The position numbers and the translations under genes are program-made. A stretch of 64,000 bases of DNA from positions 58,900,001 through 58,964,000 of the forward strand of contig CM060731.1 in the NCBI GenBank assembly GCA_030704615.1, in the 5' to 3' direction. Under the pieces are notes generated by a model. The model was not told where the DNA came from, did not search any database, and saw nothing but the letters and a program-made list of their open reading frames with translations. The stretch comes from Takakia lepidozioides (lineage: Eukaryota > Plantae > Bryophyta). The number at the start of each line of letters is the position of its first letter. Position 1 is the stretch's first letter. Below are positions 1 to 64,000 of the stretch, one piece after another.

Positions 1-520
1 TTTTGGCCTAAAACAAATTGGTCCTCAAACCATCAGAGGGATGGCATCCAGCCACAGATACTGAAAGATATGGAAGATGAGGATGAAGTTCCAGAACCTT
101 ACTGTGGCCTTAGGTTGCGAGCGTCCAATGATACCCTTGAATCCGTTCGAGGAATTAAAAAGGTTTTTTGTGCTCGTTTGCCCTCATGACCCAACGACGT
201 GCCTGGTCTGGATGGGAATGGCAATTTCAGATGTCATCCGAGAAAGAGAGGATCCTAATTTTAAGAAAGTGAAGGTGGAGTGGTGGAGACCGAAGAAATG
301 AGGAAATCCCTCAGACTTTGAGAGGTACAGGGACTGTTGGTCAAAAGTTTGGGAGTACAACCCGTCAGATCTTGCTCAGTGGTCCACGTGAACAATGTCG
401 GTTGGACAATGCCGCCACGAAAAAATATGACAAGAAATAGCACATCTACAAATATTCGTGTGGGGGATTCTGGCTTACAAAAAAGAGAGTGCCCCCCGCA
501 AAAAAATGTTGGCACAACCC
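1..520 (+). pseudogene. Degenerate C-terminal fragment of a probable DNA-transposon protein
   Basis: Frame-broken peptide FVLVCPHD..VWMGMAISDV..KVKVEWWRP..YRDCWSKVWEYNP. It resembles, from recollection only, C-termini of TE-associated proteins of non-seed plants. Start lies outside the window. Confidence 0.3.
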
Positions 521-794
521 CTGGAGTCTTTCTTTTCCATCCGGTCTAAATGTTTTTTTCCAATGTCTCGTCATTGCGCCAATTCCAGTCCGTCTCTCAG
601 TGCTTGCACTTGACTCAAGCCAAGTCTCCAACTGAGGTATCCCAAGAGGAACCTTACCCTATCATTATTGTCATACTTTTCAATTTGCCACTCCTTAACT
701 TATACCTCTCATGTTCTCCTCTTTTTCCTGGACCTCTAAGCGAGTTGATGTCTACTAGCACAACGGTCTCCATGTTTGTTTTGTCCATTTCTAA

Positions 795-1985
795 CTTAAA
801 CCAAAACCCCTACCTTAGTAAACCCTTATCCTAGTAAAACCCTTTACCCTAAACCCTTTACCCTAAAAGACCCTTAAAGCATTTATCCCTAAACCCTTAC
901 CATTCCTTTTGCAAATAGGATTGTACTATCCAATGTACCATAACCAATAATGGTTATGGACCTTATGGTAATCCAAATCTCTTCTCCCTTCCTTTTGTGG
1001 CTACTTTTTTCGTTTTGGATTCACATGCACTTACCAAGTTTATATATTAGTGTGCTTTCTATGTATCTTAAGACCAGGTTCCAACGACGAGTCATTAATT
1101 TAAATACGTTCTCTCAATGACTCTCCATATATTTGTGTCTTCTCCACTTTTACCCACATTTTTTTTTTTTTTCATTTTTTGTTTTTAACCATAATTATAC
1201 ATACCAAGTTTTAGTGAGTGCGAATCTTCCATATTTGTTTGTCCATTTATACCTTTACCATCACCCCTAAACCCTTATCCTTCATTTTACCCTTCATTTT
1301 ACCCTTCATTTTACCCTTCCCTGAACCCTTCCATAGGCTTAAGCCGGACCCTTAGTACCCTAAATCATTACTCTTACCATATACCAAAACCTTTTGTGTA
1401 CTACCATAAATCCAAACCCTAAACCCTTACCCTTCCCTTTACCCTGGCCTTAATCCTTACCCTACTTAAGCCTAACACTTACTACCCTAAACCTTATACT
1501 CTTACTATATCCCAAAAACCAGGTTCGTGTACTACCCTACTTACACTCCAAACCAAGTTATTGTACTACCATATATGAGTCTTCCATATTTGTTTGTCCT
1601 TTTCTACCCTAATCCAAACCTTAAACCCTTACCCTTCCCTTAATCCTTATCCTAAGCTTAAGTGTGATCATTAGCACCCTAAACCATTACTCTTACCATA
1701 TACCCAAAAACCAGGTTAGTGTATCACCCTACTTACACTCCAAACCAAATTATTGTACTACCATGTGTGAGTCTTCCATATTTGTTTGTCCTTTTTTATC
1801 CTAAATCCAAACCCTAAACCCTTACCCTTCCTTTTACCTTTCCTTAATCCTTACCATAAGCTTAAGTGTGAACCCTTAGCACCAAACCATTACTCTTACC
1901 ATATACCAAAAATCAGGTTAGTGTACTACCCTACTTACAGTGCTCCAAACCAAGTTATTGCACTACCATGTGTGAGTCTTATAGA
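795..1985. repeat. Degenerate ~190-bp tandem repeat with embedded telomere-like CCCTAAA/AAACCCT motifs
   Basis: Recurring block tcttacca/ctatatcccaaaaaccagg...tactaccctacttacactccaaaccaa.ttattgtactaccat.tg(t)gagtcttccatatttgtttgtcc (near ~1225, 1500-1600, 1690-1790, 1895-1980); many ccctaaaccct motifs. Confidence 0.7.
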
Positions 1986-3739
1986 TATTCTTGCACCTGA
2001 GACTACACTCTTAGTAATATACAGATTCCTGACTACCAATGGTCTAGTCTCACCAGAAAGCAACAGTGGTTTGAGCCAGGAAAGATCATCATGCTTCAAG
2101 GGCTCCATCGTTGTTGTTGTTGAAGCTTGAAGGAATCCAGCGGGGACTGGGTGTAACATTATAGAGAAATGAATGCATAGAACACAACATGGTAGAATAC
2201 ATCCATGCATATAGAAGAACCCGTCTTTCCACTTTCCAGTAGATTCCCAATTTTGTACATTGCGCCTGGAAGTTGGAGACTGTTGTCAAGATCCGATAAG
2301 CCCCTGAATTCGGTCTCAAACATGCCTTGTCAAATCCAAAATGGCATCCATGTGGATAGTGAAAAGTTTGTGGGTTTCTTTCTACAACATGGGTATAGCC
2401 TTGAATTCAGTTCTTTCTATTCTCACACTCTTTTCTCTCTTTTTGCCAAACAAACCAACTGGGGATGGAGTCAATGAACATACTGCTAATTACAAAAAGC
2501 ATTGCATGCTGAAGGATGAAACACAACCCAGACCACCAAAAGAGAGCTAAGCCCTTCATAGTATATCTAGAAAAGCAGAGCATAAGATGAGGCTGATAGT
2601 TACCCGAATAGAATGTGTGGAAGGAGATGTATGACACTCGATATGTCGAAATAGGCCTTGGAATGTCGTGAGCAAGTCGACTAGCCCCCAACTAGTAGAA
2701 ATATGCTTTGCAATGTCAATTTAGAAATTGTGTAGGTATTTGTAGACGTTATGCCAAAACTTGAAGACTACCGCACATAGATTTACATATTTTACGGTGG
2801 TGAGCTTTTTGTTCTGATCATGTTCTGAGCACAATAGAAATGATCTGCCAAAAATTTTTCACATGTGGCTTATGTTGTAACGATGATGTCACCTACTATA
2901 GATGTGCAAGCACCACTTGAGATCTGGTAATTGAAATTCAATGCTTGTTCTATGGCGAAGACACTGGCAGGATGCATACCTGAAATCCAGTTCCGACAAC
3001 CATGGCCACAAAAATAGTTTGGAACTATAGCTGCATCGCCATCAGTAAGCTCTCAACTACCAGCAGACTGAAGGAAGAAGAAAATACAAACGAAATACAT
3101 GAAGTGCCCAAATCCTGCACGCAGCTCCACAATGCATGAGGACACCAAAAGGAAAGGCAGGCGGGATAGCAAGGTCCCGAGTGCATATGCAGATCTTCCA
3201 TAGTGTGGATTTCGTCTCTCACGCAGAAAACCTCCACATGGATAAAGATTTTGATTATTGTTTCCAGAATTATAGGCTTGAGACGTTCAAGTTTCCAAGG
3301 TTCACGTTGATTTCTAAAGCGAGAGTGAGCTTGGAAAATGCCTTGCTAGGTTCCATGCCTGAGGGTCTACAACAATGTTTGAGCACAAAAATGACACACA
3401 TTCTCTTTGGATCTTATGGAATTCAAGATTACTTATTGAAATTTGTCAGTTAAAAAAAGTACTGTGAAGATGGGGCTAAATAGTATGTAGATCTATCGTT
3501 GTTGGAAGGTGGGTGAAGTCATATGGTTGAGAGATGAACCTGCGTTTCCTGACATAGAACGGGGAAGAAGCTATGGCCAAAACATCAAGGCCTCTAGTAC
3601 AAAAATAGACAAGAGACCTAGCCTGCATCATGCACCAAATGAGAGTCAGTTTCAGGAAACTTTCCAACCCCCCTCAATCCCCCTCATCCCTCACAGTCGT
3701 GTCCATAAAATAATACTAGATTTCAAATTTCAAATTTGA

Positions 3740-4050
3740 ACATGTGTAGCCATGAGTAACCATGCATCTGATGGCTTCACTTCCACTGGTCATCATGTTA
3801 GGATCATGACCACATGTGATATCTGCAATGTATGGGTGTATGTTTGACATGATTTATGTGTTGTGGTGACTGTCGGCGGGCGGGCGGCCTGGGGGGGGGA
3901 CCGGGTGGCACGGGGCGGGGGAGGGGGTCCCGGGACCGCGAGCCGCGCAGGAGCTGCGAAGTGGGCGTCTAGGGCGTGGGGGGTGCCACGCAGGCAGGAC
4001 CCTTGGGCTCGCATTAAACTCCTGGGACTTTTCTAATGTGCGCCCAAAAC
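3740..4050. mobile_element. GC-rich probable TE terminal/subterminal region, homologous to 51900-52243
   Basis: Same-orientation shared blocks gaccgcgagcc.cgcaggagc, ggggtgccacgca.gcaggacc, tcgcattaaactcc.ggg.cttttctaatgtgcgcc; both copies are preceded by a CATG-rich stretch. Confidence 0.6.
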
Positions 4051-4559
4051 ATCTCTAGTATCCGTGAGTGGTATTGAAATGAAACTACAACACTTCATTC
4101 GAAGGTTTTGCAGGCTTACGAAACACTACGGATAGCTCAGGCATAACACAACTCCATTAACATGAATCATTTCGGCTGCATAAGGATGGATGTTTGAGTA
4201 CGATATGCATTCATTGGATTGTTCGGAGTGGACAGAGGACTGAAATCACTAAACCTATGGATGGCTGTGATATGAGGAAGAAGGGCCCATACAATGCCTG
4301 CAAACATTTGTACTATGTTCTTCTTTTGAAGCTACAATTCAGTCAACGTGCGGAAGAAACATATTTAAACCTAAAACAAAACAGAAACTGAACTTTGTTT
4401 TTGACAAATTTCCTATTCCATGGATCATTGGAAAAAAAACAAAAAAAACAAAAAAACGACGTACCCCTTAATTTAACAAGCCGCAAATGGTGAAAGGCTT
4501 TATCGACTGAAGCAAAAGTGAGGTGTTCCCAATAGTTTTTACCAAATCTCATGTTTTTG

Positions 4560-5760
4560 CTCTATTGAGAAGTTATCCGAGAGCAGCGGACATACCCGAT
4601 TTTTATCAAGTCAGGTTCCAGTCCAAGGAAACACCATCCCCGGCCTTGAGGGAGAAAACAAATGCATGGATGAGTACATGCAAGCCCTCCCCCATTGTAA
4701 GTATGAATAGATTGTAAGGATTATCTGGAAGATTCAACCACTTTCCTGAACATTCCATGACCTGGATTGCCATTTCTTTTGCAAGTCTAATGAACTACAT
4801 CTTGTTTATATATTTCATCCATCTTTAAATATGGATGAATTATTCTAGCTACACCTGTCCTGAACTAATTAGACTCTAAATCGGCAGGGCCAACAAAGCC
4901 TCCACAGGCCTTTAATAAGGTTTTAACATGACATTTTTCCTGGATCTGAATCAGGCCTACAAGTACTAAAGGATAACCAAACTTCCCAATGAGAACTAAT
5001 CTACTTACAACTTCAAATTAATTCACCTGTATGATCTCAAACAGGACGACGGTATGTCAAAATATTGCCCATCCCCTCTCGAGAGTGACATGGAACTGAA
5101 GGGGGGTGTAACTCCAATGCGTTTGATACTGCCCGTGAATGCACTGTTTTCTATTTGTGTGCTGGGGAGAGGGCCTCTTTTAAGATTGACCCTCTCCCAC
5201 TCCTCACATCCACCTCGTTCTAGGATCGGGGGAACTCTACAGAGCTTAACTGGCAAATTTGAATTGACCCCGGAGAATGGTTCTCACAATACTCCAGTTT
5301 CCAACTACTCTTCAAAGCTTGGCTACTCGCCCATGCTGGACCGCTCCTCGCAGACAGCCAAATGGCTCAGCAATTGGGCTCACTTGGTTCCACCATCCTT
5401 TAACTGGACTGGCATGTGGAAAGAATTTTGGCTGCCGTGCATAGCTTCCAAGCTTGGGGACTTCCTCTGGAAAAACTGTAAAAACTGAAGACAAACTTGA
5501 CTCCCAATGGGGACGAGAGAAATCATCTGCACTGGGTTCGTTGAGGAAGGCACTCTCTGCTCCTTCACTCTCCCTGAAGGTTGGAAGATCCCCTGCGTGT
5601 GGCCTTCGCCATTGCTGGAGAGGAGGAAGATACTAATTGGAGGCATCGTAAAAACGAAAATCCCTAGCTCCAAGCTCAAAGCCCACCTCAGTTTCGACAA
5701 TAACGTTGATAGATCATCCCGAGCTCTTGTTAGATAGGTTCATCTCTGTTGATCTTAGCT
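4560..5760 (+). pseudogene. Degenerate L1-type LINE ORF2 3' remnant (zf-RVT-like region)
   Basis: Peptide WTGMWKEFWLPCIASKLGDFLWK matches the W..lW....P.Ki..FlWk pattern of plant LINE zf-RVT; the rest is broken. Confidence 0.4.
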
Positions 5761-6499
5761 GTTCATTGATAGACGTAATTTAACTCACTCTGCTCAGGTT
5801 GTTATGGCGTCCTTGGGCCTCACCCTTGGTCCTGGTTTTTGTTATCTCTTTGTCGTTCATGTTCGGCCTTTTCTGTCCTTTAAAAAACATGTCCTTCACC
5901 TTTCAAGCCTCCCCTCCGAGTCAGCTTTCAGTACTGCTCACCGATCACAACATATTACAAATGATTTGAATAAAAAGTTGTTATACTTCGTAACTACAAA
6001 CTATCCTACAATTATTAACTTATAAGAGATTTCAACAGAAGTTTGATTGTGCGCAGCGCCGTGAGCTCCACAAACGCCTGAAATCGATGGACAAAGTGCA
6101 GTCACTGATGTACTGCTTTGATGCAGCTTTGATCATGCACTTGTACGTGACTTATGTTTCAACTTGGTGATGTACGCTTCCCATGCATAGCCCGTTATGG
6201 ATTGTGCATTACGTTTTTTTTTTGAATCTAGGTACCTTGGTGGTCAACTATGAATACCTATATCCATGTGAAGTTCGCCCCCCTTATGACCCTGACCCGA
6301 GACATATGTGAACCGAATGGGTCGAAGTGGGCGGTTTGGTCGCCAAGGTCGCAAAACAGACCTTGTTATATCTTGTTTCTTCATCTATGGAAGTCTACAG
6401 ATTATAACACAAGCAAAGGCCGGAGCTGGTTGCTCTCAAAGTCCTAAGACTTGTATTCCAACGTTCTTGGGGTTCATATGCATCAGGATTAGCCTTTCT

Positions 6500-7200
6500 C
6501 TGGTACTCGTGTTTGATCATTTCTACTCATTGGTCAAAGCGGCATAAGAAATTTGTTTCTCACCAAACCCGAAACTGTCTCTTGTCCGTAGGTGCTGCTT
6601 TCAATTGGGTGGTCGATGAAAGACATGTCATGAACATTGAGCAGCCATTTAAGACACCTGAGGTAAGTGCAGGCTAAGGCCATGGTTCCTATGTGTGGAT
6701 GTGCTTGATCTGTCACTCGAAACTATTTTTTCTTATTTGGTCTGTTCTCGGTGTCTACTGTGCTACTGGACAGTAAGACTTGAAATGGGACGGTGGGGTT
6801 GTTCCTCTGGAGATCTCTAGGGAGTTCATCCGGATGGAGCCATTAATTACTTGCGGTAGCTGGTCAAACACCTTTTCACACACAGTGATGACACCAACTG
6901 GCCCACACACAACTCCTGACATCTTTCCTTACGAAACTCGTGACATGCTTCTTTTAAGAGTTCGAACAGGGTGCTGACAATCTGAAAATTAATTTTGAAC
7001 TTCCGACAGAAACTTACTGCAAACCCTAATAATAAGGCAATAAGAATGATCTGAGTTCCTGCACATTTGTAGGAGAAACCCAATCCAACTTCATCGTTTG
7101 GATTTTCCCAGGGGCCATAGAAATCCTCTTATCACACTTACAAAATTTGGCAAAGTTTAGTATGCAATAACACCCTCAAGACTTCTCTAAGATGTTATAC
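6500..7200 (-). pseudogene. Highly decayed Ty3/Gypsy pol remnant
   Basis: Minus-strand fragments WVSPTNVQELRSFL and GFAVSFCRKFKINF..TLFELLKE resemble the RT thumb motif P.nvkElrsFLGl..fYRkFi.nfs...pL.eLlk. Confidence 0.4.
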
Positions 7201-8992
7201 ACTTTATTATAAGAATTCGATGCATGCATCTTATGTATTTTCCAGTTTTGGCCGGATGTATAGTCATCAGGATACAAACTCGGATATCAAGGTATCCGGA
7301 CCCGGAACCTGCAATTTTTATGACCCGGGCTAGCTGCATATGAAAATGCGAAAGAAAATATTATATACCCAGTATAACACCCACCGGATATCCGACCGAT
7401 ACCCGTCAATACCCGACGGATATCCAGCCTAAAATTAATAACCAGATGCATACCCGGATCAGATGTTTATCTTGTTGATAATACCCCGAACCGGTGGGTT
7501 TCTAGAACCAAAAACTTTTTATACCCAGCAACAGGTGGATATTAAGGAACTGGTATTTTCGTATTTTCGCCGGCTCCCATAGCCATCTGTCAAATCCTCC
7601 CCAGGGCCTCTTTATTACCCCGGACTCACTATTAAATGTTATACAATGCATAAAGCTGCTGGGCATTGACGAGTGGTCTACTGGTAAAGTAAGGCGCTGG
7701 CAAACATCACTATGAAGCCACCCATTCCCAATCTGAATGGATTGTCGTGTCACCTATCATCTATGCCTTGCAGCAACTTCATTTTTGTCCTTCTCATGCT
7801 TAGTCAAAAGTATGGCAGTTGTTCCACCAATTGGAGGGACACACGGGTCCGTGTCACTCCAATCTGTGTCACTCTTGAGAGATGGGGAAGATTTGAGGGG
7901 AGTGAGGGGCTGGGGATTCAAACTTTTGATTTGCTTCTACTTTCTGGGCTCCTTTGAGCATTCCTTGGCGGCTTCTTTGTGTGCTTCTCTTCCCATTTTC
8001 AACGTGCCCTTTCCTGTTTGTTGTTTTCTGGCTTTGGTCATCTGGAGGGGGTGTTTATTCTCTTTGTAAGTAAGTTAAGCCTCATGGCCGGGTGGTTATT
8101 TTTTCCACTTCTTCTCATGCAATTGGGGCCTGGCCCTTTTTTCAAAGAAAAAAGGAGGGGGAGTGTATCCGATTTTCCATGGAAGAAGTGATCCGAGGGG
8201 ATCGGACGGTGGATGGTAAGAATAGTGCACTGTACTTGTTGGCAGGGTGCGAGAGGGGGTTCTTAAATGGGGGAATTGTGACAAGGAATGCACGCGCGCA
8301 CGCGCACAGAGAGAAAGATAGAGGTGGGTGGGGGAAGTGGTCGGCTGTGAAGATGAGGTCAGAAGGTGGGACTTGTGGACGGTGTTGCTCCAGTTGGGCG
8401 GGGAGGATGCGAGAGGATGGAATGATAAGGGAGCTACAGCAAGCTGGAGCAGAAGAAGATTTGTACTGAAGCGGGTTGGAACATGAGAAGGACGGTCGAT
8501 GGGTGAGAGGATGAGCTAGAATACCCCGCATCAGGTCTTTGAGAAGCTGGCAACATGGCCTTCTTGTTGATTTCAGTCCTGTGGACTCAAGGCGACAGCC
8601 CCTGAGGAATAAGAGATTTTGAAAAACTATCGATTTCAACGAAGTGCATGGTAAGTTACTGAGGCGATAATTGATTACAATTGTGATTACTGTGCTTCTG
8701 TCGGTGTCCGCTCGATGATTGGGGATCAGAGAGGGCTGCTGATGAGAGGGAATATCAAGTAAAAGTTGAGAGTTAGACGACAGGATCATACCTCCAAACT
8801 CAAGTCCTGGGGGGAGATATAGGCTGGTCGATTCAGATATAGCGGAACGAAGGTGGGGATACCTGGATAGTCTAGAACTCCGGAAGAGAAGGGCAAGTGA
8901 TCCTTTCGTGAAATATGCAGGAAGTAGAGTGCAGTAAAATCTGAAAGGACAGTGTGAAGTCTTCATTTCTGGGAGGAGGAAGACAGAGAGAG

Positions 8993-10920
8993 ATGGATGG
9001 GAGGTGGCAATTCGCTTTCGGGCAGCTCCGGCCCACATTTGTGGACGCATGGTCGATCACAGGCTTCGCCTTTGTTGGAGTTGCTGCGGTCCTCGCCATC
9101 TTAGGACTCAACAGTAGGAGATCGAGGTATCCTCCAGGACCCCGTTCCTGGCCTATTTTGGGCTCGTTGTTGTCACTTGGGGATGATCTTCCAGCTCATC
9201 GAATGTTTGCAAAGCTGGCGGACAAGCATGGGCCTCTCATGCTAGTTAGGATGGGATCAATGCCCACTATCATTGTCTCGAATGCTGAAGTTGCAGCAGC
9301 TCTTCTCAAGTCTCAGGATCATACCTTTGCATCCCGCCCCCGATTCTTTGCGGAAAAGATCAGTGGCAATGAATGTAGTATGTTGTTGGCGCCCGACGGT
9401 CGACATTTTCGCCACATGCGCAATATCTACACACGACATCTCCTCTCTCCTGCGAGGGTGGCAGCTACTTTGGATATCAGGGAGAAATCTGTACGAAAGA
9501 TCATCAAATCTTTGCTTGACGATCGCGCAGCGGGTGTACATCCGCACAACGTGACGCAGAAATTGTCCAGCCTGGAACTGTACTACACGGGAGCATTGAT
9601 ATTTGGTGAAAACTTTGAAAGCCATGGTGTGTCTCTCGAGATACAGAAGTTCCTGAACCTTGTGCAGGAGGCCACTAGTTCCACCAAGCTCCTTTACCCC
9701 GGAGACTTCTTCTCCAATATTCTGGGATGGTCCGACCCCGAGAAGGCTGGCCGCAAATTGAATTGCACATACGACCGCATGAAGAGGTCATGCACCTCGC
9801 TCATCATGCATTATCAAAAGGAGCAGACGAAAGGTGCAACATGCCGAGCTTGCAACGAAAGCGATTCTATTATCGATATACTCTTGTCCTTGAAGGGCGA
9901 GGACAGCCTTTCAACCGAAGCAATGGTCGCTGTTGTTATAGTAAGTCTCCTTCACTACGTTTCGCTGAATTCCTCTCTTACATTCTTTACATTCTTTACA
10001 TGTTCAGTGTCATGTAAGCATAGTCACATGCAGTAACCATGAAAATAACTAGCTAGGCTCATTTGTGGCTGTCGCGCAGGACCTCATATCAGCAGGTCTG
10101 AACACAACAGTTGCTGCAATAGAGTGGACACTTTTGGAGCTCTTGCACGATCTTACGACGTTCAGCAAAGTTCAAAAGGAGCTCGATCAAGTAATTGGTC
10201 GCCTGCGAATGGTGAAGGAATCCGACATTGCGAATTTGCCATACTTGCAGGTACTGTAATCTCAGATCACAGCAATTGCAAGCCCAGAAATCTTTCAGCA
10301 CCTACTTCAATATCTGTAAACTATCCCTCGAATGTAGAACTTAATCCAGAGCTTCAATGCAGGGAGGGGGTTTAGCTTCAACATAGCTGCAAACAATCAG
10401 TTGACGGGTCAAATTTGGGACAGTTCGCTCAACACATGATTTGTGAAATTGGCAGGCATGTGTGAAGGAGTCCCTCCGATTGCACCCTCCAGCACCCATG
10501 GGGCTTCCCCATGCGAGCCAAGAGGCATGCAAGCTGGCTGGCTTTGATATCCCAGCAAACACTACGGCGCTGGTGAACATCTGGACTGTCGGGCGGGACC
10601 CCAAGGTGTGGGACCGGCCAAACGAGTTTCGTCCACAAAGGCATCTGGGCTCGGACGTGAGTGTGTTCGGAAGTGACCACAAGCTCTTCCCATTTTCGTC
10701 AGGCAGCCGGGGCTGCCCAGGAGCACAGCTCGCGATGGCTACTCTCCATCTCGTTCTGGCAAATCTAATGCAGTGCGTCAACTGGGCACCGACATGGCAC
10801 GGCGCTGACATGAGTGAAAAACCTGGAATGATCTGCTCACGGCCCAAGGATTTGGTTCTCGCCTTCACTCTTCGCTTGCCCCTCGATGGATTCCCAGCTT
10901 TGGGCATCCCCCTTGACTGA
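8993..10920 (+). CDS. Cytochrome P450, CYP71 clan (A-type); exons 8993-9940, 10080-10250, 10456-10920; ~527 aa
   Basis: N-terminal TM anchor and PPGPRSWPILG hinge; I-helix AGLNTT; K-helix ESLR; PQRH (PERF position); heme motif FSSGSRGCPG. GT-AG phase-0 introns (gtaagt..gcgcag, gtactg..ggcag) join an uninterrupted frame; the first intron sits at the conserved A-type position before the I-helix. Confidence 0.93.
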
Positions 10921-13900
10921 CAGCTTAAAACCTATTCCTTCTCTCCCTCTGTCCCCGATCAATGGCTCCACTTTGGCATACCACTGAATCCTGAGTAACT
11001 CTCATCTCCTCCCCAACCTTATGTATACAGCTGGAGGAATCCTGTCACCAAAAAGTGTAATCTACATGCATGCTATGTATTGAAAATTAACACGTGCGAT
11101 GGGAAACAGTGTGAAAGTGGTTGTCCATAAAAAAAGTTCGAATGCAGTCCCACTAATCCCACTCGTAGATCACAGATGGACTGCTTTGCAATGCTCCTTA
11201 AGCGTTGGATCTCTTGTTTTCCAAATACAATTGTCAGCCCTTCCGATGTTCCCGTTAAGCCATGTTATTCCTCTGCCATACACTCTTACCCGAGTCGATG
11301 CAGAACCATCAAGGCGGCATATTTTGTCACCCATCGGGAATTATTTTCTCTCTAAACCAAAGTATATACAGATGCTGCAGCAAGACTTTCTCTCAGTGAA
11401 GGGGCCGCCAGGAAACAGAACATCGATCGATTCTGAAATTGTAGTGGATGCAAACATGCACGCGCCGCTGCCTCATCTCACAGGCTTTGTTACTGTGTGT
11501 ATCTCTCAAGTGCTAAGTTAAAAGTTAATGAAAACATAGGCTAAGTAGTAATCGCTGGGGATAAAGATGTAGAACCCATACCAGGCCTTCGGATAGGTTA
11601 TGTGCTGCGTCATACGACCGCCCATCGTACAGTCGAAAGAAGACAGGACACTGCGAACTACAAAACAATGTGATTAATGGTTATCGTTGTCAGGCTGAAC
11701 AGAGCCTTGAATGACATTTGCCAGTGCAATAACAATCTCTGACACTGCATCTTCCTTTCACACACTTCTCAAACAGCTCTTTTTCTCTTACATGCAAGAC
11801 TGGGGTGTTCCTGCACACTAGAGTGTACTTCTCTCATTTCAGACACCCTGTTCGCTTACTTAACCCTAGTTTCTGTCTGGACCCGAAATTGAACCCATAT
11901 AATTGACCAACCGCTGTTGACGCCTACGTACCATGAGCAAACTAAATATCACATCAGAGAGTACCATGCGCTGAGATCTGAGTGCCAAGTGACAAGACGA
12001 GTATGGAAGAGGCAGGGACATTTGGCTCATTCATGTGAAAAGGTTGCGTACAGTGCATTTGGTGAAGAGAGGTGAGAATGGCGTGAGTGTGTTGCTCACA
12101 GTACGCGAGTCATGGCGTGTACTAGTCTCGTCTTTGTGCAAAGCAGCGTGTCGTTCCCCTGCGACTACACTATGGACTCATCATTTCTCATTCAAGTCAA
12201 GCTATGGCTGTCCTTGCAGACCAACAAACCAACAGCCAATCTCAGTACGGGCTCCCACTTCCCAAGCACGTGCCCAACCTTTCTCGACCTTCGGTTTCAC
12301 GTCTCCTGCCCGATTTCTCCTTATCCACCGTCCCGCACTGCAATCCACAACCGGATATCCTGTTGTAAGATGCATGTGGAAAAACGGGTCAGCACGTCGA
12401 TCACTGCAACATATTTCTAACACACCTGAAAGTGTTTGTCGATTTGTCGGCGTATAGAATCGAATTCCAGGCTCGACAAGGCGATCGATCGACTCGCAAG
12501 GACGATAATACATCAGTGCTACACAAACATGAGCCAAGTTTCGGTTTCCCCGTCTCCATTGCAAGCTTGCGAGTGCTAAGAATATAGCAGGGAATGGAAT
12601 CTCTTAGCGGACTCGCCTAGTTCCGATAAGCACACCAAAAAAGGAAGACAAGGAGTAAAATCTCAACCCCTTGAGTTTCCAGACAATCAAACAAATGAGA
12701 GACCATTCAGCTAGACTGGATACAGTGCCTCCAACAACAACCCACTGGCAGAGCGCAAGAAAACAGTCTCAATGTATCTCGGAAAAAGAGGAAGTATCGG
12801 CAAACACTTGAAAAACTTCTTGATAAGACAGAAACTGCAAACCATAGTTTGATCTCACAACACCATCGATCAGTTATCCATAACGCAACTTGCATTGAGA
12901 GAGCGCTTGTGAGGTGAATCTCTCCCTCGAGAGAGAGAAGATCGGTTTGGAGCTAAACAGGGTACATACGGAACTTTAGTCGACAAGCAGACAGCGCTTT
13001 TATAAATAATGAGACGAGAATCAGGAAAAATACCTTTGAAACTGCAATTCCAGGCGAAGCTGGGGCAGACAGGTAATGTTAGCGGTGAAACAGTCCATTG
13101 ATGTCCATGAATTATTCTTGTAGGTGCTAATGAACAAAATTAGAGGCATACTCACTTCTCCTGAAGTGCATATCACCGCAATAACAAGCCTTTAACCGAC
13201 CGATTGCCATAGAAAGAGATAAACTGCCACAAGGTAAGGAATTCAGAACACAGACAGCATTCAGAACAGGTGTCCCTCGTCGAACAAAAGGGCTAGGACA
13301 CAAGATCTTCCTTGAAATGCAGCCCGCTTAGGTTGCTCGTAATCGCTGCTACAACGTTATGAGCACAGCAAATCCCTCTCCACACCTCCCAAAACCAAAA
13401 TTGCGCAAGGAGAGAGAACAAAGGGAAAAGGCAAGCACAAAACATGCACACGACTGATCAATATGCACATGCTCGCCAAATGGAGCAGATGATCTCCACA
13501 CGATACTAAGAATAGATGTGAAGTTCTTCACGCTCTGAACAGAAGATCTGGAATCAGGCTGAAGGACATTTTATTGCGTCAATTACGGTATATTTGTAAG
13601 AGTGAATACCACATTAAATAACAAGTACATCCTCTCCTTGCTTCTTCTGTATGACCAATTTTCTGTCATCCTGTCTCTGCAATCAATCTGCAATGCCTCT
13701 TCTCAGCTAGCGATGTGACTGCATCAGTGTTAGTGACTACTCCCTGCTGTAATGTCAGCTCATCTTTGTCAGCTGAGGCCAATGGCACGTGCGCCTCTCT
13801 TCCCTCTCCAACCTTGGCTTTCTCCACCACACTGCTTTGATCAGGTGCTACTGTTGTCCCCACAATTCCTCCCTCACCTACACCTACCTCCCTGCCCTAC

Positions 13901-14275
13901 GTTGTCCAAAGCTGAAATCGCACAAATCTTCACAAAACACCGACTAAGGACAGTCCCCCTACAATTGAGCTCGCATTGCACTTGAACGACCAATTTCTGA
14001 GCACCTTCAAATTCAACAAAAAATCTGCAACAGCGTCGAGCACTCTACTCTAGATCAACTTAACCAGCCATAAATTAATGGATGTGAGACTCTTAGCATC
14101 TGCGAGGAAGACAGTTCTCTGCAGGACGGCAACAATAGCCAAATTCCTGTCCTCAATAGTCGCAACACACGACACTCGAAGCCGAAACTCCAAACAGGGG
14201 AGTTGTGGGTAGCACTACCGGTAAAATTCTGCCAAAAAATGGTGGAGAGAGGTAGGAGGTCCTTCGAGCTACTGA

Positions 14276-15049
14276 CTAGCAAAAAGGGGACCTGTGCGGT
14301 GTCCCTTTTCTCCGCTTCGCAGAGACAGGTAAAATTACAGACTTTGGAGATGAGGCAAGAGCTGAGAGACGACCACTCCGTATCTTTTTCGGTGGTAGTA
14401 GTGTTGACGCTGTGGATGTCACGGTTCCGCAACCAATTCCATCACTTGCAGTGGAGTCTGACGAAGTTTGCGCGGGCAATTCCTCGAAAGGGGAATCGGC
14501 CATGAGATCCTCTTCAATTTCGAGCTTTCCGGCCTTCAGGCTCTCAGCGGGAGAGCAGGTAAAGAACGAGTAGGGTAAAGAATTGCCCCCGGGTAGCAAG
14601 CTGGAGACATCTCTTCCTTGGTGTATGACGGCATCGACCTTGCAGGCTACCGAGCAGTAGCTGTAAGAATCCTGGAGGCTCCTTTCACAAGTTCCACAGG
14701 CATTTCCCAGCCCCTTGGAGGGCCGCGGCTGCGGCCGCTGGTTGAGGAACACAACTCTTGCGCTGTTGATGATATACGTCTGCACTTGCGAACAGTCCAC
14801 CAATCTTTGAATGTCCTGTAGGCGGATAACATCATGGTACACATATCTCCGGATCTGCAGCAGGCAGTGGCTGTGATGGCTGGAAACACAATGCTGGCAC
14901 ACCCCGCCATTGCAATCTACGCAAAACACATTTCTCTCGTTCTTTTTCAAAGAAGCATGCTTGGAGCACGGCACAAAGAACTTCTCACTCAGCAGTGCCT
15001 CCAACCACGCTGGTTTCTGAGGCAAAACAGACAAATCATACCCCACCAT
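14276..15049 (-). CDS. PLATZ: PLATZ zinc-finger transcription factor, single exon, 257 aa from the first ATG
   Basis: PAWLEALLSEKFF..C..H..KKNE.N.FC.DC...C.HC...H..H.LLQIRRYVYHDV, VQTYIINSARVVFLNQRPQ, C..C.RSL....YCS.ACKV and C-terminal RRKGTPHRSP are diagnostic of PLATZ. The ORF-track start at 15106 is TTG; first ATG is at 15049. Confidence 0.95.
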   Translation of the reverse strand: MVGYDLSVLPQKPAWLEALLSEKFFVPCSKHASLKKNERNVFCVDCNGGVCQHCVSSHHSHCLLQIRRYVYHDVIRLQDIQRLVDCSQVQTYIINSARVVFLNQRPQPRPSKGLGNACGTCERSLQDSYSYCSVACKVDAVIHQGRDVSSLLPGGNSLPYSFFTCSPAESLKAGKLEIEEDLMADSPFEELPAQTSSDSTASDGIGCGTVTSTASTLLPPKKIRSGRLSALASSPKSVILPVSAKRRKGTPHRSPFC

Positions 15050-18000
15050 GACGCTCTCACCTCCCGCAGCTCTCCAGCTCCTCACCTCACTCCCAATCCC
15101 CTCCAATTACGCACGCATCTACACAAGCTCAGTCAAAGAGCTGCTCTCTGCCTAGCTATGGCGAAGAGCGCCGCGCTTCTTCCAAGGACGGCTGGCAAGG
15201 CGGGAACCTGTTCGCAGCTGCAAGACCTAATCTCTGACCCGCCGCGCTAACCCCGGTTAACCCGGTCAATCAGTCGCGCCCTTTGTTCGCCAATCCCCGA
15301 TCGCTCCTTACCACCCCCGCCACCGCCACTTTTAGCCCAACCGCCACTTTTCAAACTGGCAGGGCCTGGGTTCGATCCCCTTCACGGACCGATCAGCCGC
15401 CTATTTAGCTGCGCCCATAACCTGGATGGGGCTGCGAGCAACCTCATTTGAATTCAAGCTGCTGCTAAATTTGGCGCGCCTGCTAAATTGGGGCTGGCCT
15501 GCCCATTAAAGGCCAAACAGCAGACCAGACTGCTAACCGCGGTTAATTTCACACGTGCCTTTTAACCCCACACGACAGCGGGGCAACTGCTGTCATTGGC
15601 CCGTCGGTTTCTCGTCAGACGGCACGCGGGTCGCTTTCAATCTCTACCGTCGGTGGGTAGGAAATGGACGGTGCCGATCGGACTGCCATCTGTGGGTCTG
15701 CTGTTATTGCCGTGCCTCAAAGAGACGTTGATGGGCTCCCTGACAGCCTATCGCCATTTTTGCGATTTTTGAATTTCATGTCTCGCCAAAATGGCGATCG
15801 GAGCTGCTTGCAGAAAAGTTTGGTTGGCTGGTCGGGTGGCCAATTATCATCCATCCCAACGAACTGCATCCAGGAGGGAGCAGGCTCACTGTGGCCCCGG
15901 ACGGTCCAACAGGTCTGTCAACAGCAGGCCCACAATGTCCCTGACTCCTGACTCCTGACCGCTCTCCTCCCCCCTCTGCCTCCACATCTGCACTGCATAT
16001 TCCTGAGTTATTTTCCATTAGTTTTCTGTGGAGGGTCCAAGTTGACGTGTCAGATATCTGACTGCTTTTCTGCAGCTGGAAGCTTAGCCATGAACTGAAA
16101 TGGATGATTTGTTTTTTGGATGATTCCATCCCATTCATCAGCAAAAAAGGAGGTGCAAATATAAGTTCGAAGACATTCTCTAATGCATGGGTAGGATCCT
16201 GTGCAGATGGTTCAGCTTGCATCAAGTGGGGGCTAAAATAAATGGCTATAAAGGAGGGCACAGTTATAGCTTGTATCATGTTTCCAAGTGACACCGCCCT
16301 CTATAACTGATGTCCCGCAATTGAGCCCAACATTCCCAATATAGAGACACAATAAATATGGCATTGCTACACATCAGAGATCGGATGATTTCATTCGTTG
16401 CGTTATCGCCCAGTTTTGGTCCGAGTTTGTCGTGGATGTAAACTCCAAAAAGCTGGATGGTTTAAGCTAACCGTGATTAAGCTCGCAGCGTTAATGGCAG
16501 CCCGAACGGGACAAGGGGGGCAGTAAAGCCGAGGGGCAGCACGACTGAGGACGGGCCCTGCTCGCCGCCCGCGCCGCTGCCCCTGACCCCGCTGCCCTCC
16601 GGGCCACCCGCCTTTACTGCACATTCATCTCTTCCATCTATTTTTTCCATTCCCTATTAAATCTGCCCCATCTTCTTGCAATTATTAATAAACTACTGTG
16701 CGAGAACCCCCCTTTTTTGTTATTTGGTCGATGGTTTTTCATTGCATCCACGAGGAAAAATCAGTTTGCATGAATTCCTGCCCTCCTGAGTCGACAACCA
16801 CTGTGCGGGATTGAATAATAATAATCTGGGAAAAACTCACGGGCTGGAACTCTACCTGTCAAGGAAGCAAATTCCGGGCGAGAACATTCACCCCGTGCTT
16901 TTGAAGTAGCAGAAAGTTAGACATGAATGACGGCGGGTTGAGTAATTTTGAGACCTCCTAAAATCAGACTCGCCCAAAAATCTAGGAACCTCGGGCTGTA
17001 GCACATCGCTTTGCCATACATTTTGTTTCGAATCTCGAATGCGAGAGTATCCCAGTGTCAGAACACACGGAAGGCATACTTTATCTCGAGTCCCCCGATC
17101 TTTCGTCTGATTGAGAAAAGAACCGAACTGGAGACTAAAGTAGCAAATTTCAGATTCGGATGGGAATTGCATGGGAGGTTCGAATGGGAAGGATGGTTGG
17201 TGCCCTCTCCACTCATTGTCAATGCATAGGCTACTGCAAATCATTCTGCCATAAAAACCCAGTAAAGTCGTAGAAGGAGAGAATTTTTGAGTGTCAGAGC
17301 GACAAGTGCAATGATCCACCGAATCTGGGCATGTTGATGACTCGTCTGGCGCTCTGCACCCACCTCCCTCGCAGCACATGGCCACCCACTCGCTGTAAGT
17401 CCAAATCTTTTTTTATGATTTCCACACTCGATCCACTAATCTCCCAAAAATCTCCACAACCCTAATAATGGCGTTAGTCAACCGGGCACGTTACGGGGGT
17501 GACTTAGTGCGGGATTAGTCAAACCGGACGCATTATTAGGGGTGGTGATTAGTGCCTTGAACCAGCGCTGCACTATCACTCCTGTACTCATCACCCACCT
17601 GCCACTGTCTTTTCCCAGATCTGAACGGATGTCCTGCCCCAATAATATTCAGTGTCATTCATCCACTTTCGTTGTCGTCCGTATGGGGGTTTATTATTAA
17701 AAACTTTCCTGCTATTAATACAAAACTGGCATTCAGTAATTCATTAAATTCACTGGGATTAGGTGTTCCGAAAAATCAAAGAATAAAAACTATTCCCATG
17801 CATTTGGAGCCGAAAATGGAGGGAAATTAAATATCGTCCCACCGCCTGAGATATTCCCAAGTGTAAATAGGCGGGGCATTGAACTCCCGGGGTAATAAGT
17901 GGCCCCTCCATAAAAGAGCGCAGTGGCCAAGGATCACGTTGGCCCCGCATTTACCACCGCATGCCCTTCAATGTTTCATGGCTTTTACTGCCCCTCATTA

Positions 18001-19329
18001 TCACTCCTACACTTCACTTGCCATGCCCCCTCATCAATGCGCCTCATCCCTCATGGATGAATAATTGCTCCTTCGTCTGCTCACATCATCCAATAGGCCA
18101 CAAGTCGTCGAAAAGGTGCGTTATCATCCACACTGGAGTAGATAGTAAACGGTAAATACCATCAAGCGTATGTATTATATAGTAGAAATTGGTACTGAGG
18201 TCTGATATCTTCCAAGTGAATGGACGATGAAGGTATACAATAGCCCATGCGTGAATGTTTTGGCACCAATATGTATAGAGCTTCAAGCTCCGTTCACTTT
18301 GCTGCAAAAATTTATTTTTAAGAAAAAGCTTGTTCCGCATCCGACAGACAATTGCACTTGGTTTTCTCCAATTTCTAGTTGCCATGTTAGAGGTTGCACA
18401 CGCGTTGTGGTTGAATTATACTTAGTGTTGTTGCTTGAGGTCTGGGGGATCCCTCCATGAAGAGGCAACAACTACTAGAAACTACTCCACGAAAAGAAGC
18501 AAGACACTTTGATGAAGAAGAAACGAAGAAACCCCACCTGGCCACCACACATTTACCTTTGAACATACAGACCGTCCATTGGGCCCTCGATGGCCTGTGT
18601 GTTGAGCAGTAGGCTCTGTAAATTCACTGGACGTTAAAGAATCTTTATCTTTATCTTATCCTTACATACTTGTGTATTTGTACACGGGGTGACGATAGAG
18701 AAAACAATTCACTCAACTACGTACAGCCTTTCTTTTAACTATGCGTAGATTTAGCCTTGGTTAAAAGGGTCATCCTCGTGGTCTGATGGAGGGTTTCAAT
18801 TTCTTTCCCTCCAATAATTCCAAATAAAGCTTTCAGGGTACTCCCAGTACCATCCCCTTTCCTTTAATATATATACACCAGACCAGTCACTGCAGGTCAG
18901 TGTACATAATTTGTGTCACATGGATTATTTCTTAGATGAACTGTAATATGTCAGTACAGATATTCATATTTCAATACAGATTCTATTCTTCAGATGTAGC
19001 TGTCTTCAAAACATCTTTTTTTTTTAAAAATTAAAAGGCGAGGAAGCCCTGCAAATCATAATTAATAAGAAGTCCTGGAAAAAATAACCAGGACAAGAGG
19101 CCATGAGGCACATCTTTTAATAAGTAATGAAGAAATTTAATTGATTATATATATATTAATGTTCATCATCCTCTATACTAGCAATGGCCGGCTGTCCCAT
19201 CACCTCTAGCTTATATTTTCCTCTTTGTTCAATCCAATTTTGGGCGCTGTCCCTTTCATCCAACAAAAGAAGAAAAAACGAAAACTAGCTGCCAATTAAA
19301 TTATTTATTGATGATGAATGGACAGTTGA

Positions 19330-19515
19330 AGGAAGATGTCCAAGGATCAAACCCAGAATCACCTTGACATGAGAAAATAGCCTTTGTCACCGTAAGCTCT
19401 CCATGAGGCGCTTATCACAAAGGAAGGCAGAGAAGATCAACCAACTGCAATGGAACACAATTTGAACCTAGAATCACCTGAATGGAACACACTATTCTAT
19501 CCAACTGAGATACCG
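19330..19515 (-). mobile_element. Two decayed tRNA-derived (SINE-like) heads in tandem
   Basis: Minus strand: ggtatctcagttggatag...ggtgattctaggttcaaatt and gagagcttacggtga...ggtgattctgggtttgatcc, i.e. A-box/B-box-like pairs sharing ggtgattct.ggtt. Confidence 0.4.
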
Positions 19516-19819
19516 ACTGATTAACAAGTTATTGCGTGTTACAAACCTTATATGTGGGGATATTTTTCAAAAAGCACTTGGTCCAAGGTATCATTCCCTG
19601 TAGGATACCACGGCCTACGGATAGACTAGGTACCTACCTATCTGCAGAAATGTAGGTAGGTACACATGTACCTAGGAAGGTACCTACACGTTGTATATAC
19701 ACAGGTATGTCTACTTGCATTCCATAATACATATACCTGACTCAATACGTAGACGTACGAGTTGCATTTAGGAGGTACAGATATGTGCCGTACACGAAAG
19801 CGTAGATCACGCTGACACG

Positions 19820-19892
19820 CAGATGGTCCCAGTGGTTGACGCGCTGCCGTTGGGTTAGGCGGTCCTGGGTTCAAATTCACACACAGGCTACA
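19820..19892 (+). mobile_element. tRNA-derived SINE-like head or tRNA pseudogene
   Basis: A-box-like tggtcccagtgg (19824) and B-box-like gggttcaaattc (19867) at tRNA spacing; no complete cloverleaf. Confidence 0.45.
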
Positions 19893-21194
19893 GTGAGTGC
19901 CTGTACTATCTCCAGGAGGGGCATTGAATGAGGTCATTTATGACAAATCGAACGGCCCTCCTAGAGCCACGTGTTAACAAGAAAAACTGGCGGGAAACTG
20001 TGTTCGCAATCAATTCACTCCATTTTCATCCAATTTTTGCCGGCGAAAATAATCTCCCGGATGGGTCCCAAATCGATGAGATATTTCGATATTTCTTCGT
20101 TTGTAACATCCTGTGCTGTGAGAGTGCAGGCAATGGATGGATGTGACCTCTGAGTCTCGTGAGGCCTGATTTATGGCCACTCTTTCCTTTTCAAGTTTGT
20201 AATAGTATGGTTGGAAGGACGTTGATGAATTAGTTGCGGGTACAATTTAGTAGGCCATCTTATGGTGGTTCATTTATTGTTACCATTTGGCCATAGAGTA
20301 GCATGTAAAGGTGGGTGCCTTTTCATCTCCACCCACCCACTTTGAAATCAGGGGGCTGCTGAGAAATGGTGGAAGGAGGGTTTCCTCTATAGACTTATAG
20401 CTAGCAAGTGGCAATGGCTTCACCCTTCAGATGTTCATATTGCAAGTCTGAATCTATGTAGTATCCATGTAAGTAGATTATAAAATACCAAAATAAAACA
20501 AATTGCTAGAAAAAAATGAAATGTAACACAAAAGCAAGCGGCTAGACGCGTATGGCTCCTCTTTGCGAATAGTGAAATCTACTCTCTTCCATAATAAACC
20601 TGAAAATTCATCCATTTATTTCTCATAATGTATTCAATGATAAAGATGTTATTTGAGGGAGGTATTAGGAGATGAGGCTACTTTTGACACCGATGCATAG
20701 TAGAATAAAGATGAGCAATAAATGTGAAGTTTAGAAACAAAATACCTTCAAATATGTCATAGCGATAGTAATAAATTGGAATACAAGGGATATATTTGAA
20801 GGCTAGGTTATTTTTTGCACCTATCACAACGCATGTGAAAGGTAAAAAAAAACCTCTCCGTCAAAAGAAAGGCATGGACAAAAAATTGTCTATAACAGTG
20901 AAAGGCAAAAATAAATTTAAAATTTAAAAAGAAAAAAACCATCAAAAGAAAGATAAAAATTGCAAAAGAAACGTATGAATTATTGAAAATTATTAGTATT
21001 CTAATTTCATATGACATATAGTTTGAAAGGTCAAATAAAATTGTCAACTTGTCATGTGAAAGGCATTTTCTCAAAGTTGTCTGTCACAATGAAAGTATTT
21101 AAATTTAATTTAATTTTATATAAAAAAAACCCAAAAAAAAAACCTGTCACAAAAAATGTATGGCTACCTGTCAAAAAACAACATTGTTGAAGGG

Positions 21195-21360
21195 ATGAAA
21201 GTGAATGAAGCTGAATATCATGGAATTGAATGTGATGGAACTAGAAAGAACCAAAATATGGGAACTGAAAGAATAAATCTGAATGGAACTGAATATAATG
21301 GAATTGGATGTGATAGAATGGAATGGATGAATCTGAAAGGAATTGAATGTAGTGAAATTT
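21195..21360 (+). repeat. Degenerate (GAATG/GGAAT)n low-complexity repeat
   Basis: Repeated tgaatg, ggaattg, gaatggaa and ggaactgaa units. Confidence 0.6.
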
Positions 21361-21488
21361 CAAAATAAATTTAAAATTAATCATTTTTTATTTCAAATAC
21401 AATATATTTCTTATTTACCACAATACTCTACAAAGTACATAAATGATTAGTCCTCAGTTATTTCTTTATATATCTAAATATATAGGGC

Positions 21489-24460
21489 ATGGACGTGGAA
21501 GCAAAACCCGATGATATACTGATCACGGAAAGCCCGCTTATACGGCCTCTTCGACAATGTTTGCAAACAGCAAAACCAGGACCCTTCAACAGGAAGGATC
21601 TCCATTGGAAGAGTGAGACGCAATATCGGTTTATGGGTGTGCGAGTGAATGTTGAAATGGCCTGCATACCTTGGGATAGAGTTGGTAACTTTGTCCTGGG
21701 AGAGAAGGGTTTGGAGGACTACCCCACTCAGTTTTGGGTGAATGTCCATTCTAAAGTGGAACCCGGCTCGCAAAAAGCACCCAGAGCCAACACATTTCTG
21801 TCCAGTATTATGTGTGTACCATCCTCAGTCCTTTTGACGTTTCATTGCATGTCTGTTGCCATTTTTTGTTTCACGAGTTCTCTGATTTTATGCTTCCTCA
21901 AGTCATTGGATATCGATTTTAGAATTTTTTGTCCAGGTATCAATGCTGTTACGGTCCTGATGACAAGCGCACCAACAAGGCAATAGTGGAGGATCCAAAA
22001 CAGAAGCGTGGAGGACCTCTTGTGGGTGCTGGAACATCTTGCCCTCATAAAGGCCCAAGGAGAAAGAAGTCGGAGTATGGAGAGTCTTACAAGCGTGGTT
22101 GTCAATGTTCTTTCAAGGTCCAGCAATGTTATCTCGCCCCTGACATCTGTGTCCTCACGTACTACAACAACATGGAGCATACAGATGCGCAAGGGAAACC
22201 CTCGCATGGGAAGTCCGCAGAGTTCAGGAACACCCGCCACGCCTATGCACCACACATTAGCGAGGAATTGAAAGCCTGGGTCGTCGAGTGTTTGTGCCGA
22301 GGCCTGTCGGTCGCCCAAATCATGATGGAGCATAAAGAGCACGTGATGAACAACACCGGCTTGGGCGATGCATGGACCCACGATGATTTCTTGTTGGAGC
22401 AAGATGTTCGCAACCTTGCCGAGAAATGTGCGTGGCAAACCTTCAAAAAGCACGCCGATGATGCGGAGAGTGTGCGCATGTGGAGAGACCAGAATCCTAC
22501 GTCCGTTTTTTTCTATCAAGAGGAGAAATTAGAGCCAACATTCGAGCATTTTGATGGAGATTTGACATGCACTATTGGCATACAGACTCCGTGGCAGAAA
22601 CGACGAATGCTGGAACTAGGACATGACCGTATCGTTGCATGTGATGCAACATTTGGGACGAATCATGACAAGGTACTATTCGAACGATTCCATGGACTTG
22701 TACGAGCATGATAGCATAGTACCATGCAACATTCACATAAAATTTGGTGTGCTGACCCTTTTCGTATGTTTTCATGTGTACGTTGCGGAAGACTGAGGGG
22801 CAGACCCATTGTGAACCATTGCAGACCTCATCACTCTTATGAAGTCTTCTCGTGCAGAACTGAGCGGAATTCGCATGCTCTGACCATCTTACATTGTGCA
22901 TTCCAACAGTTCCCATTGTACACGTTGATGGTCTTCGACGAGTGGTTGAACGGTATACCAGTTGCCTATATCCTATCCGTGAGGAATCGGACAACAGACT
23001 TGGTTCCGTGATGAGAGCCTTGCGCGATTCACTCCTCGCAGATTTGCCGAGCTGGTGACCCAATGCCTTCATTGTGGACGATGCCAAAGCAGAAATCAAC
23101 GCTATTCGGTAAGTCTGTTGGTCCATAGCATCGGTCCATTGTCGAGGTCCACTGCAGCAGTCCAGTGGCTCTGCCCGCTGATACAGATCACTGTTACAGT
23201 CCACTCCGGCATTCCACCATTGCAGTCCGATCCCAAGACTCTAATGTGTACCATGTGTGTTGTGCAGAATTGTTTTTGAAGGAGTACTCATTTTCCTCTG
23301 CCTTTGGCATGTCCGCAAGGCATGGATGAAGCAATCATGCAAGAAAACGAAGGATCCGGTGACCGCTGTAAACTTGTTGAAGGATATGGGAGACCTCATG
23401 TACTGTAGAGGGGGACCACGCAACGAGAAAAGAGCGCTTCGGTGGGTTACAAGGAGAATCCGTCGTATGAGGTCAAAATACCCGAAAGGACATGAATTTC
23501 TTGACTATATCGAACAGTACTGGAAGCCCAAAATAGCAATGTGGTGTACAGCAGCCCGCTATGTCCCTCATGCGAGCCAAGACACAAACGCAAGCATTGA
23601 GGCATACCATGGAAATCTGAAGGCAAGACTTGCCATGGGGAAAGGCAAGATGAGTGGTCGTAGAGTGGACTGGCTTATATGGGAACTCACTGGCCGTGTG
23701 CTAACACACTACTGGTACGCAATCCATTTGAAGACCCATGGGTTCATAAGAAATGAAAAACACGAAAAGTACATATCCAGTTCTATACTTGCAGCACGAG
23801 ACATTCCTGCTGAGAGTGTTACTCTTCCCTTGGGTCCTGGTGAGCCAACCTACGTTCTCAGCAGCAACCACCCCAGCACAACATACATTGTTTATAATCC
23901 GTGTCCTGAAGATGCTTCACCCTGACCTGCAGGATGGCCTCCTTGTGCGCGCTTGTGGCACGGCGCTGGGAACCATTCATGGAGGATTACCTAACTTGCT
24001 CTTGGGCAATGGTGCCGGCGACAACGACAAATCCAATCAGTTCATGGAAAGACATCCTCCGGACAACTTCCCCTACGACGAGGCACCTCTGGAGGTCTCA
24101 GCCTCAATGGAACAAGAATTCGCGGACATACTTCGCATTGTAGGTGATGACAAATACCTGGAGGCACATGCCCGATCTGCTCTTCGTATGTGCAAAGGGC
24201 AGCTCGTTGATATCCTGGCGAAAAGTGCGGCTGGAATGTTGCACCCTGCGGCAGCGAAGGCTTTCCGTTCTCTGAACAACAACAACAACAACAACATGTC
24301 TCTGAAAAAGAGACGAGATTTCGTGGAGGCCTGGAAAACCCGGCCTAGGGTTTTGCGGAGAACCAGCAAGAGGGTGTCTACACCTGCACCTGCAGCACAT
24401 ATATACTCAAAAATTCGCAAGATTTCAGGTCGTGTAGGTGTCACGAAGAAGACAATATAA
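21489..24460 (+). pseudogene. Mutator-like (MULE) DDE transposase, AT4G13970/AT1G60560-like family; spliced, disrupted (exons ~21489-21811, 21937-22672, 22910-23108, 23268-)
   Basis: Motifs IPWDRV.NFV.GE, YQCCYGPDD, KRGCQCSF.V, H.D..G.P.HG, AP.IS, GIQT.WQ, ACDATFGTN (D1), FPLYTLMVFD..GIPVAY, FIVDD (D2), CLWH, TNASIEAYH (E). GT-AG introns join in phase. A 1-nt deletion (~23010) and a TGA (~23057) disrupt exon 3; the frame breaks near 23925, where a SWIM finger would be expected. Confidence 0.8.
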
Positions 24461-24540
24461 GTCTGCAATGCCTCGAAAAGAGACAAGGTTTCAGGTCATG
24501 TAGGTGTCACGAAGAAGACAATATAAGTCTGCAATTCCTC
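24420..24540 (+). repeat. Local ~48-bp direct duplication
   Basis: ttcaggtc(g/a)tgtaggtgtcacgaagaagacaatataagtctgcaat occurs at ~24424 and ~24490. Confidence 0.8.
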
Positions 24541-24577
24541 TGGTAGCATTGTCCCTTTCTGAAATACAAGTCCGCAA

Positions 24578-24900
24578 TGGACTCATGCACAGTCTCCCAA
24601 CGGACTCCTCTAGTCTCCACAATCCCGGCACACTCCGGCACAAACTCCCATCAGACGGCTGCAAAGTCCCACAATGGACTCCTGCACAGTCTCCCAACGG
24701 ATTCCTCCAGTCTCCCAACTGACTCCCACACAATCTCCCAAGCATAGTCTCCCAACGGACTCACGCACAGTCTCCCAACAGAGTCACAGTCAACAGACTG
24801 CGAACGCCAGTAAGCCAGTCTGCTGCCCACTCTCGTTGGGAGTCTGCTCCGTTAGAGTCTGCTGGATGACGGCCTGCTGAATGGGAGTCTGCTGGATGGC
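24578..24900. repeat. Short degenerate tandem repeats (cacagtctcccaacggactc; agtctgctg)
   Basis: About 6 copies of (a/c)agtctcccaac(g)gactc followed by about 4 copies of agtctgct. Confidence 0.65.
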
Positions 24901-25140
24901 AGACTCGGCTGTCCCAGACGCATTCCCCCCCGACGCGTCTTGAATATGTAATGCCGCTATAGCAGCAGATGACCCAGGATACTTCAATAATATGTACTCT
25001 CGCACGCGGTCCACTTCCGCACGCACTGCAGTCGCTTGTAAAGGAGCATCATTGCTAGGTATCCGCCAAGCCTGAATGGCCCTACGAATAGAAACACGTT
25101 CATCCTGGTACACGGCAGAGAACTTGGACGTCAGGAACAT
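24790..25140 (-). CDS. Small hypothetical ORF (116 aa), possible accessory gene convergent on the MULE transposase
   Basis: ATG at 25140 opens MFLTSKFSAVYQDERVSIRRAIQAW...; lies downstream of an ACGT-rich cluster; no recognised domain. Confidence 0.3.
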   Translation of the reverse strand: MFLTSKFSAVYQDERVSIRRAIQAWRIPSNDAPLQATAVRAEVDRVREYILLKYPGSSAAIAALHIQDASGGNASGTAESAIQQTPIQQAVIQQTLTEQTPNESGQQTGLLAFAVC

Positions 25141-25199
25141 GGACGTGGACTCTATATTCACCTCATGCAGCGGACTGGACTCACAGACCAGCAGACTGA

Positions 25200-25390
25200 C
25201 AGACGTAACGTGCGTACGTAGCAACGACGCAATGGCGTGAGCGTTGCGCGTGAGCGCGCGAGCGTACGCTCACGCAGGAGTGACGTGGCGTGAGCCTGCA
25301 CACACGCTGACGTGGCGTGAGCGTCATGTCAGCATGCTGATGTGGCGGTAAATGATGACGTGGCACTGTCCGTCATCTGCCACGTCAGCA
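25200..25390. promoter_or_regulatory. Cluster of TGACGTGG(C)/ACGT (bZIP G/C-box-like) motifs
   Basis: tgacgtggc at ~25281, ~25308 and ~25356, tgatgtggc at ~25338, and inverted gccacgtca at ~25379. Confidence 0.5.
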
Positions 25391-25841
25391 TTAACATGCG
25401 CCGCCTATAACCGTGGATGGTCCTATGACCGTGGAATTAATGCAGGGAATCTTGCCTAAATAGAATCAAGACGAGCGTTGAGGCCTACAATTGCAGCATC
25501 CAACATTGTGCAATTACAAATGCTTGTTTCACTTTTACAATTACGAAAACGAAAAAATATCCTCACAAAGTGTGCGCCATAAATGCTGCCACGGGAAGAC
25601 CTTCATCCCTCCTCAAATAACAATGAGAGTTAGGATCATCTTCAAAAGATGATTGTAGTGCATAGCGACAGCAAGACATGTAGACTTCGAACGGTGCAAT
25701 GACAAATGTGCACTACCTAAAAGTTGTCACTCAGAGCTCACTCCGTATAGTTGGAGGCCATATCATTGCACAGCCGACGAATTGATGTGAATTACACATT
25801 TCAAATCATGGTCATCCACATACCACATTACATAGTTCATG

Positions 25842-28120
25842 CTACCCATGTGTTGTATCCCGCTGCAAAAGAGTATCGACCTCGTTGAAACTCATAGTGG
25901 CCTGGTGAATGAAGTTGTCACGTTTGGGATCGCAAACCATCCTCCTCAAAAATATGAAATACAAATGTTTGCAGGGTATGAATTTACCTCTCTTGCCCAA
26001 ACTGGTTGATAGCATATTCACAAAATCAGGACATGTGCAATTGGGGAAATTGGAAACCGTGATGTCGTAGGTCCTGTCATGAACAACAGATGTGGAAGTG
26101 ATGATTGTGAATACCCGACCATATCCTGGATCGGGTACTTCCGTGGTGCTTCCAACACGAGCTTGGAGCATTCTTGCGGACTCCACTTTGCCAAAGTGTT
26201 CAGCGGTTGGAGGGAAACGCCGAACGAGCTTTCCATCTCGTTTGGTTGGCCACAAGTCAGGATTTGTCGGGGGGACCCGGGAGGACGCAGAAGTAGTAGC
26301 ACATGCATGGAGTTGGGGTTGTCTCGCAAGGGAAAAACCTGCCTCCTCTAGCATTTCAATCTCCTGAAAACTGAGATGTGTTCCCACCTTCACGGGCCAA
26401 ACGGTTGGAGGAGATGGCTTCATCACTACGGAAGGACGCACAGTTCCATGCACACATCTGGCACAATCATCTGCGCAAAACCAGAACTTGTGGTTCTTGG
26501 CTTCTGGTTGACCGTATGGACGCATCAAGCCCGTGAAAGTCGGAGCAGGAGTTCGGGCACCACCTCTGGATATAGATGAAGTGCACTTCTCGAAATTAGT
26601 TGCCCTGATCGCTGTACATTTCACACGAGACCCTACACTTGTGCGTTCTATGTGCCAAACGTGGTCGGGGCATGCGGACTCAAGCACATCAAGGGGGTTG
26701 TTTCTCTCCTGCACTATTTCAGTGGCATGGTTTGATGCTGGAGCTTGCCGTCGTGTTGGAGGTTCCTCCACAATGGAGGTTCCGGACATGGAGCTGTCAT
26801 GCAGGGGAACATGAGGCTTCGAGAAGTTATCACGGTCTGCCCTGTGGGAATCTGAATCCGAACCAGGTGGAGTGTTCAATTTCCTCTTACAGGAGCCGAA
26901 TCTCTCCTCCCCTTCAAGATGTGGAACTCTAGAAACAAGTGGCGTTCCCTGGGCATACATGCTCACCGCCCGTGCTATCTTGATTGGATCCCCAGATCTG
27001 TTTGCAGCACGCAACATCAACTCCCATTTGTCCGGACCCTTGCCACCAACCCCACCTCGTAAGAAATCACGGTATCGGGTTTGTTGTTGCAAGGCGTATC
27101 AAATCATCTGTTGTTGCCACATACAAATCCCGACCTCGTTTCCCATACTGCTGCAACCATGCGTTGTGCACAGTTTCTGCCAAATTGCAAGATGGCATGT
27201 CCGCCATTTCCTCAATGGACATGTTCTGCAAAGAGGATAACCACACTTCATAACAGTGCACACGAAACAACATAAAGAAAGCAATGAGTCAAAAATATGG
27301 AAAGCAAATGTATGAATAAAGCAAGAAATAGAAGCCTCGTACCATTGTCATGGTTGCTCCCCACTGTCTATACCGGAAGTGCCAAAACGCCAGCCAATCT
27401 TTCAATGCTCTCATACTCTCAAGTGATGCAGCTCCAGAAGAGAACCACCAAGCACGAATTGTCTGGAACAAAGTGTCCGCCTCTTTCATTGTTCTAGCAT
27501 CTTTGTACTCTTTGCACAATTTACGGTGCTGAGTCTGCATCTCTGGTTTGATGTCCGACTTTGTATGTTTTTCCAGAGATTGTGTCCAATGGAATAGACA
27601 TGTACGCTCTCTTCCTGGCATAGGCACTTTTGGGTCGCCCAATCCGAAGACAATACGAACAGCATTGAAATTTGCTTGAGCACTATCCGCCATGAAACCT
27701 GCGAAATTTGGAGATGGCAGCCCATGACACGTATCAGGGAATTCCACATGAGCTTCTGGGATTCCGTATCCTCGGATTGCATGTCACAAACTGCAATTGT
27801 CATAACTCGTTGGTACACTGGATCGTAGACATGACAAGCCATTGTCGTCCAATCGTTCACTCGTTTCACATGATCAAACATAAGAAAACAGTTCTGCAAG
27901 TCCCCAGTGTTCTGCATCTGCTTCACGAGGCTAACCCCACTGCCCTCCCCAACAGTCGACATTTTGAAAAGAAAAACTTTGATGGCACCTTGACCTGGGA
28001 ATACATTGTCCTGGATGTAATCGTACTTGCTCACTCGTTTCAATTCCAAAATATTGTCTATGTAGCCTCTGATCCCAGAGCCCATTCTCAATGCATTGAT
28101 TTGATGCCGAATGTTAGGTG
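25842..28120 (-). pseudogene. MULE-like DDE transposase with C-terminal SWIM finger, 3' part (interrupted by LTR retrotransposon)
   Basis: MFDHVKRV (D1), FMADSAQAN (D2), CLFHW (CxxH), SCNLAETVHN (E), SWIM CTCPDF...PCKHLYFI; probable intron ~27227-27342; several frameshifts. Confidence 0.8.
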
Positions 28121-28125
28121 AACTT

Positions 28126-29115
28126 TGTTAGAGGACTATTTGGGACTTAGACACTTTTACGGGATCTGTGGGGTACCCTTACTTTTGCACAGAATGAGAC
28201 CAACAGGAGCCTTAGGGGTGACAGCAGCGCACTTTAGAAGGGGGTTACACAGCTCGTCACAGTCCGACACAGCCCGTCACAGCCAACACAGCTCGTCACA
28301 GTCCGACACAGCCCATCACAGTCTGACACAGCCAGACACAGCCAGACACAGCCGTCACAGCCAGTCACAGCTCGACACAGTCGACACAGCCCAACACAGT
28401 CGCACAGCCAGTCACAGCTTGACACAGCTGTCACGACCATAGGGAACGGATAGCAGGACAGGGAACGAATGTGGGGAACAACATCTGCGAATGTAACATG
28501 TTAGTACACGGATGACGGTTAGTGAGGGAAACGGTTAGAACAACGGGTAGGAAGATAAAGCCATGAGCGAGGACAGGAGGGAATCACTTCTGGGGGAATC
28601 ACTGCTGGAAGGAGTGGGGGAGCACTTCTTGGGGGGACTTCGGACATCACTGGGGGAAATGAGGCAGAGAGCGCATCTCTGAGCAGAAAGAGGGAAAGCA
28701 CGGAGTAGGAGGAGGACGATCTGTTGATGCTTAATGAATGCAAACAGTAGAATTGTAATGTAGAGCAGATTGGAGACTCCATGGCTTCAGCCTGATACTT
28801 GATAGATATTAATCTAATACATACTTCATACTCACACTGTGTAGAGAGATCTGAGTGAAGCTGTGGAATGAATGGATGAGTTGATGGAATCCGATAGATT
28901 GCTGAAGCAAACTGATACTTAAATACCAACAGTAAGGTAACTAGCTAACATGAATGCGGGAAGGAAAACAAATAGGAAACACCCCCATGATACACTAGCT
29001 GTAGGTCATGACTGATTGTTCTGAGCGGGCTGAGTGCTTAGAGATTTCCAACTCTTCTATCTTGGAGTTTCCGCCTCGGATAGCGAAGGGATGGGTGAGT
29101 AAAAGCCGCGCGACA
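28126..29115 (+). repeat. 5' LTR (990 bp)
   Basis: Direct repeat of 40245-41213 with TG...CA termini; contains about 19 CACAG units at 28247-28432. Confidence 0.97.
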
Positions 29116-29703
29116 TTTGGCGACCATACTAGGGATCTGGGTCATGAACAACCAGATGTGACAGGCATCTGGTGGGATCATGGTGGTTGGAGAATTAAAG
29201 AATTTGATGTGAATCAAATTCCTTATGAAACTGAGAAGGAAAGATTGTCCAAACGATTCTTCCAGAGGTTTTTGGAATTGCCAGACGGTTGTAAAGAAAA
29301 CATTCTTAAGAGAGTGCATGATGCTGACCCTGAGTGGGGTCTGGAGAAAGGAGTGATAAAGATTTATCAGGTGGCCTGTAGAGGAAGAGCACGTTGGTTA
29401 CCAACATTGGTTTATGTGATAGCATTGCTATCCATTAAGCGAGTAGAGTTTGAAGGCTGGGAGGAAAGAAAGGTGAATGTTTATACTCATATGCATGAAG
29501 AGCTTGTACTGGTAAAGAATTGGATTCCAAAGGATATTTTGTGGATCAAAATCACACCAAGAACAGCTTTCCAGACTTGTTTGCCATATGGTTATATGGT
29601 AACGGAGACTTCAAGTATAGCCAAGGGTGCATTGAAGCTTGAAAGAAACCCAGGCATATACGAGAGATATTACAGAAGAGAGTTTTGGTTATTGCCACAT
29701 TAA
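29008..29703 (+). CDS. Extra 5' ORF (ORF1, 231 aa) upstream of gag; unknown function
   Basis: Open frame beginning at an ATG inside the LTR and crossing the PBS; its C-terminal ~143 aa and the TAA stop are nearly identical in copy 2 (57945-58376). Confidence 0.7.
   Translation: MTDCSERAECLEISNSSILEFPPRIAKGWVSKSRATFGDHTRDLGHEQPDVTGIWWDHGGWRIKEFDVNQIPYETEKERLSKRFFQRFLELPDGCKENILKRVHDADPEWGLEKGVIKIYQVACRGRARWLPTLVYVIALLSIKRVEFEGWEERKVNVYTHMHEELVLVKNWIPKDILWIKITPRTAFQTCLPYGYMVTETSSIAKGALKLERNPGIYERYYRREFWLLPH
29118..29135 (+). promoter_or_regulatory. Primer-binding site TGGCGACCATACTAGGGA (tRNA-Arg-like)
   Basis: Starts with TGG 2 nt after the LTR; its complement ends ...TGGTCGCCA, as in the 3' end of a plant tRNA-Arg. 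The tRNA identity is inferred and the match is imperfect further in. Confidence 0.75.
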
Positions 29704-29709
29704 AAAGAA

Positions 29710-31680
29710 ATGAAAGACATGGGACAAAGAGAAGCTAGACGCCAGAGATATTCAGCAAAAAGAGAAAGCTATCTGAAAGCTAATTATCCATATCTTTGGG
29801 AGAGAGGAATAGACATAGGGGAATCATCTGGACCTCTCACACCATTAAGATCAGAGAGTACATCACCCATACCGGAAAAACTAGAGTTGGATGCCACTCC
29901 TTCTGTTTCTTTGCAAGAAAGATTAAGGGAATTGGTACGGGAAGAAGATCAATCACGAGGTGAAAGATCTGAGGTACATCCCTGGATAAAAGATTTGACA
30001 GAAATCTTTGATAAGAGTTGGCATGGAACACCAAAAGCAGGAACTCCAGTTTCTGAAGCGGAAGGTGAAGAAGGAGGAGAGGATGTGGCAGAGCCAACGG
30101 AGAGTTCAGACTCTCCAACACCATTGCAGTTGAGTTACATGAGTGAAGAAGAAACCCAAGGGCAGAACTTGGAGGATGAAAACAGAGAGAAGAAATTGGA
30201 AGAGGAAGAGTATGAAGAAGTAGACCCAACAGCTGAGGTTGAGACTACAACCAGGACATCCCAACCCGTTGGACCTGGATCAAGTGGAGCACTTGGATCA
30301 TAGGCCAACGAAGGTGTCGGCTCAGGGGGATCAGGCAGGCTGCCTGGATCTGGCTCTGGGGGGACAGGGAGTGTGGGAAGTAGTGCAACTGAAGCTGGGA
30401 ATACTGTGAATATCGTGGGGCCAGTAGCAGGGAGTGCTCAAGGGCCACCACTTGGTGAAAGATCCACCACAACAACAACAGGTCCTGAAGGACCAGCACC
30501 AACAAGGGTGCCAGCACCTGTCAGTGGGCAGAAGGTAGGGCCACAGATGGCGTTACAACCAACATGGGCAAAACCACCTTTTCCAATATATTCAGGAAAA
30601 GGGGATCCCGATGTACACATTAGCCAATTTGAGCACATGTGTATAGTGAACAATGAGAATGGCGATGATGTCAAGATGAGATTGTTTATTTGTTCACTTA
30701 TCAAAAAAGCAAGTGAATGGTATGCAAGATTCCCTGATAATCATTTCCTAACCTGGAATGGCTTGAATACAGCATTCTGAAATAGGTTCAGGACAAGTAA
30801 AACTGAGGATGAAGTGTATGGAAGTTTACAACAGTTAAAGCAAAAGAAGCATGAAACTGTTGAGGAGTATATGGAAAAGATGGAATTGATGATGAAAAAG
30901 TTGGCTGCAGTACCAGCACCAGGTTTACAGAAGACTTGGTTTGTGAGTGGACTAAGACCAGAGTTGCAAAAGAAAGTGGATATGTTACCCCATAATACAG
31001 TGGAGGAGGCATTTGAAACTGCAAACATAATTGAGCAATTGGGAATGCTCAGGAGAGAGAAAAGGGATGATGAGGACTCTGAGGATGAGTCAGATGAAGA
31101 AGAAGAGCAAGAACTAAAAAGGAAGAGTAAGAGAAAAGAGAAGTTGAAGAGGGATAACTATGAGAAAAGATTGGAAGAAATCTTGAAGAAGTATGTCACA
31201 GAGGCTGCAACACATTGGAGGAAGGGTGTATGGTGTGCAAAGTGCCAGAATGAAGCCATACCACCACAGAATGCCACATGAAGGAGAAACACTGTACTAT
31301 CTGTAAAATGGATAACCATTCTACTGAGAATTGTTACTACAACAGAAGGACAGTTGCAAGAGAACCTAGGCAAGTAAGGGTGCATCAGGTGCAGCCCCAG
31401 CCAAGAAGAAACAATGATCAGGACCACTATGGTAGGTCTGGTGGTTATAACAATGGCATGGAAGGGAGAGGTAATTCAAGAGGGAATTACCAAGGAAATT
31501 CCAGAGGCAACTATCAGGGTAATCCAAGGGGAATTACCACCCGGGAATCAGGATTACAAAATAATCCAAGAGCAGACCAAGGGCGAGGACCCAATGGTGA
31601 AGAACTATGTTACTATTGTAATCAGCCAGGACATCGCAAAGCAGCCTGTTCATTCTGGATAGACACCAGAATGAGATGAG
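29710..31680 (+). pseudogene. gag: Gag with long acidic/Gly-Ser N-terminal extension and three CCHC zinc knuckles (disrupted)
   Basis: Retrotrans_gag-like FPIYSGKGDPDVHISQFE..KMRLF.CSL..KASEWY..TWNGL; knuckles CAKCQNEGHTTTEC (intact in copy 2), CTICKMDNHSTENC and CYYCNQPGHRKAAC. Stops TAG 30301 and TGA 30778 are CAG and CGA in copy 2. Confidence 0.9.
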
Positions 31681-34600
31681 AGCTCCTGTGAATGAGGGCC
31701 CAGTGGTGGCAGCTCACATGGTTAGGCCATGTGTTGTACCAGAAGTAAGTACAATGATAGTAACAAGAAGCAAAGCCAAACTAATACCTCCAGTAGTTGA
31801 GGAAGATGATGATAATGAAGGTGGCAGTGATATGCCTGAAGATGATGAGGCTTGGAGAGATGAGAAGGAACTGCACAAGGAAGTGGCAGATACCATAAGG
31901 GAAATGCAGAAGAGTACTGATATTCCTGTGGCAGATTCCTCTGATTCTGATGGAGAAGAAGAAGTGAGTGAGGATGAAAGGAAGAAAGAAGATGCAGACA
32001 TGCAAAGTAATGAAGGGACTTTGGCTGAAGTAATATGCCAGACCAAAGCAGAGATTACCATTGGACAGCTATTGGCTGTGGCACCTTATTGTAGACACAG
32101 GTTGTATCAAGCAATCAATCGAATTGCCCAGGAGACAGGAAACACAGACCTGAACAGCAAGGTGACCAGTTATAATGTGAAGCCGGAAGGGCGAGAAACA
32201 GTCATGGACTTTGATGATTCTATGCCAGTAATCCAATTGAGAATTGGAAGCACAGAACTAACTGATGTACTGATAGATGGAGGCTCTGGAGTAAATATCA
32301 TGACAGACCAATTAAGAAAGAAGCTTGGTCTAAGTAACATGAAACCAGCCCCATTTACAGTAACAATGGCAGATCAAAGAAGTGTACAGCCATTGGGATT
32401 AATAAGAGGAGTTAAGATACAGATACAGAAGATGATCTTTATGATCACAGTATGGATGAAGTCATGGAGGCTTACTCCTTATTATTGGGACGTCCGTGGC
32501 TGAAACAGGCCAGGGTATTCCATGACTGGAATTATCAGTTTCTAACCGTGTTGTTTAAGGGGTATCTGATGTGGCGTAGTGTCAGCAACACCAATTGAAG
32601 AGGAAACCAACAGTTACCCATCACATTTCTATGAAGAAAAAGAAGGAGAAATGGAAATCCTAGAGGAACCAGCCACTGTGAGTTTACAGGATGAAGTGGT
32701 GACTGGTTGGACAATCACAGCTGATGAGCAAGTGAGGGAAGTGAATGTGGGAACTAAAGAGGAACCGAGGATGGTGAAGGTAGGAGCTGATTTGGAGCCA
32801 GAATTCTTTGAAGAAGCTAAGAGTTTGTTCATCAAATACAGAGATGTATTTGCTTGGAGCTATGAGGATCTAAAAGGGATACCACCTGAAATCTGTCAGC
32901 ATAAGATTGAACTGGAACCAGGGTCAGTACCAATCAAGCAGGCAAGGTACAGAATGAATCCCAACTACGCACAGAAGGTTGGAGAAGAGATCAAGAAGTT
33001 GGCTGAGGCTAAGTTTATATACCCAATAGAGTATACAACTTGGTTGTCACCCATTGTGATAGTTCCCAAGAAGAATGGTAAACTAAGAGTTTGTGTGAAC
33101 TACAAGAAGCTGAATGCTTGTACGAAGAAAGATCCTTTCCCTTTGCCATTCACAGAAGCAGTATTGGACACTGTGGCAGGCCATGAGATGTACTCATTCA
33201 TGGATGGCTTCAGTGGTTATAATCAAGTGCAAGTGGCAGAAGAAGACCAAGGAAAGACAGCTTTCATCACAGACTGGGGTGCTTATGCATACAAAGTCAT
33301 GCCCTTTGGACTTTGTAATGCACCAGCAACCTTTCAGAGAGTGATAAGTGAATCTTTTCATGAGTATCTGGATGATTTCATGCAGGTGTTCTTGGATGAT
33401 TTCAGTGTGTACAGCTCTAAGAATGAGCACTTGCATAAATTGGAGTTATGTCTGGCCAGATGCAGGATGAGAGGTCTGGGCCTGAATCCAGAGAAGTGTA
33501 CTTTCTGTGTGAACTCAGGGGTGCTTCTGGGACACATTGTGTGTAAGAGGGGACTTCTTGTGGATCCCAGGAAAGCAGAGGCCATTAAAGCCTCTCCACC
33601 ACCAGTGAATGTTAAGAGTCTAAGGAGATTCCTTGGACAAACCAGCTATTACAGAAGATTTGTCAGACGGTATGCACAGATAGCAGCACCATTGAGCAAA
33701 CTTCTGAAGAAAGATGCAGTGTTTGCATGGACACCTGAATGTCAACAGGCTTTTGAGGAACTTACATTGTCAGTAACAACTACACCTGTGCTGATTAATC
33801 CTCACTGGCAGGAAATATTTCATGTTCACTGTGATGCTTCTGGAGAAGCACTAGGAGCAGTGTTAGCCCAAAATGTTACAGGAAGGATAGATTCACCTGT
33901 GTACTATGCTAGCCGATTGATGAACAATGCCGAAAGAAATTATAGCACAACGGAAAGAGAAGCATTGGCAATGATCTATGCAGTGAAGAAATTCAGGCAT
34001 TACCTGTTGGGCAAGAAGTTTATGTTCTATGTGGATCACCAGGCTCTGATATACCTGGTAAACAAACCTCTGATAAGCGGAAGAATAGCAAGATGGTTGA
34101 TAATCTTGCACGAGTTTGAGTTCGAGGTTGTTTACAAGCCTGGGAGGCTGCATCTTGTGGCGGATCACTTGTCACGGTTATCAACAGGAGAACCAGCCAC
34201 GGGAGTAGATGATCAATTACCAGATGCGAGTCTATTTGCAGTGGAGGTGCAGGGAAGTGCAGATGACTGGTTAGATTGGCAGTGGCCAATCAGATACTAC
34301 CTTGCTCATGGTCAGTGCCCACCAAGTTATGGTAAGGAGCAGAGGAAGAGAATCGCTATCAAGGCTTTACCTTATACTATGGTAGGAAGCAGAATGTATA
34401 AGCTAGGACCTGATGGAGTACTAAAACGATGCTTGTACCACCATGAAGTAAATAAAGTTTTGGAGGAAGTTCATAAAGGAGTGGCTGGAGGTCATTTTGG
34501 AGAAGAGACTACCAGTAGGAAGATACTACTGCAGGTTACTGGTGGCCTACTTTGTTCAAAGATGTACACAAGTATTGTCAGAGTTGTGATGAATGTCAGA

Positions 34601-35490
34601 GGCTAGGACCTTTGCAGAGATCTGGAAGATGGCCTTTGCATCCTACAATGCCTACGGAACCATTTCAGAAATGGGGACTAGACTTTGTTGGACCAATTAA
34701 CCCACCAGCCAAGAATACACGGAACAGGTACATAATTACAGCCACAGCTAAAGCTTTGAGGGACAACACAGCCAAGTCCACAAGCAAGGTTCCTGTATGA
34801 GAACATACTTACACGATTTGGCTGTCCCTTGGAATTTATCAGTGATCAGGGAAGTCACTTCATTAATGAGACCATTGAATTATTGACTAAAGAGTTCATG
34901 ATTGTGCATAGGAAGAGTACAACATATTACCCACAGGGTAATGGGCAGGCAGAGGCTACCAACAAAATACTATGTACTATCTTGGCTAAGATAGTCAATG
35001 CAAACAGAACGGATTGGGATACAAAGCTGCTGACAGCTTTGTGGTCATACAGACTTCATATAAAGTCACCACTAAGTATACACCATTCCAATTAGTTTAT
35101 GGTATGGAAGCTTTACTTCCAGTGGAATTCCTGTTACCTACCATGAGAACGGAATGGGGAAAGAGAATGGAATTGCAAGATTCCATTAAGGTCAGGAAAC
35201 ATGAATTATACCATGTGGAAGAAGTACGTGCTGATGCAGCTGATAATATGACCAGAATTCAGATGAAGAGAAAGGAACAGTTTGATGAAGGCAAGTTAAA
35301 GACTTTTAAGACGGAGATTTGGTTCTATGGTTGCAGAAGAAAGGAAAGATTAAAGCTTCTAAGCTTAAATCACCATGGAAAGGACCTTATGTCATACAAA
35401 AGATGTATGATAACAACACCGCCATGTTACAAACCATTAACAAAGAGATGCTGGGAAGAGTCAATGCCAATAAGTTGAAGGGGTACAGTG
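31676..35490 (+). pseudogene. pol: Pol: aspartic protease, reverse transcriptase, RNase H, integrase (frameshifted)
   Basis: VLIDGGSGVNIM (PR); MDGFSGYNQ, MPFGLCNAPATFQR, VFLDDF (RT); HCDASGEALGAVL, YSTTEREALA, DHQAL (RH); H-H-C-C zinc finger, [29 protein letters not shown] (IN). Confidence 0.95.
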
Positions 35491-35615
35491 GTATCCATGA
35501 CAAACCATTGCAGCATGATTTGCATGTTGAAACGCAAAAGCAGTCACGGGCTGCGCCAGTGATACCAACGGAGTATGGAGCACTTGTCGCTAAGCCGAGC
35601 ATATATGACCAGGGC

Positions 35616-35945
35616 GACACAGCCTATCATAGCCCAGCGAGGCGCGACACAGCCTATCACAGCCCATCACGACGTGACACAGCCTATCACAGCCCAGCAA
35701 TGCGCGACACAGCCTATCACAGCCCAGCACGGCGCGACACAGCCTATCACAGCCCATCACGACGTGACACAGCCTATCACAGCCCAGCGAGGCACGACAC
35801 AACATATCACAGCCCAGCACGGAGCAATACAGCCTATCACAACCTACCACAGCGTGTCACAGCCTATCACAGCTTACCACAGTGCAACACAGCCTATCAC
35901 GGCGTACCACAGTATGACACAGCCTGTCACAGCTCAACACAGCCT
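35616..35945 (+). repeat. Eleven 30-bp tandem repeats encoding (DTAYHSPxRR)n in the integrase frame
   Basis: Unit gacacagcctatcacagcccagcgaggcgc with exact 30-bp spacing, decaying toward the 3' end. Confidence 0.92.
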
Positions 35946-36656
35946 ACTAGGGTTACACAATCCATAGAATCAGTGACAGGTGGACGCAGGATAACTTCAG
36001 GGAAATGGCCGGCGGAAGAAAGGACGGAAGCCAGTTTAGAAAGGGACACGTGGAAGTCAGGGCGCAACACACAGCTGAGAAGGAAGTGCAAGAACAGATG
36101 TCATCAAGAAAGAGGACAAGAATGGCCGTCAAAATACCTAATTAGCACGTCAATTCGGATGAATGGCGGGCCCATTAATGAATACGGAAAAAGGGCAACA
36201 GAACAAACGGCAAGTACAGAAAAGCGAAATTCTTGTCACATGTGTTATCCTAGTGGACAGTCCAGCAGGGAAAGTCCACTAAAGAAAATTAAATCTAAAA
36301 TCCAGTCACAGCGGTTACAGCCAATCGAAAGCCAGAGAAGGGATCAAGAAATTGGAGGGAATTTAAGCGCAAGAGTCGGCGTCGTTCTAAGTAACGGGCG
36401 TCTCGACGGGACAAACCATCAATGCTATAGCTTTGAAGCTATGGAGGAACTAACAGACTATACGCTCGCAATATTACTTACGCAGTGGCATAGGGACGAA
36501 AGAACAGAGCGGATCTTTTCTCTTGATCGATGCTTGCAAGCCCCGCAGGCTTACAAGAAATTACCCATAGCTTTTTGTGGCAACCATACGTTTATGCTTT
36601 GTGCCCTGCAGGCATTTCTTCAATTGTTACAGCCAAAACATTTCTGTGGGTCTAGA

Positions 36657-39600
36657 ATGAAGAGAGTGAGAGGAATGGAAGAAATCAGGGTGAAGAGCAC
36701 CACAATCCTGCAGAAACAAACGATTGCTACTCCACAGGCGGTACAGTTACTGAAGGAGCTGCGATTGCAAGGATTGCAAAGCAAAGATTGGACATTGCAC
36801 CATAGACAGTACATGTTACAATTCTTGCAGAACTTTGAGCCTAGGACAGGAGCAACAACGGTGAAGGGAGTTGAATTAGAAATTACTCCCCTATACCTAC
36901 AACAATTGTTTCAATTGCCAGCAGGTCAGGTGCATGTGGAGGAGCACAGGGCAAGACTGCAAATAGGGGACTTATTCCAAGAAGGGAGTTTCTTTAAAAC
37001 TCAGGGTTATGCTTGTACCAAGGCCGTGTACCCAGGGCTAAAGGAGGTAGGCCAGGTATTGAACGTTCTGTTTGCCATGAAACAGAACCAACAGTATTTG
37101 AGCAGATCCTTCACAGAGGAAATACTCAAAGCCCTGAGAGGAGAAGAGGTAGAATTTATAAATGTACAACGCACTGGTAGAGGAGATGAAAAGATTACAG
37201 GGTACTGCCGCAAAGTCTCCTATCATAGTGTCTGGCCCAATCATTGCTCAAATAATTCTTGATTCTGGCATACTTGATGCTCGAGAAAGAAAGGAGATGA
37301 GAGTGTTTGAGCCAGAAACCACTGCAATGGAAGAGCAAGGCTCTTCACACAGTGAGGGTGGACTGGCAGGGCAACCCCAAACTAAGAGACAGAGGCGGGG
37401 AAAGACTGTAGTGGCGGATCCACTGGCTTCACGGAATCCGCATGATAATGTTTCCCAAGCTCTTGTGCAGGAAGGGGCACAGCAGCACAGAGAACTGCTA
37501 TTACTGAAGCAGGACCTTCAGAGAGGGAAGAGGAAGTTACTTCAGTATCACAGCCATCACAGCCAGATGATCGGCTTGTCACAGAGTTACCACAAGTTGT
37601 CCATGCAGTTCCACCAGAAATAATTGATTTGGAAAAAGAAGGGTTAGATATTCCCACTACAGAACAGGTGGTGGCAGAAATTGAGAAGGGGGACCTTCTC
37701 TATGAATATTCTGGTATGGTCAAGGACACAGTGATTCCGGAGGTGCAACGGTTGTCCAGGGGAAACCCTGCGGTGCATATAATACACACACCTGTGACGG
37801 AGGTACCACAGGTAGAATGTCAAGACACTGCAGCACCGGTGACGGATGAAGTGGTTCAGGAAGAAAATCTGGTGGGGCAATGGCCTGAGTGGTTCGTAAG
37901 GCATCACACTGTTGAGGATCAGGGAGAACAGCAGCAAGCTCACCAAGATGACCCTCAACAGGCCATGCTTATGAGTTCCATAAGCAGGACACTTAATTTG
38001 TTGGGTACTTATGTCAAATCCCATGTTCCCACTACTCAATTGGCAGCTTTGAGGGAGGAACTCAGGAAGGAGTTTGAGGCTCGACTTGCCACAGAGTGTG
38101 CAAACAAGGTCGATGAAGAGGTCACTCTCAAGATGCAGCAAGACTTGGAGAGTACAGAAGCGGCTTTGCAATTGGCCAAGGAACAATTGATTGAGGCAGG
38201 CCTCGCGCAAGACCACTTGCACGAAGCACATAAGCAACAGCTATACCAAATGCAGGTGAAGCATGAAAGCAAGTTGCAAGAAGTGAATGCACTACATACG
38301 GAGTTGCAGACAGTGCATGACAGGATGGCCATACAATGTGCTACACTCACAACTATGCTTGACCAATCTACAAAAGAAATAAACAGTCAAGCGGAAAGAT
38401 GTACGAAGGCAGAGGCAGAGAATGTTGAGCAAGTGAAACTCATTGTCGATATGAAGAATACAATCTGTCGCAATGAGGATACTTTCAAGCAATACAGGCA
38501 GGTTGAAGCTGACCAAGAGAGGCACATCCTGGAGTTGCAACAAACGGTCATGGCCAATAGAAATGAAATCTCTGTCACTAACAAGGCTTGGAAGGAAGCC
38601 AATAATCTGCTTGCTGCCTATGCGAATTGGTTGAACCTCATGCGAAGCGCATGGAGGCTTTACAACAGCAGTTAGATATGTACAAACTCAGAGAGGAGCA
38701 GACTCTCAGAGGTACCACAAGCAACTTGGTGGATAACCACCTTATGCAGGTCTGGTTAGCACAAGGGCCAGTGGAGGGCAAAGCACCACGAAAGCTCACC
38801 CAAAGCGAGATGAATGAGCTCAGACTGCAAGTGCAGAACATTGCCACAACTACTATAGACAATGTCTATAGTAGGATAGCGGAGTTACAGGAGGATGTAG
38901 ACGGCCTGCAGACTCAAGTGGAGGACCTCACTTCAAATATCGACAAGAGAGTCTGTGTACCTGAGGAACAGCTAATGGCTTCTTATTTAAAAGCGAAACT
39001 TTGGCTTTTCAGTCTTCTTCACAGGAGGTGCAGGAGATGCCAATGGTACAAGAGCCAGTGCCACCAACACCACAACAAGTCACTGTGCCAGTAGCTGACC
39101 CTGTTGTTACTACAGCCACACCACAGCCACCACAGCCTGAGGTATGGGGGAATGCTGCTTTTAACCCACCTAAAACTCCAGCTGCAAGGGAGTACAGTAG
39201 GGCTATGATTATGCCCTTCAACCAAATTCCCATTGTGTTGGATTTGGCTTGGAAAGAATTTAGTCCTCCGCAGTCATTGGCACATTACTATCAAATCATG
39301 CGCATTTGGCTGCCAGTGGCAACTAGAACTAAGGTTCTTCCAAACAATCGACCCATTGAGGATCATCACTTTGCGCAGTACTGGCATGAGGCAAGTACCA
39401 TGTTGAAGGAATTAATTGCCTTCCAAGTTGTACATGGATTCATTTATACCAAGACCAAGGAGGTAGCAAGTATTGTCATGGGCTGCGGGTTATACTACGC
39501 TGCTTGTTTTCTGGTACGTTATCACATTGAGCAGCACAAGATGCAATCGCGCTTTCTGAGTTATTCCAGTGGGGATCATTGGGTCTTACCTTCAGTGCCA

Positions 39601-40206
39601 CCTCATATGTACCTATATGAGGCAAAAGTTATGATGCAAAAGGATTCTCAAATTCGTTCATGGTTTCATGCGGCCTGGAACAATTTGTCAACACAGAAAT
39701 TCGGCCCTGACGATATTTTCTTTAAGGGACATGAGGCATGGAAATACTTGCACAATTCACAAGTCATTGGTACCCCACTCACCTGGACAGACAAGGAGCT
39801 CAGGGTCTTCACCAATTTTGCCATTCAGCGTTTACAGCAAGTTTTAAAGTTTAAACTTCCAGACATGGTAGGACAACATTGTATGCCCCAGAGGATTCCA
39901 CAAAAAGTTCGGCAGTTAAAACACCTGAGAGGCGATGAGGATTCTGATACAACTGTTTCTTCAGCGGACTCTTTTGACATGGGAGAAGACTATGCAATTC
40001 AGATGGCAGAGAAGAAGCGACGGGGGTCTCCTATGCCTGAAAGATTACCTCGATATCAGCCTCCAGAGGGCCTTACATATCCAGGTAGTGTTCAATCATC
40101 TCCGTCAACCAGTGACAGACCTCGGGCTCGTACACAGAGTCCTTCACGAGACTCTCAACGTCAGAAAGGTGCTCGCTCACAAAGGTTTGCTAATCCCAAT
40201 CAGTAA
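36657..40206 (+). CDS. 3' accessory ORF (~1,150 aa, broken by ~4 frameshifts): Athila-ORF2/Transposase_32-like domain, coiled coil, and unknown C-terminal domain
   Basis: Overlapping + ORFs (tail of 35319-37262, 37162-37623, 37629-38675, 38627-39094, 39001-40206). Pattern QFLQNF..TVKGVELEIT..LQQLFQLP.G...ALRGEEV...GPIIAQI resembles plant-retroelement extra-ORF domains. Heptad-rich E/Q/K/L region at ~38040-38950. Stop lies 21 nt before the PPT. Confidence 0.7.
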
Positions 40207-40227
40207 ACCGTGAGGACACGGCTTTTT

Positions 40228-40241
40228 GAGAGGGGAAGGGG
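40228..40241 (+). promoter_or_regulatory. Polypurine tract GAGAGGGGAAGGGG
   Basis: Purine run 3 nt upstream of the 3' LTR TG. Confidence 0.9.
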
Positions 40242-40244
40242 TAA

Positions 40245-41213
40245 TGTTAGAGGACTGTCTGGGACTTAGACACTTTTACGGGATCTGTGGGGTACCCTTA
40301 ATTTTGCACAGACTGAGACCAACAGGAGCCTTAGGGGTGACAGCAGCGCACTTTAGAAGGGGGTTACACAGCCCGTCACAGCCAACACAGCTCGTCACAG
40401 TCCGACACAGCCCGTCACAGCCAACACAGCCCGTCACAGTCCGACACAGCCCGTCACAGCCCACACAGCCAGACACAGTCGACACAGCCCAACACAGTCG
40501 CACAGCCAGTCACAGCTTGACACAGCTGTCACGACCATAGGGAACGGATAGCAGGACAGGGAACGACTGTGGGGAACAACATCTGCGAATGGAACATGTT
40601 AGTACACGGATGACGGTTAGTGAGGGAAACGGTTAGAACAACGGGTAGGAAGATAAAGCCATGAGCGAGGATAGGAGGGGAATCACTTCTGGGGGAATCA
40701 CTGCTGGAAGGAGTGGGGGAGCACTTCTTGGGGGACTTCGGACATCACTGGGGGAAATGAGGCAGAGAGCGCATCTCTGAGCAGAAAGAGGGAGAGCACG
40801 GAGTAGGAGGAGGACGATTTGTTGATGCTTAATGAATGCAAACAGTAGAATTGTAATGTAGAGCAGATTAGAGACTCCATGGCTTCAGCCTGATACTTGA
40901 TAGATATTAATCTGATACATACTTCATACTCACACTGTGTTGTGAGATCTGAGTGAAGCTGTGGAATGAATGGATGAGTTGATGGAATCCGATAGATTGC
41001 TGAAGCAAACTGATACTTAAATACCAACAGTAAGGTAACTAGCTAACATGAATGCGGGAAGGAAAACAAATAGGAAACACCCCCATGATACACTAGCTGT
41101 AGGTCATGACTGATTGTTCTGAGCGGGCTGAGTGCTTAGAGATTTCCAACTCTTCTATCTTGGAGTTTCCGCCTCGGATAGCGAAGGGATGGGTGAGTAA
41201 AAGCCGCGCGACA
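40245..41213 (+). repeat. 3' LTR (969 bp)
   Basis: Matches the 5' LTR; about 17 CACAG units; followed by TSD AACTT. Confidence 0.97.
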
Positions 41214-41218
41214 AACTT

Positions 41219-42393
41219 AAAGTGGAGAAATGATCCATGACCAGGTCCAATGCTGCACCGTCAAGTTTAGTCCCCACAGAATCCCCTTCACTCAAAATAT
41301 GGCTTTCCAAGAAGGACTTGCTTGCGCCAAGAGCAATTGCAGATGTTGTTGCGGATGGGTTTCTCCCGAACTACTGTTTAATCAACCTCGATACTGTCTC
41401 AACACTCTCCCTGTAATCCCCCTTCGAGACAAGATGGTTATGGAATCCGAAATGCACACAAGCTCTTGTCATTGTTTTCAAACGGTGGACAACATAGTAC
41501 ATTCTTGCTCCGCAGAGCGCCAAGCAGGATGGCACAAGTTTGCAGAATTTGCAGACAAAAGGTTTGCCGGTGGAGAGGCAGTCCCAGGCTGAAATGGATT
41601 TTCCGCCAGACCCTCCCATTCGCTTTGATTATGAACCCCAGACTGAAGAAAATGTCTGCAATTCAAATTATCACACCTAAGGTGTCCATTGCAAACTGTC
41701 CTCCTGAAAACAAGCTTGTCATCATTCTGAATATTGGATGTTTTGTTCTGCACCACGGGTGCCCATCGTGTTTCTTGTCCATTCCATGCATCAAGATTGT
41801 TACACCTCCAACTCGCGGAAGAGGAGGCAGCTCGAATAGGATATCGTCATCAAAAGTCTCCGGCAAGAACTTCACAGGCACCTGCTTCAAAGATTCCCAA
41901 TCAATTCCCCGCAACTCACTTTTGAATCCAGCCATTCATCCCATCGCCCGCAATTTTGGAATGACACTACAAATCTCTTCTTCATCAGCTTCTCCAACCA
42001 CAGTAGGAAGGACTGGATTGGAATTTCACTTATGTCATCATCGGAAGAATCCAAAAGCTCAACGATTGGAGTGGAGGACGTCTGTTCTTTTTTCACCACC
42101 ACCTCTCTCTTGTCTTCAACGACCGAAGCAGCAGTCCCGGGCGTCACATATGACCCAAGGGACTTTCGCCGAGGCTCTCCAAGTACTCTGTATCGACCAA
42201 GACGCACTCTCCACTGGCTGATATGAGCCGTCTCATCACGGTTTTGGAAAGAGTATTTCAACAACTTCCCTTTAAGATCGTACACCTCTTTCTCCAAAAA
42301 GATGGAGCCATTCTGCAGCTGAAAACGGGTAGCCAAGACATGTTCCAGAACAATTGCAAATCTATTGTCAAGGACTTCCTGGAGAAACGGCAC
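41219..42393 (-). pseudogene. 5' part of the interrupted MULE-like transposase, containing a WRKY/GCM1-like zinc DNA-binding domain
   Basis: DGHPW..TSN..FRRTVCNGHLRCDNLNC...CKFC...CLALCGARMY...ACVHFGFHNH across frameshifted ORFs. Removing the LTR element and one TSD restores the frame ...VMDHFSTLSSPNIRHQINALRMGSGIRGYID into ORF 27486-28091. Confidence 0.8.
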
Positions 42394-42699
42394 TGGTTTG
42401 TCGTCAGAGAAGAACTCGCTTCAGAGGAAGCCATCTTCCTCCGCGTACGTTTTCACTCCTTACTATCGCAGATCTAGTGTAAACGTTTATGATGTCTCCA
42501 GAACACAGTTGAAGAATGAACAGAGAATATGGCGGAGGAAGCTCAGACAACGACTGTGCATATTCTGTTATTCTTTCCAGATATGCAGCCGTCCATTTTA
42601 AATTACTTTTCTTGTGGGACCAGTGGTCAGGTATCCCTAGGAGCAGTGTCGGCAGCTGTTAAAACCGTTTAATTAGAAACTCATCAATAAACCCAATCA

Positions 42700-44100
42700 A
42701 AAGCCGACTTCTGGAAGCATGCCCACGGATCTGAGGATGGATTGCAGATAAGTAAATGTATCTTTATAATACCAATGGATCCGCGCCACCTGGAAAGTTC
42801 CAATTGGCCGTGTTTCCTCAATTTTTGCATTAGTAACCATGCCTTGCCCATTACTGGTGGTTTCCATCAAACTCCCGCAAGACGATTAAACACGGCTCAA
42901 CCATATAAACAAAGTTTTCACATTTCTTCCAGAAATCATCGCTGCGAATGCTATTCCAAACTTTTCGACTTTGCCCAAGGACTTGGCTTTTCTGGAGTCC
43001 CGTAATGTCCGTGTGTACGCATTGAGGATGGATGATGCTGTGCTCCAGACTGCTCTTCACGTCACCAACCGATCCCACCATCAGAAGTTAGTGACAAAAG
43101 AGTTTCGCCTGGATTGCGAGGTTGTATTGGGTCGTGCTCCTGCTATTGCCAAAGGGATTGTGGTGTGTGCGGTATGAACGACCACAACAGTTTCGCTCGC
43201 TTGGACAAGTTGTTTTCCACACTGTTCTTTCCCAATCTTCAAAATGAGTCAAGGATATGAGCCAGCACAACTTGATAGTACAATGATGATACGTGCCAAC
43301 AACATGGCAGTTGGTTTCTCATGTAGCGGATTGTCTATGCATATTTGCACGATTCTACTCACTCCACAACCGACCTGTTCGATGAAGTCCGTCAATAGTT
43401 GGCATTGATTAACGTCATCTTCTTCTCGCCGTAGTGTCGACCGATCCCAGAATTGTTCCCCAGCTGGCATATGGGCATGACATTGAACAATGGTCTATGT
43501 TGTGACAGAACTCCAACCATCGGTACATTATCGTGTTTCCATATTTCTGATACACTGCCCATCTTATCGTTGACCTTTGGGTAAGCTCGTCATGGGGTCT
43601 TCTAGCACAATCCTGTGCGGGATTGTATAAGTCGGAGGCACGTATGTGGATCTGGACTCCGAGGTTGCTCTAACAGCGAAACAAATGTCGGAACCTTGCC
43701 ACATTAAATGGATTATGTTGGCTTCGACGGGAAGAAAAACTCCGCCCATTTTTTTATCCAACGTCTTTTTCGCAGACAAGTTAAGACCTTTCTTGCATGG
43801 AGGCTGCCGTAATCCTCTACTCGTTGAAGTGTATGGTTACAAAGGGTGTTGAAGCAGTTGCTCCGGCACAACCACTGTCCAATGATACCCGACAGCCTAC
43901 AAGAGTCGCCCTAGGTACTAAATCGGGGCATCCTGACGGGAAGATGAAGTGTTCGTCAGAGGTCATGTCCAGATCAAAGGACATTGGAATATTGCCTCCA
44001 CACTGGGCAAAGTGGCTTTTTACCCGATAGATGCTTTGGGGATAAACCCACCCCCGCGCTCTTAACACCTTATAGCGAGGTGAGCGAGCACCCGATCATT
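42700..44100 (-). pseudogene. Heavily decayed hAT transposase (DUF659-type)
   Basis: Fragments DGWSS..RPLFNVM, FIEQVG..RIVQICIDN, PGETLLSLTS (degenerate P..TRFATNF position), and IRSDDFWKKCENFVYMVEPCLIVLREFDG match plant DUF659 hAT motifs. Confidence 0.7.
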
Positions 44101-44619
44101 ACGATAAGAACGCTTTAATCCACATATGTTGCAATCAACAATACCAGTGGCACTGACGGTGTTCGGGATTGCCGTATACCAAGGGTCCATTCCTCCCTCT
44201 CTCACCCAATATCACTCCCCGGGACCTAGCGATGCAAGCAACAAAAAACAGTCACCTATAAGAACGTGTTGTGAATGTAGAGTGCAATGCGAAGACAACA
44301 TTCTACACTTGTTAGCAACCTAAGTGGGTCGATGTGGGTTGTAGTGTTGAGCTTATATATAATCTGCTAAAGTGGCTTTGGTGGAAGCCACAACGGCAAA
44401 AATGTGCGCACTCTCTCTTGGGTACACTCTCGTCAATGGAAAAGAACATCCAAAGCAACCTCAAGTGTTTGCGCAAAAAAACGTGAGGAGCTTGGTGACC
44501 CTCCTCCTTATATATGATCCAAGATGGATGAAAGTGATGAAATGAAAGGAAATGCATAATTTGACGGAAACAATAGGCAACCCAAAAACTGCTATACAAC
44601 CATATTTGTTGTAATTTGA

Positions 44620-46320
44620 AATTAGCGACCGTAATTAAGCGACCGCTAATACTACGGTCCGTATTTTTTTTTTTATGAAAAACAAGCGACCGCCACTACT
44701 GCGGTCGCTTTTATTTCCTTTCATTTTGTGCAATATTGCAGTCACTTCTATTTTGTATATTTTTAAATTTAAGCGACCGCCAAGATAGCGGTCGCTATTT
44801 CTTTTTTTAATTCGAAAAATAGAGCGACCGCCAGTGCGACCGCCAATCTTGCTTTAAAAAAAACACATTTGAAGCGACCGCCAATATGGAGGTCGCTATT
44901 TCTTTTTCTATTTCGAAAAATAAAGTGACCGCCAGTGCGACCGCCAGTGCAACCGCCAATCTTGCTTTAAGAAAAATAAAAATTGAAGCGACCGCCAATA
45001 CGGCGGTCGCTATTTCTTTTTAATTCGAAAAGCAAAGCGACCGCCATAATTGGCGGTCGCGTTCATTTTGAATTTTCAAAAATGTATTTGCCACCGTGCG
45101 ATCGTCAATACGGCAGTCGCTTGTTTTCTTTTTTAAATTAGGCGACCACCAATACGACTGCCAATCTTGTTTTTTTTAAACAATAAATTGAAGCGACCGC
45201 CAGCATAGCGGTCGCTATTTATTTTTTAAATTCGAAAAAATAAGGCGATCGCCAATGCGACCGCCAATCGTGCTTTAAATAAAAACACATTTGAAGCGAC
45301 TGCCAATATGGCGGCGCTTCTTCCTATTTCGAAAAATAAGGCGACCGCCAATCTTGCTTTAAGAAATAAAAAAATTGAAGCAAACGCCAATACGGCGGTC
45401 GCTATTTATTTTTTAATTTTGAAAAAACAAAGCGACCACCATAATTGGCGGTCGCGTTCATTTTGTAATTTTCAAAAATGTATTTGCCACCGTTGCGACC
45501 GCCAATACGGCAGTTGCTTGTTTCTTTTTTAAATTAGGCGACCGCCAATACGACCGCAATCTTTTTTTTTAAACAATAAATTGATTTGAAAAAAATAAAA
45601 AATTTGAAGCGAACGCTAGCATAGCGGTCGCTATTTATTTTTTAAATTCAAAACATAAGGCGACCCCAGTGCGACCGCCAATCTTGCTTTCAAAAAAAAA
45701 ACATTTGAAACGACCGCCAATATGGCAGTCGCTATTTCTTTTTCTATTTCGAAAAATAAGGTGACCGCCTTGCTTTAAAATATATAAATTTGAAGCGACC
45801 GCCAATACGGCGGTCGCTATTTATTTTTTAATTTTGAAAAACAAAGCGACCGCATAATTGGCGGTCGCGTGCATTTTGTTAATTTTCAAAAATGTATTTT
45901 ACCACCGTTGCGACTGCCATACGGGCGTCGCTTGTTTTTTTTTTTTTAAATTAGGCGACCGCCAATACGACCGCCAATCTTGTTTTTTTTTAAAACAATA
46001 AATTGAAGCGACTGCCAGCATAGCGGTCGCTATTTGTTTTTTTAATTCGAAAAATAAGGCGGCAGCCAGTGCGACCGCCAATCTTGCTTTTAAAAAAAAA
46101 ACATTTGAAGCGACCGCCAATATGGCGGTCGCTATTTCTTTTTCTATTTCAAAAAATAAGGCGACCGCCAGTGCGACCGCCAATCTTGCTTTAAAAATAA
46201 AATAAAATTTGAAGCGACCGCCAATACGGCGGTCGCTATTTCTTTTTTAATTTCAAAAAACAAAGCGAATTGGCGGTCGTGTTCATTTTGTTAATTTTCA
46301 AAATGTATTTGCCACCGCCA
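44620..46320. repeat. Array of palindromic GCGACCGCC-N-GGCGGTCGC motifs in A/T tracts, with a ~410-bp higher-order period
   Basis: Dozens of gcgaccgcc/ggcggtcgc motifs; landmark tttcaaaaatgtattt(g)ccaccg recurs at ~45075, 45470, 45885 and 46297. Confidence 0.9.
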
Positions 46321-47384
46321 CCGTGTCGGCGACGTGACTGCTTAAGTGGCACTATTTTACCTGGTATTATTTTTACCAGAATATTCCCCGAACCTGACGT
46401 GACGGAGGTCCCGTCAGCGTCAAGTCCCTCCACATTGAACACATGGGCCTCTCCACATGGACCTGACGCCTGTCAGGTCCTCCAATGGGATGGAGAGGCC
46501 CATGTGTTCAAACATTGTGCCATAGACATGGAAATGTATGGACCACAACGTTCCGAATTTCGTATGTTGGTGCAATCACGGTTGGTGCGCATTATAGACA
46601 ACCACGATGCTACTGTGGAGTTTATTTTCGAGCCTGATATCAGGTGCTCTCTGTGTATGTATCACTATGGAAATCCGAATGGCACGCATAGAGAACCCTA
46701 CACTTCGTTGATTCACCTTTGTGCAACACACATGACCTCGTGGCGTGTAGAGCACAGGTGCTTGGCATGAATTATATTCAATATCATTGCTAAGAGACCA
46801 ATTGCCACACTGGCACCAGCACAATAACATTCATGTGATTGCGAGGAAGACTGATTGCACTGGGGTGTGCATTGTGCCCATTTATGATTGTTGCATGGAA
46901 TGGTATGTACGGGGTGTTACCAATTTCCTTTACATGCAGTTCTTGGCTTGCTTGTATATGCAATGTAGGCATGTGTTGCATGCATGGAGCTACATTGAAA
47001 TACCCCAGTTACCAGAGCTTGTCAGCATATACTTGTTGAAACAGTCCTAGTCTTCAGTATTGGGCATTATGTCACTGCACAATACATGTAAGCAAGGAAA
47101 CGGAACAATAATGTGGCACTGTGAAGTGAGTGTGAGCAGATTGTGGGGCAACGGGGATCCCATTGGCTGCCATCATGTTGAACAACATGCCCTTGAATCG
47201 AAAACATTAGAGAGAAGGAAGAGACATCCTGAAATAGCATACCCCAATGTAGAGAAGGGCTGACTGGGGGTAGGAAAGAGGGACTGAAGCGAACTTGCAA
47301 AACAAAGCAGAGAACGTGCATTGACGGTCGGAAATGTGCTGCCTGTAAGAAGCTGTGTCCACAACTAAAACAGGCAGCAAATGA

Positions 47385-50300
47385 TCATGTAAACCACGAG
47401 CAGCTGCCTCTTACCGGGCCTGCACCACCAAGATGTGGATTCAAGTACGTTTGCACTAAGTACAGCTCAATGTAATGAGCTACAAACAGACCACACTGCC
47501 ATGTGTTGGCCTGCTGTGGAACAGGCGAGCAGAACCACCGCTTGAGGTCAGTCGCACCCTTCCACTGGGGGCTTCCTGGGCTGATTCCTCTGACCATGGC
47601 CCAGAAAGTAGCAAACAATGGCTTGAAAGCACGGTACTTGTGCAAACTTCTTATGCTATTCAAGTGAAGGTAGCGAGACAGTTCCAAGATAACCAGACTC
47701 CAATGGTCACTGCACAGGGGGGCAACAACAGCAGGTTAGTCCACATGTAGCAATGGAGCACGACCTTCTTCAAAGGTACGGCAACAAGAAGGTATAAATG
47801 CATACACATTGTACTCACTTGCATAAAATTGGCACAATAAGGGCTTCAACACCCTCACTCCTGAAGAAGGGGAACCGTCTTTGCATCCAAATCCGCACAG
47901 AGTCGACTTGATTTGCCTGCTTTGCACAATGATCGCGAAGGCATATCCATGTGAAGCTATCTACAACACGGATTTTATTGCACACATGTTCAGGAAGAGA
48001 AAGTATTTTAACTGACACCCATAAGTCCATTAGACGGTCACTAATCCACCCCTTTGCAGAGAGCAAGTCATCTGCATCTTCTAGTCTAAGAGGAACTTGC
48101 GAAACCCGAGAGCCCTTCAAAAACCATATGTCATGTGTTTTTGCCACCACTGCACCACTGGCCCGCCTGCAAAAAGACACATACCTCATTGCTATGAGAA
48201 TCCGCCCACATAATTATGCACATGCGGGCCACTTGCAAACTATGGATGGAAGGTATACCATATCATGCATGAAAAAGGGTGCACAGGCGTCGCAACTCAC
48301 AATACGTTTTCGAGGCCTTCATGTATCCTGCACATCCAAGAGCCCAATATGTCAATGCATGTGCAACGTCGTACATACACCATTTCCAATCTGGAGAGGA
48401 GAGACCGTTAACATTAAAAAAAACCACAATGGCACTGGATACTTGGACATGGTTTTGTTGTGCTGCAATGCAAGTGCTGGTTGGGGCAACGCATCCTTTG
48501 CCTTCGCAACAACCATGGTATGGATGGGCTTGGGTTTGGCAAAGGTGGCAGTGGTTGCATTTTTATTCAATGCCCGGACGCTGCCATGTACATCACCATG
48601 AAATCATGTAGTAGCCTCTGTACTGTGAGGTGTATCAGCACCATCAAACAAGATTTGGTAAGGTCACATGGGTGAAGGCAGTGCGAGAACCATCGCATTG
48701 GGGGTGGGAGGCTCTGTCCCATGTTTAAGCACTGAGGTAGCTGGGGTAACGGAAGATCCAACAGTGCTTACTGCATGTACAATAGCACCCTCATCAGTGG
48801 GACATCGCATATTAAGAAGTGGTAAACTTTGGAACTCAGTTATGTCACAGAGGGTTTGTTCTGAAGTGAAAGAGGCCACAGGGGGAGGCGGTCGACACAA
48901 TCCAGGAAATACTTGAGTGGCGCTTAGTTCCATTTCAAGTTGAGTCATGGGACCTGGTTGTGGGCACTGTATGTCACCACAAGTTTCTTCAGCAGGCAAG
49001 ATCGTTTGGGCCTGAGGGAGGACAGGATCCGACAACACATGTTCTACCACGACATTGTTGGCCTCATCAGAAGGTGTGGAATTGCATGCCATGTTAGCGG
49101 CCAAAATGAGTGCCCCCATGTTCGTATTTGTACTCAGGTGAACGAGTGCGCTTGACTGCGGTTCAAGGACAGCCGCCTCCTTATGTCCACACTTGGCATT
49201 GCAAAAACGTGCCTCATTCCTTGCGAGCCTCTCAATGTGGACCTCATGGAGGATTTGTCGGGCAGCCTCAAGTTTGTCATGTAGGCTGGATTTCCCGTAG
49301 TCAAGACAGCCTGCACACCAACATCGGCATTGTGAAAATGTGGCCGTGACAAGAAATGAAATGAGAACAACACCAGCGACATTGTTAAGAACCACCAGGA
49401 ACTGAAATGCAGTAGCACGAACCGTGATTTTTTCTTGCCCCCTGCACCATCAGTTGGTATACCACAATATTCTGAAGGCAATAGGATTCAGAATGGCGAG
49501 GTCACGCACAGCCCTGCATCGGACCTCGCGCATGAAACAATGCAGATCTTCAAAAAGGTGTTCGCGGTCCTCTTTCCGCACTTCCCGAAGGGTTGCAAGC
49601 CCTTTCACGCACCTGGGTTCGGGCTTCCTCGTATGGGGGCATGCCTCCATACAGGAAGTATCCAATCTGCAGGAAAGTCTCACCCACATTTGTAATGGCA
49701 CACTAGCCATCTTCTGTGTTGAGAAGATGATTTCGGAGAGGAGTTTCGGGGAATTGACATAGGTTTCATGTTGTGAACGTGAGACATCCAAACCAGACGG
49801 AACACCCTGCTGAAAAGCGAAATGTTTGGAGGTGGAGCGTGGTGGCGAGCAGCCTCAAGAATGACCATCAACCTATCAGATTCATCCTCAGAATGTGTGA
49901 ACATATCGGGGGGCAACTCAGGGATCTCACCTGCTGCAACAATTTGGTACAGAGGGGACCAACCCCAGATTCCCTCCTGTTTCTCATCATATTGTTCTCT
50001 ATCCCATTTTGCCATGTTGTCGTCAACAAACTGCCTTCCACGAGCCTCCAACTCAGACTGGGTTGCAATTCCTTTCATTTCGAAATCCAGCAATGCCATT
50101 ACATACTTGTGATGTGCCATCACCAGTTGGCATTCCGCCAACTGAGCGGGATGGTCACGAGTTACTCCAGGACGTATGGCAAATAGCTCCACCACATTTT
50201 CCACAATTGTCTTCTCCTCTAGAGGTGCATCAAACTGCTCCCCCGCCATTGCAGAGTCATGGAGCTGGTCAGTAATAGAGGAAGAGTAACCAAAAACCCT

Positions 50301-51430
50301 AAACTTGAAAGGCAACTTCAAACAAAATGCAAAGACACGCATCATCAAAGAAGAAGTTGTGACCATGAAGGTGCAGGCCAAGAAGAAGGTGTGTTACCCG
50401 TCGTTTAAGCCACCATTGACCAAAAGCGTTGCCCATCGTTTGGTCCCCGAACTCAAATTTCCCAATAAGAGCCACAAGACGATTGAGAAAAGAAGGCTCG
50501 TCCAGAGATGGAAATCCGTCGGGCAACAAGTCGAACTTCATCAGATATCAGTCCTGGGCATGAAACAGGTGCGGGTATGGGAGGCACAACAATATCCGAG
50601 GTCAGTAGCAACGACGCCTTGACAAAGCCTTCCCTTGCCTCTTCTCTACTTAGCGGTGCAAGGGTTGTGGACTTAAGAATGTGCACTGGAGGTCTGTCAT
50701 CTTGTCTACCTGAAGATGCAACTCCAACGTGCACTTCGGGTCGAAGACTTTGCTGCGGCACGGCAGGAGGTCGTACAAACGTAGAGTTTACAATGCGCTC
50801 AGATGGAAGACTTTCCTGTGATGGCAGAGGTGCGTCCAATGAGTCCTTTCGAATGCGCTGAGGTCTAACAGTCTGCTATGGCAGCGCAGGTGGTGCGTCC
50901 AACAACTGGAAATTGTCATCGTCATCATCATCGTCAAGGTCCACTCCCGGCTCCTTCCGAAGACTCATGTGCTTCCTGCGCTTAGGTTCTCGTGTAGTCT
51001 CTTCTGCCGTCGTCTCCTCGCGTTCTACCCTCGTCTTCATCAACTTGCAGGAAGGAGGCTTCATCCCATGCTTACTAAGAACAGCCTCCATGATGTGCCT
51101 CTGCCCCTTTTCAAAAACAGGGTACATTTTCAGTTTAGGCCCACCCTTTCCCACAGCAGCATCACAACCATTTATCCTGTGAATGTTAAGTTTCTTCTTA
51201 TCTTTATATTGCTTAAGACAGTGGATACACTTGAATGGCTTCCTATTATCATCACCGGGCTGCTCAACCCTTGCCTCTGAGTGAGCCTCGCATATGAGAT
51301 TTTCCCACTCATCAGAGTCGTACGTTTTATTGTATGTCCGACGCGCTTCGCGCATGGAGGATTGTTTCACCATATCGGCACCCACTCCAAATCCACTACC
51401 CTCCTCCTGAAGAATCCTCCAGCCGAGCAA
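47385..51430 (-). pseudogene. Multi-exon TE-borne gene: N-terminal C2HC/C2H2-like finger, unknown domain, C-terminal Ulp1/C48 protease
   Basis: GWISDRLMDLW, VVDSFTW, LIVPILC|NDHWSLVIL (intron 47710-47818 with gtgagt, ctaac branch point, tgcag), LHLNS, VPQQANTWQCGLFVAHY; FKCIHCLKQYKDKKKLNIHRINGC at ~51160-51235. Linkage of the upstream exons to the protease exons is inferred. Confidence 0.65.
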
Positions 51431-51899
51431 AGGTTGTTGGAATGTGAAAGCAAGAACTCAAACTAAAACATGAAGCATGCAAATGGACTGCAACAGACAG
51501 AAATGGCAAGCAAGAGGAAGAAAATAGCTGCAAATCACACGAACGACTTCCAAATTCTCCAAAAAAAAACCCTATACTCAAGTCGAATGAGTAATCGCTT
51601 CACCGCCACAACTCAGTCAACAGTTTATAACAGCCGCGATGCATACTCCTCAAGGAAGTGCTTGTAACACCGCTTCCGCCGGGATCATACATTTCGGGCC
51701 ATGCAAACGCCAGGTAGCTTGGAAAACCTGTCCTGTGGCTGCCATGAATTAAATCAATCAAGCATCGACGTGGGGAGTGACAGCTGAAGGGCCGCATTCG
51801 AATCGACAAGTCCACCATGTGCGTGCAAACTCGACGCGAAAAGCTCAAAAGCATGATCATCGCGATCTCCCTACGGCCATATATGAGTATTTGTCACAT

Positions 51900-52243
51900 C
51901 CTGTCATGTCAAGCCGTCCATCATCATGGGTGATTGCAGCACATGGATCATGTTGCATCCCATCCATCTTTCGTCATGCGATGTGTCCCGCGCGCGATGT
52001 TGGGTTGTGGTGACAGGTGTCATGTGCCACAGAGTTCATGTGGTGTGGTGACGGCGGGCAGGCGGGCAGGGGGATGGGGGGTGCGGGGGGGTTGAGGGGT
52101 GGGCTGACGCGGGGGCGAGGGGGCGCAGCGACCGCGAGCCACGCAGGAGCCGGCGAGGTGCGGCTGGGGTGGGCGGGGGGTGCCACGCACGCAGGACCGA
52201 AGGGGTCGCATTAAACTCCCGGGCCTTTTCTAATGTGCGCCAA
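51900..52243. mobile_element. GC-rich probable TE terminal region, homologous to 3740-4050
   Basis: See 3740-4050; similarity ends at ttttctaatgtgcgcc(c)aaa. Confidence 0.6.
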
Positions 52244-52374
52244 AGGATTTGTATGCAGCTCCATTATTGCCGACCGCGACATCCCAGATGCAAATGTGAA
52301 ATTGTCCAAAACAACAAGTGGTGCTGCTTTTATGAAATGTACCCATCGGCCAAACACAACGTACATGGTTCATA

Positions 52375-52545
52375 AAGTATGACGCCTCCTGAAGGGAGCG
52401 TAACTTATGGTGTCACTTCACCCCAAAGGCTACTTTCTTCCAGCTGAAAGGTGGACACCTTCATGACACACCAGGACCGTGGTTTGAACCCACAACCACA
52501 TCCAACGTGGTATATGCCCATTACCACTGGGCTACATGCTGGTTG
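52375..52545 (-). mobile_element. tRNA-derived SINE
   Basis: Minus strand A box TAGCCCAGTGG (52524-52534) and B box GGTTCAAACCA (52480-52490) at tRNA spacing, followed by a ~100-nt non-tRNA body. Confidence 0.6.
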
Positions 52546-55500
52546 TCTACATGGTTCATAAACCGGAGTCGAAATAGACATGATGTTGTGACTGCATCTG
52601 GGCACTGAAAGGTAATTTGTGTGTTCACCAAATCAAAGCTTTGCAAATGTTTCATATGCACTTAATGGAGGAGGGTCTCATCGCTCAGTATTATGGTTTA
52701 TTGAACAAAAAAGGGGGCATCTATCGACTAATTGTATAACCATCTTCCCTGATGCGATTACCTCTGTACTTATCACAATCATCTCATGTTTCTGCACGCG
52801 TGTCACCCGCTATACAAAGCCCATCAAGCAACATGTTGACATGTATCCAAACCAAAATACATGACATTCTCGATGTCACATCAAATGATTTGCATCTGCA
52901 ACAATCTCTGTTTCATGTTGCGACCTACAAGGAAAAAAATGTTAGGATTGCAATAACTAATTGTTGAGGGCATTGCACATCTTTGTGATGAGCCACTTTC
53001 TCTGTTTTGGATGATGGCAAAGGTAAATCTGTTGTTTATTTCAAAAATTTCTTAGAGGAACATGGAAAGCGATGTCACTCGACTGGGTCTGTCCAAAAAT
53101 ATCTATACCAATTTCTACCAGTGTCTAATCATAGGGTAGAGATTTGAAATGATTCTTGTTCAGTGGACGTAGAGAAAATAATTCCCAGTCACGACCATCT
53201 GGCATTTGAGAGGGGTTAGAATGTTGATGTAGTGCTGAAGTTGCAAACTTTTTCAAATGAGCAAAGGTGCCCCTCACACTTCTATGAAATCGCAGATTTA
53301 TTGAGCAGAATTAATGACGCCTCATGTGAAACTATGCACGTACTTTTCCTGTTAAGTCATTCTATGAGGTTGTTATCACTTCAGTTTGAGCGGTGTTGCT
53401 GATCCAGTGAACATATGAGTCGAGGAACGTCAGGCTTGCTTCATATTGCCAATCATGTAGCATTTGTAAGATCATCCATATGTGAGATCCACTGTCCCTT
53501 GGGGGCTGGGAGTTAATAGAATTATATTACGGATTAACAGATACGGTTCATGGTTCTTCTTCAAATAGGTATAACGAACGTAAAAGTGTGGTTATTTCTA
53601 ATTCACCGTGCATTCCGCTCAACATCTTGCTCGTGTACTTCAACAGTACTTAGTCAGTGTCAATCTATGGATTTCACAACATATACTGCGTCAGTAGTCT
53701 TGTGACTCCGTCAGCTTTGTTTTTCAAAAAAAAAAATTCAACTCAAATGTTGATTCAATTGATCTTGATCGATTTGTGGCAGAGTACGATTCTAATTCAA
53801 GTTATTCAAATAGCTTCCATGTAGAGTTTGAGGGGTTTTGAGACACCCCAACAGAATGAGAGATCTGATCTCTCTGTGTACGTAGCAAGCTCAGTACTAG
53901 TACTGGAAATTGGATTAGTTTTGAACGCCTAGATAGTCATAAAATACGTAAACTGTAGATTTTTTTTGCCATGGATTAAAATTTGCAGATGATCAACTTC
54001 TTGCTTGTCTACCACCACTTAATTGAAGGTGGAATGGGGATGGAATGCGTTGTGAAGGGCAGCTGCTAATGGTTTGCATTCCACATTATAATTTGTCCGT
54101 CTCCGATGCTCTGCGACCCCCGTCCAGCATCATGCACTACATGACGAATCAAGAATTGGGTGATTCCTGACTTAAGGTCAGATCATGGATTGGACAATCA
54201 AGGATCAGTTCGGTCTGTCAGATAGTCTGTACACATTTGTGCGATTGAAATCAGTTTAAAAGGTCATCATGTAGTACTTGACGCACCTGAAAGAACTAGG
54301 TTCATTTGTCAAAACAATCATAATTCTTCATTTGACCATTTGATATATTGAACCCGTTTTGCTCCACACGCTACAATGTGCATTTCTAATGTACTGTATT
54401 ATGTATGTTGTTCATAGCCTTCTTCTAAGCGAGTTTCCAATGTCTCATTACACAACGCACATCTTGTATGATGCGAACGCAATGTTAAAATGATACTGTA
54501 AGCTTTTCGTGTGCGACAATGAAAATATATTGATTGCTTCATTGGATTGATTCCGTAACAGTAATTGAATTGATATAAATTCATCCATATTTCTCCATCC
54601 ATGCACATGTATGCACACAATGAATCGAAATCATTTCATCCATAGAAGGTTGTTCCATCAGCCTACGTAATTTTCCATAGCCTCAAGAGTGTATGGTTAT
54701 TATTGTTCTATTTTTCTTTACCTTTCTTTAGCTTTTCTTCCCATTCTCCACTATGTCGAATGATAGATGGGCCCTCCCAACAACTAACTCCTCGACACAT
54801 GTATTGCACAATGGATGTTTGGAAATTGCCCCTAAGCATTCACTTGACATTTTTGTCTTTACATGGCATACTCTAGCGTCACTCTGAGTATGTACATAGG
54901 TTTTCCACAACATTCATGAGGCATCCTAATATACAAGTGTGGTTGCTACTTGTTACTCCACTTGTTAGATGCCCAATTTGTATGCTGTTGTATGGAAACC
55001 CAAATGGATCAAATCGATGTTTTATCACTTGTCATTGCATGTATCATAAATCTAATTGGGTGATTTCAGATTAGGGCTTGCAGATGGAGGAGGCGAATGT
55101 ACGCTCCTACGTTGTTGTGCTGCTGGTTTGATGTACCGCCTATAGATCGTAGGGGGGATGTTATTCCATATGCATAGGTTGCGTGCATGCATGCACAAAA
55201 ACTTCAAAAAAGAACAAGTTTGTATGCGCGCATTGTAGATTGTATGCAATGGTGTTATATAACATAAAATATTTATTTATCGTACATGCGAATGATTGGG
55301 AACAGCAAACTGGGGAGAAAAGGCGGTGAGATTGATCTTGTTCAAGTACAACATTTCCATTGCATTCTCATGGACTACTTTGCACACATCTTCTAAGTTG
55401 TGAATGTATATGTTTCACGTATTTTAAAATAAATTGGGATACAAGTTTCTTAATATACTTGTTCAATTGTTGAACATTTTGCATACATATTTATTCATCA

Positions 55501-55774
55501 ATAACTTTCAATGTATTTGTGTTCCAAGTACATGAGGTTTGTGTATGTGCATAGTAATCGATTTAAGGCTGAGTCCAAGTTTTATGATGGCTTGGAAGTT
55601 TGGTGCTCAACAGGCTTCTATATACATACCTGCAATTGAAGAAGATTGGGTGTGGAGTGCCGAGAACACGGGTGGTATTTGGATATGCCTAAGGGTACTA
55701 TCCCCTACGTAGAAATGGATCTTCATTAAGAATGTGTTCGTAAACAGACAGTGATTGATGAATGAGAGATCGCA

Positions 55775-56655
55775 CTGCTAGTCCCGAATTTTCAAGAAAA
55801 TATTTAATAAATTGGGACTATCAGCTCGTGCGGTCTCGAAATTTGGAAAAACATTTAATGAATCGGGACCGCCAACTCTGATGATTCCGATTTTTGGAAA
55901 AACATTAAATAAATCAGGACTGCCACCTCTTGCAGTCTCGATTTTTACATAATTATTTAATTAATCAGACAATCCCAATTATAAATTGAAAAATACAAAT
56001 AAACAAATGTTAGGATCGATAGCTCTCCGCAATCTTAAGTAAATAATATTTTTAAGCATTAAAAAATATTGACCGCCAACTCAAGCAGCCCCGAATTCAG
56101 TTAAAATATTTAAAAAAGAAACAAAAAGATTGGGACTGACAACATTGGCAGTCTCTAATTTAACACATTTTTATTTTTTTAGAAATAGGACGACAAACTC
56201 TGGCGTTCTCTAATTTAATTTAAAAAATGAAAAAATAAAAATTATGATAACTAGCACTGCCATTCCCGAATTTTATATAAAAATTTAAAAAATAAGAAAA
56301 ATAAAATTGTCAATAGTGTCAAATCTAATAAAAATAAATTTCAAAAAATTACGAAAAGTATGACCGCCAACTCTGGCGGTCCCATAAAATTTTAAAACAA
56401 TTTAAGAAAACTTATACATTGGGACCAATTTTATGCAAAATAAATAAAATTCAGGACCCCCAGAACTGGCGGTTGCAATTTATTAAATATTTTTTTCAAT
56501 AATGTGGGATCACCAAAGGTCGCGGTCCTGATTTGTTATATATATAAGGATTTATTTAAGTATTTAAAAAAATCGGGACCGCTAAAAATCGCAATCGTGA
56601 TTTAATAAGTATCTTTTTGATAATTCGGGACCACCACAGTTGGCGGTCGCGCATT
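55775..56655. repeat. Decayed array of GGGACCGCC..GGCGGTCCC palindromic motifs in A/T tracts
   Basis: About 60-bp periodic gggac(c/t)gcca.ctc...gcggtc(t/c)cga units, e.g. gaccgccaactctggcggtccc at 56362. Confidence 0.7.
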
Positions 56656-56669
56656 ATCAAGCTTAAAAA

Positions 56670-56880
56670 AATTCACGTCTGACATTTTTATTGTCTGTTT
56701 AGGTCACGTGGCTATTTTTTTGTATTTTTCAGCTTATGTGGCATCTTTCTTTTACTCCCTATATTTTTTAATTATTTTTATATAAAACTGATGTGACATA
56801 GGCTCACGTCAACGTCAGATCTGACGTGACTTAACGAGTTGACGTCACGTCCGTGTGCAAATTTGATACGTCACGCGTAG
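56670..56880. promoter_or_regulatory. ACGT-core cluster including the perfect palindrome ACGTCAGATCTGACGT
   Basis: About 8 ACGT cores in 210 bp; palindrome at ~56812-56827. Confidence 0.5.
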
Positions 56881-57177
56881 TTTGAAGAATTTAAGAACAG
56901 CTTGAGTGTTAATCAAACAAGTGATGCATGTTTTGAACATGTTTCCAATTTATGGGGGCTTTCAATTTCAAGCTTAAAAAAGCTAGGAGTGAACAGAGAG
57001 ATCTGATTATCTTGTGTACAAGATTGAAGATAGTACGCTTGTAGAGCATGTTTTGAGTTGGGGTTTCAATTTCAAGCCTTAGAAAAGTGCATACAATGTT
57101 TAGAAGAGTGTGTGCCATAGAAAGCTCCATAGCTTGTTTTATAATTGTTTCAATGAGTTTCATAGATAAAGATTTTT

Positions 57178-60100
57178 TGTTGCAGTGTAGCAATTTATAC
57201 GGGATCTGTAGGGTACCCTTAATTTTTGCACAGACTGAGACCAACAGGAGCCTTAGGGGTGACAGCAGCGCACTGTAGAGGGGGTTTACAGTCAACACAG
57301 CCCGTCACAACAGCCCACACAGCCACACAAGCCCGTCACAGTCGTCACAGCCCACACACCCAACACAGCCAACACAGTCGCACAGCCAGTCACAGCCCGT
57401 CACAGTTTCACACAGCCAGTCACAGCTTGACACAGCTGTCACGATCATAGGAACGAAGAGTAGGACAGGGAACGACTGTGGGGAACAACACCTGCGAAGG
57501 GAACATGTTAGTTCAGACGACGGTTAGTGAGGGAAACGGTTAGAACCGCGGATAGGAAGATAAAGGGAAAACGGGGAATTGAGGGGATCATTATTCGGAG
57601 GAGGACTTCTTAGTCAGGGAGGCGGATCAGAGGAAAAAGATGGAGAGCACTGAAGGAGGAAAGAGGATTAGTAGATGCTTGTTATATGCAAAGCGGTAGT
57701 GATATTGTAGAGCAGATTAGAGACATAATGGCTTCGGCCTGATACCTGATAAATCATAATCTGATACTTACACGATACAATCACACTGTGTAGAGAGATC
57801 TGAGTGAAGCTGTGGATTGAATGGATGAGTGAAAAAAGATTGAATTGATAAGCAAACTAATACGTTGGACCATTAAGAATGAAGTGAATCAATTCCCTGT
57901 GGAACGAAGGAAGAAAGATTGTCCAAACATTCTTTCAAAGGTTCTTGGAATTGCCAGACGGTTGTAAAGAAAATATTCTTAAACGAGTGCATGATGCTGA
58001 TCCAGAATGGGGTCTGGAGAAAGGAGTGATAAAGATTTATCAGGTAGCCTGTAGAGGAAGAGCACGTTGGTTACCAACATTGGTTTATGTGATAGCATTG
58101 CTATCCATTAAACGAGTAGAGTTTGAAGGCTGGGAAGAAAGAAAGGTGAATGTTTATACTCATATGCATGAAGAGCTTGTACTGGTAAAGAATTGGATTC
58201 CAAAGGATATTTTGTGGATCAAACTCACACCAAGAACAGCTTTTCAGACTTGTTTGCCATATGGTTATATGGTAACGGAGACTTCAAGTATAGCCAAGGG
58301 TGCATTGAAGCTTGAAAGAAACCCAGGCATATACGAGAGATATTACAGAAGAGAGTTTTGGTTATTGCCACATTAAAAGAAATGAAAGACATGGGACATG
58401 AGTGATGAAAGAGAAGCTAGACGACAGAGATATTCATCAAAAAGAGAAAGCTATCTGAAAGCTAATTATCCATATCTTTGGGAGAGAGGAATAGACATAG
58501 GGGAATCATCTGGACCTCTCACACCATCAAGATCAAAAGTGCATCACCTATACCGGAAGAACTAGAGTTGGATGCCACTCCTTCTGTTTCTTTGCAAGAA
58601 AGATTAAGGGAATTGGTACAGGAAGAAGATCAATCACGAGGTGAAAGATCTGAGGTACATCCTTGGATAAAAGACTTGACAGAAATCTTTGATAAGAGTT
58701 GGCATGGAACACCAAAAGCAGGAACTCCAGTTTCTGAAGCAGAAGATGAAGAAGGAGAAGAGGATGTGGCAGAGCCAACGGAGAGTTCAGACTCTCCAAC
58801 ACCATTACAGTTGAGTTACATGAGTGAAGAAGAAACCCAAGGGCAGAACTTGGAGGATGAAAACAGAGAGAAGAAATTAGAAGAGGAAGAATATGAAGAA
58901 GTAGACCCAACAGCTGAGGTTGAGACTACAACCAGGACATCCCAACCCGTTGGACCTGGATCAAGTGGAGCACTTGGATCACAGGCCAACGAAGGTGTCG
59001 GCTCAGGGGGATCAGGCGGGCTGCCTGGATCTGGCTCTGGGGGGACAGGGAGTGTGGGAAGTAGTGCAACTGAAGCTGGGAATACTGTGAATATCGTGGG
59101 GCCAGAAGCAAGGAGTGCTCAAGGCCACCACTTGGTGGAAGATCCACCACAAAAACAACAGGTCCAGAAGGACCAGCACCTGTCAGTGGGCAGAAGGTAG
59201 GGCCACAGATGGCGTTACAACCAACACGGGCAAAACCACCCTTTCCAATATATTCAGGAAAAGGGGATCCCGATGTACACATTAGCCAATTTGAGCACAT
59301 GTGTATAGTGAACAATGAGAATGGCGATGATGCCAAGATGAGACTGTTTCCTTGTTCACTTATCAAGAAAGCAAGTGAATGGTATGCAAGATTCCCTGAT
59401 AATCATTTCCTAACCTGGAATGGCTTGAATACAGCATTTCGAAATAGGTTCAGGACAAGTAAAACTGAGGATGAAGTGTATGGAAGTTTACAACAGCTGA
59501 AGCAGAAGAAGCATGAAACTGTTGAAGAGTATATGGAGAAGATGGAATTGATGATGAAAAAGCTGGCTGCAGTACCAGCGCCCGGTTTACAGAAGACTTG
59601 GTTTGTGAGTGGACTAAGACCAGAGTTGCAAAAGAAAGTGGATATGTTACCCCATAATACAGTGGAGGAGGCATTTGAAACTGCGAACAGAATTGAGCAA
59701 TTGGGAATGCTCAGGAGAGAGAAAAAAGAAGATGAGGACTCTGAGGATGAGTCAGATGAAGAAGAAGAGCAAGAACTAAAAAGAAAGAGTAAGAGAAAGG
59801 AGAAGTTGAAGAGGGATAACTATGAAAAAAAATTGGAAGAAATCTTGAAGAAGTATGCCACAGAGGCTGCAACACATTGGAGGAAGGGTGTATGGTGTGC
59901 AAAGTGCCAGAATGAAGGCCATACCACCACAGAATGCCACATGAAGGAGAAACACTGTACTATCTGTAAATGGATAACCATTCTACTGAGAATTTGTTAC
60001 TACAACAGAAGGACAGCTGCAAGAGAACCTAGGCAAGTAAGGGTGCATCAGGTGCAGCCCCAGCCAAGAAGAACAATGATCAGGACCACTATGGTAGGTC

Positions 60101-63100
60101 TGGTGGTTATAACAATGGCATGGAAGGGAGAGGTAATTCAAGAGGGAATTACCAAGGAAATTCCAGAGGCAACTATCAGGGTAATCCAAGGGGGAATTAC
60201 CAGCCCGGGAATCAGGATTATAGAAATAATCCAAGAACAGACCAAGGGCGAGGACCCAATGGTGAAGAGCTATGTTACTATTGTAATCAGCCAGGACATC
60301 GCAAGGCAGCCTGTTCATTCTGGATAAGACACCAGAATGAGATGAGAGCTCCTGTGAATGAGGGCCCAGTGGTGGCAGCTCACATGGTTAGGCCATGTGT
60401 TGTACCAGAAGTAAGTACAATGATAGTAACAAGAAGTAAAGCCAAACTAATACCTCCAGTAGAAGAGGAAGAAGATGAGACTGGAAGTGGCAATGATATG
60501 CCTGAAGATGAAGAGACTTGGAAAGATGAGAAGGAACTGCACAAGGAAGTGGCAGATACTATAAGGGAAATGCAAAAGAGTACTGATATTCCTGTGGCAG
60601 ATTCCTCTGATTCGGATGGAGAAAAGAAGGGAGTGAGGAAGAAAGGAAAAAAAAAAAGATGCAGACATGCAAAGTAATGAAGAGACTTTGGCTGAGTAAT
60701 ATGTCAGACCAAAGCAGAAATTACCATTGGACAGCTATTAGCTGTGGCACCTTATTGTAGGCACAGGCTGTATCAGGCAATCAATCGAATTGCCAAGAGA
60801 CAGGAAACACAGACCTGAACAGCAAGGTGACCAGTTATAATGTGAAGCCGGAAGGGCGAGAACCAGTCATGGACTTTGATGATTCTATGCCAGTAATCCA
60901 ATTGAGAATTGGAAGCACAGAACTAACTGATGTACTGATAGATGGTGGTTCTGGAGTAAATATCATGACACCAATTAAGGAAGAAGCTTGGTCTAAGTAA
61001 CATGAAACCAGCCCCATTTACAGTAACAATGGCAGATCAAAGAAGTGTACAGCCATTGGATTAATAAGAGGAGTTAAGATACAGATACAGAAAATGATCT
61101 TTATGATCACAGTAACTGTATTAAAAATGGATGAAGTCATGGAGGCTTACTCCTTATTATTATTGGGACGTCCGTGGCTGAAACAGGCCAGGGTATTCCA
61201 TGACTGGAATTCTCAGTTACTAACCGTGCATAATGGGATACACGAGATACAAATTACCACAAAGAAATCTAGTAGATTACCTGCTACAAGAAGACCTCGA
61301 GGAGTCAGAGAGTATGACTGGAGAGGAGGACTGGATGAGGAGCAGGAAGCTACCCTATTTGCTGCACACCCAGAGTGGGAGCAGGTTGCGAGATGCGGCT
61401 GGAAAGCCTAAGTTGTTTGAGAGGTATCTGCTGTGGTGTAGTGACAGCAACACCAACTGAAGAGGAAACCAGCATTTACCCATCACATTTCTATGAAGAA
61501 AGAAGGAGAAATAGAAATCCTAGAAGAACCAGCCACTGTGAGCTTACAGGATGAAGTGGTGACTGGTTGGACAATCACAGCTGATGAGCAGGTGAGAGAA
61601 GTAAATGTGGGAACTCAGGAGGAACCGAGGATGGTGAAAGTAGGAGCTGATTTGGAGCCGGAATTCTTCGAAGAAGCTAAAAGCTTGTTCATCAAATACA
61701 GAGATGTATTTGCTTGGAGCTATGAGGATCTAAAAGGGATACCACCTGAAGTCTGTCAGCATAAGATTGAACTGGAACCAGGGTCAGTACCAATCAAGCA
61801 GGCGAGGTATAGAATGAATCCCAACTACGCACAGAAGGTTGGAGAAGAGATAAAGAAGTTGGCTGAGGCTAAGTTTATATACCCAATAGAGTATACAACT
61901 TGGTTGTCACCCATTGTTATAGTTCCCAAGAAGAATGGCAAACTAAGAGTATGTGTGAACTATAAGAAGCTGAATGCTTGTACGAAGAAAGATCCTTTCC
62001 CTTTGCCATTCACAGAAGCAGTATTAGACACTGTGGCAGGCCATGAGATGTACTCATTCATGGATGGCTTCAGTGGTTATAATCAAGTGCAAGTGGCAGA
62101 AGAAGACCAAGGGAAAACAGCTTTCATCACAGACTGGGGGGCTTATGCATACAAAGTCATGCCCTTTGGACTTTGTAATGCACCAGCGACCTTTCAGAGA
62201 GTGATAAGTGAATCTTTTCATGAGTATCTGGATGATTTCATGCAGGTATTCTTGGATGATTTCAGTGTGTACAGCTCTAAGAATGAGCACTTGCATAAAT
62301 TGGAGTTATGTTTGGCCAGATGCAGGATGAGAGGGTCTGGGCTTGAATCCAGAGAAGTGTACTTTCTGTGTGAACTCAGGGGTGCTTCTGGGACACATTG
62401 TGTGTAAGAAGGGACTCCTTGTGGATCCCAGGAAGACAGAGTCCATTAAAGCCTCTCCACCACCAGTGAATGTTAAGAGTTAAGGAGATTCCTTGGGCAA
62501 ACCAGTTATTACAGAAGATTTGTCAAAAGGTATGCAAAATAGCAGCACCATTGAGCAAGCTTCTGAAGAAAGATGCAGTGTTTGCCTGGACAGCTGAATG
62601 TCAACAGGCGTTTGAGGAACTTACACTGTCAGTAACAACTACACCTGTGCTGATTAACCCTCACTGGCATGTAGTATTTCATGTTCACTGCGATGCATCA
62701 GGAGAAGCGTTGGGAGCGGTGTTAGCCCAGAATGTTACAGGGAATATATTCACCTGTGTACTATGCTAGCCGGTTGATGAACAGTGCTGAGAGGAACTAT
62801 AGCACAACGGAAAGAGAAGCATTGGCAATGATTTATGCAGTCAAAATTCAGGCATTACCTATTGGGAAGAAAGTTTATGTTTTATGTGGATCACCAGGCT
62901 CTGATATATCTGGTGAACAAACCTTTGATAAGTGGAAGGATAGCGAGGTGGTTAATAATCTTGCATGAGTTTGAGTTCGAGGTTATTTACAAGCCTGGCC
63001 GTTTGCATCTTGTGGCAGATCATTTGTCACGACTAACAACAGGAGAGGCCGCCACAGGAGTGGACGATCAGTTACCTGATGCGAGTTTATTTGTAATGGA

Positions 63101-64000
63101 GGTGCAAGGAAGTGCAGATGAATGGTTAGATTGGCAGTGGCCAATCAGATACTACCTTGCTCATGGTCAGTGCCCACCTAGTTATGGTAAGGAGCAGAGG
63201 AAGAGAATTGCTATCAAAGCTTTACCTTATACTATGGTAGGAAGCAGAATGTATAAGTTAGGACCTGATGGAGTACTAAAACGATGCTTGTACCACCATG
63301 AAGTAAATAAAGTCTTGGAGGAAGTTCATAAAGGAGTGGCTGGAGGTCATTTTGGAGAAGAGACTACCAGTAGAAAGATACTACTCGCAGGATACTGGTG
63401 GCCTACTTTTCAAAGATGTACATGAGTATTGTCAGAAGTGTGATGAATGTCAGAGGCTAGGACCTTTGCAGAGATCTGGAAGGATGGCCTTGCATCCTAC
63501 AATGCCTACGGAACCATTTCAGAAATGGGGACTAGACTTTGTTGGACCAATTAATCCACCATCCAAGAATACACGAAACAGGGTACATAATTACAGCCAC
63601 TGATTATACTACAAAGTGGGTGGAAGCTAAAGCTTTGAGGGACAACACAGCCAAGTCCACAGCAAGGTTCCTGTACGAGAACATACTTACACGATTTGGC
63701 TGTCCCTTAGAATTTATCAGTGATCAAGGAAGTCACTTCATGAATGAGACCATTGAGTTGTTGACTAAAGAGTTTATGATTGTGCATAGAAAGAGTACAA
63801 CATATTACCCACAGGGTAATGGGCAGGCAGAGGCTACCAACAAAATACTATGTACTATCTTGGCTAAGATAGTCAATGCAAACAGAACGGATTGGGATAC
63901 AAAGCTGCTGACAGCTTTATGGTCATACAGGACTTCATATAAAGTCACCACTAAGTATACACCATTCCAATTAGTTTATGTATGGAAGCCTTACTTCCAG
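57178..64000 (+). mobile_element. Second copy of the same Ty3/Gypsy family (divergent, 3'-deleted 5' LTR ~57178-57863; ORF1, gag, PR, RT, RH, partial IN; runs off the window)
   Basis: Internal region nearly identical to 29275-35120. The LTR shares gggatctgt.gggtaccctt...ggggtgacagcagcgcact and the CACAG array. LTR end and PBS are absent; the exact 5' TG is uncertain. Confidence 0.93.
58382..64000 (+). pseudogene. gag-pol of copy 2 (many single-base frameshifts)
   Basis: ORFs 58478-59200, 59209-60327, 60120-60677, 61094-61411, 61493-62407, 62835-63425 and 63352-63603 carry the same gag, RT, RH and IN motifs. Confidence 0.92.

Follow-up and report, generated by a model that had tools for sequence, protein, structure and literature searches.

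A complete Ty3/gypsy element in Takakia lepidozioides

The window, a 64,000-nucleotide stretch of Takakia lepidozioides DNA (contig CM060731.1, positions 58,900,001 to 58,964,000), contains a complete LTR retrotransposon of 13.1 kb (28126-41213), flanked by a 5-bp target duplication, AACTT, at 28121-28125 and 41214-41218. Its two LTRs differ by 22 mismatches and seven gap blocks over 966 aligned nucleotides. Pfam searches returned Retrotrans_gag, zf-CCHC, RVT_1, RT_RNaseH and Integrase_H2C2, that is, the order gag - RT - RNase H - integrase, and no protease family was matched. With the LTRs, the duplication, a primer-binding-site-like stretch, a polypurine tract and this domain order all present, the element is a Ty3/gypsy LTR retrotransposon, with the following features:

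28126-29115, plus strand: 5' LTR (TG...CA), matching the 3' LTR at 40245-41213
28247-28428, plus strand: 10-nt CACAGCC-type array inside the 5' LTR (TRF)
29118-29129, plus strand: primer-binding-site-like TGG... stretch, 2 nt 3' of the LTR (direct sequence reading)
29190-30778, plus strand, frame 1: sense coding extension 5' of the capsid domain, four consecutive open segments in one frame
30814-31679, plus strand: Gag capsid and zinc knuckle (Pfam Retrotrans_gag and zf-CCHC, both weak)
32579-34606, plus strand: reverse transcriptase, RNase H and start of the integrase zinc domain (Pfam RVT_1, RT_RNaseH, RT_RNaseH_2)
34516-35312, plus strand: integrase core, broken (frames 1, 2, 1; Integrase_H2C2 and tblastn to the integrases of relatives)
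35313-35487, plus strand, frame 0: integrase C-terminal GPY module (translation)
40228-40241, plus strand: polypurine tract, 3 nt upstream of the 3' LTR (direct reading)
40245-41213, plus strand: 3' LTR, pairing with the 5' LTR and adjoined by the target duplication

A sense frame of about 3,570-3,670 codons spans nearly the whole internal region. The initial annotation had proposed a single frame of ~3,500 codons, and this length holds, but the window copy itself is broken at about eight places. Its 5' extension (29190-30778), for which no Pfam family was matched, contains three in-frame stops, and its integrase core changes frame near 34600, 34780, 35051 and 35312. Since this core is broken into four frames 5' of 35313, an unbroken integrase frame is to be found only in other copies. 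A second copy in the window (copy 2) exits it at the equivalent of 35122, before the junction between integrase and the downstream extension.

The integrase frame stays open into a long 3' extension

The GPY module, which shares 43-47% identity with those of the relatives L001, L002 and L005, is read in an ORF of 647 aa (35319-37262). From the end of the module (~35487) to the stop at 37260 we counted 591 codons without a stop, in agreement with the roughly 590 noted initially. What is left on the 3' side lies in four overlapping open pieces, with no in-frame stop along the path:

37159-37621: open piece, frame 1
37446-38673: open piece, frame 0
38603-39092: open piece, frame 2
38962-40204: open piece, frame 1

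The path ends in a stop codon at 40204-40206, 38 nt upstream of the 3' LTR, and the integrase frame is thereby extended by about 1,570 codons past integrase, into a family-specific accessory protein that we designate X. Its parts are as follows:

35613-35948, plus strand: in-frame array of 11 tandem 30-nt units encoding DTAYHSPxRR-type decapeptides (TRF)
35949-36440, plus strand: basic, Ser/Thr-rich, poorly hydrophobic spacer, open in frame 0 alone (composition)
36441-37310, plus strand: domain A (about 290 aa), under the strongest constraint
37311-37950, plus strand: acidic, proline-rich spacer (composition), in which the window copy shifts frame at 37505
37951-38996, plus strand: putative long coiled coil of ~350 residues, E/Q/K/L-rich and nearly without Pro/Gly (composition)
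38997-39150, plus strand: Pro/Gln/Thr-rich spacer (composition), with copies varying by a 3-nt indel at 39013
39151-39900, plus strand: domain D, about 250 aa, hydrophobic-rich, predicted helical (composition, hydropathy)
39901-40206, plus strand: charged stretch, then Ser/Pro/Arg-rich basic tail and the stop codon

The array has 10.9 units, in keeping with the 11 in-frame repeats initially reported, and each 30-nt unit consists of three 10-nt CACAGCC-type sub-units. TRF assigned it periods of 30 and 90 and an indel rate of 0%; where the same motif forms arrays in the LTRs, the periods are 10/19-20/29/39 and indels amount to 2-10%. An open frame arising by chance, or as an artefact of low complexity or assembly, would be extremely improbable. 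Two forward frames are open through the array, so that its openness is no evidence, and ORFs over tandem repeats were excluded on the same ground by Neumann et al. (PMC6317226), but in the unique sequence that flanks the array on either side, the frame of X is the only open one. Over the unique stretch 35949-36560 there are no stops in frame 0 and 11 in each of the other two forward frames; from base composition, the chance of these 204 open codons is 7e-6, which upholds the initial judgement that a stop-free unique linker is improbable, and the chance of an open frame over 35481-37259 as a whole is 2e-14. On this value, and with the same sequence present in independent runs of other studies, we rejected a chance open frame.

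Domains A and D and the coiled coil show a coding-like distribution of GC over codon positions. The basic spacer 35949-36440, which is probably disordered, carries no such signal. This missing codon-position signature was counted against a fusion, and the in-frame ATG at 36441, with which domain A opens in good context (G at -3 and +4), would suit separate expression. Domain A has a hydrophobic fraction of 0.32-0.44 and is shifted in frame at 37155-37161 in the window copy. The region 37951-38996, a probable long coiled coil by composition, gave weak Pfam matches to coiled-coil families only, and the window copy shifts frame there at 38624-38626 and 38996. Domain D contains one borderline hydrophobic segment (39460-39516, a 19-mer with a Kyte-Doolittle value of 1.69). 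AlphaFold2 single-sequence models gave an all-helical domain D at pLDDT 40 and a domain A at pLDDT 34; because of its low pLDDT, the domain D model was left out of the reading. An antisense ORF at 37644-38237 matched no family.

Other copies keep one frame, and the frame is under selection

The family is extremely abundant and its copies are 85-99% alike. We compared copies in contigs of the runs X1, X5 and X6, from three studies, and of the sparse run X8; X1 is the same-sample run, X6 is a small skim run, and X8, guessed to be RNA, provided 12 short contigs. In many copies, length differences that are not multiples of three were present at 35051, 35312, 37155-37161, 37505, 38624-38626 and 38996. 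These six places coincide exactly with the frame changes of the window copy from 35051 on. With the length that other copies have there, a single frame runs through to 40206. At five of the six places, the longer form made up 94-100% of depth in X6 and 35-98% in X5; most contigs do not align through the place at 37155-37161, where support comes from their loose ends.

The window copy has the shorter form at all six testable breaks, and X1 shares it at 45-78% of depth, a pattern that would fit long-read errors and thus the artefact explanation. If the breaks were assembly errors, however, the reading of a continuous frame would become stronger, not weaker.

The variation among copies rests on 40 of the 652 variant places and 12 of the 21 indels, a scope within which a minority of copies could carry stops. 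Elsewhere than at the frame-change places, two indels were listed, both of 3 nt. Among the 36 best-supported listed variants, 21 were synonymous in the piecewise frame versus 26% expected (p = 5e-5), and none created a stop codon. By part, 7 of 8 listed variants were synonymous in domain A, and the coiled-coil region had 8 synonymous and 8 mostly conservative changes. In the spacer 35949-36440, 3 of the 4 listed variants were replacements and one was synonymous. For calibration, differences between copies 1 and 2 were 76% synonymous in RT-RNase H and 54-58% synonymous in gag plus the 5' extension; within the 5' extension (29190-30778), 29 of 54 differences were synonymous, as against 17-19% in control frames.

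From the frame-keeping lengths in other copies and the excess of synonymous variants, we conclude that the bulk of the family has one reading frame through integrase, array, spacer and X, as initially predicted, and that this merged frame is under purifying selection about as strong as that on the family's gag.

These data also bear on an account in which the fusion is a neutral accident that goes back to a single master copy, whose integrase stop had disappeared not long before a burst, and in which neither X nor the read-through has a function today. The abundance and close similarity of the copies would suit it, as would the heterogeneity and doubtful function of plant sense 3' ORFs (PMC6317226). 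We nevertheless hold it to be improbable: the synonymous excess among copies speaks for selection on the frame during diversification, a once-non-coding spacer would not stay stop-free for 160-200 codons, and the listed polymorphic indels are triplets.

X has no detectable relatives

The nearest matches to the Pol of this element were unnamed metagenome proteins and proteins of liverworts, a fern and conifers (40-59% identity), which does not establish the element as Athila-type. We used six Pol relatives, of at most 59% identity, for comparison. In the three that are readable at this point (L001, L003 and L005) a stop follows 64-123 codons past the GPY module. Four of the six carry 3' ORFs of 327-692 aa, which are unrelated to X and also to one another; tblastn, BLASTP and hhalign comparisons of X pieces with the six loci and their 3' ORFs revealed no relation.

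Pfam searches with all pieces of X, at E 0.01 and E 10, yielded coiled-coil noise only, and Transposase_32 (PF20167), ATHILA ORF-1 (PF03078) and PMD (PF10536) matched no piece at E up to 10. The Atlas feature search placed domain A at 0.80 to ATHILA ORF-1 and at 0.79 to Transposase_32, below the line of 0.9 and no higher than the scores that shuffled proteins attain in a third of cases; the Transposase_32 pointer came from one cluster, 14% of whose members carry the family. The Transposase_32/Athila-like domain proposed in the initial annotation found no backing in Pfam, these sub-threshold scores being the sole pointers. The Atlas search gave no usable match for the C-terminal piece of X, the PDB sequence search none for domains A and D, and a word-based homologue search with residues 215-647 of the 647-aa ORF and with the C-terminal 413 aa was blank. 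An exhaustive representative search with the 647-aa ORF, array included, gave 368 matches. The 150 listed among them fell either on the GPY module or, through low complexity, on the decapeptide array, as in immunoglobulin or prolyl-hydroxylase proteins whose repeats are unrelated. When the spacer and domain A were compared with these 150 by local BLAST, nothing was found, and a scan of metagenome loci with domain A confirmed no locus. At the level of sequence, X is therefore an orphan, with no detectable relative in Pfam, PDB sequences, the word-based and exhaustive searches or the metagenome loci.

Several known element types were considered, and a chromodomain and an extra RNase H were rejected. 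No chromodomain family was found in the post-integrase pieces at Pfam E up to 10, as would mark a chromovirus. The additional archaeal-type RNase H (aRH) of the Tat clade (Ogre/Retand/TatI-III) was not found, the only RNase H detected being the RT-linked one; there is no room for an extra RNase H between RNase H and integrase, and Pfam matched no RNase H family in X. Unlike a retroviral-type env, X is not a separate ORF, and it has a single borderline hydrophobic 19-mer, at 39460; being fused to integrase, X has no N-terminal signal peptide. As for Athila features, Pfam was negative for ATHILA ORF-1, the Atlas score lay below its line, and the 3' ORF is not separate.

X as a possible Gag-Pol-X tail

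The integrase-X layout is unusual, but precedents exist. According to Neumann et al. 2019 (PMC6317226), certain extra ORFs stand alone in one element and lie within the polyprotein in another, and PMD, Transposase_28 or ATHILA ORF-1 mark some of the sense 3' ORFs of plant elements (PMC6317226). X resembles the plant Athila/Tat/Ogre eORF-3'F ('env-like') in its position between integrase and polypurine tract, sense orientation and large size, in being orphan, fast-evolving and coiled-coil-bearing, and in the tandem array between pol and ORF; it differs in having no stop or non-coding spacer after integrase, no signal peptide, no clear membrane segments and no Pfam match to PMD, Transposase_28 or ATHILA ORF-1. 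Gypsy-borne PMD-A (PMC5418596) and Transposase_32/ATHILA ORF-1 are, like X, accessory domains of plant gypsy elements; domain A lies near the Atlas clusters of the latter, within the shuffled-protein range, and hmmscan gave no match at E = 10. The chromoviral integrase-chromodomain fusion likewise places an extra module at the integrase C-terminus in the Pol frame, but the chromodomain, whose function as a reader is known, has about 50 aa, whereas X has ~1,570 aa, several domains and no chromodomain match. Moss Tat elements, which also have bryophyte Ty3/gypsy coding sequence past integrase, carry a 'post-integrase' extra RNase H that the literature variously treats as part of pol or as a separate ORF (PMC13468544); in X no RNase H-like domain was detected.

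We consider it reasonably probable, from the sequence features above, that X is a 3' accessory ORF merged into Pol and forms the tail of a Gag-Pol-X polyprotein in a non-chromoviral Ty3/gypsy family. X would be the counterpart, in this family, of the accessory ORF that Athila/Tat-like elements of plants carry in sense at their 3' end, the in-frame tandem array having probably replaced the stop and spacer between pol and that ORF. With the accessory ORF joined to Pol, X would be made from genomic RNA as the Gag-Pol-X tail, in fixed proportion to integrase and with no need for splicing. The extension runs as short spacer, 11 decapeptides, basic spacer, domain A, acidic spacer, coiled coil, domain D and basic tail; its spacers would provide flexible tethering or sites open to protease, and the protein would multimerise through the coiled coil.

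Alternatively, X could be a separate protein, translated from a subgenomic RNA that arises by splicing or from an internal start near 36441, with the continuity of the frame tolerated and unused. Cer1 of Caenorhabditis elegans provides a precedent, as its CERV ORF is in the polyprotein frame yet expressed from a spliced mRNA (PMC10309623), and among plant elements, Bagy2 is one for which an env-like message is reported to be spliced (PMC7264820); the in-frame ATG of domain A and the weak constraint on the spacer point the same way. X shares with CERV a 3' ORF in the polyprotein frame, but CERV has 517 aa and a five-exon spliced mRNA (PMC10309623), whereas X is about three times longer and was read from DNA alone, and no sequence similarity between the two was found. 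An untranslated spacer should moreover hold stops, as the other two frames do within these 204 codons, the array holds a strict 30-nt period, and no sign of splicing came from the sole RNA-like run, X8, of guessed type and with few short contigs. On balance we regard separate expression as rather unlikely.

As the tail of a Gag-Pol-X polyprotein, X might act in a particle or nuclear step, in chromatin tethering or in counter-silencing. A decidedly long shot is that X is an integrase-tethered chromatin module that enters the nucleus with the pre-integration complex and either steers insertion or shields new copies against silencing; what it recognises might be the CACAGCC arrays, which occur in both LTRs and, translated, in the element's own ORF. 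If true, the retrotransposon would carry a means of self-recognition within its polyprotein.

Extra ORFs occur commonly in plant LTR retrotransposons; they are orphans of unexplained function, and those merged with the polyprotein have been left aside in surveys. The very abundant family described here has such a merged frame, with evidence that selection acts on it, and offers a concrete system in which to address accessory-protein function in integration versus silencing. It also bears on how tandem arrays at the pol/3'-ORF boundary can create gene fusions, and annotation pipelines that expect a stop soon after the GPY module mis-split such elements.

Structure of the element and its open frame after the integrase

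The element carrying the extended integrase frame (copy 1) is a complete 13.1-kb Ty3/gypsy element, and the extension lies in its 3' third. Comparing the window with itself delimited its LTRs as direct repeats with TG...CA ends:

28126-29115, + strand, 5' LTR
40245-41213, + strand, 3' LTR

The LTR pair shows 22 mismatches over 966 aligned positions and 7 gap blocks, and it is bordered on either side by the five letters AACTT. A primer-binding-like TGG... stretch begins 2 letters past the 5' LTR, a polypurine tract ends 3 letters upstream of the 3' LTR, and Pfam recovered gag capsid plus zinc knuckle, RVT_1, RNase H and the integrase zinc domain in Ty3/gypsy order. Upstream of the capsid domain lie ~530 sense codons (29190-30778) that contain three in-frame stops in copy 1 and matched no family in a Pfam search. 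Since 54% of the differences from the second copy in the window (copy 2) are synonymous here, versus 17-19% in control frames, this region is genuinely coding, whether it extends gag at the N-terminus or forms a 5' ORF. Copy 2 starts near 57188 and exits the window at a point corresponding to 35122, too early to bear on the junction between integrase and extension. Its LTR (57188-57830, compared with 28148-28881) is 80-84% identical to the copy 1 LTRs and the internal regions are 93-95% identical, reflecting either much faster LTR divergence or subfamilies with different LTRs. Tandem blocks unrelated to the element were also observed at 44764-46317 and 1407-1980, with spacings of ~420 nt and ~190 nt and 80-88% identity.

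The initial annotation had described an integrase frame running for about 590 codons past the GPY module (the C-terminal end of the integrase, 35313-35487) without a stop, and we confirmed this as an ORF at 35319-37262 with 591 open codons beyond the module. The 11 DTAYHSPxRR repeats reported in this frame correspond to an internal array at 35613-35948 (35614-35940 according to Tandem Repeats Finder) of 10.9 units of 30 nt without indels, which translates to decapeptides of this type. Since a second forward frame is open across the array as well, its openness is no evidence. Within 35949-36560, by contrast, there are no stops in frame 0 but 11 and 11 in the other two forward frames. Based on composition, the probability of 204 codons staying open by chance is 7e-6, and that for the whole of 35481-37259 is 2e-14, in agreement with the earlier argument that so much stop-free unique sequence in the integrase frame is improbable; an open frame due to chance or artefact is practically excluded. 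Downstream, the coding path continues through four further open pieces that overlap one another (frames 1, 0, 2 and 1), free of in-frame stops, to a stop at 40204-40206, 38 nt upstream of the LTR. The integrase core 5' of 35313 is likewise split across several frames in copy 1.

Judged by composition, the GPY module is followed by a 44-codon spacer, 11 decapeptides, a basic Ser/Thr-rich spacer, domain A, an acidic Pro-rich spacer, a coiled coil, a Pro/Gln-rich spacer, domain D and a tail. The probable coiled coil is a stretch of ~350 residues almost devoid of Pro and Gly and high in E, Q, K and L; domain D is high in hydrophobic residues and predicted to be helical, and the C-terminal tail is basic and Ser/Pro/Arg-rich. 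A 197-aa antisense ORF (37644-38237, minus strand) faces the coiled-coil region; it matched no family in a Pfam search and is probably a by-product of codon composition.

The frame is continuous in many other copies

The stretch is present in runs from five studies, labelled either with a single organism or as 'plant metagenome', in which the family is extremely abundant, and contigs from four runs were aligned to 35000-40244. Many copies show non-triplet length differences at 35051, 35312, 37155-37161, 37505, 38624-38626 and 38996, and these six places coincide exactly with the frame changes of copy 1. When the lengths of the other copies are applied, frame arithmetic joins the upstream to the downstream frame at every place; for 37155-37161, which only a few contigs span in alignment, this is judged from loose contig ends. 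At the five other places, the depth carrying the continuous form is 94-100% in a small skim run (X6), 35-98% in a metagenome run (X5) and 22-55% in the run that is probably the assembly's own sample (X1). Among the listed indels, only two fall away from the breaks of copy 1 (37589 and 39013), each of 3 nt.

The short form at the breaks makes up 45-78% of the depth in X1 and is almost never seen in X6, pointing either to a large subfamily that is frameshifted or to errors that long-read assembly makes systematically in a methylated repeat. Because copy 1 carries the shorter form at all six tested breaks and has no stop-gain along its 1,630-codon path, some of its breaks may be such assembly errors rather than decay, in which case the continuous-frame reading only gains strength. 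In the fourth run, guessed to be RNA (X8), a 467-nt contig from another copy (36798-37229) spans the break at 37155-37161, a faint hint that the family is transcribed.

Selection on the extension

Variants were taken from the best-supported 40 of 652 places, and the 36 single-letter differences between copies that had the best support were scored in the piecewise frame. Twenty-one of the 36 are synonymous, against 26% expected from the observed substitution spectrum (binomial p = 5e-5), and 24 fall on third codon positions. None creates a stop; a stop carried by most copies would be expected among the best-supported 40 of 652 places, and a minority with one could remain. For calibration, the synonymous share between copies 1 and 2 is 76% in RT-RNase H, 54-58% in gag plus the 5' extension and 11-19% in wrong frames. 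As the share in the extension compares with the 54-58% of gag, the variants indicate gag-like selection. A read-through inherited neutrally is at odds with this synonymous excess, and we regard it as unlikely.

Constraint is uneven along the extension. Synonymous changes make up 7 of 8 variants in domain A (36441-37310), the coiled coil has 8 synonymous variants and 8 replacements that are mostly conservative, and the spacer at 35949-36440 has 1 synonymous variant and 3 replacements and gives no signal in GC by codon position. This spacer looks like a tether, selected merely to stay open.

Similarity searches and possible expression of the extension

The pieces of the extension were searched separately, in the form in which copy 1 carries them. 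Pfam yielded no family up to E = 10, a PDB sequence search no match, a scan of metagenome loci nothing, and two word-based searches were blank; all matches listed by an exhaustive search were low-complexity matches to the array or fell on the GPY module. Single-sequence AlphaFold models were too poor for use. The sole pointer came from an Atlas feature search, which for domain A listed clusters of ATHILA ORF-1 (0.80) and Transposase_32 (0.79), below the line of 0.9 and in a range that shuffled proteins often reach, so the Transposase_32/Athila-ORF2-like label given initially is a lead, not a finding.

Most likely, the extension (X) is translated from genomic RNA as the C-terminal portion of a Gag-Pol-X polyprotein and maintained by selection. 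Such a polyprotein would comprise ~3,570-3,670 codons, its sense frame beginning shortly past the primer-binding site. The main rival, to which we give a distinctly smaller but appreciable chance, is that the extension is made from a spliced mRNA despite sharing the polyprotein frame. Cer1 provides the precedent (the Cer1/CERV model), as its 3' ORF likewise lies in the polyprotein frame and is expressed via a spliced mRNA (PMC10309623), and an in-frame ATG in good context at 36441 would be compatible with it; the stop-free spacer, however, argues that ribosomes read through it. As for function, a role of the extension in integrase targeting or anti-silencing is speculation.

Pol relatives and a proposed origin of the fusion

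A search with the RT-RNase H piece matched Pol proteins from the liverworts Riccia and Marchantia, the fern Adiantum, conifers and numerous metagenome contigs. Identities there did not exceed 58%; for one locus (L005), tblastn gave 59% across part of RT. Among six fetched loci, the three with a readable integrase end (L001, L003 and L005) have the integrase stop 64-123 codons past the GPY module, and four of the six carry a downstream sense ORF of 327-692 aa. By tblastn, BLASTP and hhalign, these four 3' ORFs are unrelated to the extension and to each other, and a Pfam search assigned them no family. This fits the 314 unrelated groups of Ty3/gypsy extra ORFs described by Neumann et al. 2019 (PMC6317226).

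The internal array lies where these relatives have their integrase stop, and because it occupies this site, an in-frame array probably bridged pol and a once-separate accessory ORF. Its 30-nt unit is built from three 10-nt sub-units of CACAGCC type, a motif that recurs as arrays in both LTRs of copy 1 (28247-28428 and 40366-40526) and in the LTR of copy 2 (57188-57565). Within the window, 41 of 50 forward occurrences of this motif type fall in these four arrays, and the reverse strand has only 4. Whereas the internal array repeats with periods of 30 and 90 nt and is free of indels, those in the LTRs show periods of 10, 19-20, 29 and 39 nt and contain 2-10% indels.

In L001 (1-16275), two copies of a related element are oriented head to head and form a near-perfect inverted pair. 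L006 carries one 692-aa 3' ORF twice (4489-6567 and 14295-16373) at a distance of 9.8 kb, as would be the case for tandem elements with a common LTR.
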